The notes: generated from the sequence alone by a model not told the origin. Shown: positions 1 to 64,000, counted from the first letter of the stretch. The stretch: 64,000 bases of DNA from a virus (IMGVR_UViG_3300045974_000549:3499-67498), one strand, 5' to 3'. Numbers and translations are program-made.

Positions 1-1031
1 AGGCAGGGAACGCACTTCCCACCTTTCACCTAGCGTTTAATACACAAGATGACTCAGTAATTCCACTTCTTAATGAGGGGAACACGCTGCAGGTATCTTT
101 TGGTAAAGATTTTAATTCAATTATTTCTGTGCCTCTTGCTGTCACTGGTATGGATGTACATAGAGAAGGACATAATAAAAACTTAATTTCAGTTACTGGA
201 GTTTATGGAGCAATACCATATCTATCCAATAATAAAGTATTGATAACCACTGCAAAGTCGGGTGTTGAAGTATTAAAAGATACTACCAAAAAATATTTCA
301 CTTGGATGGGTAACATTGACAAATCAGCAGACTCGCAGCAGTGGGCACAATACAACATTTCAGATAGAGCCTTCGTAAACAATGTGTGGATGCATTCGGA
401 TATTTCAAATTCATTCATAGCAGTGGGTATATCTTCTGACGGAAATTTTATCTGCAAGGATATTAAAAAAGACCTAGGCAATCCGTACACTTGGAGATTT
501 GGTAGAATTGTTGAAGATGATAAAAGAGATATTATCATCGATGGGGACCCAGCAGTAAATATAAAAACTGGTCTTATGAATGCTTGGATGGGATATGGTA
601 GAGAGAGATTGGTCTACAATATGGAGACTTCTCTAAATACTATGGTACTTGAACAGCAATCAGCGGTTACTGCAATCACCGCATCATTGGCTAAATCCAA
701 GGACGTACAAGCAAGGTTTGCATCAGTAGGTATACAGAACGATAATGTACACCCAAATTACTGGAGAGCATATCAACGAAACCTCACTAATTTATCTGCA
801 TTTCTTAATGTGGCAGTAACAGTAAGTTTTCAAAATAAGTTCGTACCGGTACGAGTTCTTGATCAGGCAATGTACAAGGCGAGTAGCCCTACTACTATGA
901 ACCAATCATCTGAGTATTTATCCGGTATCTACTACGTGACTAAGGTAGTCAGATCGGTTAACAATTCACAGATGGTAACATCAGTGCAGCTTAATAGGGA
1001 AAGTTTGAATCAAGTGAGAGTCGGAATGTAG
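1..1031 (+). CDS. Baseplate hub/tail protein (gp27/gpD-like), 5'-truncated by the window edge
   Basis: The frame of ORF 129..1031 is open back to nt 3. C-terminal 'YLSGIYYVTKVVRSV' is typical of hub proteins, and the gene sits directly upstream of the gp5-like spike. Confidence 0.6.
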   Translation, partial: AGNALPTFHLAFNTQDDSVIPLLNEGNTLQVSFGKDFNSIISVPLAVTGMDVHREGHNKNLISVTGVYGAIPYLSNNKVLITTAKSGVEVLKDTTKKYFTWMGNIDKSADSQQWAQYNISDRAFVNNVWMHSDISNSFIAVGISSDGNFICKDIKKDLGNPYTWRFGRIVEDDKRDIIIDGDPAVNIKTGLMNAWMGYGRERLVYNMETSLNTMVLEQQSAVTAITASLAKSKDVQARFASVGIQNDNVHPNYWRAYQRNLTNLSAFLNVAVTVSFQNKFVPVRVLDQAMYKASSPTTMNQSSEYLSGIYYVTKVVRSVNNSQMVTSVQLNRESLNQVRVGM

Positions 1032-1121
1032 CCAAAGATGCGTTTCTCTTGGCTACCGTCAAGAGTTTGACGTATATATCGCTATTTTGACATTGTAAAA
1101 TAAGAAAAAGGAAAGAAAACA

Positions 1122-2426
1122 GTGCTTGTACTATCAGATTTTATGAAACCAGTTAACACTTTGGGTGTCCCTTATAAGGGCAAAGTTGTTGATAACGCTG
1201 ACCCAAAGCGTCTAGGGAGAGTAAAAGTGTTAGTAGAAGGACTGCTTGAAGACCCTACACCTGCTAATCTACCATGGGTGTATCAAAAATCACCAAGCGG
1301 GATGGGTGGTAGAACAGACTTATCGTCGTTCTCAGCACCAGAAATTGGAAGTGAACTTATAGTAGAATTTCCTTACGGAGATATCTATGCGGGATTTTAT
1401 TCCGGATATTGGCAGTCAGAAGAAACTCACCAAGGATATTTGGATGAAGACTATCCACATTCATACGGGTTTCGTGACATCCAAAACACTTTTTTAAAGA
1501 TTAATAAGGCAAAAAAGATACTTGAGTTTCAACACGCGTCCGGTGCCCGAATGTACATAGATTCGGACTCAGCAATCGAACTCATGTCCGACAAAAAGAT
1601 ATCTTTCGTGTCAAAAGATGGAAAAACTGAATTTGCGTTCAATATGGACACAGGTTCGCTATCACTCAACCCCAAACAGTCTCTTGATGTTGGTGGAAAC
1701 TTACTCAACTTAAAATCTAAAGAAATCGTAGTAGACACTGGAAACTTGACTGAAACGATAGCTGGTGGACAAGATACTCAAGTGGTTGGTGGTAGAAAAT
1801 CAGTTATTGGTGGTGGAGACAGTAGATCGGTACTCGCCGATTCTGCTGAATCTGTTGGTGGTGACGAATCAAGACTTGTAGCAGGTAAACAAAGTGAAGT
1901 AATTGGGATGGGGACCGAAGTCACAATAGTGACTGTTGGTGAGAAAAAGACCATCATGCTTGGTAATTCTGAACTTGATATGATTCTTGGTAATTACAAA
2001 GTAAACACACTTGCTGGAGCACTTGAACTTTCTAATTTACTTGGTAAAGTGGTGGTTAGTGCAACAGGCGGTATTGAAGCCTCAAATTTGATGGGTAAAG
2101 TATCAATCAGTGCAACAGGAGCCGTGGAAGTTAGCAATAACTTAGGTTCTATGAAGATCGACGCTACTGGTGGGATTACAATGGATGCAGCAATGGCGAT
2201 GAAATTCGCGTCCATGATGACTGCAGAATTTTCAGGATTAATGCAAACAAAAATAGGATCTATGTCGGGAATGACTGAAATTGACGGAATGCTCGTTTCA
2301 GTTGGTGGTCCAGGTGGTTCACCTGCTGCATACTTGGGTGGTATGTGCATCGGAATTGGAAACCTTGGGGCACCAGTAATTTGTACAATCGCGCTTGGAT
2401 CAACTTCAGTATTGGTGAAACCTTAA
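1122..2426 (+). CDS. Baseplate central spike, T4 gp5/VgrG-like (OB-fold + beta-helix)
   Basis: 'YKGKVVDNADPKRLGRVKV...PW...PEIGSELIVEF' gp5 OB-fold pattern, followed by 8-aa and ~18-aa Gly/Val periodic repeats. Confidence 0.85.
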   Translation: MLVLSDFMKPVNTLGVPYKGKVVDNADPKRLGRVKVLVEGLLEDPTPANLPWVYQKSPSGMGGRTDLSSFSAPEIGSELIVEFPYGDIYAGFYSGYWQSEETHQGYLDEDYPHSYGFRDIQNTFLKINKAKKILEFQHASGARMYIDSDSAIELMSDKKISFVSKDGKTEFAFNMDTGSLSLNPKQSLDVGGNLLNLKSKEIVVDTGNLTETIAGGQDTQVVGGRKSVIGGGDSRSVLADSAESVGGDESRLVAGKQSEVIGMGTEVTIVTVGEKKTIMLGNSELDMILGNYKVNTLAGALELSNLLGKVVVSATGGIEASNLMGKVSISATGAVEVSNNLGSMKIDATGGITMDAAMAMKFASMMTAEFSGLMQTKIGSMSGMTEIDGMLVSVGGPGGSPAAYLGGMCIGIGNLGAPVICTIALGSTSVLVKP

Positions 2427-2427
2427 T

Positions 2428-3915
2428 ATGGCAATAGTTTTTGGTGATACAGAACTTAGAACAGCATCGTCGGAATTAGTTGGTTTACCAGCTAAACTGG
2501 CTAATATGGGAAACCAACAAGCCCAAGTGGATTCTGGTAAAGTAGATGCTTATAATAAAGACTTAACAAACAAAGTATTCTACGACGATATTAAAGGTAT
2601 CATTGCTAGTTATTTCGCAGAACTTCAGAATCTTGATGGTACAATAAAAACTGTATATAATGATACTGACATGGATGAAGCTGCACAACAGCACCCAGGG
2701 GCACATTTTCCAAACACACCTATTTGGAAAAACTTAGTACCAAAATTACTTGATGCAAACAATGGAAATCCAACCACTTCTACCCCGAATAATGAGTACG
2801 CTTCATTAGCGGCAGTGGCTACAGCTATTGACGTTCTTAAAAATGGGTTCAATGATGGGTCACTTAGCACCACACTAGCTACTGCTTACACGGCAGGCAG
2901 TGGTATAATTGATATTTATAGTGGATCTTTATCACCAGGCCAACGAGTAGTGATAGATTCAGGTGGTCACTCACTTATAGCATTAGTGGGTGCTTCAGGT
3001 GGTGATTGTTCAAACCCACTTTACACTGATGAGGCCGCATGCCTACTTCATGGTGGAACATGGACACCAACCACTAGTATTACAATTCTTTCTGCTGACA
3101 GAAGTTTTGGCAGTGGTGCTAGGGTAAGAACTTGGCATCCAGGTTTTACCAATAATGAACGAGAAGGAGTGGATACTCCTTACGCTCCGGAAGTTAGAGA
3201 CTATTTTGGTAGCCTACTTGATACTAATGTTGCTCTTTGGAAGTCTTATCTACAAGCAGAATTATCAGCACTTAATGCTAACGATGCGAGATCTCCGGAC
3301 AAAGCAGAAATTAACCAAACCAAAATAGATGTACAAGTACCGCTTACTAATATAGCCAACTACCAAGCAGCTCCAGCATTGGGAGCTGGGGTGGGTAGAC
3401 TCGGTAATAGCATTATCAACGTAATGTCACCCAATATTTCAACAAGAACTACCCAAATACCCGCTCGTGTTACTCAAATTAACACCAGACTGGGGTCGGT
3501 GTCACAAGCATCAGACGGTACGTTTTCCGGTACGGGGCAGTTTTATACCTTCTTCAAGTGGGTTGACGCAAGGTGTGATAAAGCTGGTGGTACACTCAAC
3601 GCTTATTATGGATATGACCTTACCAAAAAAGCAGTGGATAAAACCAAGGACTTGGGTCAAAACAAGCAAGATCAGTACACTCAAGTTCTTTTAGCAGTTA
3701 AACTTACTCAAGATGCTAACGGCACTGACACTGTGGTGATCTCTGATGCCTCAGGGTTTTCAGTTACTGATGTGGTATATTTACATGATGATAACACCGC
3801 GTTGGCTACTGTATCTACTACTATTTTAGCAATAAGCGGTAATAACATACAACTCGCTACTACAATTTCGGGATTTACTACTAATAAAACTGCTAGAATC
3901 GTTAAATATTTATGA
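2428..3915 (+). CDS. Virion/baseplate-associated structural protein
   Basis: 495 aa, T/S/G/N-rich, tightly packed in the baseplate operon. Confidence 0.55.
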   Translation: MAIVFGDTELRTASSELVGLPAKLANMGNQQAQVDSGKVDAYNKDLTNKVFYDDIKGIIASYFAELQNLDGTIKTVYNDTDMDEAAQQHPGAHFPNTPIWKNLVPKLLDANNGNPTTSTPNNEYASLAAVATAIDVLKNGFNDGSLSTTLATAYTAGSGIIDIYSGSLSPGQRVVIDSGGHSLIALVGASGGDCSNPLYTDEAACLLHGGTWTPTTSITILSADRSFGSGARVRTWHPGFTNNEREGVDTPYAPEVRDYFGSLLDTNVALWKSYLQAELSALNANDARSPDKAEINQTKIDVQVPLTNIANYQAAPALGAGVGRLGNSIINVMSPNISTRTTQIPARVTQINTRLGSVSQASDGTFSGTGQFYTFFKWVDARCDKAGGTLNAYYGYDLTKKAVDKTKDLGQNKQDQYTQVLLAVKLTQDANGTDTVVISDASGFSVTDVVYLHDDNTALATVSTTILAISGNNIQLATTISGFTTNKTARIVKYL

Positions 3916-4157
3916 GTGATTCTAAGTGGGTAACTCCAAAATGGAGTGGGTTAACTGAAAAACTTGATGTAATTAAAGATATCACATCAAATATGATTGA
4001 AACTGAAATTAAACGTTCGAATGAACAACTTGGGAAAATAAAGAATGTCTTGGAACAATACGGGAATTGGAAAGCCAGTGCCGCAAGAATTGGGAAACCT
4101 GCTGAACTCAGCGGGGGGAACAATAGCGACACTACAACCGATCCTGCAAACAATTAA
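3912..4157 (+). CDS. Small hypothetical protein overlapping the next gene
   Basis: ATGA-coupled to the previous stop; helical N-terminal ~52 aa; 113-nt overlap with 4045..4977. Confidence 0.5.
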   Translation: MSDSKWVTPKWSGLTEKLDVIKDITSNMIETEIKRSNEQLGKIKNVLEQYGNWKASAARIGKPAELSGGNNSDTTTDPANN

Positions 4158-4977
4158 ATCATTACTTCAGGTAGCTGAAGCTTTTTACCATGGGTCACTT
4201 GACCCTTTATCAACAGTGGTACAAGCACTTCTTACTGAAGTAGAAAACCTAGTGAATGATTTTTTCGCTACTGGTGTTTATACTTTAGTTGTAGACCCTA
4301 TTAATAGACCAGGCATTGTTAAATATGACTCTCTTGGAATTCCACTAATGACTCCAGGGCAAGCAATTTTCACTGCGTTGGATTCACTTGATGATAAAGG
4401 GGACCCCGCTCGTCCACAGTTTTCGGACGATGCACAAGTATCAGGGATTGGACTTTTGGCTTCAGCTCCTACTGTAGATCAATTTCTTACTCTGATTACT
4501 CAACTGAGTGGAATTTTTACAATCCCTCAATGGGAATTGGTGTTTAAGATTGCAAAAAGACATACAAGGACACCAGCGGTACCAACCCCACCTGATTGGC
4601 AAAGTTTGAGACTGAATTCAATTGCTGAAATGAAAGAACTACAAGACGTGCTGCTTGCTTTAACTCAAATGCTTAGAGGATACGCGGTAGTACCAAACAC
4701 TAATATTCAAGATTTGATAAATATTATTAACACAAAAATATCAAAGCTTCAGGATATTCTTAATACTATGAACTCTTTAATATCAGGACTGCAAAATACT
4801 ACTGGTATTTTTGTCATGAACATGCCAATAGACGTTGGTGGTAATAACAGAATAAAAACTTACTTGAGAGATTGCCCTATGGAAAGATCAACAAACCAAT
4901 ATTCAATTATGGCTTTGTTCATTGGTGGTGGAGCATCCCTTCAACCAGTTGATAAAATGCGAAGGATGATGGTATAA
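4045..4977 (+). CDS. Helical virion/baseplate protein
   Basis: 310-aa ORF of amphipathic helices, directly before the gp25-like gene. Confidence 0.6.
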   Translation: MSWNNTGIGKPVPQELGNLLNSAGGTIATLQPILQTIKSLLQVAEAFYHGSLDPLSTVVQALLTEVENLVNDFFATGVYTLVVDPINRPGIVKYDSLGIPLMTPGQAIFTALDSLDDKGDPARPQFSDDAQVSGIGLLASAPTVDQFLTLITQLSGIFTIPQWELVFKIAKRHTRTPAVPTPPDWQSLRLNSIAEMKELQDVLLALTQMLRGYAVVPNTNIQDLINIINTKISKLQDILNTMNSLISGLQNTTGIFVMNMPIDVGGNNRIKTYLRDCPMERSTNQYSIMALFIGGGASLQPVDKMRRMMV

Positions 4978-4978
4978 A

Positions 4979-5347
4979 ATGAGCATTTATTCAGATGTAA
5001 ACTCAATATCACCTACTACGCAGCAATTACTTGTTGATGTAGAAGATGTTTATCAGAGTTTATTTAATTTATTTAATACTCGCCCAGGGGAAAGGCTATT
5101 TGAGCCTGAATTTGGGTTACAGTTAGAAGAAGAATTGTTTGAAATCATTGACGATATTACCTCTGTGGATGTGTTTCGTATTGTAAACGAAGCTATTTCC
5201 CAGTGGGAAACTCGTGTAATAGTGGATTCATCAAGAACAGTAGTTACTCCAATGCCCGAAGATAACAAATACGATATAGTGCTTTACTTCAGCATCCAAG
5301 GTATTAGTGGACAAACATTCACTTACCAAGGAAGCATAACACAATAG
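4979..5347 (+). CDS. Baseplate wedge protein, gp25/gpW family
   Basis: 'LFNTRPGERLFEPEFG...AISQWETRV' GPW_gp25 signature. Confidence 0.92.
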   Translation: MSIYSDVNSISPTTQQLLVDVEDVYQSLFNLFNTRPGERLFEPEFGLQLEEELFEIIDDITSVDVFRIVNEAISQWETRVIVDSSRTVVTPMPEDNKYDIVLYFSIQGISGQTFTYQGSITQ

Positions 5348-5354
5348 GTAGAAT

Positions 5355-7454
5355 ATGGCAACAACGAACTTTATTATTAATCCGTCAAGTGTAAGCATGG
5401 AAGAGATTAGAACAGACATCAAGACTTATCTTGATTCTGCCCCTGATTCTCTAAAATGGAAAGACTACTTTGCTACGGGTTCAGGCAAAACTTTAATTGA
5501 CCTTATTGCTGGTCTTGGTGCGTTCTTATCTTATAATATCATTACTGGTAGAAGAGAAAACTACTTACCATATGTACAAAATAGGTCATCAGCTCTTGGT
5601 ATTTCCGAGGCTCTTGGTTATTCTGCATTCCGTGGGAGAAACGCCACTCTTACTGTAACTGTTCTACCAACAATAACTACTATTATCACCAAATTTTCAT
5701 CAATAGGTACTGTAAAAGATCAAGATTTGCTTGTTTTAGAAGATACCCCACTTGTTGCTGGTGTAGCTGTGTCTATTCCAGTGGTAATTGGTACTGTTTA
5801 CTCAGAATCACAAACAGTAACCACTACCGGACCTGCAGTGTTTAGATTTACAAAAACTGGAGTGTCACAAGACGTTCGAGTATTTTTAAATAGCACTGAA
5901 ATTGGTATATCAGAACACGTACTTGATTTAATGAACGAAAAATTCACTATTTTATCTAATGTGTATGGATCAGCTAACGTATCTTACTTAAACCTTGATT
6001 CTTTTGCTGTAAAATACAACATTGGTGATGTAGTTACTCTTTATTGGGTTGGACTTGTAGATACTCAGTTTTCTTCTACCGATCTTAAATTTGATTATGG
6101 TACATTAACATCTTTTGTGATAAATGAGAATTTTAAGGCAGTAGAAACTACAAGTTCTATCCAAGTTAACGCTCCACTTTTTAATGAAACACAATTCATT
6201 ATTCGTGGACGAGATGACTATATGAAAACATTTAGATTGCTAAATGTTGGTATAGTGGATACTTCGTACACAGATATTTCAGCTGCGTTAGTAGATTTGA
6301 GTTATGTGCAACAAGGCGGATGCCTATTTGCAAATTCAGAACTTAATCAATTCGTAAGTCAACTTGCTCTTTTTAGACCAATGGGACTTAAACCACCAAC
6401 AATTTCTCATCCAAACATTTCTTTTTTGAATTTGAATGTTGGAGTAAAAGTAAGTAGTTCTTCTGGAAACCCATCTACAGATGTGGGAACAGTAATCGCT
6501 GCAAAAGAAAATTTACTCGGTGCTCAAGTAGTAATAGATGACCTTGAGAATGCAATCGAAAGATACTCATATATTAAAATTGCAAGGGTTAGCATTGCTG
6601 GTGATACTTGGCAAGCAAGCCATTCTTATCGATATGGTAGACATGTCAAGTCGTCTCCTGATAATGGGCTTGTGTACAAGATGATTGGTTATACTCACGA
6701 TAGTGGGACAATTGAACCTACTTGGCCATCAGCTTTACCTTTTTCACAAACAGTTGATGATAATAAGCTTCAATGGTGCATGGTGAACTTAGATATTATT
6801 TGTCCACCAATTACCCCATCTGTTTGGCAAGCTAGCCATGGATACAAAATGGGTGACATCATAATACCAACCAGTGGAGCAGTAGTAATCACTGGTATTA
6901 ACGTTGGTTTCCAAGTATGTGGTATTGTTAATAAGTCAAAATCAGACACACCTGCAGTAGCATCTACATTCACTTATACTGGTGCCACAGTAGCTCATGC
7001 TACTTATGACGGGCACTTATTTGTTGCTTGCTTTGCGGGGTCTGCTGGTAACTTAATTTCATTAGTATTTGACGGAGTAATGACTGTTCAACAGGTAGTA
7101 GACGTTTGGAATACAGCAAATCCTACTAACTGTGTGAAGTTTTATCCATTATCCGCAGCTACCCATGTATGCCCAGCAGGTTCGGTTACACTTACTGATG
7201 GTAATAACTCAAGTTCTATCGGATTTACCGCGCAAACTGCAGGTTCTAACGGTAACAACATCAACCTAACTTTTGACGGATTTACTACTGCAGCGGACGC
7301 AGCTACAGCTTATAACGCATCACACCCAACAAATCAAGTTATGGCAGTAAGCACTAAGATACTTCCTATATCAACATCGATACAGCTTGAGGGTGGAGCA
7401 GTAATCATTTCTGGAGAACCTGCATGGCCAGGGTCTATTAATCCACCATGCTAA
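5355..7454 (+). CDS. Baseplate wedge protein gp6/gpJ-like with appended accessory domains
   Basis: 'LIDLIAGLGAFLSYNI...ENYL..VQNRSSALGISEALGY' gp6/J N-terminus; C-terminal WQAS-type and GxxGN-type modules. Confidence 0.8.
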   Translation: MATTNFIINPSSVSMEEIRTDIKTYLDSAPDSLKWKDYFATGSGKTLIDLIAGLGAFLSYNIITGRRENYLPYVQNRSSALGISEALGYSAFRGRNATLTVTVLPTITTIITKFSSIGTVKDQDLLVLEDTPLVAGVAVSIPVVIGTVYSESQTVTTTGPAVFRFTKTGVSQDVRVFLNSTEIGISEHVLDLMNEKFTILSNVYGSANVSYLNLDSFAVKYNIGDVVTLYWVGLVDTQFSSTDLKFDYGTLTSFVINENFKAVETTSSIQVNAPLFNETQFIIRGRDDYMKTFRLLNVGIVDTSYTDISAALVDLSYVQQGGCLFANSELNQFVSQLALFRPMGLKPPTISHPNISFLNLNVGVKVSSSSGNPSTDVGTVIAAKENLLGAQVVIDDLENAIERYSYIKIARVSIAGDTWQASHSYRYGRHVKSSPDNGLVYKMIGYTHDSGTIEPTWPSALPFSQTVDDNKLQWCMVNLDIICPPITPSVWQASHGYKMGDIIIPTSGAVVITGINVGFQVCGIVNKSKSDTPAVASTFTYTGATVAHATYDGHLFVACFAGSAGNLISLVFDGVMTVQQVVDVWNTANPTNCVKFYPLSAATHVCPAGSVTLTDGNNSSSIGFTAQTAGSNGNNINLTFDGFTTAADAATAYNASHPTNQVMAVSTKILPISTSIQLEGGAVIISGEPAWPGSINPPC

Positions 7455-7464
7455 GGAGTAAGTA

Positions 7465-7797
7465 ATGGCTAATACATACGTAGAAGACGGAGATATCCTT
7501 TGGCTAGCTATCAACAAGGTGGGAAATCCACCCGTTTGGCAGCAAGGCACTATATACAACATTGGTGACGTGGTAGTACCAGTGAACCCCGATTCTGGAC
7601 AAACAAACCTCGCGTTCCAATGCGTCGGGTTTCTTGGAAAGAGTGCAGCAGTCCAGCCCGTTTTCCCTACTGTTGGTGGAAACACTATAGTGGATGGGGG
7701 AGTTATATGGAAGGCTGTAGACCCTATTGCTAATCCGGATAAGCTTGCGTACAACGAATATTATGTAATTGAACAAAGTGTGACAATAAACCCATGA
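7465..7797 (+). CDS. Small virion protein with a Trp-rich CBM-like module
   Basis: AGGAG RBS; 'WQQGTIYNIGDVVVP...QPVFPT..DGGVIW' matches modules in the preceding gene. Confidence 0.65.
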   Translation: MANTYVEDGDILWLAINKVGNPPVWQQGTIYNIGDVVVPVNPDSGQTNLAFQCVGFLGKSAAVQPVFPTVGGNTIVDGGVIWKAVDPIANPDKLAYNEYYVIEQSVTINP

Positions 7798-8411
7798 GTT
7801 TGAATTTTAACAAATCTACCTTTACCAGCATCGACGCTATTCCTGAGAATCTCAGGAGCCTAGAACTTTATCCAAAAGTTACTGGTATGATTGATCATAT
7901 AGTAAAAAACTATGCTAAAGAATGGGAAGATGTAAAATACAAATACAGAGGTCCAGATATCGTCCGTGATGAAGTGGTTAAAAATATTATCACAGAACTT
8001 GGTTTCAGTTATATATCAGATGTAATGGATACATTAACTAATATTGAATTTAATACTTTACTTCAATTTATTTCTCTAGTTAGTTTACTTAAGGGTTCTA
8101 GGTCAGGGTTAGAGTTAATCTTAAAACTCCTTCGGTTTGAATATGTAATTAAAGAGTGGTGGGAGCAAGTACCGGAAAGTGACGTTTACACATTTGAAAT
8201 TGTCATTATTATGGATTCTAACATCGTTCCGGACGTGCAAAAGACTTTGGACAAAGTGAAGATATTTGCAAGGGCATACGTGTTTCCAGTTATGCAAAAC
8301 GTAGATTTCCAATTCAGCTTAGCTGTTGGATCAAGAAATATTACTACCGCTGGATTTTTCAAACCAATGTACTCAACAGACTCCGTAATTCAAATTATGG
8401 GTAGAATTTAG
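7794..8411 (+). CDS. Baseplate wedge/tail protein, P2 gpI (gp7)-like
   Basis: 'LLKGSRSGLELILKLL..VIKEWWEQ...YTFEI' pattern; canonical position between J and the fibre. Confidence 0.75.
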   Translation: MSLNFNKSTFTSIDAIPENLRSLELYPKVTGMIDHIVKNYAKEWEDVKYKYRGPDIVRDEVVKNIITELGFSYISDVMDTLTNIEFNTLLQFISLVSLLKGSRSGLELILKLLRFEYVIKEWWEQVPESDVYTFEIVIIMDSNIVPDVQKTLDKVKIFARAYVFPVMQNVDFQFSLAVGSRNITTAGFFKPMYSTDSVIQIMGRI

Positions 8412-8425
8412 CAAGGAAAAATATT

Positions 8426-11400
8426 GTGGCTATTTCAGGCGTATTTACCAATATAGGCGTTGCTAAGGCTCAAGAGGCTCAAAGCAATCAAGGATTCAAA
8501 ATCTACCCGACCGATTTTTCAGTGTCGGATGTTGCAGGTACATTAGACCCTGCTCGTACAACTCCCAATGTGGAATGGTTTTCTGCACCAATTTCATCAA
8601 GAGTAGTGATAGATTCAAACACAATTAAGTTTATCTGTACAATACCACCAGGGGCAATGGGTGTATCTCGTACTGTGAGAGAGATTTACATTAAAGGTGT
8701 AGACTCTTTGTCAGTGCCTTTCATCTTCGTCATTGGACAACCGTCGTCTCCTATTGAGTACAATCCATCGGGTTCACTTACATTAGAACTCCAAATCGCA
8801 CTTACAAATGCTGATTTATCTTCTATTATTAACTTTCAATTCACACAAGCCACAGAAATTGCTGAACATAATACCAGTCCAAACGCACACTCAGAAATTG
8901 TGGCCGCAATTAATAAAGCAGGTATTTACTATAACCAAGGTGCTGGACCTGAACCATTCAAATACAGAGGTCAATCATTTGACGAAAAAGCTGAATGGGA
9001 CGGAGTAAAAGCTACTGCTGCTTATAGTGGAGTTACTTGGACTGCTGATCACCAAGGAACAGATGGTAATGCAATTGTACTTTTATTTGATGGAGTTAAA
9101 ACTACCGACCAAGTAAGAGCTGCATGGAATAACACAAATCCATTCAACTCAGTTTCTCATAATGGTACTGGTAGCGAAATTCATGCATCAAATTCATTAT
9201 CACTTTCCGGTGGTACTTTACTGGTTTCTAATAAAGATGCAGTATATAAAGATGTAGATGGTATTTACAAAAGAGCAATAGCTGATGGAACAATCCGTTC
9301 TAAAGTTATAGGTTTTGCTGATTTTGATACACCAATCAAAAGAATTGTAAGAACTTCAGGTTTTATTACTAAAACCACTACTGGATTTGTAGCGGGGGAC
9401 AACATATTCTTGTCATCCACTACACCAGGTGCTATTACTGGTGTATCTACTTCTGTTCAAATGGGATTTGTAGTTTCTACTGACTTAGTTCTTATCGGTA
9501 CTGGTGGTGGAAGTAGTGGAGCTGCAGCAGATTTTGATGCTATTGTGTCTAATTCTCTTGGGTTCAAAAGATACTCAACTACTCAATTAGCAATTACTGC
9601 TGCACCTGATGGTGGTCGTATCCTAGTTGATAAGCTTGAGTCTATCCAAACTATGATTGACACTCAGAATAAAAGACTTGATATCTATTTTAATGGACCT
9701 GAAGCCGGATGGACCAAATATTTAGGTACAGCAGAAAAACAACATATTTCATTTTCTTCAGTACCCACATCTGGTACTTGGAGAATCGAATGGAACAGTC
9801 AACAAACTACTGATCTTGCTTGGAATGCATCGACAACTGCGATTGCAAATGCTATTAATTTGCTTTCCGGACCAGGGCTTCCAGTAACAGTTACAGGATC
9901 TTATGCAGCAGGATTTGATATTGAGTGGTCAAGTCTTCTTGATGTTCCTCAAATTACATTTAATCATGCTGGTACTAACCAAATTGAACGAGTTGCATTT
10001 TCAGACACACCTGATAACGGTACTGCAAGATTTTCATATAATGGAAATGAAACACACAACTTAGCATGGAATGATGATGCAGCACTTTTTAGTGTTTATT
10101 TAAATGAAACTACTGGTATTAACAATGTTGGGGTATCAGGTTCTTTTGGACTTAAGTATTTTGATATCGAGTGGTCAGGAATAGATGGTAAATCACCAAG
10201 ATCGACTCTTGCTAACGTAGCAGACACACTTACTAAAGGCGTAACACCAGTTACTGTTGGAATTACTGTCACTCAACAAGGGGTTTACCCAGCGTCTAAT
10301 CTTAAGGCATCAGCTACTCCAATTGCTATTACCGTACAAACGCTTGTTGGTGGTAGCGTAGTTGGACCTGGTACTTGTATTCAAGTAACTAAAGATTACA
10401 CAAGATTTGTAGGACTTGGATTGATGCAAAACTTCGACACTGGTATTGACTTAAATGGTCATATTGGTGTAGATGTCGAGATGGAATTCAATAATACGGT
10501 ACTCCCTATTAGCAACACTGGCCTTATCCCAGGCAGAGACTACCATACAGAAAAATCATTTGGTATTACTCAACAAAAATTGCACACAGTGGGAACATGG
10601 GGAGACCATGCTACGCTTTGGGATGCAGTAGCAGCAGCGGATGTTGGGGATAAAATTGTAGTGATGTCTGATCAGACATTAACTACTAATCAAACGATCA
10701 ACAAAGAACTTGAAATCATATTTACTCACGGAGCACAGATTAACTGTCCGGTGCATTTGTCCGGAGCCTTAATCACTCTTGGTACTCGTGTTCGTACTAG
10801 ATATATGAAACTAGTAGTTACTGGTACCGGATCATTTGATACTGGTTTCTTACTTACTGGTTCTCGTGGATATCATGAAGATCTTACATTAGAACTCTCT
10901 CATGTGGCCACTATAATGACCAATTGTTTTGAGTTAGGGTCTGGAGCTATGGCAATTTATTGTCATGGTATGATGGCTTGGGGATCGGCTACATTTACAA
11001 ATGGAATTCTTAACACTTCAAATTATGCATCTCATGATATTGTAATTAGAGATGTAGACAGTGGTAGAATTTATTCTGCAGTAGGCACTTATTCCCCTAA
11101 ACTTGAACAAGCTTCGGGGGTAGTTGATGGTGTTAACGCAGTTTTCACCACTACTGCAATTCCAGTAGATGCTATGTCTACTCTGGTTATGGTAGACTCT
11201 TTACCTAGATTTCCAGGTATTCATTACAATTTCGTTGGTAATGTAATAACATTTACTGCTGGTAATGAACCACCCCCAGGGGAAGACGTTTGGGTTTGGT
11301 ACCTGATTAATGGGGTATCGTTCATAACTAACCCTAAACATTTTGAAGTACAAGATCATGGGGTAACAGTAACTTATAACACCAGATACTTAAATTTTGG

Positions 11401-11671
11401 TGCCGGATTCTCGGTAACACAAGATTCTTCGGAAAAAGTTACTATGAACATTGTTGGGGATGTGTCAGAAACTCCAACAGGGTCTATCAATGGGGTAAAC
11501 ACTCAGTTTACACTAGCCCATACACCAATTTCTAAAGTAGCTACTAAAGTATCAGTTAATGGATTATATATTAAAAACTCTACGTGGACACTTAGTGGAA
11601 GCGTAATTACTCTGGGTTTTGCACCAGCGGCAGGATCAGATATAGAAGTGAATTATGCGTATAGTTCATAA
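8426..11671 (+). CDS. Large modular tail fibre / baseplate-anchored protein
   Basis: N-terminal anchor 'VFTNIGVAKAQEA' and 'HNTSPNAH' collar motif; repeated beta domains; two C-terminal 'GxxxGVNxxFT' domains. Confidence 0.8.
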   Translation: MAISGVFTNIGVAKAQEAQSNQGFKIYPTDFSVSDVAGTLDPARTTPNVEWFSAPISSRVVIDSNTIKFICTIPPGAMGVSRTVREIYIKGVDSLSVPFIFVIGQPSSPIEYNPSGSLTLELQIALTNADLSSIINFQFTQATEIAEHNTSPNAHSEIVAAINKAGIYYNQGAGPEPFKYRGQSFDEKAEWDGVKATAAYSGVTWTADHQGTDGNAIVLLFDGVKTTDQVRAAWNNTNPFNSVSHNGTGSEIHASNSLSLSGGTLLVSNKDAVYKDVDGIYKRAIADGTIRSKVIGFADFDTPIKRIVRTSGFITKTTTGFVAGDNIFLSSTTPGAITGVSTSVQMGFVVSTDLVLIGTGGGSSGAAADFDAIVSNSLGFKRYSTTQLAITAAPDGGRILVDKLESIQTMIDTQNKRLDIYFNGPEAGWTKYLGTAEKQHISFSSVPTSGTWRIEWNSQQTTDLAWNASTTAIANAINLLSGPGLPVTVTGSYAAGFDIEWSSLLDVPQITFNHAGTNQIERVAFSDTPDNGTARFSYNGNETHNLAWNDDAALFSVYLNETTGINNVGVSGSFGLKYFDIEWSGIDGKSPRSTLANVADTLTKGVTPVTVGITVTQQGVYPASNLKASATPIAITVQTLVGGSVVGPGTCIQVTKDYTRFVGLGLMQNFDTGIDLNGHIGVDVEMEFNNTVLPISNTGLIPGRDYHTEKSFGITQQKLHTVGTWGDHATLWDAVAAADVGDKIVVMSDQTLTTNQTINKELEIIFTHGAQINCPVHLSGALITLGTRVRTRYMKLVVTGTGSFDTGFLLTGSRGYHEDLTLELSHVATIMTNCFELGSGAMAIYCHGMMAWGSATFTNGILNTSNYASHDIVIRDVDSGRIYSAVGTYSPKLEQASGVVDGVNAVFTTTAIPVDAMSTLVMVDSLPRFPGIHYNFVGNVITFTAGNEPPPGEDVWVWYLINGVSFITNPKHFEVQDHGVTVTYNTRYLNFGAGFSVTQDSSEKVTMNIVGDVSETPTGSINGVNTQFTLAHTPISKVATKVSVNGLYIKNSTWTLSGSVITLGFAPAAGSDIEVNYAYSS

Positions 11672-11776
11672 TACAAATGCCTTACTGCGTTTTCCAAGTA
11701 ACGGCGTTTTAATACTATCCTACCAGACCAAAGTCCAGTGCCAAACATGCAATCAAAGCAGTTTTAGGAGATTACA

Positions 11777-12586
11777 ATGAGCCAAGGAAGAATTCAAGAT
11801 GCCGATATTAAAACCTCAGCTGAAGCTGGTGGTGATAGTAGAGTACCACATGATACAAAAGTTTATGTTACTAGTGAGTCTAAACTTTTATCCGATGCTC
11901 TAGCTGATGGTACAGTAGCTAAAGGTACTATTCCATTTGTTTTGACTACTCAAAGTTCAACACCTGCTGCTCCAGCTGCAGGCAAAGTAAAAGTGTATGC
12001 AAAAACTGATGGTAGAGTGTACGTACTTAATTCTTCTGGAGTAGAAACCGAACTCGGATTGGAAGAAGGATTTACACCAGAGAACATTGCTAATAAAACC
12101 ACTGATGGGACTTTTGCTGCAAACAGTGATACTTTATACCCAAGCGAAAAAGCAGCAAAAACATACTCAGACACCAAAGTACCACTTAATTATTTAGATA
12201 CTGACACCGCACTTACTGCAAATTCAGATTCAAAACTTGCTACCCAAAAGGCAGCAAAAACTTATGTAGACGTTAGATCTACTCCGACTGAATACAACGC
12301 TGGTAACAGTAACACTGCACTTGCTATTAACTGGAATAACGGAGCGGTACAACATGTATCAATGACTGGAAATTGTACATTCTCTTTTAGTAACCCAGTG
12401 GTTGGATCAGTTTATGTGATGAGACTAGTACAAGACGCTATTGGTGCTCGTACTTATGCATGGCCTGGTAACGTTAAATGGCCTGCAGGTGTTGGTCCTA
12501 CTGGGTCTGCAGCTAACAAAATTGATTTAGTTAACTTTTATTACGATGGCACCTATTATTATGGGTGTTACACAACAAATTATTAA
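11777..12586 (+). CDS. Short tail fibre protein
   Basis: AGGAG RBS; 'NSDTLYPSEKAAKTY' shaft repeats; C-terminal 'LVQDAIGARTYAWP..KWP' domain shared with 12976..15108. Confidence 0.7.
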   Translation: MSQGRIQDADIKTSAEAGGDSRVPHDTKVYVTSESKLLSDALADGTVAKGTIPFVLTTQSSTPAAPAAGKVKVYAKTDGRVYVLNSSGVETELGLEEGFTPENIANKTTDGTFAANSDTLYPSEKAAKTYSDTKVPLNYLDTDTALTANSDSKLATQKAAKTYVDVRSTPTEYNAGNSNTALAINWNNGAVQHVSMTGNCTFSFSNPVVGSVYVMRLVQDAIGARTYAWPGNVKWPAGVGPTGSAANKIDLVNFYYDGTYYYGCYTTNY

Positions 12587-12599
12587 TCGGGGAGAATAA

Positions 12600-12974
12600 A
12601 TGGCTATTTTATCCTTTACTCAAAGTCTATCCAAAAATGCGGTAGCAGGAGTTCCACAGGCAATGTCCTTGGACACTGTTGCTCTTCTTGCGTTGGCAGC
12701 ATTTAGTGGCGACGGTTACTTTAGTAATCTTAGCAACGTGAACACCATTGAATTTAGCTGGCAACACCAAACTGTGGATGCTGGAAAAACTGCGCTTTTC
12801 ATGAATAATGGAAGCAATGTTTTTTATGTAAGGGATTTCCTTAAATTTCACGCAAAATCGCATGAAGGCTCTTGGTTGTTAAAAGCTATTATTCTTCACG
12901 ATTATGACGGTGTAGCCAAGGTGATTAAGGGTTCACAACTTCCAAACGATCTTGACATAACTTTAGGAGCATAA
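12600..12974 (+). CDS. Virion accessory protein (paralogue of 18993..19427)
   Basis: 'HEGSWLLKAIILHDYDG' versus 'HTGDWALQSIILTDWDG'. Confidence 0.6.
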   Translation: MAILSFTQSLSKNAVAGVPQAMSLDTVALLALAAFSGDGYFSNLSNVNTIEFSWQHQTVDAGKTALFMNNGSNVFYVRDFLKFHAKSHEGSWLLKAIILHDYDGVAKVIKGSQLPNDLDITLGA

Positions 12975-12975
12975 A

Positions 12976-15108
12976 ATGAAAGTATTCGGAGAATTAGAAA
13001 AAGCACAGTTAGAAAATGTAACAAGCGACGGATCTAATGACCCTAAAGGGATGATTAAATTTCGTTCGGATCTTAACAAAGCCAAAGTTTCCAACGGGTC
13101 TACTTATAAAAAACTTGCTGATGAAGATGATTTGGCAACAAAACAAAATTCTCTTGGTTATACCGCTGAAAACGCGGCAAACAAATCAGTCTCAGCGGCT
13201 ATTACAACTGACATTGCGTCCGATACTAAATATCCGACAGTAAAGGGTATGGCTGATTGGGCACAACAAAAACTAGGATTTACAGCAGAAAACACTGCAA
13301 ATAAAGACAATGACACTGCCCTTTCTGCAGATTCTACTACCCGTTATCCAACACAACACGCGGTAAAAGCGTATGCAGATACAAAACAACCAGCGTTGGG
13401 ATTTACTGCAGAAAACGCAGCAAATAAAGGTGCAGCTAACGGCTACGCTCCTTTGGATTCAAACCAAAAAATTCCAATTGCTAACATCCCAGAAGGAGCA
13501 TTGGAAAGACTTATTATTGTTGCCGACCAAGCAGCTAGATATGCATTGACTACAGCTACTGTTCACGAAGGTGATACAATTAAGCAGGTAGATACAGGTG
13601 TTCTTTATTACATCGTTGACCAAACCAAACTTAATCAAGCAGCAGGTTACGAAGTATACGCAGCTGGTACGGCAGCTGCAGTAGCATTTACTGGTATTAC
13701 TGGTAAACCTACTACGTTGTCCGGTTATGGAATTACTGATGCCGAAGCTACAGTAAATAAATCAACTAATGTTGCTACTGATGCAGCTTCAGATACCAAA
13801 TATCCTTCTGTAAAAGCAGTGAAAACTTACGCAGACACCAAACAAGCAGCTTTGGGGTATACCGCTGAAAACGCGGCAAACAAATCAACCGATGGAACAT
13901 TAGCTTCAAATAGCGATGTTTATTTCCCAACACAAAAAGCAGTCAAAACTTATGTGGACACAGGTTTAGGGGCAAAACAGGCTACTATAGCCTATACCAC
14001 TGAGAATGTAGCTAATAAAGATACTGATAATACACTTGCCGCAAATTCCGATACCAAATATCCATCGCAAAAAGCTATTAAATCCTATGTAGACACTGGA
14101 TTGGGAACAAAACAAGCGTCTCTTGGATTTACTGCAGAAAATAGTGCAAATAAAGGCGCGGCTAATGGGTATGCAGGTCTTGATTCAAACTCAAAAATTC
14201 CAATTGCAAATATTCCAGCTGGTGCTCTTGAACGGCTGGTAGTGGTAGCTAACCAAACGGCTAGATACGCACTTACTACTGCTACAGTACATAATGGTGA
14301 CACTGTAAAACAAACAGACACCGGAATTCTTTATTACATTGTGGACGAAACTCAATTGAGTGTGGCCGCTGGTTATGAGGTATACGCCGCTGGTACAGCT
14401 GCTGCTGTTGCATGGAGTGGCATTACTAGTAAACCCACCACTCTTAGTGGTTTCGGTATTACTGATGCCGAAGCTGTAGCGAACAAATCAACATCTACAA
14501 GCTTGGGCACATCAGACACTCTTTACCCGACACAAAATGCGGTTAAATCTTATGTAGATACGGGGCTTGGTACTAAGCAAGCTACAATAGCTTATACTAC
14601 CGAGAACGTAGCTAATAAATCAACTGACGGTACGTTGGCATCCAACTCTACCACTTTGTATCCTTCACAATCAGCAGTGAAAACTTATGCAGACACTAAA
14701 TTACCGTCTTCATATTTGAGCACTGACACTACGTTGGCATCAAACAGTGACGTTTTAATTCCTTCTCAAAAGGCAGTTAAAGCTTACATTGATGCAAGAT
14801 CTACTCCGGCAGAATTTAGTGCGGGTAGTAGTTCTACTGCAATTACTGTTAACTTTACAAACGGATCAGTACAAAAAGTTACCATGACTGGAAACTGTAC
14901 ATTTACATTAAGCAATCCAGTAGTGGGTTCAATGTACATTCTGAAATTGGTGCAAGATGCTACTGGTTCACGAACTTATACATGGCCTGCAGCAGTTAAA
15001 TGGTCAGGTGGTACTGCACCTACTGGCTCTGGTGCTAATAAAACTGATCTTATCAGCTTGTACTGGGATGGTACTAACTACTTCGGATCAGCTACACTTA
15101 ACTTCTAG
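12976..15108 (+). CDS. Long repeat-rich tail fibre
   Basis: Many ~40-aa 'KQxxLG(Y/F)TAENxANK...YPxxKAVKxY' repeats, 'KPTTLSGYGITDA' fibre motifs and a C-terminal tip domain. Confidence 0.85.
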   Translation: MKVFGELEKAQLENVTSDGSNDPKGMIKFRSDLNKAKVSNGSTYKKLADEDDLATKQNSLGYTAENAANKSVSAAITTDIASDTKYPTVKGMADWAQQKLGFTAENTANKDNDTALSADSTTRYPTQHAVKAYADTKQPALGFTAENAANKGAANGYAPLDSNQKIPIANIPEGALERLIIVADQAARYALTTATVHEGDTIKQVDTGVLYYIVDQTKLNQAAGYEVYAAGTAAAVAFTGITGKPTTLSGYGITDAEATVNKSTNVATDAASDTKYPSVKAVKTYADTKQAALGYTAENAANKSTDGTLASNSDVYFPTQKAVKTYVDTGLGAKQATIAYTTENVANKDTDNTLAANSDTKYPSQKAIKSYVDTGLGTKQASLGFTAENSANKGAANGYAGLDSNSKIPIANIPAGALERLVVVANQTARYALTTATVHNGDTVKQTDTGILYYIVDETQLSVAAGYEVYAAGTAAAVAWSGITSKPTTLSGFGITDAEAVANKSTSTSLGTSDTLYPTQNAVKSYVDTGLGTKQATIAYTTENVANKSTDGTLASNSTTLYPSQSAVKTYADTKLPSSYLSTDTTLASNSDVLIPSQKAVKAYIDARSTPAEFSAGSSSTAITVNFTNGSVQKVTMTGNCTFTLSNPVVGSMYILKLVQDATGSRTYTWPAAVKWSGGTAPTGSGANKTDLISLYWDGTNYFGSATLNF
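13384..14475 (+). repeat. Intragenic duplication of a ~122-aa module (13384-13749 and 14110-14475)
   Basis: 'KQPALGFTAEN...GITDAEA' and 'KQASLGFTAEN...GITDAEA' lie 726 nt apart. There is also an exact 30-nt repeat at 13159-13188 and 13858-13887. Confidence 0.9.
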
Positions 15109-15120
15109 TAGGAGACTTAA

Positions 15121-16011
15121 ATGGCTAATTTATTTAATCACATGGCTCTTAGAAACTGGGTACCCGCCAAGGGAGGCCCAGTCATATGGCCATTCGGACT
15201 AGCTGGTAGTTTAACAATTACCAACGGGCAGACGGTAACGCTTTCTGCCAATCAAGTAGTTGATTATCAAAACTTGACTATTAATGCTGGTGGAGTTCTC
15301 AATATCACTGGTGGTTGGGGTATTATTGGTGTTGCCGGAAATTTAATTAATAACGGAACAATCCAAAATATCAACAACAATTATTACGGTCAAACCCTTA
15401 CTGCCACTACACCTCTTGGACTTGGTTTATCATATACAATTGGATCACCTGCTGGTGGTTCGGGTGGTATAGCCGGACATAACTATGGTACTGCACCTAC
15501 TGGCCAATCTGCAGGGAATGGCGGTTGGGGTGGTCAATCATGGAACTACTATAGTTCTACTCTACCCATGTATGGTGCCGCTCCAGGTGGTGCTCGTGGA
15601 CTTACTGGTGGTGGTATTTATATAAGATGTAAAGGGACAATTTCAGGAAATGGTCACTTCTACGCTTATGGTAATGGTGGAGCTGGCGGTACTGTAGGAC
15701 AATATGGAGACTCATACGATTATGTAACTACTACATACAACTCATGTTCAGACCCAACTCAACATCACTCCACAAGGAGTAATGATGGTTCTGGATCAGG
15801 CGGAGGTGGTGCTGGTGGTCCTGGTGGATATGTTTATATCCAAGTGGCCACTGGTGGTATGGCTTCATGGACAGGCACTACAATAGTAACTGGTGGTGGT
15901 GGTGGAGCTGGTGGAGCTGCTAGTGGAGCATGGTTTGGTGGTTATTCTGGTGCTGCAGGAGCCAACGGTGGTGGTGGAGCTGGCGGTACATATACACTTT
16001 CTTACTTTTAA
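15121..16011 (+). CDS. Glycine-rich tail adhesin (gp38-like polyglycine sandwich)
   Basis: Many GGxGG runs with aromatic-rich loops; directly follows the long fibre; AGGAG RBS. Confidence 0.65.
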   Translation: MANLFNHMALRNWVPAKGGPVIWPFGLAGSLTITNGQTVTLSANQVVDYQNLTINAGGVLNITGGWGIIGVAGNLINNGTIQNINNNYYGQTLTATTPLGLGLSYTIGSPAGGSGGIAGHNYGTAPTGQSAGNGGWGGQSWNYYSSTLPMYGAAPGGARGLTGGGIYIRCKGTISGNGHFYAYGNGGAGGTVGQYGDSYDYVTTTYNSCSDPTQHHSTRSNDGSGSGGGGAGGPGGYVYIQVATGGMASWTGTTIVTGGGGGAGGAASGAWFGGYSGAAGANGGGGAGGTYTLSYF

Positions 16012-16027
16012 TTTTTAGGGGATAAAT

Positions 16028-16891
16028 ATGAGCAAACTGTTAATAATGAATAATAAAGTGGTAACTACTGTAAAAGAAGACAAAACTAAACAGTTTTCTT
16101 ATACTGGGTATTTATCTGAATATGATGTACAAACAGGAGTATTTACTGATAAATTAGCTCTTACCGATAGAGTAGCGTTTGGTGCGTGTTTTACTGGTGG
16201 TAAGCTTTATATAGGTAAAAACCAAGGAATAGAAGTTTACAACAGTTCTTATTCCTTGGTTGAGTCATTAGTCATACCACCAGAAATTCAAGCAAGAAAT
16301 TTGCATCAAATGGTTGAACATAATGGTAAAATCTATATTACAAATACCCCTTATGACTCAATTATAATTCTTGATTTAGCTACTAAAACTTTTACCGAGT
16401 TTAAAGTAACAAATTCAGGTTCTAATACCAAAAATGTAAACTCTATCTATTTTAAAGATGATTTAATGTATATAATGTGCCACAATAAGGGTCCTTCTGA
16501 AATAAGGGTTTATAACTCTTCCATGCAATTACAAAATACAATTGCAAATACTGGTGTGATGTCACACAATATTTGGGAGATGAATGGTGATATGTGGTAT
16601 TGTAATTCAATGGAACAAAAAATTCAATCGGTTGGTGGGTTATATAAGGTAATAGACATGCCAACTCTAATCCGTGGACAATCAATTGCAGATGGAAAAC
16701 TAATCCTTGGTAATACTACACTAAGGAATAACATACTTTTTCCGTTTAAATTTAGTACACAAGATGGATATGTAGAATTTGTTGGTCTTAGTATTCTTGA
16801 TGCAAGCACATTAGAGGTAATTTCTTCTATGCCTATTGCTGATAGAACTGGAGTTACCGAAATTGTTAATATACCAAGTGGTTGGAATTAA
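16028..16891 (+). CDS. Beta-propeller protein, paralogue 1 (DUF4915/aryl-sulfotransferase-like His motifs)
   Basis: Blade repeats; 'LHQM..NT', 'NVNSIY', 'MSHNIW', 'LIRGQ'. Confidence 0.55.
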   Translation: MSKLLIMNNKVVTTVKEDKTKQFSYTGYLSEYDVQTGVFTDKLALTDRVAFGACFTGGKLYIGKNQGIEVYNSSYSLVESLVIPPEIQARNLHQMVEHNGKIYITNTPYDSIIILDLATKTFTEFKVTNSGSNTKNVNSIYFKDDLMYIMCHNKGPSEIRVYNSSMQLQNTIANTGVMSHNIWEMNGDMWYCNSMEQKIQSVGGLYKVIDMPTLIRGQSIADGKLILGNTTLRNNILFPFKFSTQDGYVEFVGLSILDASTLEVISSMPIADRTGVTEIVNIPSGWN

Positions 16892-17751
16892 TGAATAGAG
16901 TCCTGATATCTAATAATACTCATGGTGTTGGTAAAGACAGTGGTAAACTTAATGGGTTTCTTACTGAATTTAATTTAGACACTATGACTTTAACTGATAA
17001 GTTAAATATTCCACACCCAAATGTGGCTTTTGGTATTTGTTTTTATAAAGATTTATTATATGTTGGTGTATACAAAGGATTAAACATATACAATAATAAA
17101 TATGAACTTGTACGCAGTGTTACTACTGAAGATTTTGTAATTGATGGTGTTCATCAAATGGTTGAACACCAAGACAAAATCTATATGGCTAATACAGCTA
17201 AAGATTCAATAGCTATATTTGATATAAAAACCGAATCATTCAGCGAATTCAAAATAACCGAAGAAAGTAAAGATACTAAACATGTTAATTCCATATATTT
17301 TGAAGACGACTTAATGTATGTAATGTGTCATAACAAGGCACCATCAGATATTTTTGTCTATAAAAACTTCAAATTTGAAAAAGCTTTTCACAGAACTGGT
17401 GTCATGTCGCATAATATATGGAAAATGAATGGTGACTTATGGTATAATAATTCTGTTGAACAAAAAATTCAATCAGTATCAGGAAAACGTATTGATTTTA
17501 ATATTGATAATGGATACGTTTCATTTTTGAGGGGACAAACGATTATTAACAACAAACTATTAATAGGATTATCATTTCATAGATATAACCCTTTAGTTAT
17601 ACCACGTAATAGATTTAGCACAATGGCCGATGAATTGGAAAAATCTATTGGTGGAGTTTGTGTAATGGACTTAGACTCTTTGAAAATAGAAAATGTTGTA
17701 CATGGTAGAAATACCGCTGAAATTATAAACATACCAGATAATTGGTCATAA
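16882..17751 (+). CDS. Beta-propeller protein, paralogue 2 (DUF4915/aryl-sulfotransferase-like His motifs)
   Basis: Collinear with the previous gene; 'VHQM..NT', 'HVNSIY', 'MSHNIW', 'FLRGQ', 'IGLS'. Confidence 0.55.
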   Translation: MELMNRVLISNNTHGVGKDSGKLNGFLTEFNLDTMTLTDKLNIPHPNVAFGICFYKDLLYVGVYKGLNIYNNKYELVRSVTTEDFVIDGVHQMVEHQDKIYMANTAKDSIAIFDIKTESFSEFKITEESKDTKHVNSIYFEDDLMYVMCHNKAPSDIFVYKNFKFEKAFHRTGVMSHNIWKMNGDLWYNNSVEQKIQSVSGKRIDFNIDNGYVSFLRGQTIINNKLLIGLSFHRYNPLVIPRNRFSTMADELEKSIGGVCVMDLDSLKIENVVHGRNTAEIINIPDNWS

Positions 17752-17764
17752 GGAGAATATTAAC

Positions 17765-18169
17765 ATGAAAGTAGCATTATTTATTGGAAGATGGCAACCT
17801 CTTCACAAAGGTCACGAATGGTTGTTTGAACAAAAATTGTCAAAAGGAATCCCAATCATGATCATGATTAGGGACGTACAGCCTGACGAGAACAACCCAT
17901 TAACGGTAAACCAAGTGTACACATTAATTAAAAAAAGATACGCAAATACTCCAAACGTTAGTGTATGTGTGTTTTTTGATATTGAATCTGTTAACTATGG
18001 TCGCGGAGTTGGATACGAAGTGAATGAGTTTGTACCTCCTTCTGATGTAGCTAACATTTCAGCTACACAAATTAGAACGGCAATTGCTGCTGGTGATCAA
18101 TCATGGAAAAATAGCGTAGATCCTTCTATTCAAGAAGATCTTGCTAAATTGTTGGTACCCACTCCATGA
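17765..18169 (+). CDS. HxGH nucleotidyltransferase (cytidylyltransferase-like; candidate minimal ATP sulfurylase)
   Basis: 'FIGRWQPLHKGH', 'NP', 'ISATQIR' motifs; ATGA-coupled to the APS kinase. Confidence 0.75.
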   Translation: MKVALFIGRWQPLHKGHEWLFEQKLSKGIPIMIMIRDVQPDENNPLTVNQVYTLIKKRYANTPNVSVCVFFDIESVNYGRGVGYEVNEFVPPSDVANISATQIRTAIAAGDQSWKNSVDPSIQEDLAKLLVPTP

Positions 18170-18600
18170 TAATTTGGTTAACCGGACAACCAGGTAGTGG
18201 TAAATCCACAATTGCGAATTTGATGAGTCTTGAGGACAGTAATGTGTTCTGTATAGACGGAGACGAACTTCGCAAAGTGCTTGGAAATCCTGGTTACGGG
18301 GAAGATGGAAGAAGACAAAACATTAAGAATGCGCAAAATATAGCTCTTTTTGCGCAGTCTAAGGGTTTCTTGGTAGTTGTATCCTTGATTGCCCCTTATA
18401 GGGATTTAAGGGAAGAGTTTAAAAAAAGAGCTGAAGTATGTGAAGTATATTTGCATACCGAAGATGTGCGCGGTAGGGAAAATTTCTTTGTAAAAGAGTA
18501 CGAACCGCCACTTGAAGATTTTCTTGACTTAGATACTGGTAAAATGTCCATCACAGAATGTGTGGACAAAATTAAAACTTTTGCAAACAAAGGGGATTAA
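18166..18600 (+). CDS. cysC: Adenylylsulfate (APS) kinase
   Basis: 'IIWLTGQPGSGKST', 'IDGDELR', 'R..NI', 'VVSLIAPYRDLR', 'YEPP' all match CysC; the lid region is shortened. Confidence 0.88.
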   Translation: MIIWLTGQPGSGKSTIANLMSLEDSNVFCIDGDELRKVLGNPGYGEDGRRQNIKNAQNIALFAQSKGFLVVVSLIAPYRDLREEFKKRAEVCEVYLHTEDVRGRENFFVKEYEPPLEDFLDLDTGKMSITECVDKIKTFANKGD

Positions 18601-18602
18601 TA

Positions 18603-18980
18603 ATGGCATCTACTACAACATCATATGGATATAAAATACCATCAAACTTAGACACTGGGGTTACTGTTTTCCCAGACTTAACATTTAATATTAACAGACA
18701 AAACTCACATAAACATGATGGGGCAGATTCTGCACCTCTTGATCCTTCAGCATTAGTACCTGTTACCCAATCAATATCTAATTCTAACTGGGTAGCTAGT
18801 GGATCAGGTTATACTCAAAACGTAGTTATGCCTTCTGGTATTACTTTTGACAACTGCATGAAAGAGTTTCATTTACCTGACGGAAGTATATTCTACCCAT
18901 CAATCGTTAAAACTGGTGCTGCAGCTTATGACATCTTCATTAACGATAGTACACTTACTGTAACCGCATTTTACAAATAA
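18603..18980 (+). CDS. Virion structural protein
   Basis: 'SYGYKIP', 'HKHDGADS' and 'W...YTQNV' patterns seen in phage tail accessory proteins. Confidence 0.55.
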   Translation: MASTTTSYGYKIPSNLDTGVTVFPDLTFNINRQNSHKHDGADSAPLDPSALVPVTQSISNSNWVASGSGYTQNVVMPSGITFDNCMKEFHLPDGSIFYPSIVKTGAAAYDIFINDSTLTVTAFYK

Positions 18981-18992
18981 TTAGGGGGTCAC

Positions 18993-19427
18993 ATGTCAAT
19001 TACATGGGGAGACCCCGCTTTTGTGTGGGGTGATTCAAACTTTGAGTGGTCACTAGCCGAATTGGTTACTGTAGCCAATATTTTGCCAAGATCAGACGGT
19101 ACACAAACTGTTGGAATGACTTGCAATATTGACCTAAGTATGCTTATTCCGGCAGTGGTAAACACCTATTTTGGTGATAAATCAAACATCCAAAGAGCAG
19201 CTTACACTTACAAACATGCGTTTTCTGATGCTACTAGAACCGCAATGTTTGAAAACGATGGTAGTAACAACTTCATTCAAAAGAATGAAGTTACGTTTTA
19301 CCTAACTTCTCATACTGGGGATTGGGCTTTACAAAGCATAATTCTTACAGACTGGGATGGACAAGATAGACTTCTTACTGGAGTTGATCTTCCAGCGGGA
19401 GTAGCCGCATTGGTGTTATACGCGTGA
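18993..19427 (+). CDS. Virion accessory protein (paralogue of 12600..12974)
   Basis: Shared C-terminal W-x-L-xx-IIL-x-D-(Y/W)-DG motif; N-terminal 'TWGD..FVWGD..FEW'. Confidence 0.6.
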   Translation: MSITWGDPAFVWGDSNFEWSLAELVTVANILPRSDGTQTVGMTCNIDLSMLIPAVVNTYFGDKSNIQRAAYTYKHAFSDATRTAMFENDGSNNFIQKNEVTFYLTSHTGDWALQSIILTDWDGQDRLLTGVDLPAGVAALVLYA

Positions 19428-19999
19428 ATCTTGTTACTGAATTTTTCAAAGAATTTTCTTCATGGATTGCTGCAGGAGCCACAGGTTTATGCCTGTGGTT
19501 CATTATTAGATTTATTGACAAAAATGATAAATTTGAAGAAAAACAAGAAACATTCAAAACTACTGTTAAAAAAGATATAGACGACGTATCAAAATCTTTT
19601 AAAGATTCACTAGAAATAGTGGAAAGACTAGCAAAGTCGATTAAAGATGATTCTGCATCAATTAAACTAACTAATCTAGACTTTCAGTCAAAAATTGCAA
19701 ATGAACTTCTTAATATTAAAAGAGAAATGTTAGTTATAAACAGCAGCATGGACACTACTACTGCTAAGGCTAACCATATAAGTGAACAATTCTCTAAAAC
19801 CGCTGCGAACGTAGAACAGTTACATATACACTTAGGGAAATTGCAAGAGATATTGTCTGCTCATCACAAGTCACTTTCTGCTGGTGCTCAAGCTTTTCAG
19901 CACACCAGGCAAGAAATTGACCACATTAAATCTACAGTGACGAGGCTTAATGATAATATGATTCTTATTCACAGTGAAAAAGAGAAAAAGAAACAATAA
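19424..19999 (+). CDS. Membrane-anchored coiled-coil protein (holin-like?)
   Basis: One N-terminal TM segment followed by a long heptad-rich region; start of the lysis-like cluster. Confidence 0.5.
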   Translation: MNLVTEFFKEFSSWIAAGATGLCLWFIIRFIDKNDKFEEKQETFKTTVKKDIDDVSKSFKDSLEIVERLAKSIKDDSASIKLTNLDFQSKIANELLNIKREMLVINSSMDTTTAKANHISEQFSKTAANVEQLHIHLGKLQEILSAHHKSLSAGAQAFQHTRQEIDHIKSTVTRLNDNMILIHSEKEKKKQ

Positions 20000-20032
20000 C
20001 CGTGACTGTGAAAACAGCACAAAGGAGAAAAT

Positions 20033-20485
20033 ATGAAGAAACTATTTATCGTGTTCATTATGGCGGCAGCAATGCCAATGCTAGCAATGAGCCAAACCCC
20101 AGCAGCACCCGTAGCACCTGCGGCAGTAGCATCCGCTCCAGTGGCGGTAGTATCTCCTGCACCAGTAGTCCCTGCAGCTCCAGTGATTGCAGCACCACCA
20201 GCTGAAAAATCATCTTATGTACAATTTGTGGTGGACCAATTGGAAAAAATTCCTGCTGCTGGAAAAATATTATCTATCATTTTCCAAATTTTATCTATTC
20301 TAGCTGTTGGTCTTACTGCACTTGCCGCTTGTATGACTGCTGTTGGTGCCGGACTTGCACAAATTGGAAAAAGCATTCCAATATTTGCTGTAGCTTCCGG
20401 ATGGATTAACGGGCTTTTGCCATGGGTAAAATATTTGTCCATGTACAACGTTCAAAAGCAAGACGTTCCTCCAAAACAAGCTTAA
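20033..20485 (+). CDS. Membrane protein with signal peptide and Pro/Ala-rich linker
   Basis: AGGAG RBS; MKKLF signal peptide, P/A/V tract and hydrophobic helices. Confidence 0.65.
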   Translation: MKKLFIVFIMAAAMPMLAMSQTPAAPVAPAAVASAPVAVVSPAPVVPAAPVIAAPPAEKSSYVQFVVDQLEKIPAAGKILSIIFQILSILAVGLTALAACMTAVGAGLAQIGKSIPIFAVASGWINGLLPWVKYLSMYNVQKQDVPPKQA

Positions 20486-20500
20486 ATTCTAAGGTGGGCT

Positions 20501-21445
20501 ATGAAAGCATTCCTATTAGTATCTTTGATTTTATTTCAAATAGGATGCGCGTCCAAATTACGCCCAGATGTGGTACCTTATGCGGTCCCGTCTGGGTATG
20601 ATTCAATCGAAATTTTGGGTTGTAATCAGTATTCTTATGGTACATCTATTTGCAATGTATCTCCTCTGGTACCTTTAAGTTCTCTTGATCTTAAAATAAA
20701 AAGTTACTACAATGGCAAAATAGTAGTAAACGGGTGTGGGATATCAGAAAACAGAAACTACATACAATCCGAAATGGTGCCTATAGCACTATCAGGTAAT
20801 GTAAATGGTGATTGTGTACTTACTGTAACTATGTCACCAAGTCTTCCAAATCAAGAAAAAACCCCAATACTAGTGGGAAGCCTTCGTGGACATGTGTTTA
20901 TCCACGTCCAAGACCCCGAATTTGAAAACGTAGTACAATTTAACCAAGTGCCGATGGGTATTAACAGCGGTATTAGATTTGATGTACCTGTTGGTGGGGA
21001 GTTATCTGGTATTCTGAAGATAATTGGGAGAGGCGACGGATGTTTAGTTAATGCCGAAATGAACATCACTGCTACTAACGGCTTTATATCAATACCACTA
21101 GATACCATTCATTCAAGCACCAAACAAACCACTTGTGTATTCGAAGGTGTTCTTGATACTCCAAGCGATAAGTACATACTATTTTGGGTAATCAACTATT
21201 ACTCCAAAGACTTTATCGAACTTGCCAATCCATCAATCGAATGGAAATCCAAAGACAAATTATGTGTAATTGCTGATACTAGTGCATCTATAATTAGTGT
21301 GGACGATAATTACAAAATATCTAACAACGCTTGTTTCAAAGTAGATAAAACCAAAGACTTTATCCTAAGAACTCTAACGGTCGGTGGAAGAACTAATATT
21401 GGTATCTGGGATGGTGGTTTTGGTATTTTCAGGTGGTATAAATGA
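20501..21445 (+). CDS. Cys-rich lipoprotein
   Basis: 'MKAFLLVSLILFQIGC' lipobox-like signal; all-beta body with several Cys. Confidence 0.6.
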   Translation: MKAFLLVSLILFQIGCASKLRPDVVPYAVPSGYDSIEILGCNQYSYGTSICNVSPLVPLSSLDLKIKSYYNGKIVVNGCGISENRNYIQSEMVPIALSGNVNGDCVLTVTMSPSLPNQEKTPILVGSLRGHVFIHVQDPEFENVVQFNQVPMGINSGIRFDVPVGGELSGILKIIGRGDGCLVNAEMNITATNGFISIPLDTIHSSTKQTTCVFEGVLDTPSDKYILFWVINYYSKDFIELANPSIEWKSKDKLCVIADTSASIISVDDNYKISNNACFKVDKTKDFILRTLTVGGRTNIGIWDGGFGIFRWYK

Positions 21446-22197
21446 ATCAAGAGGACTTCGCAAAATTCATAGATGGTATTTTGACTGGTGACGTAAAATC
21501 TTCAGTGGTTAAAGTGGCAATCGTTATTATAGGGTCGTTGTCTTGGATTTTTTTTAAAAGGTGGCTCGGAAACCAAGATTCTAAAGATGCCAAAGCAAAA
21601 TCTGAAGCTGATCAAATAAAAGATCAAGCACAAAACAAACAAGATGCAAGCACTATTCAGGGACAACTTGATTCGGTCAAACCTGAATTAGATAAAGCAA
21701 AGGAGACACATTCTATGGACTCCAAAATACCCAAACACGATAACTCAGGGGATTGCAAGCGATGTGATCTCATTTTTGATACCTTTCCGAGTTTTTACTT
21801 GCCACTACGGACGTGGTTTAAGCGTTTTCAAAGGTCAACGCCAGAAGTACATATCTCGTGCGCGGGAAGAGGCGAAAAAGCGCAAGAAGATGCGTTTGTC
21901 AAGAAATTATCAAGAGCACATTGGAAAGAGTCTGATCATAACTACAATGCAGCAGTAGACACTTTTGTAAACCGTCCAGGTGATATGAACCCATGTGAAT
22001 GTGGTTGTAAGAAACTTAAACATGAGTGTATCTATCCTAAAGACTGGTACGAACATGTACTTGGACCTGAAATGACTAGAAACCCACAACTTGATTGGTT
22101 AGGAAGACCCCATTCACCTTTCCCAGAATTGCCACACGTAGGCACAACTGGATGGAAAGAGTTGGTAAAATCTGGAGAACTCAAGCTGGTTGAGTAA
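21442..22197 (+). CDS. Endolysin, peptidase M15-like, with N-terminal TM/coiled-coil
   Basis: 'R...Q...S.HNY..AVD...W.G......ELPHV' Zn-peptidase M15 pattern; TM segment at aa ~21-38. Confidence 0.75.
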   Translation: MNQEDFAKFIDGILTGDVKSSVVKVAIVIIGSLSWIFFKRWLGNQDSKDAKAKSEADQIKDQAQNKQDASTIQGQLDSVKPELDKAKETHSMDSKIPKHDNSGDCKRCDLIFDTFPSFYLPLRTWFKRFQRSTPEVHISCAGRGEKAQEDAFVKKLSRAHWKESDHNYNAAVDTFVNRPGDMNPCECGCKKLKHECIYPKDWYEHVLGPEMTRNPQLDWLGRPHSPFPELPHVGTTGWKELVKSGELKLVE

Positions 22198-22360
22198 AAT
22201 ATGCCCACTTTGTACGGCTTATATGGTAACTCACCCAAACTTAGTAGGTTGGGTGAAATGTTCATGTGGTTATGCAAAATTGGAAAACAAGATTCTTACT
22301 CACGAAGAAATTCAAGAATTAAGGAAAAAACACCTTATCAAAAAAAGTGATGGGGAGTGA
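22190..22360 (+). CDS. Small Zn-ribbon protein (56 aa, not in the ORF track)
   Basis: TTG start; MSKICPLCTAYMVTHPNLVGWVKCSCGYAKLEN..., with CxxC...CxCG. Confidence 0.5.
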   Translation: MSKICPLCTAYMVTHPNLVGWVKCSCGYAKLENKILTHEEIQELRKKHLIKKSDGE

Positions 22361-22448
22361 TCAACTCCTTTAGGCTACCATCATCGCCTACCCTACCGTA
22401 ATCACCGCAAAAAATAAACCCCAAAATCGTAAGCAGTGTCAATATTAA

Positions 22449-22486
22449 ACCAAGCCTTGTATGAGTTTTTATACTTGGGGCTTGGT
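22449..22486. terminator. Hairpin between the convergent late and replication blocks
   Basis: Inverted repeat accaagcc...ggcttggt. Confidence 0.4.
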
Positions 22487-22493
22487 ATGGTTA

Positions 22494-24503
22494 TTAAATT
22501 GCGCGAATCTCGCAAACTCCCCCGCTACAAGCTATCTCTTGCGCTACAGTGGTGTTGTCTACATTTTCTTTAACTTCAGTCAAATCAATGTCAGTAATAT
22601 ACTTTGACAATTCTAAATACTTCTCTTCGGAAACAGACTCAAATGGTGCTTGTTGGTAAGTACCACCGTCTTTGGGTAGAAGAGATAGTCCGTTATAAAC
22701 ATTTCTATTCTCCCACATCCAAGCACCAACTTGGTCCCATTCTTCAGGACCCACATATACAGTAGCCGATACGTTATGAGTGTTTGGTCCACTTATGTGT
22801 CCGGTTTTCACCCAATCCACAGACACTCTCTTCACTCTCTCCAAAAATTCAAATGCAGTTTCCTTATCAGAAGTAACTGATCCATCTGGAGCCTTCATTG
22901 GAATACACAAGTACGACGAATTTTTAGGATCAAAAATAGAATCTTCAAGAAGTTCTGGTACTTTGGACATCAAGTATCCAAAAAGAGGTTCTATCTTGTT
23001 GATTTTTAAACGACGGACATAGTAACGATCAAACCAGGCATGAATACCTGAAGAAGTACCCATTACTAATGAAGTAGTACCCGATGGTTTTACACAGGTA
23101 GTACGAGCAGCAGGTTTAATCCCCATGATTTTAGCTATACGTTTGTTTTCTTCTTTAACCGCATTTGCAGCAGCTACTAAATCAAACTGTGAGTTGGAAA
23201 TTGATGCAAGTCCAGTAAGTGAAACACCAAGAAGGGCTTCAGATTCTGTATTTTCTTTCCAAATATCGCGTAAATAATGAAAATCCGTGTATCCAGCTTG
23301 TATAGTGCCTAGAAGAGCTGCAGCTTTAACCCTATCTTCAAGTTCTTCTTGTGTTTTTACTGTTGAAATATTAACTTCGGTAAGATTACAAAATTGGTTT
23401 GGCTTCAAACTGATTTCCACACATGGATTAGTACCAAGTTCTGGGTCATTAGTGAAGTAAATCCCAGGTTCTCCTGCCCCAGAATCCCGCATCTGTTTAT
23501 AGAGACCACGGAAATTGAGTTCAGTGTGGTGATCCCTAACGAACACAGCAGAATTATTAGAGCGTCCACGTTGAGGTTCGAAGAAAAACCATGGGAGTTT
23601 TTGCTCATTAACCAACATTTCATAGTGTTTTTTATCAAGAAACACTGTATGTTGTTTTGCTGGCATCCATCCATTTACTTCAACTACTACTTGGTGAACA
23701 TCGCTATTAGATTCGGTTTCATCAATCAATTTAGCGTTAAAATTTGATTTACAACGTATCATTTCTTGGTCTTCCATTGAAAACAGCGCGATCATTGCTG
23801 CTTCACGAATACCACCAGAGAGAACTGCATCGGCAATAAAACAATTGATATCATGCACTTCGATAGGTGTTAATTTTGATCCATTATCTTTAGAATCAAA
23901 AATTGCTTGCATAGAAGTTAACGTTTTTTTCAAAGGTTCAGGACCAGGAGCCTTACCACCCGAAGTTTTAAGTGGTGTACCTTTTTTCCTAAGAGATCGG
24001 TAATCAAAAATTGGTAATGCCCCACCGTCGAGATAAGCTTTTGTAAGAACTTCAACTGCGTTTGCCCATCCAATCATATCGTCTGCAATCAAATATTTCT
24101 TAGATCTAGTAGGTTTTCTGATTGACGGTAATTTGTTTACGTGTTTGTATTGAACTGAATACCCAACACCAGTACCACCAATTAAAAGAAACATCACCTC
24201 TCTAAAGGTTTTCCAATGATCCATTGGCATATAAGCACAATTGAACAAGCGAGACTCCATAAGTTCAATTGGCAAACCAGAAAATTGCATAGATCTCATT
24301 GCTGGTACTACTTTTTTTGGTATGATGAATTTATCAAATACTTCAATCAGTTGTTCTCTCAGAAACGGATATTTTCTGATGTGCATATCTCGTGTTCGGT
24401 GACAATTTTCTTCCCAACTTTCCCTTCGTTTTTCAGACTCTAAATACTTTGCGTACTTTAGGTAATGTGTCACTTTGCTCATTAATTCCAGACTACTATC
24501 CAT
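22494..24503 (-). CDS. nrdJ: Class II (B12-dependent) ribonucleotide reductase
   Basis: 'FNCAY', 'TNPCVEI', 'VKPSGTTSL' and C-terminal 'ACSGGVCEI'; no beta subunit nearby. Confidence 0.9.
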   Translation of the reverse strand: MDSSLELMSKVTHYLKYAKYLESEKRRESWEENCHRTRDMHIRKYPFLREQLIEVFDKFIIPKKVVPAMRSMQFSGLPIELMESRLFNCAYMPMDHWKTFREVMFLLIGGTGVGYSVQYKHVNKLPSIRKPTRSKKYLIADDMIGWANAVEVLTKAYLDGGALPIFDYRSLRKKGTPLKTSGGKAPGPEPLKKTLTSMQAIFDSKDNGSKLTPIEVHDINCFIADAVLSGGIREAAMIALFSMEDQEMIRCKSNFNAKLIDETESNSDVHQVVVEVNGWMPAKQHTVFLDKKHYEMLVNEQKLPWFFFEPQRGRSNNSAVFVRDHHTELNFRGLYKQMRDSGAGEPGIYFTNDPELGTNPCVEISLKPNQFCNLTEVNISTVKTQEELEDRVKAAALLGTIQAGYTDFHYLRDIWKENTESEALLGVSLTGLASISNSQFDLVAAANAVKEENKRIAKIMGIKPAARTTCVKPSGTTSLVMGTSSGIHAWFDRYYVRRLKINKIEPLFGYLMSKVPELLEDSIFDPKNSSYLCIPMKAPDGSVTSDKETAFEFLERVKRVSVDWVKTGHISGPNTHNVSATVYVGPEEWDQVGAWMWENRNVYNGLSLLPKDGGTYQQAPFESVSEEKYLELSKYITDIDLTEVKENVDNTTVAQEIACSGGVCEIRAI

Positions 24504-24541
24504 AGCGTTTCCCCCCTCTTCAGTCGTTCAATTGTCTTATG

Positions 24542-24859
24542 TTATACAGTTTCCGTATGTGGAACTGTTAATAAATTTGATAGAAATTCGTTGTTGTGGT
24601 ACCTAGTGACGTATACAAAGTAATTGTATTCAGGTACTTCTAGCTTAAGAACTATTTCAAGTTTTGGTATTAACTTCACCATATTAAAATCATCAACGGA
24701 AGTAATAACCAGATTAGATAATCCAAAGAAAATATCAGATGTTTCAATTGCTTTAATATATTTTTTAAAAGTCTCTAACTTATCACCTTCAAGTTTGTAT
24801 AGGTCCTGTATTTCAAGTGACACAACTTCGTTGATTTCGGTGATAAGATTTCTAAGCAT
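24542..24859 (-). CDS. Hypothetical protein
   Basis: 105-aa ORF packed in the operon. Confidence 0.55.
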   Translation of the reverse strand: MLRNLITEINEVVSLEIQDLYKLEGDKLETFKKYIKAIETSDIFFGLSNLVITSVDDFNMVKLIPKLEIVLKLEVPEYNYFVYVTRYHNNEFLSNLLTVPHTETV

Positions 24860-25703
24860 GTAGAGTCCTAATTTTAAGTTTTTTGCTTAACAATTCCCAA
24901 CGATCAGCGTATATGATAACATTATCTATTAACTCGGTAGGCATCCCTTTTGTTATCAATGCGTCAATGTTGAAAGATGTCGGTTTAACATCGGATAAAA
25001 ATTGAATAGCTTCAGACATCCCAATACCAATAATACCAGAAACATACCAAAACTGTGGTAAACTTAACCCTTCATCAAGTAGTTCTTCAAGTTTAGTTTC
25101 TAGTTTGTAGTATTTTTCACATTCAAGCGTACCATAAGTGTTAGTAAGTACATTATGACGGAAGTATGTAGATTTTTTACCAATTTGGGTAAAAAGAGGG
25201 ATAAAAGAAATCAAATTGTCGGCACCAAGTTTAGTACCGTAATTGTTTGGAAATGCGTTTGCCCATTCAGATATTTCTTCTGTGCTCATATTAGTGCAAA
25301 GTTCAATTAATCTATAAAGTGGAGTAGTAACTTTCCACTCACACATGGGATTTGAACATTTGAGACCAAAATGCTCTTGGTCCCCTATCTTTTTGCTTGA
25401 TCTTACATAGTTACTACCACAAGCAAGACAGTCATATGGGAATGAAACGTCTTCCTTTGTACTATTAGTGATTTTAAGTTTTGATTCATCGTTAATAGAC
25501 AAAGTAACTATAGAACCAATGCCAACTGGATGGTGTTCATAAATATCGGTTAGTCCCATTGGGAAAGAATTTAATTTTTCCCCACGAATTGTTACTTCAT
25601 CAAACAATAGGTCACTAACCAAGAATCCGTGTGGGTCTAAGTACCAGTTTATATTGTCAACTTTTATCGTAGCTGTTGTGTTATTTTCCTGCTGTGTTTC
25701 CAT
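24852..25703 (-). CDS. NAD-dependent DNA ligase C-terminal half (OB + C4 Zn finger + HhH), divergent
   Basis: OB-like N-terminus, 'FPYDCLACGS...KCSNPMC' and 'LPQFWYVSGIIGIG'; no KxDG domain. Confidence 0.55.
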   Translation of the reverse strand: METQQENNTTATIKVDNINWYLDPHGFLVSDLLFDEVTIRGEKLNSFPMGLTDIYEHHPVGIGSIVTLSINDESKLKITNSTKEDVSFPYDCLACGSNYVRSSKKIGDQEHFGLKCSNPMCEWKVTTPLYRLIELCTNMSTEEISEWANAFPNNYGTKLGADNLISFIPLFTQIGKKSTYFRHNVLTNTYGTLECEKYYKLETKLEELLDEGLSLPQFWYVSGIIGIGMSEAIQFLSDVKPTSFNIDALITKGMPTELIDNVIIYADRWELLSKKLKIRTLHA

Positions 25704-26304
25704 TTACAAAATTTTCAATCTCCATAGCTATTTGATCGATAGTTTTACCACCGACCTGAATTTGTGTTACTACTTCGTTTTCACTAAACGCGCACCTTTT
25801 TTTGTTGACAAGTGACCTGTAAATTTCCGTGTACTCAACCGATAATTCTGCCCAGTTAATTTGGCTTTCAAAAACATCATTATCAGCGATATCAAGTCTG
25901 TTATCTGCATTCAAAAAGATAATTTTAACATCATATTTATGAGTGATGTTGGCCTTATACACACTGGAAAGAATGTTTTCAAGTAATGCCATTTCATATG
26001 GTTCAATTCCGGTCCGTTTACCATAAACTAGACCAGAAATATAACTTCTATCCATTACTAAACTGCGTTCCCCATCAAATAAGGTAAAAGCATCAACAGT
26101 GTGGGATATCCCGATCAAAAGTTGACGCTCTAGTGCCGAATATATTGGGTTCATTTTAGCTTCGTTGCGGATAAAACTTACTAGATTATCCTTAGAAGGC
26201 TGAATAATTAGTTCTGCCTCTAATTTATTGGCTAATAGTTTTGACTGGGTAGATTTACCCGTTCCGTCGCTACCTTCAATTATGACAAGTTTCTGTTTTT
26301 TCAT
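25681..26304 (-). CDS. Thymidylate-kinase-family dNMP kinase
   Basis: 'IIEGSDGTGKSTQ' P-loop, 'MDRSYISGLVY'. Confidence 0.88.
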   Translation of the reverse strand: MKKQKLVIIEGSDGTGKSTQSKLLANKLEAELIIQPSKDNLVSFIRNEAKMNPIYSALERQLLIGISHTVDAFTLFDGERSLVMDRSYISGLVYGKRTGIEPYEMALLENILSSVYKANITHKYDVKIIFLNADNRLDIADNDVFESQINWAELSVEYTEIYRSLVNKKRCAFSENEVVTQIQVGGKTIDQIAMEIENFVNGNTAGK

Positions 26305-26338
26305 TTATTATTCCTACCGGAAAACGTGGTTGTATGTT

Positions 26339-27559
26339 CTAGCGTATAATAGTGTCTTCTGTGCATGCCCCAGTGCCTAAGAAACGCACATCTACACCTT
26401 TTAGGTACTCATCCATCCACGCTTGGAATTTCGGAGTTATCTTTTCGGTGCTTCCTTCCATTTCAGCGTCAACATAATTACAGAAGTTAAGTGAAATGTG
26501 GGTATCGGTACCTGCCTCATTATACATCACACTTTCATCTAAATTCATTCTTGAGAATGTAGCTACGCGTCGTGGCAGTTTGGTCACTGATGTAATCTCA
26601 AAAATTGGGTCTTTGGCTCCGGAAATCTTAGTCAAAGTTTCCCAATCAAGTTCTTTTTGATCAGGGTACCATTTACCAGAATTTCCTTCGTAAATAGTGT
26701 GCGGAGCACCATTTTGTACTTCTGCCCATGTAAGATGTCTTCCATCTTCGGTAGAAATGTACTTATTTGAGTTGATTCTAATTGGATATGTTCTAAAGTT
26801 GATGATTGTATCCCCTGCATATTTGATTGGCAGGAACATATCAGAAAATCCTTGAGCTACGTTCACATTTCTATAAGTAACATATGGCCAGTGATAAGAA
26901 TGTTGGTTGGAAAGTTGAAATCCCTGTGCAATTTCAAGGAGACCTGCTTGCCCTTTATTTAACCTGCTCATGATTTCCACTGGTACATCACACACCATGT
27001 CTTTGATTTGTTCACAGTCTCTAGCAATTTTCACTGATGGCCTTCTTAAAATACGACGAGCAGCACATGAACCAACACCATGATTAGTAGATCCAAATTT
27101 TGATGTTCCTTCGTGTCTTTTTTCAATAAGTTGTCCATCAAACCCTAAAGTGCCACGTTCAAAGCCTTGATCAAGTTCTACATCCAGAATAGGCACCACT
27201 GGGGAAATTCCTATTTTACTTCTTGGAATTCCGTTTTCTTCCATTTCTCGTAACAACGCTGGAAGTTCGATCATAGCACCAGGTCCAAGGTAAATCTTCT
27301 CGAACTTCTCGTGGTTGTAAGCACAAGAATTGAGTGTTTGATAAAACCATTGTCTTCCATCATGAAGTCTTACCCAATGACCAGCTTGTGGGGCAAAAGT
27401 GTTACAAGCAAACTGCCAATTATCAGCATTTGCAGTAATAAACGAACCAATTTTTCCTTTACCAGAACTTCCGGCTCCACCGTCAAGAAGAGTTGTTAAT
27501 TTGCCTGGTTTAAATACGAAGTTTGTGTTAGTGGGCATATTTTTTTCCTTTGTAGCCAT
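26339..27559 (-). CDS. purZ: PurZ-type adenylosuccinate synthetase homologue (2-amino-deoxyadenylosuccinate synthase candidate)
   Basis: 'DGGAGSSGKG' (Ser at the PurA Asp13 position), 'QAGH', 'GST', 'EIAQGFQLS', 'PIRI', 'SG.WYPDQKELDWE', 'TSVTKLPRRV', 'LNFCNY'. Confidence 0.78.
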   Translation of the reverse strand: MATKEKNMPTNTNFVFKPGKLTTLLDGGAGSSGKGKIGSFITANADNWQFACNTFAPQAGHWVRLHDGRQWFYQTLNSCAYNHEKFEKIYLGPGAMIELPALLREMEENGIPRSKIGISPVVPILDVELDQGFERGTLGFDGQLIEKRHEGTSKFGSTNHGVGSCAARRILRRPSVKIARDCEQIKDMVCDVPVEIMSRLNKGQAGLLEIAQGFQLSNQHSYHWPYVTYRNVNVAQGFSDMFLPIKYAGDTIINFRTYPIRINSNKYISTEDGRHLTWAEVQNGAPHTIYEGNSGKWYPDQKELDWETLTKISGAKDPIFEITSVTKLPRRVATFSRMNLDESVMYNEAGTDTHISLNFCNYVDAEMEGSTEKITPKFQAWMDEYLKGVDVRFLGTGACTEDTIIR

Positions 27560-28139
27560 AGCAGCTAAAATGATGTTTAAGTTCGTCCATTGCTTTTTTG
27601 ACAGTCACAGGCGGTATGCCCAGAAACTTGCCAAGGGTGTTTGGTGGAATACTATCGAATTGTTGATACATTCGAACCTCTTCCTTCAAAACTTCCCATT
27701 TTTCTAACGTAGCATCTGATGGATTAAATAATTCCCTGAAAAAATGTTGGATTCTTGGGTTCACAGTTTCGTAGTAAGCCTCAAGAATTCTTACAATGTC
27801 TTTATGTTCAAGGTTATTGTAGGAATTTAAAAATTTGTTTCCTGCTTTGTGCATCATTGAGTCTGCAAAGTCGTTGAAACTGATTTCACCAATTTCTACC
27901 ATGCAGTTAATGTTTTCTCTCGTTTTATTTTTTCTAAATATGTCGTTCACATGATTTTTCAGAACGACGAAAGCGAGAGCGCAAACTTCGTCCTCCGAGA
28001 CCGCCTCAAGTGTAGGCATCACTTCAGTGACTTTTAACCAAAGTTCTTGGTGTAGATCATCTTTATCGATTTTGTTTTGGTATCTAAAATGTTTGATTAC
28101 ATTTTCTATCGTTGTGACATAGTGACAGTAGTGCTTCAT
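27528..28139 (-). CDS. Phage RNA polymerase sigma factor (ECF-like regions 2 and 4)
   Basis: 'DDLHQELWLK', 'KNHVNDIFRK' and C-terminal HTH 'LGKFLGIPPVTVKKAM'. Confidence 0.7.
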   Translation of the reverse strand: MKHYCHYVTTIENVIKHFRYQNKIDKDDLHQELWLKVTEVMPTLEAVSEDEVCALAFVVLKNHVNDIFRKNKTRENINCMVEIGEISFNDFADSMMHKAGNKFLNSYNNLEHKDIVRILEAYYETVNPRIQHFFRELFNPSDATLEKWEVLKEEVRMYQQFDSIPPNTLGKFLGIPPVTVKKAMDELKHHFSCYGYKGKKYAH

Positions 28140-28202
28140 TGACTGTTCCCCCTCCAGTTTCCGTTATGACAATTCTAATTTTTCAGTTTGCTGTTAGGCA
28201 AG

Positions 28203-28232
28203 ATACTAACACTGGCCGGAAGGGTTTGTCAA
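28203..28232 (-). promoter_or_regulatory. sigma70-type promoter for the sigma-purZ-kinase operon
   Basis: Minus strand TTGACA-18nt-TAGTAT with a TG extension. Confidence 0.6.
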
Positions 28233-31226
28233 TTACTGAGTGAATGAACATCGAACTTGCCACTCCACATTATCTTTAAAAAAGACATCTTCTTTATAAG
28301 AAGTTGGGTCAATAGGTTTCTCTCCAAGAATGTCATAACTCACCTTGTAAGCGGGTGATGCCTGTGCCACAGTTTTAACAAAGTCCTTTTTTGTTGCTGT
28401 AGTCGTAAATACTAGTTTGTCAGATGAAAGTTCTTCTATGTGGCAAGACATTGCTCCACCCCACGAAGTACCAAACTCCACATCAAGATGAAGTGGGCAA
28501 GTAACCCAAGGATATTTCTCTGGAATTACATCTTCTCCATACTTCTTTAAAAGTTGAATTGCCTGAAATAATTCCCCTGGGTAAACATCGTATTCCATGG
28601 AGTCATGCACTGTAGCAAGCAAAATTGAATTAAGAGATCTCCCCTTCATGTCGTTCCATATTTCAACAATTTGGTTTCGCACTAATTCACTTGCTGGAGA
28701 CTGAACGCGATAGTTAACCGCAAGTCGTTTAGTTTCAGCAATGTCCGATTCTCTTTTTGAAAATGCGTTTGGCAAGTTAATTCTTCTACCAAGTACAGTT
28801 TCAACAAATCCGGTTTTAAGTGTGATATCCTCTTGTTCTTTTTTCCATTTAATAAGACGAGGCACTTTTGCATAAAAAGTATTCATCAAACGTTTAGCCT
28901 CTTCTACTGGAATTCCAAGGTCAGACGCTAAATTATATTCAGTTTTACCGTATAAAATCGCAAAGTTAACTGTTTTACCAACAGAACGTTGTTGCTTTGT
29001 AATTTTTTCAGGTGGGACACCATAAAGAATTGATGCAGTTGACGTATGGGCATCGATCCCGTTTTTGAAATTTTCAATCATTGATTTTTCATTAGAAAGT
29101 GCGGCTACAATACGAAGTTCAAGCTGCGAAAAATCGGCAGCAAGTATCAATCCTCCATTTTTGTGCCAACGGGATGCTACAAGCCTTTTAATATCACATC
29201 CATTTGGCATTGAGTGAAACGGAGACGACATCCTTCCGGTAATAGTACCGTTGATGTTAAACTTCGTGTAATACATGTCGTCTTTCATGCTATCAGGAAA
29301 ACTTTGTATATAATCTTTAAGAAGTTTTGATACCCGCTTGTAATCATGAATTTTTTGTACGTAAACTTTTGCCTCTTCCCAAAGTGGTACTTTTTCTTTG
29401 AATCCATCGTCTGCTTTATATTTGTCCATCATGTGGCCAACTAAAACTTCGTTCAGAAGATACGATCTTGCGTCTTTACTAAGAGAGTCCGCACCTTTAT
29501 CAGTGTGAAAATCTGGGTTAGATGGTAGTCCGTAATATTTTTTACCATAAGCAACTTCTGACAATTTTTCAGCATTGTTAAAGTTAAATGCTTTTTCTTT
29601 TAATTTTTCCCTAGATAGTGGTGTTTTCTTTTTATTATTTATTTCTTCTAAGGGGGCAAGTTCTTTTGCCATGAACTTTTTTACTGTATTTAAGTCTTCT
29701 ATTTGTCCTCTTTTTTCTTTTAGATAATTTGTATAGTTAGTCTCAAGGAAATTGTAAGTGGACGGTAAAAAATAAATGCCTTTAAGTTCAGGTTCAATAA
29801 TAGGTACTACTGCTTTGGTTACTTGTCTTGCCGCCTCTAGTGTGTCTTTTGGACAAACATTTTCATCTTCGAATTTTTCTTCAAGTTTTTGATTGTACCA
29901 AACGTCCAAACAAGCGTATTTGCCTAAAAGACCTGTTGGGATTTGGCCATAATGTCTGTCTTTGGTTAATCTAAACAGTTTAAGATAGTGGTCGATTTCT
30001 ATATCCCAATCGTCATTAACGTTAAAGTGTTTGCGTGATAACCCTTTAAGAGAGTTATCAATACCACCACCAGTACCTTGTAATTGTACAGACACGTTTT
30101 GGGTGTCCATTTGTATTTTCACTTTTGACAAATCACAATAACTTTTGTACGCGCACCATAAAAGATCGTATTTAAGATTATGGCCGGAAATAGGAATTGT
30201 GTTTAAAACTTCGGATATAAGAATTTTTAATTTGGCTCTATCTTGGTCGGTTACATCCCATGGGATTTCAACTAAATCAGAAAGCAAATTAGGAACACTC
30301 ATCAAATCACAATAAACACCACCAGGCTTACAGTCTTTTTGAAATGGCAGTTTAGAGTTGGATTTTTTGGCTTTAGCAGCATTAAGTGGAAATTTTAGTT
30401 TGTAATCTTCAAATTCTTCGGGGTTCAAGTCTTTCCAGTGGTGAATTTCGTTAGTCACATAAAATGGTATTGCTCTTGCTTTATCCATTCTTTTGTGTGT
30501 TATTGACACCATTACAATTTCACCACCTTGTATAGGTTCAAGTGAAATTGAATTCTCGATATCGAATATAATATGGTCAATTTTGTTATGTTTGTACTGG
30601 GAAAGTAAAGTAGTTAAAAATTTAGTAGCACTTTTTGGGTCAAGGATTTCGTATTTATCTTCAGTATTTTCGGAAGGGGCATCAATAGAAGTGAAAGCTT
30701 TAGTTATATAAGTGTCAATATCCCTTAAATGTTGCGGGTGACGATCAGCAAGTGATGGGTCAAGATTAGGAATTACTTTAACAGTTAAGTCTTTGAATTT
30801 GACATCTCTTGCAGTACCATACTCTCTAGTTATTTTTACGTCATGATCACCAGACAGATTTTTATATACAAAACCACCAAAAGTCATCACTGTAGCTGTT
30901 GGGTGTTCAGCAAGTTCGTCTCTCAAGTGTTTCAAACAATGAGCAATAGCATCTCTAGGAGGCTCTTTAAATCCAGAACGAGATACATTGTTTTCAAAAG
31001 TAGGGCATTTCATTAAATAAGTAAGTTTGTATCTACCTTCAAAACGAGAAAGAAGAGGCTTTATAGTAGCAGCTTTTACACCACCAAAAAATTTGCCTTC
31101 ATCGTCTGCTTTTTCTGGATAAGGGAATACCATGATTACTTCTGGTGATTCTGCCCCTTGTGGTTTTACTTTACCGCGTACACAATGCCTATAATGACCA
31201 CACTCAGCACAAATAAGTTCATTCAT
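28233..31226 (-). CDS. Family A DNA polymerase with N-terminal UDG family-4-like domain and 3'-5' exonuclease (SPO1-type architecture)
   Basis: N-terminal 'CAECG..C...KCP...HC'; exonuclease 'FDIE','GHNLKYD','YACLDV'; polymerase 'ADFSQLELR','R..GKTVNFAILYG','VHDS'. Confidence 0.95.
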   Translation of the reverse strand: MNELICAECGHYRHCVRGKVKPQGAESPEVIMVFPYPEKADDEGKFFGGVKAATIKPLLSRFEGRYKLTYLMKCPTFENNVSRSGFKEPPRDAIAHCLKHLRDELAEHPTATVMTFGGFVYKNLSGDHDVKITREYGTARDVKFKDLTVKVIPNLDPSLADRHPQHLRDIDTYITKAFTSIDAPSENTEDKYEILDPKSATKFLTTLLSQYKHNKIDHIIFDIENSISLEPIQGGEIVMVSITHKRMDKARAIPFYVTNEIHHWKDLNPEEFEDYKLKFPLNAAKAKKSNSKLPFQKDCKPGGVYCDLMSVPNLLSDLVEIPWDVTDQDRAKLKILISEVLNTIPISGHNLKYDLLWCAYKSYCDLSKVKIQMDTQNVSVQLQGTGGGIDNSLKGLSRKHFNVNDDWDIEIDHYLKLFRLTKDRHYGQIPTGLLGKYACLDVWYNQKLEEKFEDENVCPKDTLEAARQVTKAVVPIIEPELKGIYFLPSTYNFLETNYTNYLKEKRGQIEDLNTVKKFMAKELAPLEEINNKKKTPLSREKLKEKAFNFNNAEKLSEVAYGKKYYGLPSNPDFHTDKGADSLSKDARSYLLNEVLVGHMMDKYKADDGFKEKVPLWEEAKVYVQKIHDYKRVSKLLKDYIQSFPDSMKDDMYYTKFNINGTITGRMSSPFHSMPNGCDIKRLVASRWHKNGGLILAADFSQLELRIVAALSNEKSMIENFKNGIDAHTSTASILYGVPPEKITKQQRSVGKTVNFAILYGKTEYNLASDLGIPVEEAKRLMNTFYAKVPRLIKWKKEQEDITLKTGFVETVLGRRINLPNAFSKRESDIAETKRLAVNYRVQSPASELVRNQIVEIWNDMKGRSLNSILLATVHDSMEYDVYPGELFQAIQLLKKYGEDVIPEKYPWVTCPLHLDVEFGTSWGGAMSCHIEELSSDKLVFTTTATKKDFVKTVAQASPAYKVSYDILGEKPIDPTSYKEDVFFKDNVEWQVRCSFTQ

Positions 31227-32531
31227 TTATCTAGCCTCTTTTACCCAACAACGTTCTAACTGTTTATTAATTTTTACTTTAACTTTACTATCACCACGTC
31301 TTGTAATATCTAGATAAAGGATACCATCATTAGATTCTGGACCAAAATTAAGTGATGAAATACTCCAACAACGATGCGCTTTTCTAGCTGAATGGGCAAG
31401 TTTGTCATGGGTAATTAAATTTCCACCAGCGGCCATTTCCCAAGCGTCCCTTTGCGGCTGTGCTGCAGTAAGTACCGGACATTCAAAATAACTGGCAAGT
31501 TGTACTAAATCAGAATAAACGTTACCAGCGTCATTGTACATATCATCTTTAGACTTACCAGTTGTTGGCAAAAGGCAATCATCATAATCTATGATAATCA
31601 AACTTGGTGTTACACCAGTTTTTGATCTAACTCTTGAAATCCAAGATCTTATGGTAAACGTGTTGATTGAACATTCAGGCCAAAAGTTAATGTAAAGGTT
31701 TGGTTTATACTCGTCGTATCTTTTAAGTTTGTGTTTAAAAGCTTCGGGTGTCATTGATGTAATTTGATCAGTGGACATTCCTGACATATTCATCGCATAT
31801 TTCATAGCCACATCTTCTCTTGAAATCTCAAGCGTGATATGAAACACCGCTTTACCTTCTTTAAGATTGGCTACACCAACGTTAACCATTGTAGACGATT
31901 TACCAACTTTAGGTGGAGCAAGTATCACATGCACTTCACCTGGAGCCATACCACCTTTAAGAGCCGCATCCCATGTCGGAAACCCAGATTTTACCAATTT
32001 ATCCGGATCATACTTTTTAAGATATCTAGATGGCATATCAGCAAGATCGGCGTAGGTTATTTCTTCTGAATTTCCAGCACCAATAGAAACTGCACGATCA
32101 ACCATATGTAACACTTGTTCATAAGCATCGTCGCGTTCTATAATCTCTACAGCTTTAAAAAGAGCGTTTTTAAGTTCTTGTCTCCTTACAAAAGCCACTA
32201 AGTTGTCTATATAAAATTGCTCAGACGGGATATGTGTGTTCATTATTAGTTTAGCCTCTTTTTTGATGACATCAGCTGATTCATCGGCTATACCAAAATT
32301 GAGAGCATGTTTATTAATTTCCACTGATAAAGTGTTCAAGTCCATTTCTTTTTCGTAACCAAACACATACTCTTTAATCAAAGAGCAAAGAGTTTTCAGT
32401 GCATGGTTTTCAAAATACTCATCAAGAAGTAATGTGCCATAATTGGCAGAAAATTGCACATTAGATGCTAAAATCTTTAAAATGGACCGTTGGAAATTTA
32501 TAGTAAATATACTATTTGTCTCTTCGCTCAT
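31227..32531 (-). CDS. Replicative DnaB/gp41-like helicase
   Basis: 'APPKVGKS', 'ITLEIS', 'IIIDY', 'TAAQPQR'. Confidence 0.9.
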   Translation of the reverse strand: MSEETNSIFTINFQRSILKILASNVQFSANYGTLLLDEYFENHALKTLCSLIKEYVFGYEKEMDLNTLSVEINKHALNFGIADESADVIKKEAKLIMNTHIPSEQFYIDNLVAFVRRQELKNALFKAVEIIERDDAYEQVLHMVDRAVSIGAGNSEEITYADLADMPSRYLKKYDPDKLVKSGFPTWDAALKGGMAPGEVHVILAPPKVGKSSTMVNVGVANLKEGKAVFHITLEISREDVAMKYAMNMSGMSTDQITSMTPEAFKHKLKRYDEYKPNLYINFWPECSINTFTIRSWISRVRSKTGVTPSLIIIDYDDCLLPTTGKSKDDMYNDAGNVYSDLVQLASYFECPVLTAAQPQRDAWEMAAGGNLITHDKLAHSARKAHRCWSISSLNFGPESNDGILYLDITRRGDSKVKVKINKQLERCWVKEAR

Positions 32532-32634
32532 CTTGCTGTTTTTCCTTTTTTTCCTTATTAACGTTCATCTCATGGTTAATTAAAACCAAAATTAGCCTTG
32601 CGTATAATAATTCTGCTTCTCTTCGTGTTAACAT
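32512..32634 (-). CDS. Small hypothetical protein (40 aa)
   Basis: TAAGGAG RBS; MLTRREAELLYARL...; fills the gap between thyX and the helicase. Confidence 0.5.
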   Translation of the reverse strand: MLTRREAELLYARLILVLINHEMNVNKEKKEKQQDERRDK

Positions 32635-32643
32635 AGGTACTCC

Positions 32644-33294
32644 TTATAACGTAGTAGAGGCCAAATTAGATAACTTTTCCGACTCAAATAGGGTAGGCAT
32701 TTTCTCGTGGAAACCGTCAAGCATACTTTGAGCGAGTTGTCTCATTTGCGGATGAGCTGCTGGTGCCGCACGAAGATTAAACACATGTTTCCATTCTCTG
32801 ATGTTAGCTGTCATAACAATTTCAGTCTTAAGCGAATTAGGTAAAACCGCTCTTGCCTGTTGGGGAGTCCACCCCATTTTAAGCAGAGTGAAATATCCAT
32901 TCTCTGTATAAAGCATTTGTGTTGCCCATTCTTCGTATTGTTTGGTACTTTCCTGTCCGGCTAACCATGTGGGTTCTATCACAGTAATTTCCCCACCAAA
33001 CTTATCTTTTGAATAATTACAGTAACGAGTAGACTCTTGTGAATAAGAGGCTAAACGATGACGAACTAATTCATGTGTAACTCCGCGATCAGTAATGATT
33101 CTAACTGTAATCGACGCGTGTTCAAGTACCGACGCATGGTTTTTGCTCATAATACTTTTTACAAAAGTGCATGGATTATCACCAGCTTTGTCTTCGCTTT
33201 TATAACAAGTACGACCTGCAAGTTCAAGCTTTTTTAGAATTTTATTCTCGTCAATTTCATCCTCAAACTGCCATGACTGCTTAATTATTTTCAT
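32644..33294 (-). CDS. thyX: Flavin-dependent thymidylate synthase
   Basis: 'HASVLEH', 'THELVRHRLASYSQESTRY', 'ARAVLPN', 'NIREW'. Confidence 0.96.
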   Translation of the reverse strand: MKIIKQSWQFEDEIDENKILKKLELAGRTCYKSEDKAGDNPCTFVKSIMSKNHASVLEHASITVRIITDRGVTHELVRHRLASYSQESTRYCNYSKDKFGGEITVIEPTWLAGQESTKQYEEWATQMLYTENGYFTLLKMGWTPQQARAVLPNSLKTEIVMTANIREWKHVFNLRAAPAAHPQMRQLAQSMLDGFHEKMPTLFESEKLSNLASTTL

Positions 33295-33640
33295 TTTCTA
33301 CCTCTTTATATTCTATCATATCTTCGTATACCCAAAGATATTTGGTTTTTTTGTCTATAAAAACAAGATTGCGTTTCTTTTCCCTATCAGCCATTATGTC
33401 ATCTACTTCAAATTCAGCTCCGGAAAGAAGTAAATCAAAAGTGCTATCAGAACAAATACCAATATCTAACAAATCCTGTTTGGTAACTTCCGGTTTAATC
33501 CTGAACTTCTTTCCTAATTTTTCCAATCCCAATCTCCCTACAAAGTGATTTATATTTTTGCGACCAATACCCAGAATAACAATAAACATAAGCATCTGGG
33601 GAATACTCATAATGCCTAGCTTTAAGATAACTTTCCGCAT
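33281..33640 (-). CDS. Hypothetical protein (true start probably near 33530)
   Basis: 5' part overlaps the neighbouring ORF; GGGAG precedes an in-frame TTG. Confidence 0.45.
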   Translation of the reverse strand: MRKVILKLGIMSIPQMLMFIVILGIGRKNINHFVGRLGLEKLGKKFRIKPEVTKQDLLDIGICSDSTFDLLLSGAEFEVDDIMADREKKRNLVFIDKKTKYLWVYEDMIEYKEVENENN

Positions 33641-33863
33641 CCTCTCTACAAAAGAATGGTCCGATTTGTGATGAATGGAGAGACCTTAACGCTTGGTTGA
33701 GGTTTTCTTCTGCATTGAATTCCCTAGTTATACCGTCGTCGTCGGTATATGATTCTAAACATCTTCTCAACGGACCAGGATCAATCACCATCCAATAAGG
33801 TGACTCTGTACCCTCATTGTCAGTTTTTTGTAATGTAGTTATTATATCTATCATTGATTTCAT
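33495..33863 (-). CDS. Hypothetical phage protein
   Basis: AGGAG RBS; 'GPFFCREDAE.YL....Y.Y...AYVY'. Confidence 0.6.
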   Translation of the reverse strand: MKSMIDIITTLQKTDNEGTESPYWMVIDPGPLRRCLESYTDDDGITREFNAEENLNQALRSLHSSQIGPFFCREDAESYLKARHYEYSPDAYVYCYSGYWSQKYKSLCREIGIGKIRKEVQD

Positions 33864-33870
33864 AACGCTC

Positions 33871-34782
33871 CTAAAGTTTTATTCTAACTTTTTCGTCAAA
33901 ACATTTTTTAAATTCAACAGGGTCCATATCATCGGGGTCTTTATCTAAAGCTGGTCTAACCTCGTAAACTTCGAATCCGGCTTTTATTAAAAGCCTATTG
34001 AGACGATTTCTTGATTGTTGGGTAACATCGTCTGTACCATCTAAACACACATATACCTTATGGGCAGACATTCTTAATTTGGCTAACTGGTAATCAGAAA
34101 TAGTTTTACCTAGAATGGATACTGATGGTATCCCTGTTGCTCGTTCAGCAGCTATAGCAGACACAATTCCCTCACAAATTAAGCATTCACCCTGGACTTT
34201 ATCTATACCATATACTACTTGGTCTTTGTTGCCCACGGAGTTTTTATAACGAAGGGATGAGCCGTTATAAGATCGACCTACAAGAAACACAACCTTACCA
34301 TCTTCAAAAAACGGGAAAATTATCCTTCCTGACCAAGTACGATCAAGGTTTCCAGTCTTTGGGTCTGTATAACTCAGTCCAACATGAATTTGATACTTGT
34401 TAATTTCGTCATCAGTGAATTTTCGTTTTTTAATATAATCATAGGCTATTGGTGTAGTATCTTTAGTCATTGGTACTGATACCAAGTTAAGATCTATGGT
34501 AGGATTTCTTTTTCTTTTGTCCAGTGATTTTAATTTATCTTTAATGAAATTTAGGTCTGGAGAAGTTTGGTTAACAGAACCTGATCCACCAATATCAAAG
34601 TATCTTTTAAGGGAAGATACTGCTCCTTTGGTGCCACACCTAAAACACTGGAAGAGACCCTTTTTGAAGTTTGCATATAACTTGTACTTCTCATCAACTT
34701 CACCAACTTTGGATTCACAAAATGGGCAACAAAAGCGTAGTTCGTCCGGCCTATTGGTCGGTTTAGAATCTTTTAGACTCAT
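33871..34782 (-). CDS. DNA primase (Zn finger + TOPRIM)
   Basis: 'CPFC...CFRC', 'RIIFPF', 'ICEG', 'LDG.D', 'KDPDD'. Confidence 0.92.
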   Translation of the reverse strand: MSLKDSKPTNRPDELRFCCPFCESKVGEVDEKYKLYANFKKGLFQCFRCGTKGAVSSLKRYFDIGGSGSVNQTSPDLNFIKDKLKSLDKRKRNPTIDLNLVSVPMTKDTTPIAYDYIKKRKFTDDEINKYQIHVGLSYTDPKTGNLDRTWSGRIIFPFFEDGKVVFLVGRSYNGSSLRYKNSVGNKDQVVYGIDKVQGECLICEGIVSAIAAERATGIPSVSILGKTISDYQLAKLRMSAHKVYVCLDGTDDVTQQSRNRLNRLLIKAGFEVYEVRPALDKDPDDMDPVEFKKCFDEKVRIKL

Positions 34783-34964
34783 TGTATTTTAATGAAGTGA
34801 TTTACATGCTGCTTGTCGTATGTCCAAATTTCTGATTTTGCGTATAATTTGATTACTGCACGAGTTTTCATCATTTTAACCACAACCCCATTACCATACC
34901 AAGTGTCCGTAATTTTCATTCCCCGACGTAACTTCTTAAAAACGGACTTAGTGGTTAATCGCAT
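34779..34964 (-). CDS. Small SH3-like hypothetical protein
   Basis: 'GMKI.D.WYG.GVV' pattern; overlaps the primase start. Confidence 0.5.
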   Translation of the reverse strand: MRLTTKSVFKKLRRGMKITDTWYGNGVVVKMMKTRAVIKLYAKSEIWTYDKQHVNHFIKIQ

Positions 34965-34968
34965 AATT

Positions 34969-35175
34969 TTACGGCTTAACCACTATAAATTTGGCTTCGC
35001 AATGTTCACATTCAGTTTCACAAATCTCTTTAGCACCACCATCAGCAGCTACCCCACTCGCGTAGAAATCTCCATCCGATATACCATCAGTGTTAGATTC
35101 ATTACATTTTGGACAGTCAAAATAAAACATTGCGTATGCGTCTACTTCTTCCATATTGTCTCCTAGTATTTCCAA
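34969..35175 (-). CDS. Small Zn-ribbon protein
   Basis: CPKC...CEHC. Confidence 0.55.
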   Translation of the reverse strand: MEILGDNMEEVDAYAMFYFDCPKCNESNTDGISDGDFYASGVAADGGAKEICETECEHCEAKFIVVKP

Positions 35176-35408
35176 TATCCATCTTCTCTCAAAACTTTAG
35201 GGTCCACAAAACACATTCTTCTTTGTTGGTAACAAGACAAAAGTGGTTTTGCTTTTGTCTTATCATATGGGGGTGGTTCGTCTACATGAATGGCTAACTT
35301 GTCAACCACTTTTGCCTCAGAAAAATTCCAACATTCTTTGGCTCCACCAAGTCCATGGTTATAGTCATTATTATAGCATCCACTACACATAGTTTTTTCT
35401 TTTTTCAT
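35163..35408 (-). CDS. Small Cys-containing hypothetical protein
   Basis: 'CSGCYNNDYN......CW'; ATGA-coupled to the TauE gene. Confidence 0.6.
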   Translation of the reverse strand: MKKEKTMCSGCYNNDYNHGLGGAKECWNFSEAKVVDKLAIHVDEPPPYDKTKAKPLLSCYQQRRMCFVDPKVLREDGYWKY

Positions 35409-36235
35409 ATAATATGTAACCCTTTAAGTAAAGTTAAAATACCCATGAAAATCGTTACCACTGCTATGATAATTTTAACTTTTTTCTCATCAAATCTCTT
35501 AATGAAACCAGTAGCCAAAGGAACACTAGTAAGAGACCCGATAAGCATTGCTACAAGGAGTTTAGTGTCAAGAGTAGAGCCACGAGCGATATAAAGAGCA
35601 ATCCCAAAACCACCAGTGATACCTTTTGCAAAAGCTGTAATAGCTGCGGCATTCTTACCTTCCACTCCACTAATAACTTGCCCAGAAGTAAGAAGGGCAC
35701 CAAATCCACCACCAGTAAGACTCTTGTTAAAAGCCGCTACTATAGACAAACCAAGCATTTTTTTGTTGCCATATTCTCTAACTTTGTTAAGCATCCAAAA
35801 AATGAAAATACCACATAAAATGGTAATTGCTCCGGTAGCAGCTATTAAGTTATCCTTCTGCATTTGCATAGCCGTAGGTACACCAACAAATACACCTAAG
35901 ATACATCCTATAGTTATCATGGCAGTAGCGGTTTTGTTTCTGCTAGTAAAAAAGTCAATATTCTTGTCTTCTTGGTGAAAATGTGAAGCTGTGAAACCAG
36001 TGATTAATTCTGAAATAAGAATGTTCTGTACTATCATCACCGGATTAAAATTTAACCATAAAAGCGTGTGGGCAGACAATGTACCAAAACCCATACCAGT
36101 AGCACCATTAACAAATTCGAAACAAAAAGCTATTAGAGTAACAAGTAGAAATTTCCACTCGAACCCATAACCAGAAGTTAAAATCACTGCCACACCTATT
36201 GACAGTACCATAAAAATATAAACTATTCTATTCAT
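35405..36235 (-). CDS. TauE/SafE (TSUP) family sulfur-anion transporter
   Basis: About 8-9 TM segments; 'NGATGMGFG', 'LTGGGFGALL', 'LIGSL..VPLA'. Confidence 0.8.
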   Translation of the reverse strand: MNRIVYIFMVLSIGVAVILTSGYGFEWKFLLVTLIAFCFEFVNGATGMGFGTLSAHTLLWLNFNPVMIVQNILISELITGFTASHFHQEDKNIDFFTSRNKTATAMITIGCILGVFVGVPTAMQMQKDNLIAATGAITILCGIFIFWMLNKVREYGNKKMLGLSIVAAFNKSLTGGGFGALLTSGQVISGVEGKNAAAITAFAKGITGGFGIALYIARGSTLDTKLLVAMLIGSLTSVPLATGFIKRFDEKKVKIIIAVVTIFMGILTLLKGLHII

Positions 36236-37200
36236 AAATCACCCACATTAAGACTTCTTATAAAAGAGTCTTTTTCATCCTTCCATTCACCGTTTAAAAT
36301 TTCACTTATTTGATATTCTTTTTTGATATTGGTATTAATCAGACTGGTAGAATCAGTGCATGTTGATATAAACAACCCAGCCCTATTCATAGTATTTAAT
36401 ATTTTGGACATTTCTTTCCAATTTTTAACTACCCCAGTAGTAATATTACTAGTAGGGCAAACTTCAAAAATAGTTTCAGTGTAAGCCGCTTTACTCATTA
36501 ACATTGAGTAATTGTGAATTTGTATACCATGTCCTATTCTATTTGGTTTTAAATCGTCAAGTACCCAGTCAAGTTCGTTTTCTACTTTTATATGTTTTTC
36601 TTCACCAGCGTGTACAGTAGTTATTAACCCACGGTCTCTAGCCTCTTTGTACATTTGCACGTATCTTTTACCTATGTCGCCATTCCACCAATTAGTGCTA
36701 TAAGGACCAGCAATATCAATACCTTTAATCCCTTTGCCTGCATATTGCATAGCTTTCCTAAAAACTGCTTCATTGGCATCAGGTGTACAGTCCCTACCCA
36801 TGCAAAGGATAAGACCACCTTCAATTTTATAAACTGATTTTGCTCTTTCCATCCCAGCTCTAGCTCTAACAATAATAGAATCTAAGTCTATTGCTCCATT
36901 TTGTGATCTTTTAGTTGGATTCATTCTGAGTTCTAAATATGAACACCCAGACATATAAGCAGACACAAATGAATGGTAAACACATTTTTCTATAGCCATT
37001 GGATAAGACTGTGCTTTATCAATTGAATGAAGCACTTCAAGATACGACTCAAGAGACATCCCAGCTTTATTATTAAGAGTAACTGAATGTTTAAATTCCC
37101 AATAAGTTTTAGCTGGCATTTTATAGCCAGAATCTACTACTAATTCCCAAAGAACGTTAATTGGGGTGCTTGAACTTAGATGTAAATGAAGATCTTTCAA
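36232..37200 (-). CDS. Adenosine/AMP deaminase-family amidohydrolase
   Basis: 'DLHLHL', 'YLELR', 'GIDIAG', 'HAGE', 'RIGHG', 'EVCPTSN', 'CTD'. Confidence 0.9.
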   Translation of the reverse strand: MKDLHLHLSSSTPINVLWELVVDSGYKMPAKTYWEFKHSVTLNNKAGMSLESYLEVLHSIDKAQSYPMAIEKCVYHSFVSAYMSGCSYLELRMNPTKRSQNGAIDLDSIIVRARAGMERAKSVYKIEGGLILCMGRDCTPDANEAVFRKAMQYAGKGIKGIDIAGPYSTNWWNGDIGKRYVQMYKEARDRGLITTVHAGEEKHIKVENELDWVLDDLKPNRIGHGIQIHNYSMLMSKAAYTETIFEVCPTSNITTGVVKNWKEMSKILNTMNRAGLFISTCTDSTSLINTNIKKEYQISEILNGEWKDEKDSFIRSLNVGDL

Positions 37201-37218
37201 ATTAACTCCATAATAAAG

Positions 37219-37243
37219 ATGACCCCCGAATTATGGGGGTCAT
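37219..37243 (-). terminator. Perfect 9-bp hairpin downstream of the porin gene
   Basis: atgaccccc-7nt-gggggtcat, followed on the minus strand by CTTTATT. Confidence 0.55.
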
Positions 37244-37264
37244 AGTGCCTTGTATAAGTTTTAG

Positions 37265-38113
37265 TTAAAACGTTGCTGCGATACGAGCAATCATACCATC
37301 ACTGTTATTCATATGGGAAATAAGTGCTGCGATGTTGATTTGTTTGTTGATTGCATATGTGGGACCAAAATTCAGTGATTCTGTGTGGGTAAGTTTCCAT
37401 GTAGCATCACCAGCTAGGTACTGAATATAAACACCAGTTTTATGTTCATCAGTATAACCACCAGTTAGTGCGTAGCTGAAACTTTTATCAGCATCTTTTG
37501 GCACTTCTTGAGAAAGTTCAATACCAGCAGTATAATTGGCAAATTTACCAAATCCTGATAAATCATAAGTCCAGGTTTTGAATGCAGGGCTATAACGAGC
37601 AAGAACCGCTACATCAGCTTGTGTAAAAGAGTGGGTAAGAAGTAATGAATACGCACTCATGCTATCACCCTTAACTTCATCACTAACTTGAACTGAATAA
37701 TCTACATATTGAGAAACACCTGAATAAGACAATATCATATCTCTATTAACTAAGATACTTTGAGCAAAAGTAGGTGTTAACCAGTTTGAGTGTAGTTTTG
37801 ATTCTGCAAACGCTGCATAATGGTCTTGTTGGAAACCAACACTCAAAGAATCACCAGCAACAAAAGCATTTCCTTTAAGATAGGCATTGAACATGCTAGG
37901 CGATTGTACCAGCTTCGGGTTTTGTACCATATTACCAGCAAGATTGAGTTGCCAATCACCTTCTAATTGTTGACTAAGACCAAGAACTGCGCGGTCTACG
38001 CCAGAATTATCTTGACTAGAACCTGCAAAAAGCTGTCCATAAAACACTGGAGCTGCTGCTTGTGCAAAGGCATTACTGCCTAGCAACATCATAATAACTA
38101 ATAACGACTTCAT
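37265..38113 (-). CDS. Outer-membrane beta-barrel (porin-like) protein
   Basis: Strong AAGGAGG RBS, signal peptide ending AFA, alternating beta strands, C-terminal Phe. Confidence 0.7.
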   Translation of the reverse strand: MKSLLVIMMLLGSNAFAQAAAPVFYGQLFAGSSQDNSGVDRAVLGLSQQLEGDWQLNLAGNMVQNPKLVQSPSMFNAYLKGNAFVAGDSLSVGFQQDHYAAFAESKLHSNWLTPTFAQSILVNRDMILSYSGVSQYVDYSVQVSDEVKGDSMSAYSLLLTHSFTQADVAVLARYSPAFKTWTYDLSGFGKFANYTAGIELSQEVPKDADKSFSYALTGGYTDEHKTGVYIQYLAGDATWKLTHTESLNFGPTYAINKQINIAALISHMNNSDGMIARIAATF

Positions 38114-38135
38114 ATATCCTCCTTAGGATAGGTTG

Positions 38136-39281
38136 TTATGGACTTTCATCCATTATTAACTTGTTGAAATGATCTATGATAAATTTTTTGTCATAAACCA
38201 TTTTGCCGTGATTGCCCGATTGAATGTTCTTATAGTCGTCCTTGCCTTCAACTTTGGCCGAATTTAAATTACGGCTTGACCAAGCTTCCGGTGGGATTTC
38301 TTCAGAAACAAAACTTAAATTTGTTATAATATCGGTCATTTTGTCAGTTAGATACAAGGACAAATTCCATGTCTCGGACCAACTAAGTCTCTCATTTGAT
38401 GAATGTGCGATATCACGTTCAAGCCACGTAAGTATTGATTCGGTATCATTAAAAGAATTGAACCTTACCTTACGAGCAAGACCCGAAATTTGTTCAAGTG
38501 TAATTGGGTTCATTTTGTGGGGCATACTACTTGAACCACGTTGTTTGTCACTGAACTGTTCATTATATTGTCCAAGGAAAGCATACAAACGAAGATCATT
38601 AGCTATTTTCTCATAAGTGGTGACCAAAATAGAAATTTCGTTGGTTATTCTGGAAAATACATCTCTAGAGATGATTTGAGTGGTGATTGTGTTGTTTGGT
38701 CTAAATGTCCATTTGCGTTCATCTTCTGGAGTCCAAAATGAATAAGACCCAGTAGGACCCGAAAGTTTTGGACAAAGCTGCATAGTCAACCAGTCCAAGT
38801 GTTCAAGTGATCTTCTAATGTTAGTATAATATCCCATTAAACGCCAACCCCAAGTGATAGGTTCGGCTATTTTTCCATGAGTACGACCATTAACTATACA
38901 ATCTTTATGTTTTTTTGAAGAATCGTTGATTACATCAAGTAGCGTTCTACCATGCTTACTCAAAAGTTTATGAGATTCTTTAAATATTTCTACCAGCGCA
39001 GAATCCACAACATCAGATGAAGTTACACCAAGGTGCACTTTGTTACAACCAGATTTTACTCGAAGAAGTTCGGTCAACGATGCTATATCATGCTTAAATT
39101 CTTTTTCAAGTTTTAGGTGTTCTTCTCTGTTATACATAGAAGATTGTACATTTTTGAGTTCATTGTCACTAATATATCCTTTGTGATGAGCAAGTCTCAT
39201 CAAATTTTTGGATACTTCCCAACACTTAATATATCTATAAGCATCAGTCCATAAATCGGACATTTCAGTTTGGTATCTCAA
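38136..39281 (-). CDS. purB: Adenylosuccinate lyase (shortened C-terminus)
   Basis: 'KHDI', 'VHLGVTSSDVVD', 'GRTHG..AEP', 'GSSSMPHKMNP..LE', 'ERDIAHSS.ER'. Confidence 0.93.
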   Translation of the reverse strand: MRYQTEMSDLWTDAYRYIKCWEVSKNLMRLAHHKGYISDNELKNVQSSMYNREEHLKLEKEFKHDIASLTELLRVKSGCNKVHLGVTSSDVVDSALVEIFKESHKLLSKHGRTLLDVINDSSKKHKDCIVNGRTHGKIAEPITWGWRLMGYYTNIRRSLEHLDWLTMQLCPKLSGPTGSYSFWTPEDERKWTFRPNNTITTQIISRDVFSRITNEISILVTTYEKIANDLRLYAFLGQYNEQFSDKQRGSSSMPHKMNPITLEQISGLARKVRFNSFNDTESILTWLERDIAHSSNERLSWSETWNLSLYLTDKMTDIITNLSFVSEEIPPEAWSSRNLNSAKVEGKDDYKNIQSGNHGKMVYDKKFIIDHFNKLIMDESP

Positions 39282-39529
39282 GCTTCACCAAGATCTTCAA
39301 ACTGATCTTCTATAGATAAAGGTAATCCAAACCACACATCATGTCTATTTTGTACCATCCAACCAACTTGAACAAGAGCACCATGAGCAATTTTTCTCTT
39401 ACCTATCATAGCCTTAACTTCAGGACCCAACTCATGATAAAATTTTTCATCAAATTTAATATTAAGTGGTTCCCATTGTGGATGAACTAAAGCCAATTCC
39501 CCATTGGTTTTATTTACCCACACATTCAT
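39278..39529 (-). CDS. Hypothetical protein
   Basis: 83-aa ORF overlapping the purB start. Confidence 0.55.
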   Translation of the reverse strand: MNVWVNKTNGELALVHPQWEPLNIKFDEKFYHELGPEVKAMIGKRKIAHGALVQVGWMVQNRHDVWFGLPLSIEDQFEDLGEA

Positions 39530-39687
39530 TTTACATTTTCCTTAACTGCAGACTCTTTGGCTAGCTGTAATTTTTTAAATTCTTTAGACCCTGGAATAGC
39601 TTTAGCAAGTTTTTTATCAAGAGACAAACCACTATATTTTTCTTGTCTCTCTTGGGCTTCCTTCTTTTTTTGATCTTTAGTTTTCAA
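39526..39687 (-). CDS. Small basic protein (53 aa, TTG start)
   Basis: TAAGGAG RBS; fills the gap and overlaps both neighbours. Confidence 0.5.
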   Translation of the reverse strand: MKTKDQKKKEAQERQEKYSGLSLDKKLAKAIPGSKEFKKLQLAKESAVKENVK

Positions 39688-41323
39688 CTTTAGTCTCCTT
39701 ATTATGTCCTTTTACCATTTTTAAAAAATCACTTTCAGATACTAACGCACAATGGGCATCACTAAATAATTTCCTTCTTACCTTCGAGTGGTTGGCTAAG
39801 TATACATGAGTGTTATCCATGAAGTCAAGTACGTACACACAATTCTCTCCGGAAGATTTCTTCCTAAGTCCTCGTCCAAGCCGCTGTAGGTTTTTGATGC
39901 GGGATTTCCCACCAGCACATAATATTAGGGCACCAACAGAGGGGAAATCCATACCCTCATCCATCACACTTGACCCAAAAACTACTTGCCATTTTCCGGA
40001 CATCACTTCTTCACGGAATTTTTTGAAGTTAATTTTAAATTCTACCCTTTTACCCTCTTTGTCATAATAAACCCCAACCTTTCCACCAAAAATAGAAACT
40101 TGGGTAAGGTCGGATATCCTCTTCATAAGACTCTCAGCATGTTCAAGCCGTTGTACTAATACTAGAGTTTGAAGACCACTACCAACAAAAGTCCTTATAT
40201 AATTTTCTGCGCATTGATTTCGCTCTTTGTTGTTTACTATATACTTATCATAAATAGTATTAAATCGTTGATTGCTCTTAATTGGAATATTACCAATATT
40301 TTTGTAAAGAACTTTGGCTTGGGCAACAAGACCCACTTTTTGCAAATGATCATATCCAATAGAATAAATAGGACCACCAGTAATACCATAAATGAGCGCA
40401 TCACCATAATCGTGAAGAGGATCGGTAAATAAAAATGGTGATCCAGAAAACCCGAGTAAATATTTTACATTACTAATATTGCTGAAAATAAAATCAAACC
40501 ATGTGTCTGCTCTTAAATGTTGACTTTCATCAATTAGTATAATATCTACTTCTTTCATGAAGTCTATTAACTCGGACTTTTTATTTTCTACTGCATATCC
40601 AATAGAACCCATAGTAGCAGAAAGAACTCTAGACGAATAGTCTTTGTTATCAGCATTAAGAATTCCGATTTCCTTTTTAGTAAAATTGTATTTGTATCCC
40701 CTGTTGGCAAACTGCTCAGACAAACCAACAGTTGGTGTTAAAATCAAACCCTTCCTAATTAAATTGTTGTCCATCGCGTACCTAAGGATAGACAACATAA
40801 TTTCGGTTTTACCACCAGAAGTAGGAATTACACAAAGGCCATGACGGAGAGTTAGTGCTTTATATACTGCTGATTGTTGGAAATCATAAAGTTCAATTCC
40901 AGGTAATATTTTCTTGTCCGGCATAGTTCTTACAATGTCTCGTTTAGGTGAAACCAAACACTCAAACTCAATACCAGTTTTTTCTTGTAGGATTTTAAGT
41001 AACCCGTAGTAAAAGTGCATACCATCTTGATCATAAGACAGTAATGTTTCTGAAGTCATGCGTTCAAGGCCAAAAATCAGATAGTCATGTTCCGATTGGT
41101 CATCAAAACGTACTCTAACTTCTTTATCCTCAATATATGTTACTTCACCAATTGAATAAGTCTTTGGTTTGGTACCTGGTTTGATTCTAACCAAATCACC
41201 AACTACTAAGTCTTTAAGAGAACCTTCCCTTTTATACCAAGTAAGAACTTTTTTAAGTGCTCTTATTTCAGCAGGTGAATGTTCTTCTATATAATACTTA
41301 AAATTGGTGTATGATATCTTCAC
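39677..41323 (-). CDS. SF2 helicase, UvsW-like
   Basis: 'LYDFQ', 'PTSGGKT', 'IDESQH', 'FSGSP', 'EGMDFP', 'QRLGRGLR'. Confidence 0.92.
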   Translation of the reverse strand: MKISYTNFKYYIEEHSPAEIRALKKVLTWYKREGSLKDLVVGDLVRIKPGTKPKTYSIGEVTYIEDKEVRVRFDDQSEHDYLIFGLERMTSETLLSYDQDGMHFYYGLLKILQEKTGIEFECLVSPKRDIVRTMPDKKILPGIELYDFQQSAVYKALTLRHGLCVIPTSGGKTEIMLSILRYAMDNNLIRKGLILTPTVGLSEQFANRGYKYNFTKKEIGILNADNKDYSSRVLSATMGSIGYAVENKKSELIDFMKEVDIILIDESQHLRADTWFDFIFSNISNVKYLLGFSGSPFLFTDPLHDYGDALIYGITGGPIYSIGYDHLQKVGLVAQAKVLYKNIGNIPIKSNQRFNTIYDKYIVNNKERNQCAENYIRTFVGSGLQTLVLVQRLEHAESLMKRISDLTQVSIFGGKVGVYYDKEGKRVEFKINFKKFREEVMSGKWQVVFGSSVMDEGMDFPSVGALILCAGGKSRIKNLQRLGRGLRKKSSGENCVYVLDFMDNTHVYLANHSKVRRKLFSDAHCALVSESDFLKMVKGHNKETKVEN

Positions 41324-41544
41324 TCAATAACCCACACAGCTTTTATAGAACAAGGCTCAAAAGTTCCGTCTTTGGCTCTATAATAAGCTTGTCCACCAGG
41401 TTTACCATCAACACCAAGTGCCTGTACATAACATTGGCATCCCCAAGTTTTTACTTCATCCACCACAGCTAAACACCCAGCAAACATTTTATTCTCAGTT
41501 TTTTCCGGATCTAACTGTATAATGTCACCTTTTTCTAATCCCAC
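41320..41544 (-). CDS. Hypothetical phage protein (start revised to GTG at 41544)
   Basis: AGGAG 5 nt before an in-frame GTG; the longer ORF-track start would overlap the tmRNA 3' end. Confidence 0.6.
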   Translation of the reverse strand: MGLEKGDIIQLDPEKTENKMFAGCLAVVDEVKTWGCQCYVQALGVDGKPGGQAYYRAKDGTFEPCSIKAVWVIE

Positions 41545-41558
41545 ATAATCTCCTAAAA

Positions 41559-41966
41559 TGGTGGAGGTAGCGGGGTACCGCCCCCCGCGTCCACAAGTCA
41601 CTATGTTATTCATCTACAAGCTTGTTCGCTTTTTACTTCCCGACCGGAAGGGGGGTGACTGGCTTTCGCTAATCACGCCTATCCACCATTCCCATTATTT
41701 TTCAACTACGTTGGGACTTCGCAGGATTTGTGGCGCATTTTTAACCAGTACACTTCCACCAAAACTGGTTTTGCCTATCTTATTTTATAGAGTTCAAGGC
41801 GACTCCACCTGTGAAACTAAGTTCTCAGGACGCTTTTGCAGCAATTAAGCAGCTTGGCGTTGTTCGAATTGAGTGTCGATTACACTTTGCATCTTGATAA
41901 ACCAGCCGGATGCTCTGGTACTTGCAGAACAACTTCGTCAACCCATGTCGAATCTAAATTACCCCC
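41559..41966 (-). ncRNA. ssrA: tmRNA (one-piece), tag (A)DTQFEQRQAA
   Basis: 5' GGGGGTAATTTAGATTCGAC; 3' GAC-GCGGGG-GGCGGTA-CCCCGC-TACCTCC-ACCA; 7-bp acceptor stem with a G3:U pair; tag frame 41877..41845 ending Ala-Ala-TAA. Confidence 0.92.
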
Positions 41967-41971
41967 ATAAA

Positions 41972-42478
41972 TTAAAACCAAAAATCTTTAAACTTATTAT
42001 ATTTACCATTAGGGCTAACCCTAATATTTGAATAACCTAAAATTTCTTTAATTGGTAACATATACCAGTTATCATCAGTTTTATTATGACAAGCCAAAAA
42101 GTCAAATCCACCAACTCTACCCTTAGAAAATTTAAAATTTCCTTCTTTCGAAGATTTGACTTGCACACGATGCAAACTTTCCCCAGTATCCACAATAACA
42201 TCATACTGACAACTATCGCCGTACGGTAAAGCTATATGATAACCTTTTGCGGAACATTTAGCAGCAAACAACAATTCAGATGGTATGCCGTTACGTCTGG
42301 CATCTGTACCTAAATTTGGTTGAGATTTAGCTCTATTAGTTATTCTATTGGTTACAGCTTCAGTGTGGGCTTCGGAACATTTTGGACATAAAGTACGTTT
42401 GTATAAATACTTATATGTACCATCATTTCTTTTGATTTTAGCTGGCCATGAATTACCACAATTACGACAAATTTTCAT
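41972..42478 (-). CDS. PD-(D/E)XK endonuclease, I-Ssp6803I-like homing endonuclease family, with N-terminal Zn finger
   Basis: 'G..SE..F......GY.IALPYGD..QYDVIVD....LHRVQVKS'; CRNC/CPKC. Confidence 0.75.
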   Translation of the reverse strand: MKICRNCGNSWPAKIKRNDGTYKYLYKRTLCPKCSEAHTEAVTNRITNRAKSQPNLGTDARRNGIPSELLFAAKCSAKGYHIALPYGDSCQYDVIVDTGESLHRVQVKSSKEGNFKFSKGRVGGFDFLACHNKTDDNWYMLPIKEILGYSNIRVSPNGKYNKFKDFWF

Positions 42479-42912
42479 TAAAAATTACCTTCAGCACAAT
42501 GCAAACACACTAATCCTTGTTCTCTCCACATATCAACTACTTGTTTTCTATCATCTATACAAAATTCCACATCATACAATGGTTTGATTTTATTAAGGTA
42601 AATTTCTTTTTTAATGATAAAATCAGTCCTAAAATCACCAGATTTTCTCATATAAAGTTCATTGAAATAAATACCATTATCTTGTAACCATTTAACAGTT
42701 GTTTCTTTATGATCATCAGGTCTTCCTGATACCAAAAGTATACAGTGATGTGAAACAAACCTTTGTATTATGTTTTTGCACCATTCATTTGGTTTATCTT
42801 CTGACATTTTACCATAAAAAGATTTCCAGTCCTTTTTCTCCCCAGTCATAAAATGTTGTCTATGACTGGAGTCAGATAAAGTACCGTCAATGTCTACTAT
42901 TATAGCCTTCAC
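42478..42912 (-). CDS. HAD phosphatase (PseT 3'-phosphatase-like)
   Basis: 'VDIDGTL', 'SGRP', 'LYMR...DFR.D..IK', 'IDDR.QVVDMWR'. Confidence 0.88.
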   Translation of the reverse strand: MKAIIVDIDGTLSDSSHRQHFMTGEKKDWKSFYGKMSEDKPNEWCKNIIQRFVSHHCILLVSGRPDDHKETTVKWLQDNGIYFNELYMRKSGDFRTDFIIKKEIYLNKIKPLYDVEFCIDDRKQVVDMWREQGLVCLHCAEGNF

Positions 42913-43088
42913 TTTAACGCATCCTTTAAGTTTTGTATGGCGGTAAGCAAACTCATGATAGTTTCGGTCAAGTGTTTTCTAACAGAGTAATGACTAGTAA
43001 CTCTCATTATACTTTCGATAACACTATAAGAAGAGTTAAGTTCATTCAGTTGTTTTCTGTACTCTTCCTTCTCCTCTTCAGTTAACAT
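42909..43088 (-). CDS. Small helical protein (59 aa)
   Basis: MLTEEEKEEYRKQLNEL...; overlaps both neighbours. Confidence 0.5.
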   Translation of the reverse strand: MLTEEEKEEYRKQLNELNSSYSVIESIMRVTSHYSVRKHLTETIMSLLTAIQNLKDALK

Positions 43089-44466
43089 GATTTTCCTTTA
43101 CCGCTAGAGGCTTTTTTCCAGACACTACCTTAGCTGGGATAACTGGTTTTTTATCCTCTTTAGTTTCTTCTTTTTCCACAGCAATTTCCATATCAGCGTC
43201 TTTGATAGCTGTTTTGTACATCATATTAGCCGCTTCACGTTCGTCTTGAGCAAGTTTGGTTAGATGTTGTCCATAAAACTTCTCTTCATAAGTCCAAATC
43301 TTCTCAATGTTTTTGATTTTGACAAGTGGTGAATCTGCTATGAAAGTCTTATATGTTAAATAATCCAACCAGTCAACCATATGTGGATGTTTTTCACACA
43401 GGTTTTTGAAACTGGCAGAAGTATTAAACTTTAACTCCATCATATCTAATTTTTCCATCGGTTTAGTAGCATAACTCGATGGAATAGATATTGTGGTCCA
43501 TCCACCTGCTGCTGGTGGTACTAACTTACTTCGTTTTAAAAATAACAACCTAGTTTCCAATGTGTCAAGACCAGAATTTAAGTCCACATACATTTGAACT
43601 TGATATTTGGTGTATCCAGTGATTTTGTTTTTGGCAAAAGAAATTACTGGTTTAGTAGCCTGTAGCACCGCACGACCGCTTTTGTCAATTGGAGCATAAT
43701 CATCAGCAGAATTTCGGTCAATACGAGCACGAACAGATGCATGGTGACGAAGAGCATGCCCACCAGAAGAATCTGTGGTGAACATAAACTTACCTTGAGA
43801 CTTAATCGAAATTTGGTTGACTAATACCAATGTAGAATGGGTTTCACCAAGAGGATGAGTAATGTCTCTGAACATCGCCTTAAGTAGTCTTGGTTTTTCC
43901 ATAAGACCACCACGATTGGCTTTTGATTTATCATCGTCATCGTCTGCATCTTCTACCGCTGATCCTTCTTTTTCTTTAAGTGTGGAAACTGCAGCAATAG
44001 TATCCCAAACAAAGAGCAAATGCATTTTTTTCTTCAAAGCACGTTCAAGCATGGCTTTAATGGTATCTCTACCTTCTTCAAAAATATCAGTCTTTTTGAA
44101 AATGAACTTTGTGGTAATTGGGCATCCCATAAAAGTAGCCCGAACATCGTCAAAAGCAGATTCAGACTCAATCCAAACCACCCGATATAATTCACCTGAT
44201 TTTTCCCAATAGTCACAAAAGATCTTAGAAATATCCAAAGCCCATGTAGACTTACCATGAGATTCTGGTCCGAATACTTCATATATCTTACCAGACACAA
44301 TCCCACCACCAAGAGGTATATCAAGAGGCGGACAATTAAATGGATAAACCACTCTATCATCACTATCTTCATCTGAAGACCCAAAAATGAGTCCATCCAT
44401 ATCACCAAAAAGTTCTTTATTAAGCTTTTTATCTTCTTCTACTTTAGATTTGAAATTCTTTGACAT
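43078..44466 (-). CDS. RecA/UvsX-like recombinase
   Basis: 'LDIPLGGGI..GKIYEVFGPESHGKST', 'VWDTIA', 'VNQI', 'SGGHALRHHASVR', 'KNK'. Confidence 0.92.
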   Translation of the reverse strand: MSKNFKSKVEEDKKLNKELFGDMDGLIFGSSDEDSDDRVVYPFNCPPLDIPLGGGIVSGKIYEVFGPESHGKSTWALDISKIFCDYWEKSGELYRVVWIESESAFDDVRATFMGCPITTKFIFKKTDIFEEGRDTIKAMLERALKKKMHLLFVWDTIAAVSTLKEKEGSAVEDADDDDDKSKANRGGLMEKPRLLKAMFRDITHPLGETHSTLVLVNQISIKSQGKFMFTTDSSGGHALRHHASVRARIDRNSADDYAPIDKSGRAVLQATKPVISFAKNKITGYTKYQVQMYVDLNSGLDTLETRLLFLKRSKLVPPAAGGWTTISIPSSYATKPMEKLDMMELKFNTSASFKNLCEKHPHMVDWLDYLTYKTFIADSPLVKIKNIEKIWTYEEKFYGQHLTKLAQDEREAANMMYKTAIKDADMEIAVEKEETKEDKKPVIPAKVVSGKKPLAVKENHVN

Positions 44467-44791
44467 GTAATTCTCCTGGTGTGGGTTCAGTTAATCTTCT
44501 AACAAAAATGTTTGCAGCGTCTTTTACAGATGCTCCTTCTTTATAACAAGCAAGCATAACTTTTAATTCTCTTAAAATGAATTCCAATTCGTATTCATTA
44601 ACATGCAAAATACCCTGGTTTTGACCTTCTAGTGTATTGACACGTGCGAGTTTGGTGTTTCCATCAACTACTATAACCGTATCGTTGGTAATAAAATTAG
44701 TGAAACATTCACTAAAATTAGGATATGCATTAACCACTGTCTCTATAGAAACGGTAGGCATAATAGCAATAAACTTCGGAAGAGTGTTCAT
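44444..44791 (-). CDS. Hypothetical protein
   Basis: 115 aa, coupled to both neighbours. Confidence 0.55.
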   Translation of the reverse strand: MNTLPKFIAIMPTVSIETVVNAYPNFSECFTNFITNDTVIVVDGNTKLARVNTLEGQNQGILHVNEYELEFILRELKVMLACYKEGASVKDAANIFVRRLTEPTPGELHVKEFQI

Positions 44792-45246
44792 TTTTTCCCT
44801 GTACTCCCAAAACCGTTAGAACCTCGGTCAGAGGGTGGTAATTCAGAAACTTCTTCACATTGGTGACGGACAATAGGACAAAGTACAATTTGCGCAATAC
44901 GGTCACCATGGTCAATGTTTATTGGGTATGAATTTTCATTTACAACCTGTGTGAAAATAGGTCCTCTATATCCATTGTCAATAGTTCCTTCAATTACGCG
45001 AAGTCGTAACCTTTTTTCAGTTGAAGACCTATGAACAATTCTAGCCCAGACATTTTCTGGAAGAGCCAGAGCAATACCAGATGCCACTAATTTTCTCTCA
45101 CCTGGGTATATAACAAGCCCATGTTTTCTCTCTTCTTCAGGTACAATAACATGAAGATCCATACCTGCATCACCGTTATGTCTATAAAATGGTAATCCAA
45201 ATTTTTTAGCATCTTCATCTAAATATTTAACTTTTACATTTATCAT
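44788..45246 (-). CDS. dut: Trimeric dUTPase
   Basis: 'DAGMDL', 'RSS', 'GTIDNGYRG', 'GDRIAQ', 'RGSNGFGSTG'. Confidence 0.95.
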   Translation of the reverse strand: MINVKVKYLDEDAKKFGLPFYRHNGDAGMDLHVIVPEEERKHGLVIYPGERKLVASGIALALPENVWARIVHRSSTEKRLRLRVIEGTIDNGYRGPIFTQVVNENSYPINIDHGDRIAQIVLCPIVRHQCEEVSELPPSDRGSNGFGSTGKK

Positions 45247-45475
45247 ATCTAACTACCCCAATTCTGCCATCGGCAGCTACTAAAAATTCTATAACAGAAT
45301 GAACGGGGTTCCCGAATGTAATATGTATAGTAAATTTGTCTATACTAAAAACACCGGAAACCCCATTCTCATTAAACAAATCCAAGAGGTTATTTATGGT
45401 GGTAAACTCCCTCTTGAACTCGTCTAATTTATATTTACCCTTTTGAACTACTTTCACACTGGTACTCCCACTCAC
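45227..45475 (-). CDS. Hypothetical protein
   Basis: Fills the gap between SSB and dut. Confidence 0.45.
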   Translation of the reverse strand: MSGSTSVKVVQKGKYKLDEFKREFTTINNLLDLFNENGVSGVFSIDKFTIHITFGNPVHSVIEFLVAADGRIGVVRYDKCKS

Positions 45476-46478
45476 AAACTACGCATTTATCAGATTCTGC
45501 GTTGTGTTCACCAGCAACACCAAAACACTCAGGAGATCCTGCAGGTTTTGCATTAGATTTAGGTGAAGCGGCAGCTGCAGGTTTAGTTGTAGCTGCGGTA
45601 GTTTTTGGAGCTGAAACCTGAGTTTGAGGTTTAGCTCCTTGCGGCTTTCCCAAATTAGCACCTGTAGTCTTTGCTGCTTGTTGTTTTTGAACAGCGGCTG
45701 GTGCGGGTTTAGTTTTTTCCATTTTTGGTGGGGCATCGATTTCATCATGATCGTCAACACCACCATTTGGTGTAGCTGTTGACATAATTAGGTTTTCGAT
45801 AATCTCATCTAATTCTTTGGCAGACTTCATAAGCAAGTTGATATCGTCGTCTGTTGGTGCTTTGTACACTTCATCTAAGTTAGTAATACCAGCAAGAACT
45901 GAATCCACTTGATTTTCATCTCCAATTGGTGATGGGGAGAATGCGGTTCTCATTTCAAATTTTCCATTGAATTTTTCCCGCTTGGCTACTACATCTCGTC
46001 CTTCATAAGGATCAGTAAGTGCATGTTTAGCATCTTCATCAGAAGTAAACAAATCAACGAACCAATCTACTTGACCTTTTGATAAACCAGCTACTTTTGC
46101 TTCAAGAGCGTTAATACCACTTTGAGTAGGGTCCTTTTTTACTAGAATGTTTGCATTTCCAGTAAGACGAGCTGCATAATCATCAGTTTTTTCAGTTTTA
46201 CCTTCATATTTAGATAAAACTTCGCATACTGGACATTCCAAATCAAAAGTAGTAGGACACATAGCGGATTTTTTATCTCCAAGTCCTGGGATACCATAAT
46301 GTCTCTTCATTACTTTGATCGGGAAATCAGCACCTTGCCAAGCCGGAAGAAGTCTAAATTTTACTTCTTCTGTCCCTTTAGGGAATTTATACCATTTGAT
46401 GTTACCACCGGACTCTTTTTGTCCTGCAGATTTGCGGTTGAGCATATTCTTGATTTGCTCTAGTGATGTACTGGACAT
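45435..46478 (-). CDS. ssDNA-binding protein (gp32-like) with low-complexity linker and C-terminal Cys cluster
   Basis: 'KFRLLPAW...H...CP....ECPVCE', 'TDPYEGRD', 'NLDEVY'; K/A/P/T linker; 'CFG..H...CVVC....C'. Confidence 0.75.
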   Translation of the reverse strand: MSSTSLEQIKNMLNRKSAGQKESGGNIKWYKFPKGTEEVKFRLLPAWQGADFPIKVMKRHYGIPGLGDKKSAMCPTTFDLECPVCEVLSKYEGKTEKTDDYAARLTGNANILVKKDPTQSGINALEAKVAGLSKGQVDWFVDLFTSDEDAKHALTDPYEGRDVVAKREKFNGKFEMRTAFSPSPIGDENQVDSVLAGITNLDEVYKAPTDDDINLLMKSAKELDEIIENLIMSTATPNGGVDDHDEIDAPPKMEKTKPAPAAVQKQQAAKTTGANLGKPQGAKPQTQVSAPKTTAATTKPAAAASPKSNAKPAGSPECFGVAGEHNAESDKCVVCEWEYQCESSSKG

Positions 46479-46547
46479 ACGTTTCTCCTTTTGCCACTTT
46501 AGGGCTGTTTTTATTTGGTGTCCTACCTTTTACAACGAAAGTATAGG

Positions 46548-46799
46548 TTAATTAGATAATCCATCTTCTTTTTTGATTTCAATACAATAAGTACCAGCTT
46601 CATTAGGTTCAAAGTAAATTATACCACCTACCACTGTCATTGTAATCGGGGTTTCCATGTCACCTTCAGCGTTAGCTTGAGACACTGCATAGCGTTGACC
46701 ATTGCAAACAGGTCGGTGTCCACGTTTTAATAGAATAATCACAGCGGTAGAAATTACCGCCATCAAAAAAACAACATATTTAATATCACTTTTTTCCAC
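46548..46799 (-). CDS. Small membrane-anchored protein
   Basis: N-terminal TM segment. Confidence 0.5.
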   Translation of the reverse strand: MEKSDIKYVVFLMAVISTAVIILLKRGHRPVCNGQRYAVSQANAEGDMETPITMTVVGGIIYFEPNEAGTYCIEIKKEDGLSN

Positions 46800-47382
46800 A
46801 TTTTTCCCTTAAAGCAAATACTCTATCAGAAAACTCTTTGGGGTATTCGGCAAGTTTTTGTTTAGTAAATCTTTTTAAACTCTTTTTAAGATCAGCACCA
46901 GAAATTGCTGATGATTCTAACTCAGAAATGAAATCAATATCTATTTTTAGGTGCCTACGTACTCTCTCTTCATTGGTTTTCTTTTGGTGACAATCACCGC
47001 ATAACTTCTGTAGGTTATCTCTTGAAACAAACATTCTTTTAAAATAAGTGTTAAAATCTATAAATCCTTGTTCTGGATCAACTACTGGTATTATATGGTC
47101 TATTGCTACCTTGTTGCCTTTAGAAGAACGTTTCCATTCCTTACATCCAGTACACAAATGTTCCACCGCATCTACTTTTGCACGAGATCCATCTGAATTG
47201 AATTTAGGAACATGTCTTTTATTTTCCTTCATCATTTCTATTACAAGAGGGGAACGGGAAAATTCACGTCTAATAGCGTTTCTAGTTGACATTATTGGAT
47301 TATAATTTTGAAGTCTTTTTTGATTTCTAAGATGTTTTTCTTCAAGGGTTAAATCACGACTCTTTTTTCTTTTTTTACTCAT
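46786..47382 (-). CDS. HNH endonuclease-family protein
   Basis: 'CTGC...IDHIIPVV...NLQKLCGDCHQKKT'. Confidence 0.8.
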   Translation of the reverse strand: MSKKRKKSRDLTLEEKHLRNQKRLQNYNPIMSTRNAIRREFSRSPLVIEMMKENKRHVPKFNSDGSRAKVDAVEHLCTGCKEWKRSSKGNKVAIDHIIPVVDPEQGFIDFNTYFKRMFVSRDNLQKLCGDCHQKKTNEERVRRHLKIDIDFISELESSAISGADLKKSLKRFTKQKLAEYPKEFSDRVFALREKCGKK

Positions 47383-47879
47383 ATCATCTTAGTCCTACAA
47401 GTTGGTGAAGCACCAATCCTTTTCATTACCTGCAAAACTTTGTTCTCGTAAATTATCCTTTTATGGGGAGTTCTAGTGTTATACACAGACCACCAACACT
47501 TATCATTAGGGTCGGACTCATCCTGTACTAGTTTCAGTATATAGGTACCAGTGCCTATACCACCATTAATAGATAAGAGATCTTCTTTTTTAATACCAAG
47601 TCTTTTGAACCACGACTTATTAACTTGCATTGGACCAAAATCATGTTTTCCTTCAAAATACTTGAATTTGCTTTCTACAAAGATAATAGAAACCACCAAG
47701 TTGGGGTCTAAATTATATATGTCTGAAAACTTGGTTATGGTGTTTGCATACTCAATTGATAGTTTATCAGGAAGTGGTGATAAAGTTATAATTTGTTCAT
47801 ACACCATATGTTCCTTGCTATAAACATATTGGGACGAATGCACCGGAAGTAATAGTATGAAAGCTGTTACCAGTTTCAT
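47379..47879 (-). CDS. Lytic transglycosylase (SLT domain)
   Basis: 'YNLDPNLVVSIIFVESKF', 'DFGPMQVN', 'YN'. Confidence 0.85.
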   Translation of the reverse strand: MKLVTAFILLLPVHSSQYVYSKEHMVYEQIITLSPLPDKLSIEYANTITKFSDIYNLDPNLVVSIIFVESKFKYFEGKHDFGPMQVNKSWFKRLGIKKEDLLSINGGIGTGTYILKLVQDESDPNDKCWWSVYNTRTPHKRIIYENKVLQVMKRIGASPTCRTKMI

Positions 47880-48082
47880 TCATTACCTTTCCCGCCTTGA
47901 ATTACTCCAAATTTAGTAATACGAGCGCAATCCATGTAATTTTGACCAAATTTTTCCTCAATTAAGTCAAACATATCTTGCATTTCTTCTTCAGAAGAAA
48001 ACTCTTTATGAATTATCTCCCCGTTTTCTACTTTGAATTCCACTCTTATTTTCGTTGCTGTGTTCATTTTGTTCCCCTCCAC
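47876..48082 (-). CDS. Hypothetical protein
   Basis: Short ORF in the packed cluster; probable start at the second Met. Confidence 0.5.
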   Translation of the reverse strand: MEGNKMNTATKIRVEFKVENGEIIHKEFSSEEEMQDMFDLIEEKFGQNYMDCARITKFGVIQGGKGNE

Positions 48083-48227
48083 CTAATTCCTCTTCCCAAA
48101 AGTTATCCCAGTGTGAATTCATGTCTTTCGACAATCCTTTATCAAAACAATCTTCACACCAACGATCATGTTCAAGTTGATAAAAAAGTTTTCCACATTC
48201 AGTACATGTAAAACTAGGACCACTCAT
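48006..48227 (-). CDS. Small Zn-finger protein
   Basis: CTEC...CEDC. Confidence 0.5.
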   Translation of the reverse strand: MSGPSFTCTECGKLFYQLEHDRWCEDCFDKGLSKDMNSHWDNFWEEELGGGEQNEHSNENKSGIQSRKRGDNS

Positions 48228-48436
48228 AACTCACCAATATACTCAAGTTCAGGCATTTGAGCTGAAATTTGTTTGGTTATATCAGCAGGTTCACCCATTA
48301 TCATTTTAATACCATCTTCTCTTTCCAAACAAGGTAACATCAAAAATGTAGCTTTATGAAAAATAAAAACACGATCAGCGATTGGGTGATACCAAACAGT
48401 AGCATTTTTATAATCAGCAAAAAAATCCGTAGTCAT
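48224..48436 (-). CDS. Hypothetical protein
   Basis: ATGA-coupled on both sides. Confidence 0.55.
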   Translation of the reverse strand: MTTDFFADYKNATVWYHPIADRVFIFHKATFLMLPCLEREDGIKMIMGEPADITKQISAQMPELEYIGEL

Positions 48437-48834
48437 ATTTTATCCTTATCAATGAAATATTGCTTGGCAGGATTTACTTTCCCACGGTATATCCACTCAC
48501 CGCATTCTCCACACCAATCTCTGTGCATATCTGTGTTTTCTACCAATCTAATTGACGGGTGCTTACACCATTCAGCATCTATTTGTAGTAAGGTATCTTC
48601 TGCAAGTTTTAGTCGGGCTTGAAGTGAATCCAATTTTTCCATTTTGGCACCGCCACGAAGCATTTCACAATGATGAATTAGTTCATCGCGTTCAGCACAA
48701 ACTTCGTCCCAAGCGGTTTTAACTTCACATAACAAAGAATACATATGATCAGCAGAAACATCACCCTCATATTCACTAATCATCATATCAAAGAGTTCTT
48801 TTTGGGTTGGGTTTTCAAAACTCATACACACCAC
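48433..48834 (-). CDS. Hypothetical protein (coiled coil + CxH/CxxC)
   Basis: 'WCKHP...WCGECG'. Confidence 0.55.
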   Translation of the reverse strand: MVCMSFENPTQKELFDMMISEYEGDVSADHMYSLLCEVKTAWDEVCAERDELIHHCEMLRGGAKMEKLDSLQARLKLAEDTLLQIDAEWCKHPSIRLVENTDMHRDWCGECGEWIYRGKVNPAKQYFIDKDKI

Positions 48835-49094
48835 CCACAGCTACCAAAAGAGAGTTTTTGTTCTAATTGTTCACAAACTTCATTATACTCGGTAATGTTG
48901 ATTTTGTATTTATCAAGAATTTCTTGTGTAGCTCTATTAGCTGTAAATTTCATATTACCACAGGCATAATCTTCGGCTTCATCAGGTGAATGGTCATATT
49001 TTTCACCGAAATCTTCATATTCAGCTTCAACACCATTGATTGAAAATTCTTTGGTTGAACACAAAGACCCATACACCTCAAGCTTTAATTCCAT
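48822..49094 (-). CDS. Hypothetical phage protein
   Basis: Acidic; ends in 'GSCGWCV'. Confidence 0.6.
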   Translation of the reverse strand: MELKLEVYGSLCSTKEFSINGVEAEYEDFGEKYDHSPDEAEDYACGNMKFTANRATQEILDKYKINITEYNEVCEQLEQKLSFGSCGWCV

Positions 49095-49097
49095 AAA

Positions 49098-49436
49098 TCA
49101 CCACTCTTCTACACAGTCTTCCCATGGTCTATCAAATTCATCCTGTAAATTGCCATCCCAGATACCACCATTGCCGTCGTCTACATAGTCAATTACACCA
49201 TAGCTGTAATGAATGAGTCCGTTAGCAATTTGTATTGTGTGACTGGGTTTTTTGCATAAAGCCTGTTTTTCTAGGAGTTCACCTATGATTTTACAGGCTT
49301 TTTCTTTTGATAAATTATGTGGTACCCTTCTACCAAATTCTTTAAGCAGATCTACTTGTTTACGGGTAGCCTTAGGTTTCCCAAGTTTAGCTGCTTTCAT
49401 TAGTTTTCTAAAAAGGGCACCATTTTTATCTTGCAT
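49098..49436 (-). CDS. Hypothetical protein
   Basis: 'KATRKQVDLL...LSKEKA..II.EL' small helical motif. Confidence 0.55.
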   Translation of the reverse strand: MQDKNGALFRKLMKAAKLGKPKATRKQVDLLKEFGRRVPHNLSKEKACKIIGELLEKQALCKKPSHTIQIANGLIHYSYGVIDYVDDGNGGIWDGNLQDEFDRPWEDCVEEW

Positions 49437-49441
49437 AACTT

Positions 49442-49777
49442 CTACTCTTTGGTTGTAACCATTATATCCAAACCTTTGAATTCATTTTGGAATTTATTGA
49501 AATTTACCACCTCAATTTTAACGTTGTCAACGCCATATTGCAAAATGGTAGGGGCTTGGTCTTTAGGGATATATCCTATGTGCTCCACTACACCACCCAA
49601 GTTACCAAACAACACCTTTACTGCATTAGGATCAAAAGCGTTATCCGGTTCAGGAACAAGTCTTAAGTCAAATTTAATTTTATCCGCTGGGGTTTTTTGT
49701 AAATCCTCCATTACAGAATTGAATGCATCCTTACGAAAATTGACTCCAACTACTCTACCTCTATATAATGTTTTCAT
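49442..49777 (-). CDS. HIRAN domain protein
   Basis: 'VVGVNFR', 'LVPEPDNAFDPNAVKV', 'HIGYIPK'. Confidence 0.88.
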   Translation of the reverse strand: MKTLYRGRVVGVNFRKDAFNSVMEDLQKTPADKIKFDLRLVPEPDNAFDPNAVKVLFGNLGGVVEHIGYIPKDQAPTILQYGVDNVKIEVVNFNKFQNEFKGLDIMVTTKE

Positions 49778-50022
49778 GTTTTCTCCTTTTCATTGAATCT
49801 TAAATTAGATTTTTCTCTTAAAGTGGCTTCGTTATCTTCCAATTCTTTTATATCTTCTAAGTGCCCATGTTTTTTAAAAGCATCTATCATTCCCTTCTTA
49901 TAACCACGGAAAAAGGTTGATTTTAACATAGACGATAAGTCACCTACTAACCTGTCCAGAAGTTCGTGGTTGGGGGGTATATGGTTCATAAGAGATCCCT
50001 TCATCTGATAGGTAATGTTCAC
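49774..50022 (-). CDS. Hypothetical protein
   Basis: Coupled to the HIRAN gene. Confidence 0.5.
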   Translation of the reverse strand: MNITYQMKGSLMNHIPPNHELLDRLVGDLSSMLKSTFFRGYKKGMIDAFKKHGHLEDIKELEDNEATLREKSNLRFNEKEKT

Positions 50023-50257
50023 ATGAGTTGTGTATTATATGTACTCCAGCGGGTAAAATAACAATAGTATTGGATTTATCCGCATAAACAGGCTCCAACA
50101 CTTTAACTTTTTTGGCTATCTTCCTAGTGCTTGGTCTTCTAATATCCAATTTATCATTATTAAGACAAATGGCACATCTTGTATGTCCAAAATAAGCGTC
50201 TCTCTTTATTGGTAACGCTCTTATTTTCTTTGGGTAATAACGAGATGCTTTATACAT
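49940..50257 (-). CDS. Hypothetical basic protein
   Basis: CAIC...H..C; overlaps the SbcC-like stop. Confidence 0.45.
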   Translation of the reverse strand: MYKASRYYPKKIRALPIKRDAYFGHTRCAICLNNDKLDIRRPSTRKIAKKVKVLEPVYADKSNTIVILPAGVHIIHNSCEHYLSDEGISYEPYTPQPRTSGQVSR

Positions 50258-51911
50258 ATACTACGCTTTTTCCATCAGTTTTTTGTACTTGGATTATAGA
50301 GTCGAATCTACTTTTTAAATCCTGGTTATGGGTAATAACATGAACTGCAGACGAATCAGGAAAAATAACATCTAAAGTATTAACTACAGAATCAATACCT
50401 TCTTGATCTAAGTTTTCAAAAAGTTCATCAAGAACTACCAGGTTAGTTTTATTTCCAGACGCATCCATAAGAAATTTTTGGATAGCCAAAATGATGATAG
50501 AATCAAGCCTTCGTTTTTCACCACCTGATAACTGCTTATATTCAATATCACAACCATCTTTTTCAACATCTATTTCTATACCAGTAGCTTTATCATTAAC
50601 ACGGAGTCCAATTTTAGTATTAGAAAAAATTACTGGTGATATACTAGCTATTGTTTTGGTAACAATATTGATATAATCAACAAGAACTTCGGTCCTAAAT
50701 TTTGATGAAGGTTGTAAAGTAGATGACATCCAGTCAAAATGACTTTTTTCTTTTTCTATTGTTTGGATTTCCGACTGAAGCACATTAACTTCTTCATTTA
50801 GTTTATCAAGACTATTTTTAAGTTGTTCCGCGTCTGTAGATAACGAATAACTAGCAAACTCACTGGATAGCTGAGAAAATTGAGTCTTTAATAACTTTAA
50901 TTGAGTTTTAGCAGAGTTTATGTCTGAATTTTTCTGTGAATGAGCCTTTTGCGTGGCTTCATATCTTAGGTTAATTGAATGCACTGAACTAGATACTGAC
51001 AGCAAAGATTGTTTTATTTCTTCAAATTCTTTTTGTGCTTTATCTTTTTCTTTATATTCCTGCCCACAAGTAGCACAAACTCCAGAAACTAAAGATTCTA
51101 GACTATCAGACCTACTTTGTAAATTATAAAGTTTTTCCTTTTGTGCACTAAGTTCGTTAAACACTGAGGAAGGAGACGCAATTAATGATAATTCACTAGT
51201 CAATGAAGTAATGTTAATTTCAACTGAGGCAATTTCTGATTTAAGGATTTTCATTTTAGATTTGATTAAATCAGATTGCCCCTTGTTGGTAGACTCAAGC
51301 GTTTCAATTTTAGCATGAAGGCTTACCATTTCTTTTTCTTTTTCAGCAAACTTGTCTTGTTTCTCAGATAAAACATTATACAATTCTTTTGATTTTTTAT
51401 CAACTTTTGATTTGTAATTATCCCAAATTGAAAAACCAACAACCCCCTCAAAAACAGACTTTCTAAGAGAAGGGGTAAATTGAGTAAAACTTAGTGGCAA
51501 TCCTTGTAAAACAACACAAGAAGAAATAAAAAGTTCATACGAAATTCCTATGATAGATTCGACTTGAGCATCAACTTCTGTGGCAATACGAGCAGAAATA
51601 TCTGCACCATTACAAAAGAGTTTAACCCCTGATCCACCACGAGTCATTTTAAGTGATCGTTCAACTCTATGTAAAATTCCATCAACTGAAAAATCAACAG
51701 CTACAAACAAATTACCTTGCCCATGAGTTGATGGGTCATTACCACGAATTGATCTTTTATAAAGACACCAAACAAGAGCCTCAAAAATAGAACTTTTTCC
51801 ACTACCATTTAATCCGGTAATTAGATGTTTACCAGGGTTAATAGGGAAGTACATTTCTTCTATCGTGTGAAAATTTTTAACTTCTACCGAATTAAATTTT
51901 AAGTAAGCCAT
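50250..51911 (-). CDS. SbcC/gp46-like recombination ATPase
   Basis: 'GLNGSGKSS', coiled coil with a CATC hook, 'LSGGE', 'VLDE', 'ITH'. Confidence 0.93.
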   Translation of the reverse strand: MAYLKFNSVEVKNFHTIEEMYFPINPGKHLITGLNGSGKSSIFEALVWCLYKRSIRGNDPSTHGQGNLFVAVDFSVDGILHRVERSLKMTRGGSGVKLFCNGADISARIATEVDAQVESIIGISYELFISSCVVLQGLPLSFTQFTPSLRKSVFEGVVGFSIWDNYKSKVDKKSKELYNVLSEKQDKFAEKEKEMVSLHAKIETLESTNKGQSDLIKSKMKILKSEIASVEINITSLTSELSLIASPSSVFNELSAQKEKLYNLQSRSDSLESLVSGVCATCGQEYKEKDKAQKEFEEIKQSLLSVSSSVHSINLRYEATQKAHSQKNSDINSAKTQLKLLKTQFSQLSSEFASYSLSTDAEQLKNSLDKLNEEVNVLQSEIQTIEKEKSHFDWMSSTLQPSSKFRTEVLVDYINIVTKTIASISPVIFSNTKIGLRVNDKATGIEIDVEKDGCDIEYKQLSGGEKRRLDSIIILAIQKFLMDASGNKTNLVVLDELFENLDQEGIDSVVNTLDVIFPDSSAVHVITHNQDLKSRFDSIIQVQKTDGKSVVYV

Positions 51912-51913
51912 TT

Positions 51914-52936
51914 TTATTCCTTAATTACTGAATCTAGAAATTCAACTGCTTCGGGACGGTTGTTACTTGTGTATTTTCTAAGCATTGAAAACGGAGTACC
52001 AAAATTAAGTCTAGTTGGTGTATTTTCATCCATTCCAGTTTCATTCTTTTTGTGAACTGGTATATAAATAAAATCATAACCTTCAAAAATAGATAAATCA
52101 TCAACTTCACACTTTATTTGCAGAATAACATTAAACTTGGGGTCAATTTTTTGTAAATCAATAATATCATCAATTTTTACATAATGATAAGACGCGGTGT
52201 TTGGTAAATGCAAGAATTCATTAGTGGCAGAATCCCACATCAAAACACCACCAACTTTTTCAGTATCATTTCTAGTGAATCTGTTTTGTACCAACGACCC
52301 TGGATAATAAACTGAACCCACTCTTTGTGTAGCATGTAGATCACCACTAACTACTGGAATTGAAAAATTAGCGTCAATTTCGCTTTCTGATTTGAAGCCG
52401 TTTTCGTATTCAGCACTTTTAAAATCTAAATGAGTGACCATGAGATCACACTTTTTTTCCATGATTCTTAAGTCCTTAGTAATTAGATCTTCATCAGAAT
52501 TAAACTGTACAACACCAATTTTAGTAATTTTGTTATCATCTTTTAGTTTGTATACTGTGTTTTCTAACAAAATCGTACCATATCCACCAAGAGTGCAAAT
52601 TGAGTTTATACCAAGTGGTTCATTTTGTACATCATGATTACCCTTAGTAATTACAAATACAGCTCCAACTTCGGCACAAGCGTTTTTAATTCCGGTTAAA
52701 GCCCTATCGGACGCAGTGATTACTGTAGTTGATAACCCCTCTGGTGTGTGGTACAAATCACCAAGCAACATTACCAGTGATGGTTTATACTCTATAATTT
52801 GTTTGGCTACCCATTCAAACCCTATAAGTATGTTATTAAGTTCTCTAGTAAACCCATTCTCTTCAACTTTATTAAATGGTGGGAAACTACCAAAGTCTTT
52901 CAGGTGAGTGTCCGAGAAAAACATTACCTTCGACAT
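51914..52936 (-). CDS. SbcD/gp47-like nuclease
   Basis: 'SDTH', 'LGDLY', 'GNHD', 'TH', 'SGDLH', 'YPGS'. Confidence 0.92.
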   Translation of the reverse strand: MSKVMFFSDTHLKDFGSFPPFNKVEENGFTRELNNILIGFEWVAKQIIEYKPSLVMLLGDLYHTPEGLSTTVITASDRALTGIKNACAEVGAVFVITKGNHDVQNEPLGINSICTLGGYGTILLENTVYKLKDDNKITKIGVVQFNSDEDLITKDLRIMEKKCDLMVTHLDFKSAEYENGFKSESEIDANFSIPVVSGDLHATQRVGSVYYPGSLVQNRFTRNDTEKVGGVLMWDSATNEFLHLPNTASYHYVKIDDIIDLQKIDPKFNVILQIKCEVDDLSIFEGYDFIYIPVHKKNETGMDENTPTRLNFGTPFSMLRKYTSNNRPEAVEFLDSVIKE

Positions 52937-53056
52937 TTATATACCCCTATATTCCTTCAGTTACAAAAATTACCTAAGTTTAAACGGGAATATATAACAA
53001 TTACATAATATATATCCTGTTACAGGGTCTTCAAATATTTGTTACAAACTCTTCAC

Positions 53057-53086
53057 TTGACAAGTTTAATTTTGGTGTGATATAAC
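53057..53086 (+). promoter_or_regulatory. sigma70-type early promoter
   Basis: TTGACA-18-TATAAC with a TG extension. Confidence 0.75.
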
Positions 53087-53110
53087 TAGGTAACTTATCA
53101 CAAAGGAGAT

Positions 53111-53407
53111 ATGAAAATGAACGCTACACAATGGGTTGCCACAGGTAAAACTACCACTCTTAAAGGTAAAGCCCTTGGCACCAACAAAGAGACTTTGAAA
53201 GAAGTTAAGGGAAAACTTAACAAACTAGCAGAAACAGAAAAAATCAAAGCTGGTGAAACATTCCGTGTATCATTGTTACAAGAAGACAAAGTATGTGGTG
53301 CTTGGACTATGAAAGCTAAGATTAAAAAAGTCAAAATTGCTACAGCTAAAAAAGCTTTGAAAAAAGTGGCTAAAGCTAAGACTGCTACCGTTGCTGCTAA
53401 GGCTTAA
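53111..53407 (+). CDS. Highly basic Lys/Ala-rich early protein
   Basis: AAGGAG RBS; histone-H1-like AKK tail. Confidence 0.7.
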   Translation: MKMNATQWVATGKTTTLKGKALGTNKETLKEVKGKLNKLAETEKIKAGETFRVSLLQEDKVCGAWTMKAKIKKVKIATAKKALKKVAKAKTATVAAKA

Positions 53408-53410
53408 TCT

Positions 53411-53716
53411 ATGTGGGTTCTGTTACTAAACGATATGAGATCACCAAAGATTGAAATGATGGATGCGTTTGCAAGGGCAGAATCCAAAGAAGCCTTAGTA
53501 AGTTTTGTCAACAATGAAAAAACTTCCCCTTATGGGGAAGAAAAATGGCAAAAATTTTTCAAAAAAGGTGGGCCACTTGAATGGTGTAACCCGCCGAGTA
53601 TTGATGAAGATTCTTATGTTGATGTTGGTACTTACGAAAAACGCGTAGACATGGAAATTAAAAAATTCACTAAATGGTGGAATGAGAGTGTTTTAGGTCT
53701 CAATGAGGTCAAATGA
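53411..53716 (+). CDS. Hypothetical early protein
   Basis: Packed ORF. Confidence 0.6.
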   Translation: MWVLLLNDMRSPKIEMMDAFARAESKEALVSFVNNEKTSPYGEEKWQKFFKKGGPLEWCNPPSIDEDSYVDVGTYEKRVDMEIKKFTKWWNESVLGLNEVK

Positions 53717-54024
53717 AACCAAGGAAGTGGATTTTAGCTAGAGATCCAGTATTAGGTAGACAGTATGTATTTCCAGAAGGTTACGTATTTTCTGAAGACG
53801 AACCACCTAGTGAAATTATAGATGTTATTGAGTTTAAAGCTTATAAATATCTTGAAGAAGAGCGTGATGCACTAGTTGTTGCTCACGACACTCAATGTAA
53901 AATAGCTATAGAATTTCAAAAGTTGTTCAAAGAGATTGAACCTGAAATGACTAGGCTTGATAATGAAAATAAAAAACTCAAGGAAGATCTAAATAGATAC
54001 AAGGGGACAGAAGAAACTCTGTAA
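53713..54024 (+). CDS. Hypothetical early protein (coiled coil)
   Basis: ATGA-coupled. Confidence 0.6.
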   Translation: MKPRKWILARDPVLGRQYVFPEGYVFSEDEPPSEIIDVIEFKAYKYLEEERDALVVAHDTQCKIAIEFQKLFKEIEPEMTRLDNENKKLKEDLNRYKGTEETL

Positions 54025-54031
54025 TTAGCGC

Positions 54032-54406
54032 ATGTTAAGAGTAGTTGGTGAAGAAAAAATAATAGATGAGCCTCAATCAAAACACGACTTCATTTTTAGG
54101 GGCAAAACTATAAAATTGCTCCTTGAACCTTGTGATTGTGGAGTTAAGGCTCGTTGGGTAATTGAAATGCCTTTTAAGTCTACACTACCCGAATTTTTAC
54201 AAAATATAATTCCTGATCAAGAGGGAAAGAAAACAATTTTTCATACCCTTGATGAGTGGCATTTTCATCCGACTTGGTTTCAAAAATATATACTAAGACA
54301 AAAACTTGAAAAAGAACTCAAAAAATGGGTAAATAAAACCAAAAAAAGATTTGAATCTATTACCAGCAGCGAGAAGAACATAAAACAGCTTATGGATTTG
54401 ATATGA
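54032..54406 (+). CDS. Hypothetical early protein
   Basis: Packed ORF. Confidence 0.6.
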   Translation: MLRVVGEEKIIDEPQSKHDFIFRGKTIKLLLEPCDCGVKARWVIEMPFKSTLPEFLQNIIPDQEGKKTIFHTLDEWHFHPTWFQKYILRQKLEKELKKWVNKTKKRFESITSSEKNIKQLMDLI

Positions 54407-54597
54407 AAAAAATAACTAAATGGTTAAAGGGGTTTTTGTTTGGCAGAGACCCCAATATTTTTGATGAAAATGGGCAGGTTGTACACAAAATTCCAAGACC
54501 TGTGTGGAAAAAATGGGAAGATAGATACAAACAAAACAACTGGCGTGTACACAGTGGAATGAAAAATCACACTCACTCTAATAGCAACAACAAATGA
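54403..54597 (+). CDS. Hypothetical early protein
   Basis: ATGA-coupled on both sides. Confidence 0.55.
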   Translation: MKKITKWLKGFLFGRDPNIFDENGQVVHKIPRPVWKKWEDRYKQNNWRVHSGMKNHTHSNSNNK

Positions 54598-54809
54598 GTA
54601 TAACTAAATTTGTAAAACCAGAATTACTGCAAGCATTTAAAACCGAAATGAAATTCGCTCTTTGTATTGGCAGTGGTGCTGAAGCAAAAATTAGAGTTGA
54701 ACAAGTGTTAGACGAGTATTTAATTTTGCCAGAAAAAGAAAAATTCCTCCTTAAGAAAAAACTACTATGTGAGACTCCGGTGAATGAGTTAGTAGGAATG
54801 CTTGAATAA
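54594..54809 (+). CDS. Hypothetical early protein
   Basis: ATGA-coupled. Confidence 0.55.
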   Translation: MSITKFVKPELLQAFKTEMKFALCIGSGAEAKIRVEQVLDEYLILPEKEKFLLKKKLLCETPVNELVGMLE

Positions 54810-54999
54810 ATACAAACTAAGGAAACCAGACAAACCTTTTGTATACGATCCTTATGTTGAATTCACAATCAAAGTTAGAAAATCCTGGGTTACCAAATTA
54901 GATGAACAAAGAAAACCGTATAAACTAAATAGAAACCAAATTTGTTTACAAATTTTCAAATGGGCTTTATTTCAAGAAGAACATAACAAGGACGACTAA
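54802..54999 (+). CDS. Possible ribbon-helix-helix DNA-binding protein
   Basis: 'VEFTIKVRKSWVTKLDE......NRNQIC' fits RHH spacing. Confidence 0.45.
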   Translation: MNKYKLRKPDKPFVYDPYVEFTIKVRKSWVTKLDEQRKPYKLNRNQICLQIFKWALFQEEHNKDD

Positions 55000-55023
55000 A
55001 ATAACTTTGTAAGAGGGGGAAAC

Positions 55024-55239
55024 ATGCAAAGAAAAAGAGACAGGCTTACTGAAGGTAAAGTAATTGATAAAGTAACCGAACTTCTTGAAATTTTCCCTAA
55101 AGAAAAACAATTGTCCATTCTGTCCTATGTAACTCAAAATTTACGTGAAGAAAAATTAGACATTAGTAAGGTTTCCATCCCTCGGTTTGATAAAACCGGT
55201 AGGATTGTTCCGGACTTTGGAAACGGAAAAACCATCTGA
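55024..55239 (+). CDS. Hypothetical protein
   Basis: GAGGGGG RBS. Confidence 0.55.
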   Translation: MQRKRDRLTEGKVIDKVTELLEIFPKEKQLSILSYVTQNLREEKLDISKVSIPRFDKTGRIVPDFGNGKTI

Positions 55240-55812
55240 TTTTCAATCAATTAAACCCTTCTGGAAGAATTTCTGGAGCATGAGCGGAAGAAAACAAGAG
55301 GGAAAACCTTAGTTTCAAACCGAATTATTAAACCCCTAGTAGGGGGTGAAGGTTATAACCCTTCTGATGTTTTTACAACTCTACCCTTCACTAACCGACC
55401 AAGAGTCTCCAAAGGAACGTTACTTCCTAAAAAGCGAAAAATTCAGTTAGTACATGATGGCTTATAGCCATCTATCGCCAAGTTTGCCCCTACAAGGACC
55501 GTTCAGGAAAATAATAAACCCCTTACACCCAGCACAAGCGTTGGTGAACCGTTTATTAACTTATGTACTTTGTACGAGCAGGTATAGTGATAAAACATAT
55601 CTTCATCCATCCCACCAGAAATTGTTCCACTCTTCCTTGGACTCTTCTTCCTAGTGTTCACCTCGTAAGCTTACCCAAGGACACGTGACAAAAGTATTTG
55701 TTCACCCTCGGTTTTTGCCGTTTTAGTTAGTAGTTCACAAAATGTTTTAACGGATGCCCCAGTATATTAAATAATTGGTTAGCTCTTGCGTTGTTAAAAA
55801 GGAGTACGGCAC

Positions 55813-55841
55813 TTGACAAGGCATATATGCCATGCTATAAT
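55813..55841 (+). promoter_or_regulatory. Consensus sigma70 promoter with palindromic spacer
   Basis: TTGACA-17-TATAAT with a TG extension; spacer contains GGCATATATGCC. Confidence 0.85.
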
Positions 55842-55863
55842 TAAGCTACAGGGGATTTAAGCG

Positions 55864-56163
55864 ATGCTAGGGAAGAAGGATTTTGTCGTAGCTTACGACA
55901 TACAAGGGACATTAGACAGCAAATGGAAAAAAGAATTAACAGACTCAATGAAGATATTTTCTGCTCTTGGATGCAAAATAATGGTTTGGAGCATGGCTGA
56001 TATAGATAGTATTAAAGATTATTGCGAAGCAGCAAAAATTGTTCCGGATATCATGGCAGAAAAACTTGGATGCAAGATAATACCTGATATAGCGTTTGAT
56101 GATTCGATGGAATTTGCTTTTATGTGCAAGCATAAGGGTATTAAAGTAATAACAGTAAAATAA
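55864..56163 (+). CDS. Minimal HAD-fold protein
   Basis: 'AYDIQGTL', 'VWS', 'IAFDD'. Confidence 0.65.
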   Translation: MLGKKDFVVAYDIQGTLDSKWKKELTDSMKIFSALGCKIMVWSMADIDSIKDYCEAAKIVPDIMAEKLGCKIIPDIAFDDSMEFAFMCKHKGIKVITVK

Positions 56164-56178
56164 AAAGGAGACAAGTAT

Positions 56179-56427
56179 ATGCAAATTTTAGAAGTAGAAA
56201 GTTCTAACCTAAAAGGTGTTGGATACGACGAAAAAACTCATACATTAGGGGTTGAATTTAAAAGCGGTAGCAAATACTTTTATGTTGGAGTACCAACATC
56301 GGTTTGGAAGAGATTTGAAGAGGCTCCTTCTAAAGGGCAATTTTTTTCTCAATCAATCAAACCGCACTATGACTTTTTTCAACTAGAAACACCAGTTTTA
56401 GAACAAATTAATGAAGAGAAAAAATGA
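56179..56427 (+). CDS. KTSC domain protein
   Basis: 'VESSNLKGVGYD....TL.VEFKSG..Y.Y.GVP......APSKGQFF...IK'. Confidence 0.92.
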   Translation: MQILEVESSNLKGVGYDEKTHTLGVEFKSGSKYFYVGVPTSVWKRFEEAPSKGQFFSQSIKPHYDFFQLETPVLEQINEEKK

Positions 56428-56729
56428 GTCATTCAGTTTATAAATACGAAATTGAACAAAAAGATGTAAATATACTAGAACTTCCTATCGGTGCTAGTTT
56501 GCTGAGAATAGATAACAACCAAACCACTCAGAAATGGGTGCTTTGGGCTTTAGTTTCGGTAAATGGAACAATTCTCCAGCAAAAGAAAATTCGAATCTTT
56601 GGTACTGGCCATCAAATAGATTCTGTTAAAAACTTGGTTTATATTAACACTTTTTTCCAACCAAGTCACCATGGAATGCTTGTATGGCATGCTTTTGAGG
56701 AAACCAATGACAAATCAAATCCTTCATAA
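56424..56729 (+). CDS. Conserved hypothetical phage protein
   Basis: 'VYKY...LP.GA..L...LWALV...IFGTGH...VWH.FE' pattern. Confidence 0.7.
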   Translation: MSHSVYKYEIEQKDVNILELPIGASLLRIDNNQTTQKWVLWALVSVNGTILQQKKIRIFGTGHQIDSVKNLVYINTFFQPSHHGMLVWHAFEETNDKSNPS

Positions 56730-57282
56730 TCCAGTAAGTTTTATTAAAGTTGTAAAAGGTTTCCCGTCCACTGATGTCTCGTTCATTGATATGAGTAAGT
56801 TTTATTCAACACCTGGATGGCACCAAATCCTTGAAAAATTTAGAATTGATGACCCAGAGGCAATTTTTCTAGGTGTTGAATCTCGTGGTTTTATAATCGC
56901 ATCGGCACTAGCTACCATTTATGGTATGGGTTTTGGTATGATAAGGAAAGCGGGTAAATTACCCAATCCTTCTGCTCAAATTGCATATTCACTTGAATAT
57001 GGTGAAGGTAAACTTGAGTCTCCAGAATCTATGCCAAAGAAGGCTTATATAGTTGACGATGTAACTGCCACTGGCGGTACGTTAATGTGTGCAAGACAAC
57101 TTTGTTTACAAACTGGATGTGAAGTTCTTGGTCTTTTGTCTTTGGTAAATATCCCACGCTTAAATTCTAAGATGTTTGCCCATCTCCCCACTCAAAACAT
57201 TATTAACGCTAATTTAAGCGATAGTAAGGATTACACGTTTGAAATTAACAAAACATGGGGAGTATATGAATTCGATGCTTGA
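56671..57282 (+). CDS. apt: Adenine phosphoribosyltransferase (probable start 56707)
   Basis: 'FP...V.F.D', 'GVESRGFI', 'IRKAGKLP', 'YSLEYG', 'IVDDVTATGGT'. Confidence 0.9.
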   Translation: MECLYGMLLRKPMTNQILHNPVSFIKVVKGFPSTDVSFIDMSKFYSTPGWHQILEKFRIDDPEAIFLGVESRGFIIASALATIYGMGFGMIRKAGKLPNPSAQIAYSLEYGEGKLESPESMPKKAYIVDDVTATGGTLMCARQLCLQTGCEVLGLLSLVNIPRLNSKMFAHLPTQNIINANLSDSKDYTFEINKTWGVYEFDA

Positions 57283-57439
57283 AGCAATGAAAAAGGCCGG
57301 AATGGTTACTGAAGACCAAGCCAAAAAAGTTGAAGAAGAAAAACGAAGAGTAGAAACAGAACGCAAATATCGGGAGAGGCAACAAGCAAAGGCTGAATTA
57401 CAAGCACAAACTTCTCAACAACCAGCTACTGTTGGTTAA
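57239..57439 (+). CDS. Small helical protein
   Basis: Probable start at MNSMLEAMKKAG, after GGGAG. Confidence 0.55.
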   Translation: MKLTKHGEYMNSMLEAMKKAGMVTEDQAKKVEEEKRRVETERKYRERQQAKAELQAQTSQQPATVG

Positions 57440-57440
57440 A

Positions 57441-57560
57441 ATGGAATATCTAAATTGGTATTCCGAACATTACATTATAGGGACCATACTTGCTTTAATC
57501 ATTGTTCAAGGTGGTGGTACTATAATAATCGAAGTAATAAGAGCACTGGTAAGGAAATAA
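57441..57560 (+). CDS. Small membrane peptide (39 aa)
   Basis: MEYLNWYSEHYIIGTILALIIV...; fills the gap. Confidence 0.45.
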   Translation: MEYLNWYSEHYIIGTILALIIVQGGGTIIIEVIRALVRK

Positions 57561-57569
57561 GGGGTAATT

Positions 57570-57791
57570 ATGGCAGAAAACGAAGAATTTGATTATGCTG
57601 ATGCTGAAAAAAAGATAACTGCAATCATCAATTGGGCAGGACACGAAAAACCTGATTTTGACGATGAGTTTGTGCTTGATATGCAGGAAAAACTTGATAA
57701 ATATGGTAAACTATTCCCAGGTCAAATAAAAGCTATTAACAACATTGTTGATCGTTTTGAAATTGATGTTGACCAATACTCGGATGTGTGA
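57570..57791 (+). CDS. Acidic hypothetical protein
   Basis: AAGGGG RBS. Confidence 0.6.
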   Translation: MAENEEFDYADAEKKITAIINWAGHEKPDFDDEFVLDMQEKLDKYGKLFPGQIKAINNIVDRFEIDVDQYSDV

Positions 57792-58128
57792 GATGGATAA
57801 AATAAAAGGTTGGATTACTTGGCCAGATCAATACGAACAAAGTTGGTGCCATTGTAGCTTAATACTTGAAAATGGATGGCCTATTTATGGACATCTTTGT
57901 TCTCACCCAGGATATGCACTAGGTGATCTTTGGAGATCAGAAAGAAAAAATGACTGGGAAAAAGCAGGTCTCGAACTGGAGATTGTTGCTCAATGTCCTT
58001 ATTCTGAGTTACCAGCACATGTCACAGAAAATAATAAAACCGATGGGTATGTAGAATTTGCAAATAAATTCTTCCCACAATACCTAAAAGAACCTCAACA
58101 ACCATCGGTTGAAGCGGTTATTGAATGA
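57745..58128 (+). CDS. Hypothetical protein (probable start at MDKIKG)
   Basis: 'GHLCSHPGYALGDL' motif. Confidence 0.6.
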   Translation: MLIVLKLMLTNTRMCEMDKIKGWITWPDQYEQSWCHCSLILENGWPIYGHLCSHPGYALGDLWRSERKNDWEKAGLELEIVAQCPYSELPAHVTENNKTDGYVEFANKFFPQYLKEPQQPSVEAVIE

Positions 58129-58134
58129 GGATAA

Positions 58135-58938
58135 GTGAATATAGATTTTAGTCAGTATCTAATTGTACTCGGCCTTGACCCTAATCAACAGCATACAGCA
58201 GAAGAAGTAAAAAAGAAATACAGGGAACTTTGCTTCATTCATCACCCAGATAAAGGTGGTGATCCTGAAATGTTTAAAAAGATTAACATGGCCTATGAGA
58301 TGATAACAAACCCATCTTATAGGGACAAATTTCTTAGAAACGAAATCCCTCTTGATATGAGGATTCAAGTACCAATTTCGTTTGAACAGGCTTTTTTCGG
58401 ACATGTAGTAACAATTACATACAACAAAATTGAATTTGAAGAGTCCCAACCAACAATCAAAATTAAAAAACACCAAGAATTAGAAACCACAGTGTTTAAT
58501 TATCCATCAGGTGTAATGTCTAACTATACTCATAAAATAATTGGTGGTGGTATCAGCTATAAGTCAAATGTTGGTGACGCTTATTTTGACATACTTGTTC
58601 GTCAACACCCAAAGTTTAGAGTAGAATCTAATAATGTAGTTACTAAAGAACATGTAGATTTAGAAGTTTTAATCAAAGGTGGTATCATACAAGTACAGAC
58701 TATGTATGGCATTAAGGAAGTAAAGATCAGACCTGGTACTTCCCCAGGGTCACTTCTTAAAATACCTAACTGCGGAGTGAATTCTTCTCATTACCATGTA
58801 ATAGTGGTGGTGCCATTGTTCCCTTCTGAGGCAGACCTTAAGAACAAAACCAAATTCAAAGGTTTAGATATTAACTGGGATGAATGGGAAGACCCTAAAC
58901 AAGAGCCACTTACTATTACTTATTTTATCTCAGGATAA
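58135..58938 (+). CDS. DnaJ-family co-chaperone (J domain + C-terminal domain, no Zn finger)
   Basis: 'HHPDKGGDPEMFKKINMAYE', 'ISFEQAFFG', 'GD', 'IRPGT.PG'. Confidence 0.9.
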   Translation: MNIDFSQYLIVLGLDPNQQHTAEEVKKKYRELCFIHHPDKGGDPEMFKKINMAYEMITNPSYRDKFLRNEIPLDMRIQVPISFEQAFFGHVVTITYNKIEFEESQPTIKIKKHQELETTVFNYPSGVMSNYTHKIIGGGISYKSNVGDAYFDILVRQHPKFRVESNNVVTKEHVDLEVLIKGGIIQVQTMYGIKEVKIRPGTSPGSLLKIPNCGVNSSHYHVIVVVPLFPSEADLKNKTKFKGLDINWDEWEDPKQEPLTITYFISG

Positions 58939-58959
58939 TACATCTAGTACGAATTATAC

Positions 58960-58989
58960 TTGACACGAAGTACCAGATTATGTTATACT
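58960..58989 (+). promoter_or_regulatory. sigma70-type promoter
   Basis: TTGACA-18-TATACT with a TG extension. Confidence 0.75.
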
Positions 58990-59029
58990 GATTTTGGTAG
59001 TAATAACACTACTAAAAAAGGAGTAAGTA

Positions 59030-59212
59030 ATGAGCAAAAAAGCAGAAAAACTGATTAAGTATTTACCTAAGGTACGATCAAATACTACATACGGGGAAGT
59101 AGCCAAAAAACTTCATACCGTCCCTATGGCAGTTGGGCAGATGATAAAATCTATCCACAAAAACCATCCCGAACTTAGAAAATATACAAAACGGGTTAAA
59201 TCAGCAGCTTAA
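59030..59212 (+). CDS. Small basic HTH protein resembling the MGMT/ATL DNA-binding helix
   Basis: 'TTYGEVAKKL...PMAVGQMI'; AAGGAG RBS. Confidence 0.55.
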   Translation: MSKKAEKLIKYLPKVRSNTTYGEVAKKLHTVPMAVGQMIKSIHKNHPELRKYTKRVKSAA

Positions 59213-59253
59213 TGAAGGTTTGTGATGTTATTTAAAACCCCAAAAACCTTATA

Positions 59254-59278
59254 GTGGGCTACCTCAACAGTAGCCCAC
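59254..59278. terminator. 9-bp hairpin
   Basis: gtgggctac-7nt-gtagcccac; no clean U tract. Confidence 0.4.
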
Positions 59279-59401
59279 AAACGTGTTTTCTCCCCACCCC
59301 TTCCGTTTAATTTGGTAGTATATAATAGCTACTTCAATATTCTCCGTAAGGTCTCTAGGTGATACACCAATCTCAAAATGATACATCCCAAAAGAGATAT
59401 C

Positions 59402-59431
59402 TTGACAGCACTATATTACTTATGGTATAAT
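59402..59431 (+). promoter_or_regulatory. sigma70-type promoter
   Basis: TTGACA-18-TATAAT with a TG extension. Confidence 0.8.
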
Positions 59432-59472
59432 AGAATTACAGGCTAGATGAATTACTAACTAAGGAGACGAAA

Positions 59473-60570
59473 ATGGCGAAAACAAACAGTTTACAGGCAA
59501 TACGCAAAGAACTTAATTCAAGATTTCTTGAGCGATCAGAATTAATAGACGGGATGCTTACTGCTTTGATTTCCGGTGAACCTTTGATCATGATTGGTGC
59601 ACCTGGTACTGCAAAATCAGCCATTTGTCAGGCTCTTTGCTCTTCTATTCAGGGCAAATTTTTCCCTTGGATGCTTACTCGTTTTACTGTTCCTGAAGAA
59701 CTTTTTGGTCCATTTTCTCTTAAAGGTCTTGAAAATGACAAGTACACTAGGGTTACTTCTGGAAAATTGCCTGAGGCTGATGTGGCTTTTATTGATGAAG
59801 TGGGCAAGGCTTCATCTTCTATTTCCAACACACTCCTTACTATTCTTAATGAAAAAGTGTTTTATAATGATGGACAGGCTCAACAAGTCCCACTTAAAGT
59901 CCTTTTTGGTGCATCAAATGAAGTACCACAATCGGAAGAGTTATCAGCATTTTATGATCGGTTTGTTATTAGATTTTTTGTTGAAGCCGTTTCTGAAGAT
60001 GCATCAATTCGTTGTTTGTTTGAAGGTTTCCCAACACAAAACGCAATGCCAACAATTACACCTAAAGAACTTGCAGATCTTAAAAAAGAGGCTCAATCAT
60101 TGTCGTTGCCAAAAGATGTAGTAGATATCTTGGTTTCTATCCGTCACGAAGTTAATAACGAAGGCATTTTGGTTTCTGATAGGAAATGGGTTCAAGCGGG
60201 TAGAGTTATTAGGGCTTATTCGCTTTTGCAAGGTAATAGTCAAGTTACACCCGATGATTTGGATGTACTTGTACACCTTCTTTGGTCAACTCCTGATCAA
60301 ATTGGTAAAGTAAAACGCATTGTTAACAAGTACGCAAATCCTCTTGGTGAAAAAATGCTTCAGATTGTTGACGCTGTTCGCGAACTTGACAAAGAACTTA
60401 AAGCTGGTCGTGGCGATGCAGTCGAGACATTTAAAAAGGTTAAGCATGCATCAAAAGAACTTGAAAAACTTGGTGACGGCAGTTCTAATCCTAAGTTATC
60501 TCAAGCACAGGCATTTATTAAAGGTGTACAGCGTTATATCGCTAAAACCCACCTAGGTCTTGAAGATTAA
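59473..60570 (+). CDS. MoxR/RavA-family AAA+ ATPase
   Basis: 'GAPGTAKS', 'LTRFTVPEELFGP', 'FIDEVGKA', 'ASNEVP', 'YDRF', 'SDRKW'. Confidence 0.92.
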   Translation: MAKTNSLQAIRKELNSRFLERSELIDGMLTALISGEPLIMIGAPGTAKSAICQALCSSIQGKFFPWMLTRFTVPEELFGPFSLKGLENDKYTRVTSGKLPEADVAFIDEVGKASSSISNTLLTILNEKVFYNDGQAQQVPLKVLFGASNEVPQSEELSAFYDRFVIRFFVEAVSEDASIRCLFEGFPTQNAMPTITPKELADLKKEAQSLSLPKDVVDILVSIRHEVNNEGILVSDRKWVQAGRVIRAYSLLQGNSQVTPDDLDVLVHLLWSTPDQIGKVKRIVNKYANPLGEKMLQIVDAVRELDKELKAGRGDAVETFKKVKHASKELEKLGDGSSNPKLSQAQAFIKGVQRYIAKTHLGLED

Positions 60571-60600
60571 TTAATTAAACAATAATAAAAGGAGAAAATA

Positions 60601-61443
60601 ATGAAAAACCAAATTAAAAACGCTGAAGGTTTCCCGATTCTTGGATGGTTAGTTAATTGGACAACAGTAAGAGGATTTGACATCAAAAGAGACACACTTA
60701 CTAAACTGTTAGTAAAGGTTGGTATCGAAGAAAAAATAGCGGTGGAAGTATTGCCGAAAAATGCTGCTATTCGTGCAGTTCGTGAACATTCAAAAGGTAA
60801 AGATACTTTACACAGGAAGGTAGCAGACGAACAAGCATCAATGGCATTGGTAATTGCACAGGTATCTACTAATGATGTTTTTGATGCTACATTCAATCAG
60901 ACCACTAAAGCTGTTTTTGATAAAACATCAAGGTCACTTAAAGTTGATGGTGGGTCAAAGCAGATCATAGAAGAGAGTTTTGAAAACCGCAAGAAGGTTT
61001 ATGCGTCTGACCAGTTTAGGTCAATCGTGCTCCGTTATATCAAACGGGAGTGTTTAGGCATTACTTATTTGGAGACTGGCAATGTTTATTTCGTACCAGT
61101 GTCTAAAAAAGAAGAGTTAAGAAGACTTCAGAACCTTTTTGTTGAAATTGGTGCTGATGTTAAGTTGATACTTAAAGAGGAGATTGACACTAAATCAGTT
61201 CGTTCTGTAATGTGGGATGTGACGGTCGGTGAACTTAAAAACAATCTTAAAGGTTTGCAAGAGGATTTCAAAGGATTGGATGATGAAATATCAGAACGTT
61301 CATTGGACTCTCGTCTTAATAAATATAAAGACCTTAAGACTCGTGCCGAAATGTTTGAGTCTGTGCTACAAGGTGAAGCTGAAGATTTGAAATTAGAACT
61401 TGACAAATTAACTAAACTCATTTCAAAGAAGGTACTAGCATGA
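60601..61443 (+). CDS. Conserved hypothetical protein of the type accompanying phage MoxR ATPases (DUF6744/DUF3150-like)
   Basis: 'LGWLVNW', 'GNVYFVP' and a C-terminal coiled coil. Confidence 0.6.
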   Translation: MKNQIKNAEGFPILGWLVNWTTVRGFDIKRDTLTKLLVKVGIEEKIAVEVLPKNAAIRAVREHSKGKDTLHRKVADEQASMALVIAQVSTNDVFDATFNQTTKAVFDKTSRSLKVDGGSKQIIEESFENRKKVYASDQFRSIVLRYIKRECLGITYLETGNVYFVPVSKKEELRRLQNLFVEIGADVKLILKEEIDTKSVRSVMWDVTVGELKNNLKGLQEDFKGLDDEISERSLDSRLNKYKDLKTRAEMFESVLQGEAEDLKLELDKLTKLISKKVLA

Positions 61444-61652
61444 ACAAGCCAAAATGTAAATTAGTTGGTGAGGATGGCAATGCTTTTGCCATCCTAGGTA
61501 GAGTGTCTAAAGCCTTAAAAAGAGCCGGACAGGGTGACAAAGTGGACGAATTTCGCAAAAAGGCAATGAGTGGTGATTACACCCATTTGTTGGCAACATG
61601 TATGGAATATGTGGACGATGTTGAAGAGGGAGACGAAGATGAAGACCAATAA
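61440..61652 (+). CDS. Conserved small phage protein
   Basis: 'LVGEDGNAFAILGRV..AL..AG...A.SGDY..LL'. Confidence 0.7.
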   Translation: MNKPKCKLVGEDGNAFAILGRVSKALKRAGQGDKVDEFRKKAMSGDYTHLLATCMEYVDDVEEGDEDEDQ

Positions 61653-61842
61653 AAAAGTTGTGGATAAAATGGTGGCCCATATTTCAAAGCGGATAGTTAA
61701 AATACTTAAAGAAGATGAAGATTTGAGTTTTAACATCGCGATGGAACTCACTGGTAAGAAATGGGCAAATCCAAACCAACACAGTGATTATGAAAAAGCG
61801 TGGAAAGTCGTAATATCTAAAGTATCGAAAGCATTGAGGTGA
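61570..61842 (+). CDS. Hypothetical protein (probable start at MKTNKK)
   Basis: GAGGGAG precedes the internal ATG. Confidence 0.5.
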   Translation: MVITPICWQHVWNMWTMLKRETKMKTNKKVVDKMVAHISKRIVKILKEDEDLSFNIAMELTGKKWANPNQHSDYEKAWKVVISKVSKALR

Positions 61843-62081
61843 TCAGTATGGAAAATAAAATTACACACTGTCTAAACTGTAAAGAAGAATTTAGTAATAA
61901 GAATGTTTATTCAGCTGCTGGTTGGTCGGAGACCCAAATAAGTGGGTTTTGTGAAAAATGCTTTGACGAGATCACTGCTGAACCACCGGAAGACAACTAT
62001 AATGATGGAGACTTAGAAAATGGTCCATGCTGTCCCAACTGTGGAAGACTTGAATGCAGGTGTTCTAATAGTAAAAATTGA
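61839..62081 (+). CDS. Small Cys-rich Zn-finger protein
   Basis: CLNC...ISGFCEKCFD...CPNC...CRC. Confidence 0.6.
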   Translation: MISMENKITHCLNCKEEFSNKNVYSAAGWSETQISGFCEKCFDEITAEPPEDNYNDGDLENGPCCPNCGRLECRCSNSKN

Positions 62082-62947
62082 TAACAGAAACAGGTGCCAT
62101 TGTGAAAAAGATAGAAAAAGCTAGTGACTATGTTAAGTGGTTTATTATAGGGGTTTGCAGTTTCATAGCAGTGGGTGTAATCGTTAATGAATTTTTTGAC
62201 ACCAACTATAGAATGTGGGTCATATTGGGGTTAATTGTATCCCCGTTTGCGGCTTTTGTGTATTGGAAGCTTATTAAAATAGAAAAAGCGGCCAAAGCTT
62301 TGATTTCATCCAAAGAAAAACTGCTAGTGATGGTAAGCCATGATCTTAAGAACCCGTTATCGATTATTAGGATGGCATCTGAAATAGATAAGACCAATGA
62401 AATGTCAAACATGATAATTAGACAAACTGAGTACATGCAAAAACTAATTGGGGATTTACTTATTTCTACTGCTGCTCAATTAGGAAAGCTTGAATTAACA
62501 TTGGACACTGTACCAGTAAATGAATTCATACAGTCAATAGTGGAAAGTTTCAGTAGCCAAGCGTTGGCAAAAAACATTCAACTCCTCACTGAATCCACCC
62601 AAGACTTAAAAGTTAAGTGTGACCCACTTCGTCTTACACAGATAACTTCAAATTTAGTATCAAACGCGATTAAACATACTTCCTCTGGTGGATCAGTGAC
62701 TATTACTGCCACTAAATGGAAAAACAACCAAATTTGTTTTTCAGTTAAAGACACTGGTAAAGGGATTTCTGAAGAAGATATAAAGAATATTTTTGAACCG
62801 TTCCACCAATCTGACGGTAGAAATGAAGGACACGGGATGGGACTTGCCATTGTAAAAGATTTAGTTGAAATGCATGGTGGGATTGTGTGGGCAAGTTCAA
62901 TAGTTAATAAAGGTACGAAAGTAAATTTTACTATTAAGTGTATATAA
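62078..62947 (+). CDS. Membrane sensor histidine kinase (HisKA + HATPase_c)
   Basis: Two TM segments; H box 'SHDLKNPL', N box 'NLVSNAIKH', G1 'DTGKGI', F 'IFEPF', G2 'GHGMGL'. Confidence 0.95.
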   Translation: MITETGAIVKKIEKASDYVKWFIIGVCSFIAVGVIVNEFFDTNYRMWVILGLIVSPFAAFVYWKLIKIEKAAKALISSKEKLLVMVSHDLKNPLSIIRMASEIDKTNEMSNMIIRQTEYMQKLIGDLLISTAAQLGKLELTLDTVPVNEFIQSIVESFSSQALAKNIQLLTESTQDLKVKCDPLRLTQITSNLVSNAIKHTSSGGSVTITATKWKNNQICFSVKDTGKGISEEDIKNIFEPFHQSDGRNEGHGMGLAIVKDLVEMHGGIVWASSIVNKGTKVNFTIKCI

Positions 62948-63390
62948 AGGAGACTATAATGAGCCTTAAACATTTTATCAAAGGGTTTGAAATTGATGCG
63001 GATTCGCTTGAAAACTCGGACCTAATCATTCAGGCACAAAAGGTGATGGGAAAAAGACTGTACACCATGGCAAATAGAGTCTTTAGAGAGTACACCGAAT
63101 CTCGTGACGAAGCCGTGTCTGGTGGATATTTCAAATTTGCTATGGTCCTTGGTGATTCTGCTTTTTCTTCCAAGCACGATGTAGACTATTTGTGGGAAAG
63201 GATGGGTCAACTCTATGGCACCAACAAAGCCTCTTCGGATTTTATCAAGCGAGTTCTTGGTACTATATGCATGCTTGCTGTTGCTCGTGACCCTCGTCCT
63301 TGGGCTTATAAAGATGACCCAGATAAAAAGAAAAAGGTAGCAGATGATGAAATTCCTGATGCTACTGAATATTTCATTATGAGACGGTAG
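62938..63390 (+). CDS. Hypothetical protein (probable start at MSLKH)
   Basis: AAGGAG RBS precedes the internal ATG. Confidence 0.6.
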   Translation: MYIKETIMSLKHFIKGFEIDADSLENSDLIIQAQKVMGKRLYTMANRVFREYTESRDEAVSGGYFKFAMVLGDSAFSSKHDVDYLWERMGQLYGTNKASSDFIKRVLGTICMLAVARDPRPWAYKDDPDKKKKVADDEIPDATEYFIMRR

Positions 63391-63423
63391 GTGTTTCATT
63401 CTGATACGTCCTTATACTTATGC

Positions 63424-63452
63424 TTGACATGAATTAGTAATTATAGTATAAT
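63424..63452 (+). promoter_or_regulatory. Consensus sigma70 promoter
   Basis: TTGACA-17-TATAAT. Confidence 0.85.
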
Positions 63453-63475
63453 AGAAGTATAGGTTAAACAAGGAG

Positions 63476-63745
63476 ATGTCAATGAAGAAAATCAAAGGCT
63501 TTAAAATCACGGACTCCCAGCAGCACACCTTAATTGGTACGCTGCTCTTTGGTAAGACTCCAATTGTTTTTCAAGCATCGGTCACTGCTCTTAAAAAAGC
63601 CGGATTCATGACTGTTGATAGGTATGGAAACCTAGAACTTACTGCTGTTGGTATGGAAGTAGCTTTGCAACTCCTTCAGCACAAATCAGCGGGTATTGTG
63701 TCTAAAACCAAATCAAAAATTGCTAAACTCAAGAAGGTAGCTTAA
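63476..63745 (+). CDS. Basic protein, possible winged helix
   Basis: 'SVTALKKAGFM......LELTAVG' wHTH wing pattern. Confidence 0.55.
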   Translation: MSMKKIKGFKITDSQQHTLIGTLLFGKTPIVFQASVTALKKAGFMTVDRYGNLELTAVGMEVALQLLQHKSAGIVSKTKSKIAKLKKVA

Positions 63746-63746
63746 T

Positions 63747-64000
63747 ATGAAAAAAATGACACTCTATAAAAAAACAAGCATCGGCAAAATTCAAGTTTGG
63801 TCAATTTGGGTTGAAGGTGCTACCATCAACACCGAGTCCGGACAACTTAACGGAAAAATGGTGCTTTCCCAAGACACCATAAAAGAGGGTAAGGGTTATG
63901 GTACAATCAACGAAACTACCCCACAAGAACAAGCAGTTAAAGAGGCAAAAGCCAAACATACCAAACAATTAAAAAAAGGATATGTCACCGCGATTAGTGA
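63747..64000 (+). CDS. ATP-dependent DNA ligase, N-terminal domain (truncated by the window end)
   Basis: MKKMTLYKKTSIGKIQVWSI...EGKGYGTINETTPQEQAVKEAKAK..KQLKKGY resembles the N-terminus of phage ATP ligases. Confidence 0.65.
   Translation, partial: MKKMTLYKKTSIGKIQVWSIWVEGATINTESGQLNGKMVLSQDTIKEGKGYGTINETTPQEQAVKEAKAKHTKQLKKGYVTAIS

Follow-up and report, generated by a model that had tools for sequence, protein, structure and literature searches.

A distinct PurZ-like synthetase and a probable 2-aminoadenine DNA pathway in a large freshwater phage

Results

Nucleotide metabolism genes at the locus

The window, a 64,000-nucleotide stretch of a 67,498-bp viral contig (IMGVR_UViG_3300045974_000549) that CheckV rates as 56% complete, carries a series of genes for nucleotide metabolism, encoded on the minus strand unless noted. 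A 406-aa PurZ-family synthetase (26339-27559; PF00709, E 6.5e-13) is followed directly downstream by a dNMP kinase of the thymidylate-kinase family (25681-26304; PF02223, E 3.4e-7). The same strand encodes an RTPR-like class II (adenosylcobalamin) ribonucleotide reductase (RNR; 22494-24503; TIGR02505, E 7.3e-69; PF02867, E 2e-8), an adenosine-deaminase-family protein (36232-37200; PF00962, E 4.5e-40), and a 381-aa, short-form PurB-like adenylosuccinate lyase (38136-39281; Lyase_1, E 8.9e-34). An earlier note on this DNA had listed all five, and all proved to be real genes, the kinase having weak family matches (TIGR00041, 37.7 bits against a cut-off of 83; phrog_761, E 5.6e-14; thymidylate kinases in the PDB, E 1e-5 and weaker).

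The note had also listed an adenine phosphoribosyltransferase (APRT) in its entry on positions 25681-39281. A gene of this kind exists, but lies further along on the plus strand (56671-57282; PF00156, E 1.4e-8; NF002636, 112.5 bits against a cut-off of 125). The ORF at 37265-38113, between purB and the deaminase gene, was considered as an APRT and rejected: with its signal peptide and C-terminal Phe it is a porin-like outer-membrane beta-barrel, which had no match in Pfam, NCBIfam or PHROG and whose Atlas model aligned with the Porin_4 and Porin_O_P clusters at TM 0.75-0.82. On the other side of the deaminase gene, whose stop overlaps its start by 4 nt, lies a TauE/SafE-family membrane permease (35405-36235; PF01925, E 5.7e-23).

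Other genes include a ThyX thymidylate synthase (32644-33294; PF02511, E 3e-49; TIGR02170, 149.4 bits, exceeding the cut-off of 87.9) and a family A DNA polymerase (28233-31226; PF00476, E 3.1e-65) with an N-terminal UDG-like domain (NF040953, type-4 UDG, E 8.5e-5). Identity of this polymerase as DpoZ was rejected on its scores (NF038380 DpoZ_1, 54.8 bits against 500; NF038381, 27.9 against 350). A free-standing PNKP-type HAD phosphatase (42478-42912; PF25109, E 4.6e-38), without a match in the NCBIfam scan, might, speculatively, act on nucleotides. The earlier description of the virus as a large myophage would rest on PHROG matches to baseplate hub and wedge proteins and on a distant relationship to the Flavobacterium myovirus MaF61; no sheath gene was identified.

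Active-site residues of the synthetase

The translated ORF contains the motifs GSSGKG, TKLPRR and LNFCNY. We aligned it by MAFFT with E. coli PurA (whose numbering is used for PurA positions), the PurZ proteins of phiVC8, S-2L and DMU1, and two PurZ0 proteins. S31, in GSSGKG, occupies the position of PurA D13 and phiVC8 S14; L328 that of PurA R303; and F359 and N361, in LNFCNY, stand opposite K331 and D333 of the PurA guanine motif TKLD. The three substitutions on which the first reading of this gene was built are thus confirmed. According to PMC12884076 (section 24), Ser occurs at the Asp13 position in 100% of 147 phage PurZ-group sequences, and the E. coli-type PurA clade shows 99% conservation of Asp13.

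F359 and Y362 correspond to F295 and Y298 of the ATP adenine pocket of phiVC8 PurZ, T323 corresponds to phiVC8 T262, and TKLPRR is the same six residues in S-2L PurZ; at the position of phiVC8 F12, in the 2-amino pocket, the synthetase has Ala29, and its family Ala or Phe (pocket roles as given in section 8 of bioRxiv 10.1101/2025.10.22.683976). An alignment of 25 family members shows no variation at S31, T323-R331 and F359 or at the catalytic residues K34, H61 and Q212 (equivalent to PurA K16, H41 and Q224), and Y362 is conserved in at least 90%. An insertion of about 28 residues (~264-291), near the active-site strands, is specific to the subfamily. PurZ0 proteins keep the guanine-site Asp in a T/S-M-x-D motif (LTMLDQ in Wayne, LSMADQ in Archimedes), whereas LNFCNY lacks it.

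The top NCBIfam model was PurZ (NF038379, 128.7 bits, under the curated cut-off of 300), with archaeal-type PurA close behind (NF003295, 122.9 bits), and the PHROG match was 2-aminooxy adenylosuccinate synthetase. With Ser31 for Asp13, F359/N361 for K331/D333, and 51.4 bits to TIGR00184 against a cut-off of 395.6, far under all PurA equivalog cut-offs, canonical PurA identity was rejected. So was PurZ0 (GTP-type) identity, given the loss of the guanine-type pocket Asp and the basal position of PurZ0 in the trees described below. These features support assignment of the protein as a Ser-type member of the PurZ family with a predicted ATP pocket.

Fold and phylogenetic placement

The closest solved relatives are PurZ proteins by both sequence and fold, which bears out the family membership proposed before. 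PDB sequence matches were led by phiVC8 PurZ (7e-24) and S-2L PurZ (1e-19), followed by Pyrococcus horikoshii PurA (9e-13) and the remaining PurA entries (6e-5 or weaker). The AF2 model (pLDDT 90.9) has the adenylosuccinate-synthetase fold, and Foldseek returned phiVC8 PurZ (1.5e-22) and S-2L PurZ (2.6e-22), at target-normalized TM scores of 0.81-0.83, ahead of P. horikoshii PurA (4.5e-20) and PurZ0 (7vf6, 1.4e-17).

Two trees, a quick one of 90 rows and a careful one of 28, were rooted on Asp-type PurA, with archaeal PurA left out. In both, PurZ0 is basal and the synthetase clade groups with PurZ rather than with PurZ0, the set that joins it to canonical PurZ having SH-aLRT support of 98 (90 rows) and 99/95 (28 rows). 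The phylogenetic check proposed earlier leans to the PurZ side, but an AU test did not reject the alternative with the synthetase clade outside PurZ plus PurZ0 (delta lnL 25.4, p 0.081), for a grouping chosen after inspection of trees in which archaeal PurA is missing.

A subfamily of large-phage synthetases

The ~400-aa subfamily has 614 database relatives, on contigs of up to 193 kb. Among 148 library representatives checked from the best 150 (P0124-P0271), 108 have G-S-x-G-K-G and none has G-D; the other 40, fragments or variants, fall outside the search pattern. MaF61 is the sole cultured member found among the matches listed. Several homologues have their conserved motifs split by intein-like inserts, judged by their boundaries alone (Cys at the start, His-Asn at the end). 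Interruptions of this kind are usual in essential phage nucleotide-metabolism genes.

A gene of the NDT family, to which DmtZ belongs, was matched in 7 of the 22 purZ-like-bearing records, ~1-3 kb from the purZ-like gene in these relatives, and the BLAST cluster containing it comprises 12 loci. Deaminase homologues are present in 5 of the 22. In a metaGPA preprint, contigs that scored as unmodified held 17 adenylosuccinate-synthetase genes, of which 3 fell outside the E. coli PurA group; these would count against a Z pathway if any of them belong to this subfamily.

The lyase and deaminase

The lyase matches TIGR00928 (E 3.3e-68; 230.5 bits, under the equivalog cut-off of 326) over profile positions 4-349 of 436, so that most of the C-terminal region is missing, a shortening that it shares with the 365-aa PurB-like protein of Archimedes. 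Its catalytic motifs are intact: TSSD, RTHG (with the catalytic His) and GSSSMPHKMNP, which holds the SSxMPxKxN signature loop, are retained when it is aligned to E. coli PurB and to PurB-like proteins of phages, and the latter two line up with their E. coli counterparts. It resembles the PurB-like proteins of actinophages that carry PurZ0 or PurA-like genes, with 35% identity to that of Galactica and 32% to that of Archimedes. PurB-like lyases are annotated in four PurZ0 Gordonia phages (Ghobes, Archimedes, Frizzle and Sapo), which makes the earlier statement that Z phages rely on host PurB incomplete, and they adjoin PurA-like genes in the Streptomyces phages Galactica and Hiyaa.

The deaminase homologue scores 148.9 bits with TIGR01430 (cut-off 216.6) and matches adenosine deaminases in the PDB at E 7e-17. 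HxH, HAGE and GHG motifs are present, and it has TDS where the homologues in two other records (G001 and G002) and the best solved adenosine deaminase have TDD. Adenosine deaminase could also deaminate diaminopurine nucleosides, which would counter Z synthesis.

Candidates for excluding dATP

Profile searches of the whole 67,498-bp contig gave no match for HD, MazG, DUF550 or HD_3, in agreement with the earlier claim that the window has no HD or MazG gene; at 56% completeness, this absence of DatZ and of MazZ, DUF550 or DUF5664 genes applies to the contig alone. Searches by phmmer (E up to 10) of the window and loci L001-L031 with S-2L and phiVC8 DatZ and S-2L MazZ retrieved only these proteins themselves or each other. 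The contig also had no NDT-family match and none to PF18909, the latter blank carrying little weight because no control genome matched that profile either.

The note, which saw no DatZ or MazZ, had overlooked a 152-aa dUTPase homologue (44788-45246; PF00692, E 2.8e-21). In PurZ0 phages, Dut-like enzymes clear dATP and dGTP in place of DatZ and MazZ, according to PMC12884076. The homologue exceeds the curated cut-off for ordinary Dut (NF001862, 120.4 bits against 103) and is overall 35-40% identical to DutZ-type proteins (38.6% to the Dut domain of Wayne NDT-DutZ, 40.1% to Galactica gp67) as against 31% (30.8%) to E. coli Dut. These comparisons fit an ordinary Dut as well as a DutZ-type dATP/dGTP diphosphatase. 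Candidates for dATP exclusion are this protein, the deaminase homologue, with its putative role in the pathway, or a DatZ/MazZ pair encoded beyond the assembled contig.

Discussion

A putative variant Z-DNA pathway

PurZ is the N6-succino-2-amino-2'-deoxyadenylate synthase, with dGMP, aspartate and ATP or dATP as its substrates. The phage has a distinct version of PurZ together with follow-up enzymes of its own, and modified DNA is therefore probable. We estimate a probability of about 0.6, judged from sequence, that it represents a new-subfamily variant of the Z-DNA pathway, in which the synthetase is a working PurZ member and the virion DNA of this large freshwater phage contains 2-aminoadenine.

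In such a pathway, the class II RNR would provide deoxyribonucleotides, and the synthetase would join dGMP to aspartate. The short PurB-like lyase would then remove fumarate and leave dZMP, which would be phosphorylated by the adjacent thymidylate-kinase-family protein, a candidate dZMP kinase, or by host guanylate kinase, before host NDK makes dZTP. Incorporation of dZTP by the phage family A polymerase would replace some or all of the adenine in virion DNA. Synthesis of Z could be largely independent of the host, as was first proposed.

Alternative interpretations

The phage may instead be a standard Z phage whose unassembled sequence encodes an HD enzyme like DatZ and a pyrophosphatase like MazZ/DUF550, with PurB and the kinase as extras, a possibility to be taken seriously although less likely than the variant pathway. 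At 56% completeness the contig leaves room for such genes. In the complete genome of MaF61, whose purZ-like gene belongs to this subfamily, a 339-aa ORF matches HD_3/YfbR (E 3e-6) and a 197-aa one MazG (E 4e-5), each distant from the purZ-like gene; MazG is also present in record G003 (60% complete). Against this, G001, which is 91% complete, has neither HD_3 nor MazG, only HD_4 and a sub-threshold DUF550 match, the phmmer searches described above were blank, and known Z phages keep DatZ and MazZ beside purZ, where this phage has other genes.

It is unlikely that the synthetase aminates some other 6-oxopurine nucleotide, such as the ribonucleotide GMP or a modified dGMP, to give a product that is not dZ or does not enter DNA. 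The subfamily does form a separate clade (SH-aLRT 95-97, 90-row tree) with its own insertion of ~28 residues near the active site, phiVC8 F12 is replaced by Ala, the score lies under the curated PurZ cut-off, and the accessory genes are unlike those of all described Z clusters. However, five of six compared positions are PurZ-like (S14, T262, F295, Y298 and the TKLPRR loop), the structure nearest to the AF2 model in Foldseek is canonical PurZ, and the NDT-family neighbours in relatives agree with the reported link of DmtZ/NDT genes to Z phages.

A phage purine nucleotide cycle or interconversion (IMP/AMP or dIMP/dAMP) formed by synthetase, lyase and deaminase, serving host pool adjustment or fumarate production and leaving DNA canonical, is less likely still. 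In its favour, all three enzyme types are encoded, the APRT-like, porin-like and permease genes would suit purine scavenging, and the contig searches recovered no dATP-removing enzyme of a known Z type. The cycle is disfavoured by the replacement of PurA Asp13 by Ser, invariant in 25 relatives, and of the guanine-binding K/D motif by the F/N-Y of the PurZ ATP type. Nor are the three genes conserved as a set, because only 2 of 22 records (G000 and G003) hold all of them.

Comparison with known systems

The variant Z-DNA pathway that we favour has partial counterparts in several known systems. The PurZ proteins of phiVC8, S-2L and Acinetobacter phages share with the synthetase the PurA fold, Ser at Asp13, and the T262, F295 and Y298 equivalents; those of phiVC8 and S-2L are its best matches, and canonical PurZ is placed with it, apart from PurZ0, in the two trees. 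The synthetase is, however, only 25-30% identical to these proteins and ~40-60 residues longer, and its subfamily is carried on contigs of up to ~190-250 kb, whereas canonical PurZ phages have genomes of ~40-66 kb. Unlike Z phages of the phiVC8/S-2L type, the phage has no DatZ or MazZ adjacent to the synthetase gene and no DpoZ in the contig.

As in PurZ0 Gordonia phages, the lyase is short (365 aa in Archimedes, 381 aa here), and as in the PurZ0 systems of Wayne, Ghobes and Archimedes, with their DutZ and DmtZ, there is a dUTPase-family gene and, in relatives, an NDT gene near the purZ-like one. In contrast to those systems, the guanine-type pocket is lost, PurZ0 branches outside the synthetase clade plus PurZ in both trees, the contig has no NDT gene, and Dut is unfused and scores above the ordinary Dut cut-off. 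Canonical PurA and PurB, which convert IMP to AMP, have the same folds and two-step chemistry, and the equivalents of K16, H41 and Q224 are kept; the synthetase departs from PurA in Asp13 to Ser, Arg303 to Leu, loss of the K331/D333 motif, and scores under the PurA cut-offs.

MaF61 (PQ858689), a 167.8-kb myovirus, is the nearest cultured comparison, its protein being 34.6% identical to the synthetase, while the other 39 records listed, out of 64 that matched, all stay under 31%. It is the only match outside canonical PurZ among the matches listed, and belongs to the synthetase clade in both trees. MaF61 likewise encodes an adenylosuccinate-lyase homologue; it differs in its MazG and HD_3 matches and in having neither deaminase nor Dut, and between positions 22494-41323, the purZ-purB stretch, and its 31-kb purZ locus BLAST matched the purZ-like gene alone. 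In the searched text of the MaF61 paper, neither "adenosuccinate" nor "adenylosuccinate" occurs, and the single "modified" refers to a DNA-extraction method.

The synthetase as a PurZ-family protein

P0001, the 406-aa PurZ-like synthetase encoded at 26339-27559 on the minus strand, matches Pfam PF00709 and contains GSSGKG, TSVTKLPRR and LNFCNY, the three motifs that the earlier note had read as PurZ hallmarks. We located the key residues by aligning P0001 with E. coli PurA, the PurZ proteins of phiVC8, S-2L and Acinetobacter phage DMU1, and the PurZ0 proteins of Wayne and Archimedes, with checked E. coli numbering. All three hallmarks were borne out: the D13 position of PurA is S31 in P0001, R303 is L328, and K331 and D333 of the PurA TKLD are F359 and N361. 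R303, K331, D333, H41 and Q224 are positions of known role in E. coli PurA, with K331 and D333 lying in the TKLD guanine motif. The guanine site of PurZ0 enzymes retains an Asp, whereas P0001 has N361 at the D333 position. The TKLPRR of P0001 is identical in S-2L PurZ, and S31, T323-R331, F359, K34, H61 and Q212 are invariant across 25 aligned relatives. Of five phiVC8 PurZ residues whose roles a preprint describes (F12, S14, T262, F295 and Y298; bioRxiv 10.1101/2025.10.22.683976), four are matched in P0001 (S31, T323, F359 and Y362), while the F12 position is occupied by Ala29.

The best NCBIfam model for P0001 was PurZ (NF038379) at 128.7 bits. The model requires 300 bits, and the archaeal-type PurA model scored almost as high, at 122.9 bits. 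Sequence comparison to the PDB ranked phiVC8 PurZ first (7e-24), followed by S-2L PurZ (1e-19), Pyrococcus horikoshii PurA (9e-13) and other PurA proteins. An AlphaFold2 model built on a 25-sequence alignment (pLDDT 90.9) gave the following Foldseek order: phiVC8 and S-2L PurZ, then P. horikoshii PurA, then PurZ0 (7vf6). Broadly defined, the PurZ family includes P0001, which falls in a subfamily of its own that scores under the threshold of the curated model; its activity is most probably PurZ-like.

The phylogeny against PurA, PurZ and PurZ0 called for in the earlier note placed P0001 tentatively with PurZ. For a quick 90-row IQ-TREE, E. coli PurA and the Asp-type PurA of a 735-kb uncultured phage served as the root; it omitted intein-bearing and fragmentary rows, and canonical-length hits were sampled every second row. 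PurZ0 was basal in this tree, the clade containing P0001 comprised 41 rows (SH-aLRT 95), and the set joining this clade with canonical PurZ had a support of 98. The same set had a support of 99/95 in a careful 28-row tree (LG+G4). An alternative in which all other Ser-type rows exclude the clade was nonetheless not rejected by an AU test on the 28 rows (delta lnL 25.4, p 0.081), in which the group had been defined post hoc with the tree already seen, and both trees contain no archaeal PurA.

Distribution of the subfamily

A word-indexed search returned 614 relatives of P0001; the 120 matches listed share 52-75% identity, are about 390-475 aa long and lie on contigs of up to 193 kb. A full HMMER scan covering 1.84 billion representatives yielded 1280 matches at E up to 0.001. 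Among the 148 listed representatives that were checked, 108 had G-S-x-G-K-G, none had G-D, and the pattern was unmatched in 40. Searching IMG/VR with the single P0001 sequence retrieved no close relative, and searching it with the alignment retrieved 20 loci on contigs of up to 247 kb. In the cultured-phage collection, the sole match outside canonical PurZ (among the 40 of 64 matches listed) was Flavobacterium phage MaF61, at 34.6% identity; its description presents it as a 167.8-kb myovirus. A scan of 185,579 species genomes produced a single match to the subfamily patterns, a 27% identical relative (L070:1794-2819) from an uncultured Saccharibacteria MAG, where it lies on a contig of 22 kb.

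Some PurZ-like genes of 730-824 aa (P0125, P0130, P0134, P0136, P0203, P0265 and others; also the locus L021:3509-5890) carry intein-like inserts of ~320-400 aa, recognized from their boundaries: Cys first, and His-Asn followed by Cys, Ser or Thr last. The inserts occupy at least two sites within conserved motifs, GST|xHG and PYx|TSR.

Gene content of the contig

The parent contig, of which the window is bases 3499-67498, is a linear IMG/VR viral contig of 67,498 bp with a CheckV completeness of 56%. It occurs in two DNA sequencing runs, both pond metagenomes, and in no listed RNA run. The left third of the window carries structural genes on the plus strand, where PHROG profiles identified baseplate hub and wedge proteins as well as tail fibre proteins, and a replication and nucleotide-metabolism block runs from 22.5 kb to 52.9 kb on the minus strand. 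No tRNA genes were found in the window. Grouped on the plus strand of the contig's right arm are a DnaJ homologue (58135-58938), a MoxR-type AAA ATPase (59473-60570), a DUF6744 protein (60601-61443) and a histidine-kinase catalytic-region homologue (62078-62947). Immediately upstream of purZ, a sigma-70/ECF-like gene (27528-28139, minus strand; TIGR02937, E 5.6e-6) overlaps the annotated purZ start by 32 nt.

Family matches recovered every accessory enzyme that had been attributed to the phage: its own PurB, a kinase beside purZ, a class II RNR, an adenosine-deaminase homologue and an APRT, the last as an APRT-like gene. The PurB-like lyase (38136-39281, minus strand) retains TSSD, RTHG and GSSSMPHKMNP, has a short C-terminus and falls below the TIGR00928 cut-off. 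The kinase adjoining purZ is assigned, weakly, to the thymidylate-kinase family. From purB, the gene order in the same direction is a porin-like barrel, the deaminase homologue and a TauE-family permease. The porin-like outer-membrane barrel (37265-38113, minus strand) has a signal peptide, a C-terminal Phe and Atlas TM scores of 0.75-0.82 to Porin_4/Porin_O_P clusters; with the permease (35405-36235, minus strand) it flanks the deaminase homologue just downstream of purB. Barrel and permease may form an uptake module, and a phage-encoded outer-membrane barrel points to a Gram-negative host.

Further window genes encode ThyX, a dUTPase homologue and a PNKP-type HAD phosphatase. A 997-aa family A DNA polymerase (28233-31226, minus strand) fails as DpoZ by the NCBIfam model; it has weak N-terminal matches to the UDG superfamily and type-4 uracil-DNA glycosylase, and its residues ~200-600 match no family. 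The kinase and RNR genes are separated by an ORF of 283 aa (24852-25703, minus strand), which was considered as a hidden Z enzyme and rejected: its resemblance is to an NAD-dependent DNA ligase, and only to the OB/HhH half (Atlas features 0.93; TM 0.52-0.59 by structure), with no adenylation domain seen.

The earlier note had seen no HD or MazG gene in the window, and this held across the 67,498-bp contig, where HD, MazG, DUF550, HD_3, PF18909 and NDT models had no match, nor did phmmer with the DatZ proteins of S-2L and phiVC8 and the MazZ of S-2L. These negatives cover roughly half of the phage genome, and datZ, mazZ or DUF550 genes may lie in the remainder.

Accessory genes in relatives

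We counted accessory genes over 22 records carrying purZ-like genes, most of them fragments. PurB homologues occurred in five, and adenosine-deaminase homologues also in five, including all four IMG/VR records at least 46% complete. dUTPase-family matches were present in 6/22 (two of them dCTP-deaminase-like), MazG in MaF61 and one further record (G003), and HD_3 in MaF61 alone. NDT-family matches (the family of DmtZ) were present in seven records (four above cut-off), each at a calculated ~1-3 kb from the purZ-like gene: G002, G011, G020, G001, G016, G008 and G005 (loci L059-L065). These genes sit within a syntenic block common to 13-14 loci whose remaining genes lack a Pfam name; the BLAST cluster containing the NDT-like gene spans 12 loci. 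Among nine ORFs of this block (eight from locus L003, one from L005), Pfam named only an SbcC/Rad50-like ATPase. At E 1e-5, the window shared with the IMG/VR loci only the purZ-like gene, apart from weak ThyX/primase matches and one deaminase match. In the 247-kb relative (G001), a dUTPase domain makes up the last third, at the C-terminus, of an ORF of 389 aa (L043:724-1890), and the 250-residue N-terminal part has a weak, sub-threshold Pfam match to the terminase GpA ATPase (E 9e-4).

In the cultured-phage collection, adenosine-deaminase homologues occurred in just eight records, several of them multi-contig or unannotated and suspected to be contaminated. A deaminase-first scan of IMG/VR viral contigs gave five loci. 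Three belong to contigs that carry a purZ-like gene; the other two are on newly found contigs, 60% and 18% complete, which had no PF00709 match. The link between deaminase and purZ-like genes is suggestive, with search patterns that were themselves derived from purZ-linked deaminases.

A possible route to 2-aminoadenine genomes

We infer the Z content of the phage DNA, the pathway role of the purZ-adjacent kinase and, foremost, the means of adenine exclusion. A more far-reaching reading, to which we give roughly one chance in five, is that large phages with contractile tails include a widespread and so far unrecognized lineage, known from hundreds of metagenomic sequences and, in culture, from MaF61, which writes 2-aminoadenine genomes with its own PurZ subfamily, and that rerouting of the purine pool replaces DatZ/MazZ in this phage and some relatives. 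The adenosine-deaminase-family enzyme would draw off adenine compounds to replenish the nucleotides upstream of PurZ (IMP, GMP and dGMP), assisted by the APRT-like enzyme; the porin and permease would perhaps provide uptake, and the phage PurB and kinase would free the Z branch from the host.

If the subfamily makes dZMP, Z genomes would reach large myophage-like viruses in fresh water and other habitats, hundreds more candidate Z phages would be at hand, and the Z pathway would run with a different accessory set, made up of a phage PurB and kinase, a deaminase and genes of the NDT family. The deaminase link, if true, would be a new route for keeping adenine from DNA.

Comparison with known Z pathways

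No literature was found on PurZ with PurB in myoviruses, or relevant to 2-aminoadenine and a phage adenosine deaminase, and the papers searched contained no discussion of phage-borne PurB. The claim that characterized Z phages rely on host PurB stood in part. Published accounts have host PurB and GMP kinase process PurZ products, and one that mentions Ghobes likewise speaks of host PurB; GenBank, however, annotates PurB-like lyases both in PurZ0 phages of Gordonia and in Streptomyces phages that carry PurA-like genes, and therefore phage-borne PurB is not in itself new. An account that counts seven phage groups (PMC12884076) ascribes removal of dATP in PurZ phages to DatZ acting with either MazZ or DUF550, and in PurZ0 phages to DutZ, DmtZ and DUF5664. 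Most of the PurZ- or PurZ0-carrying phages listed have genomes of about 38-83 kb.
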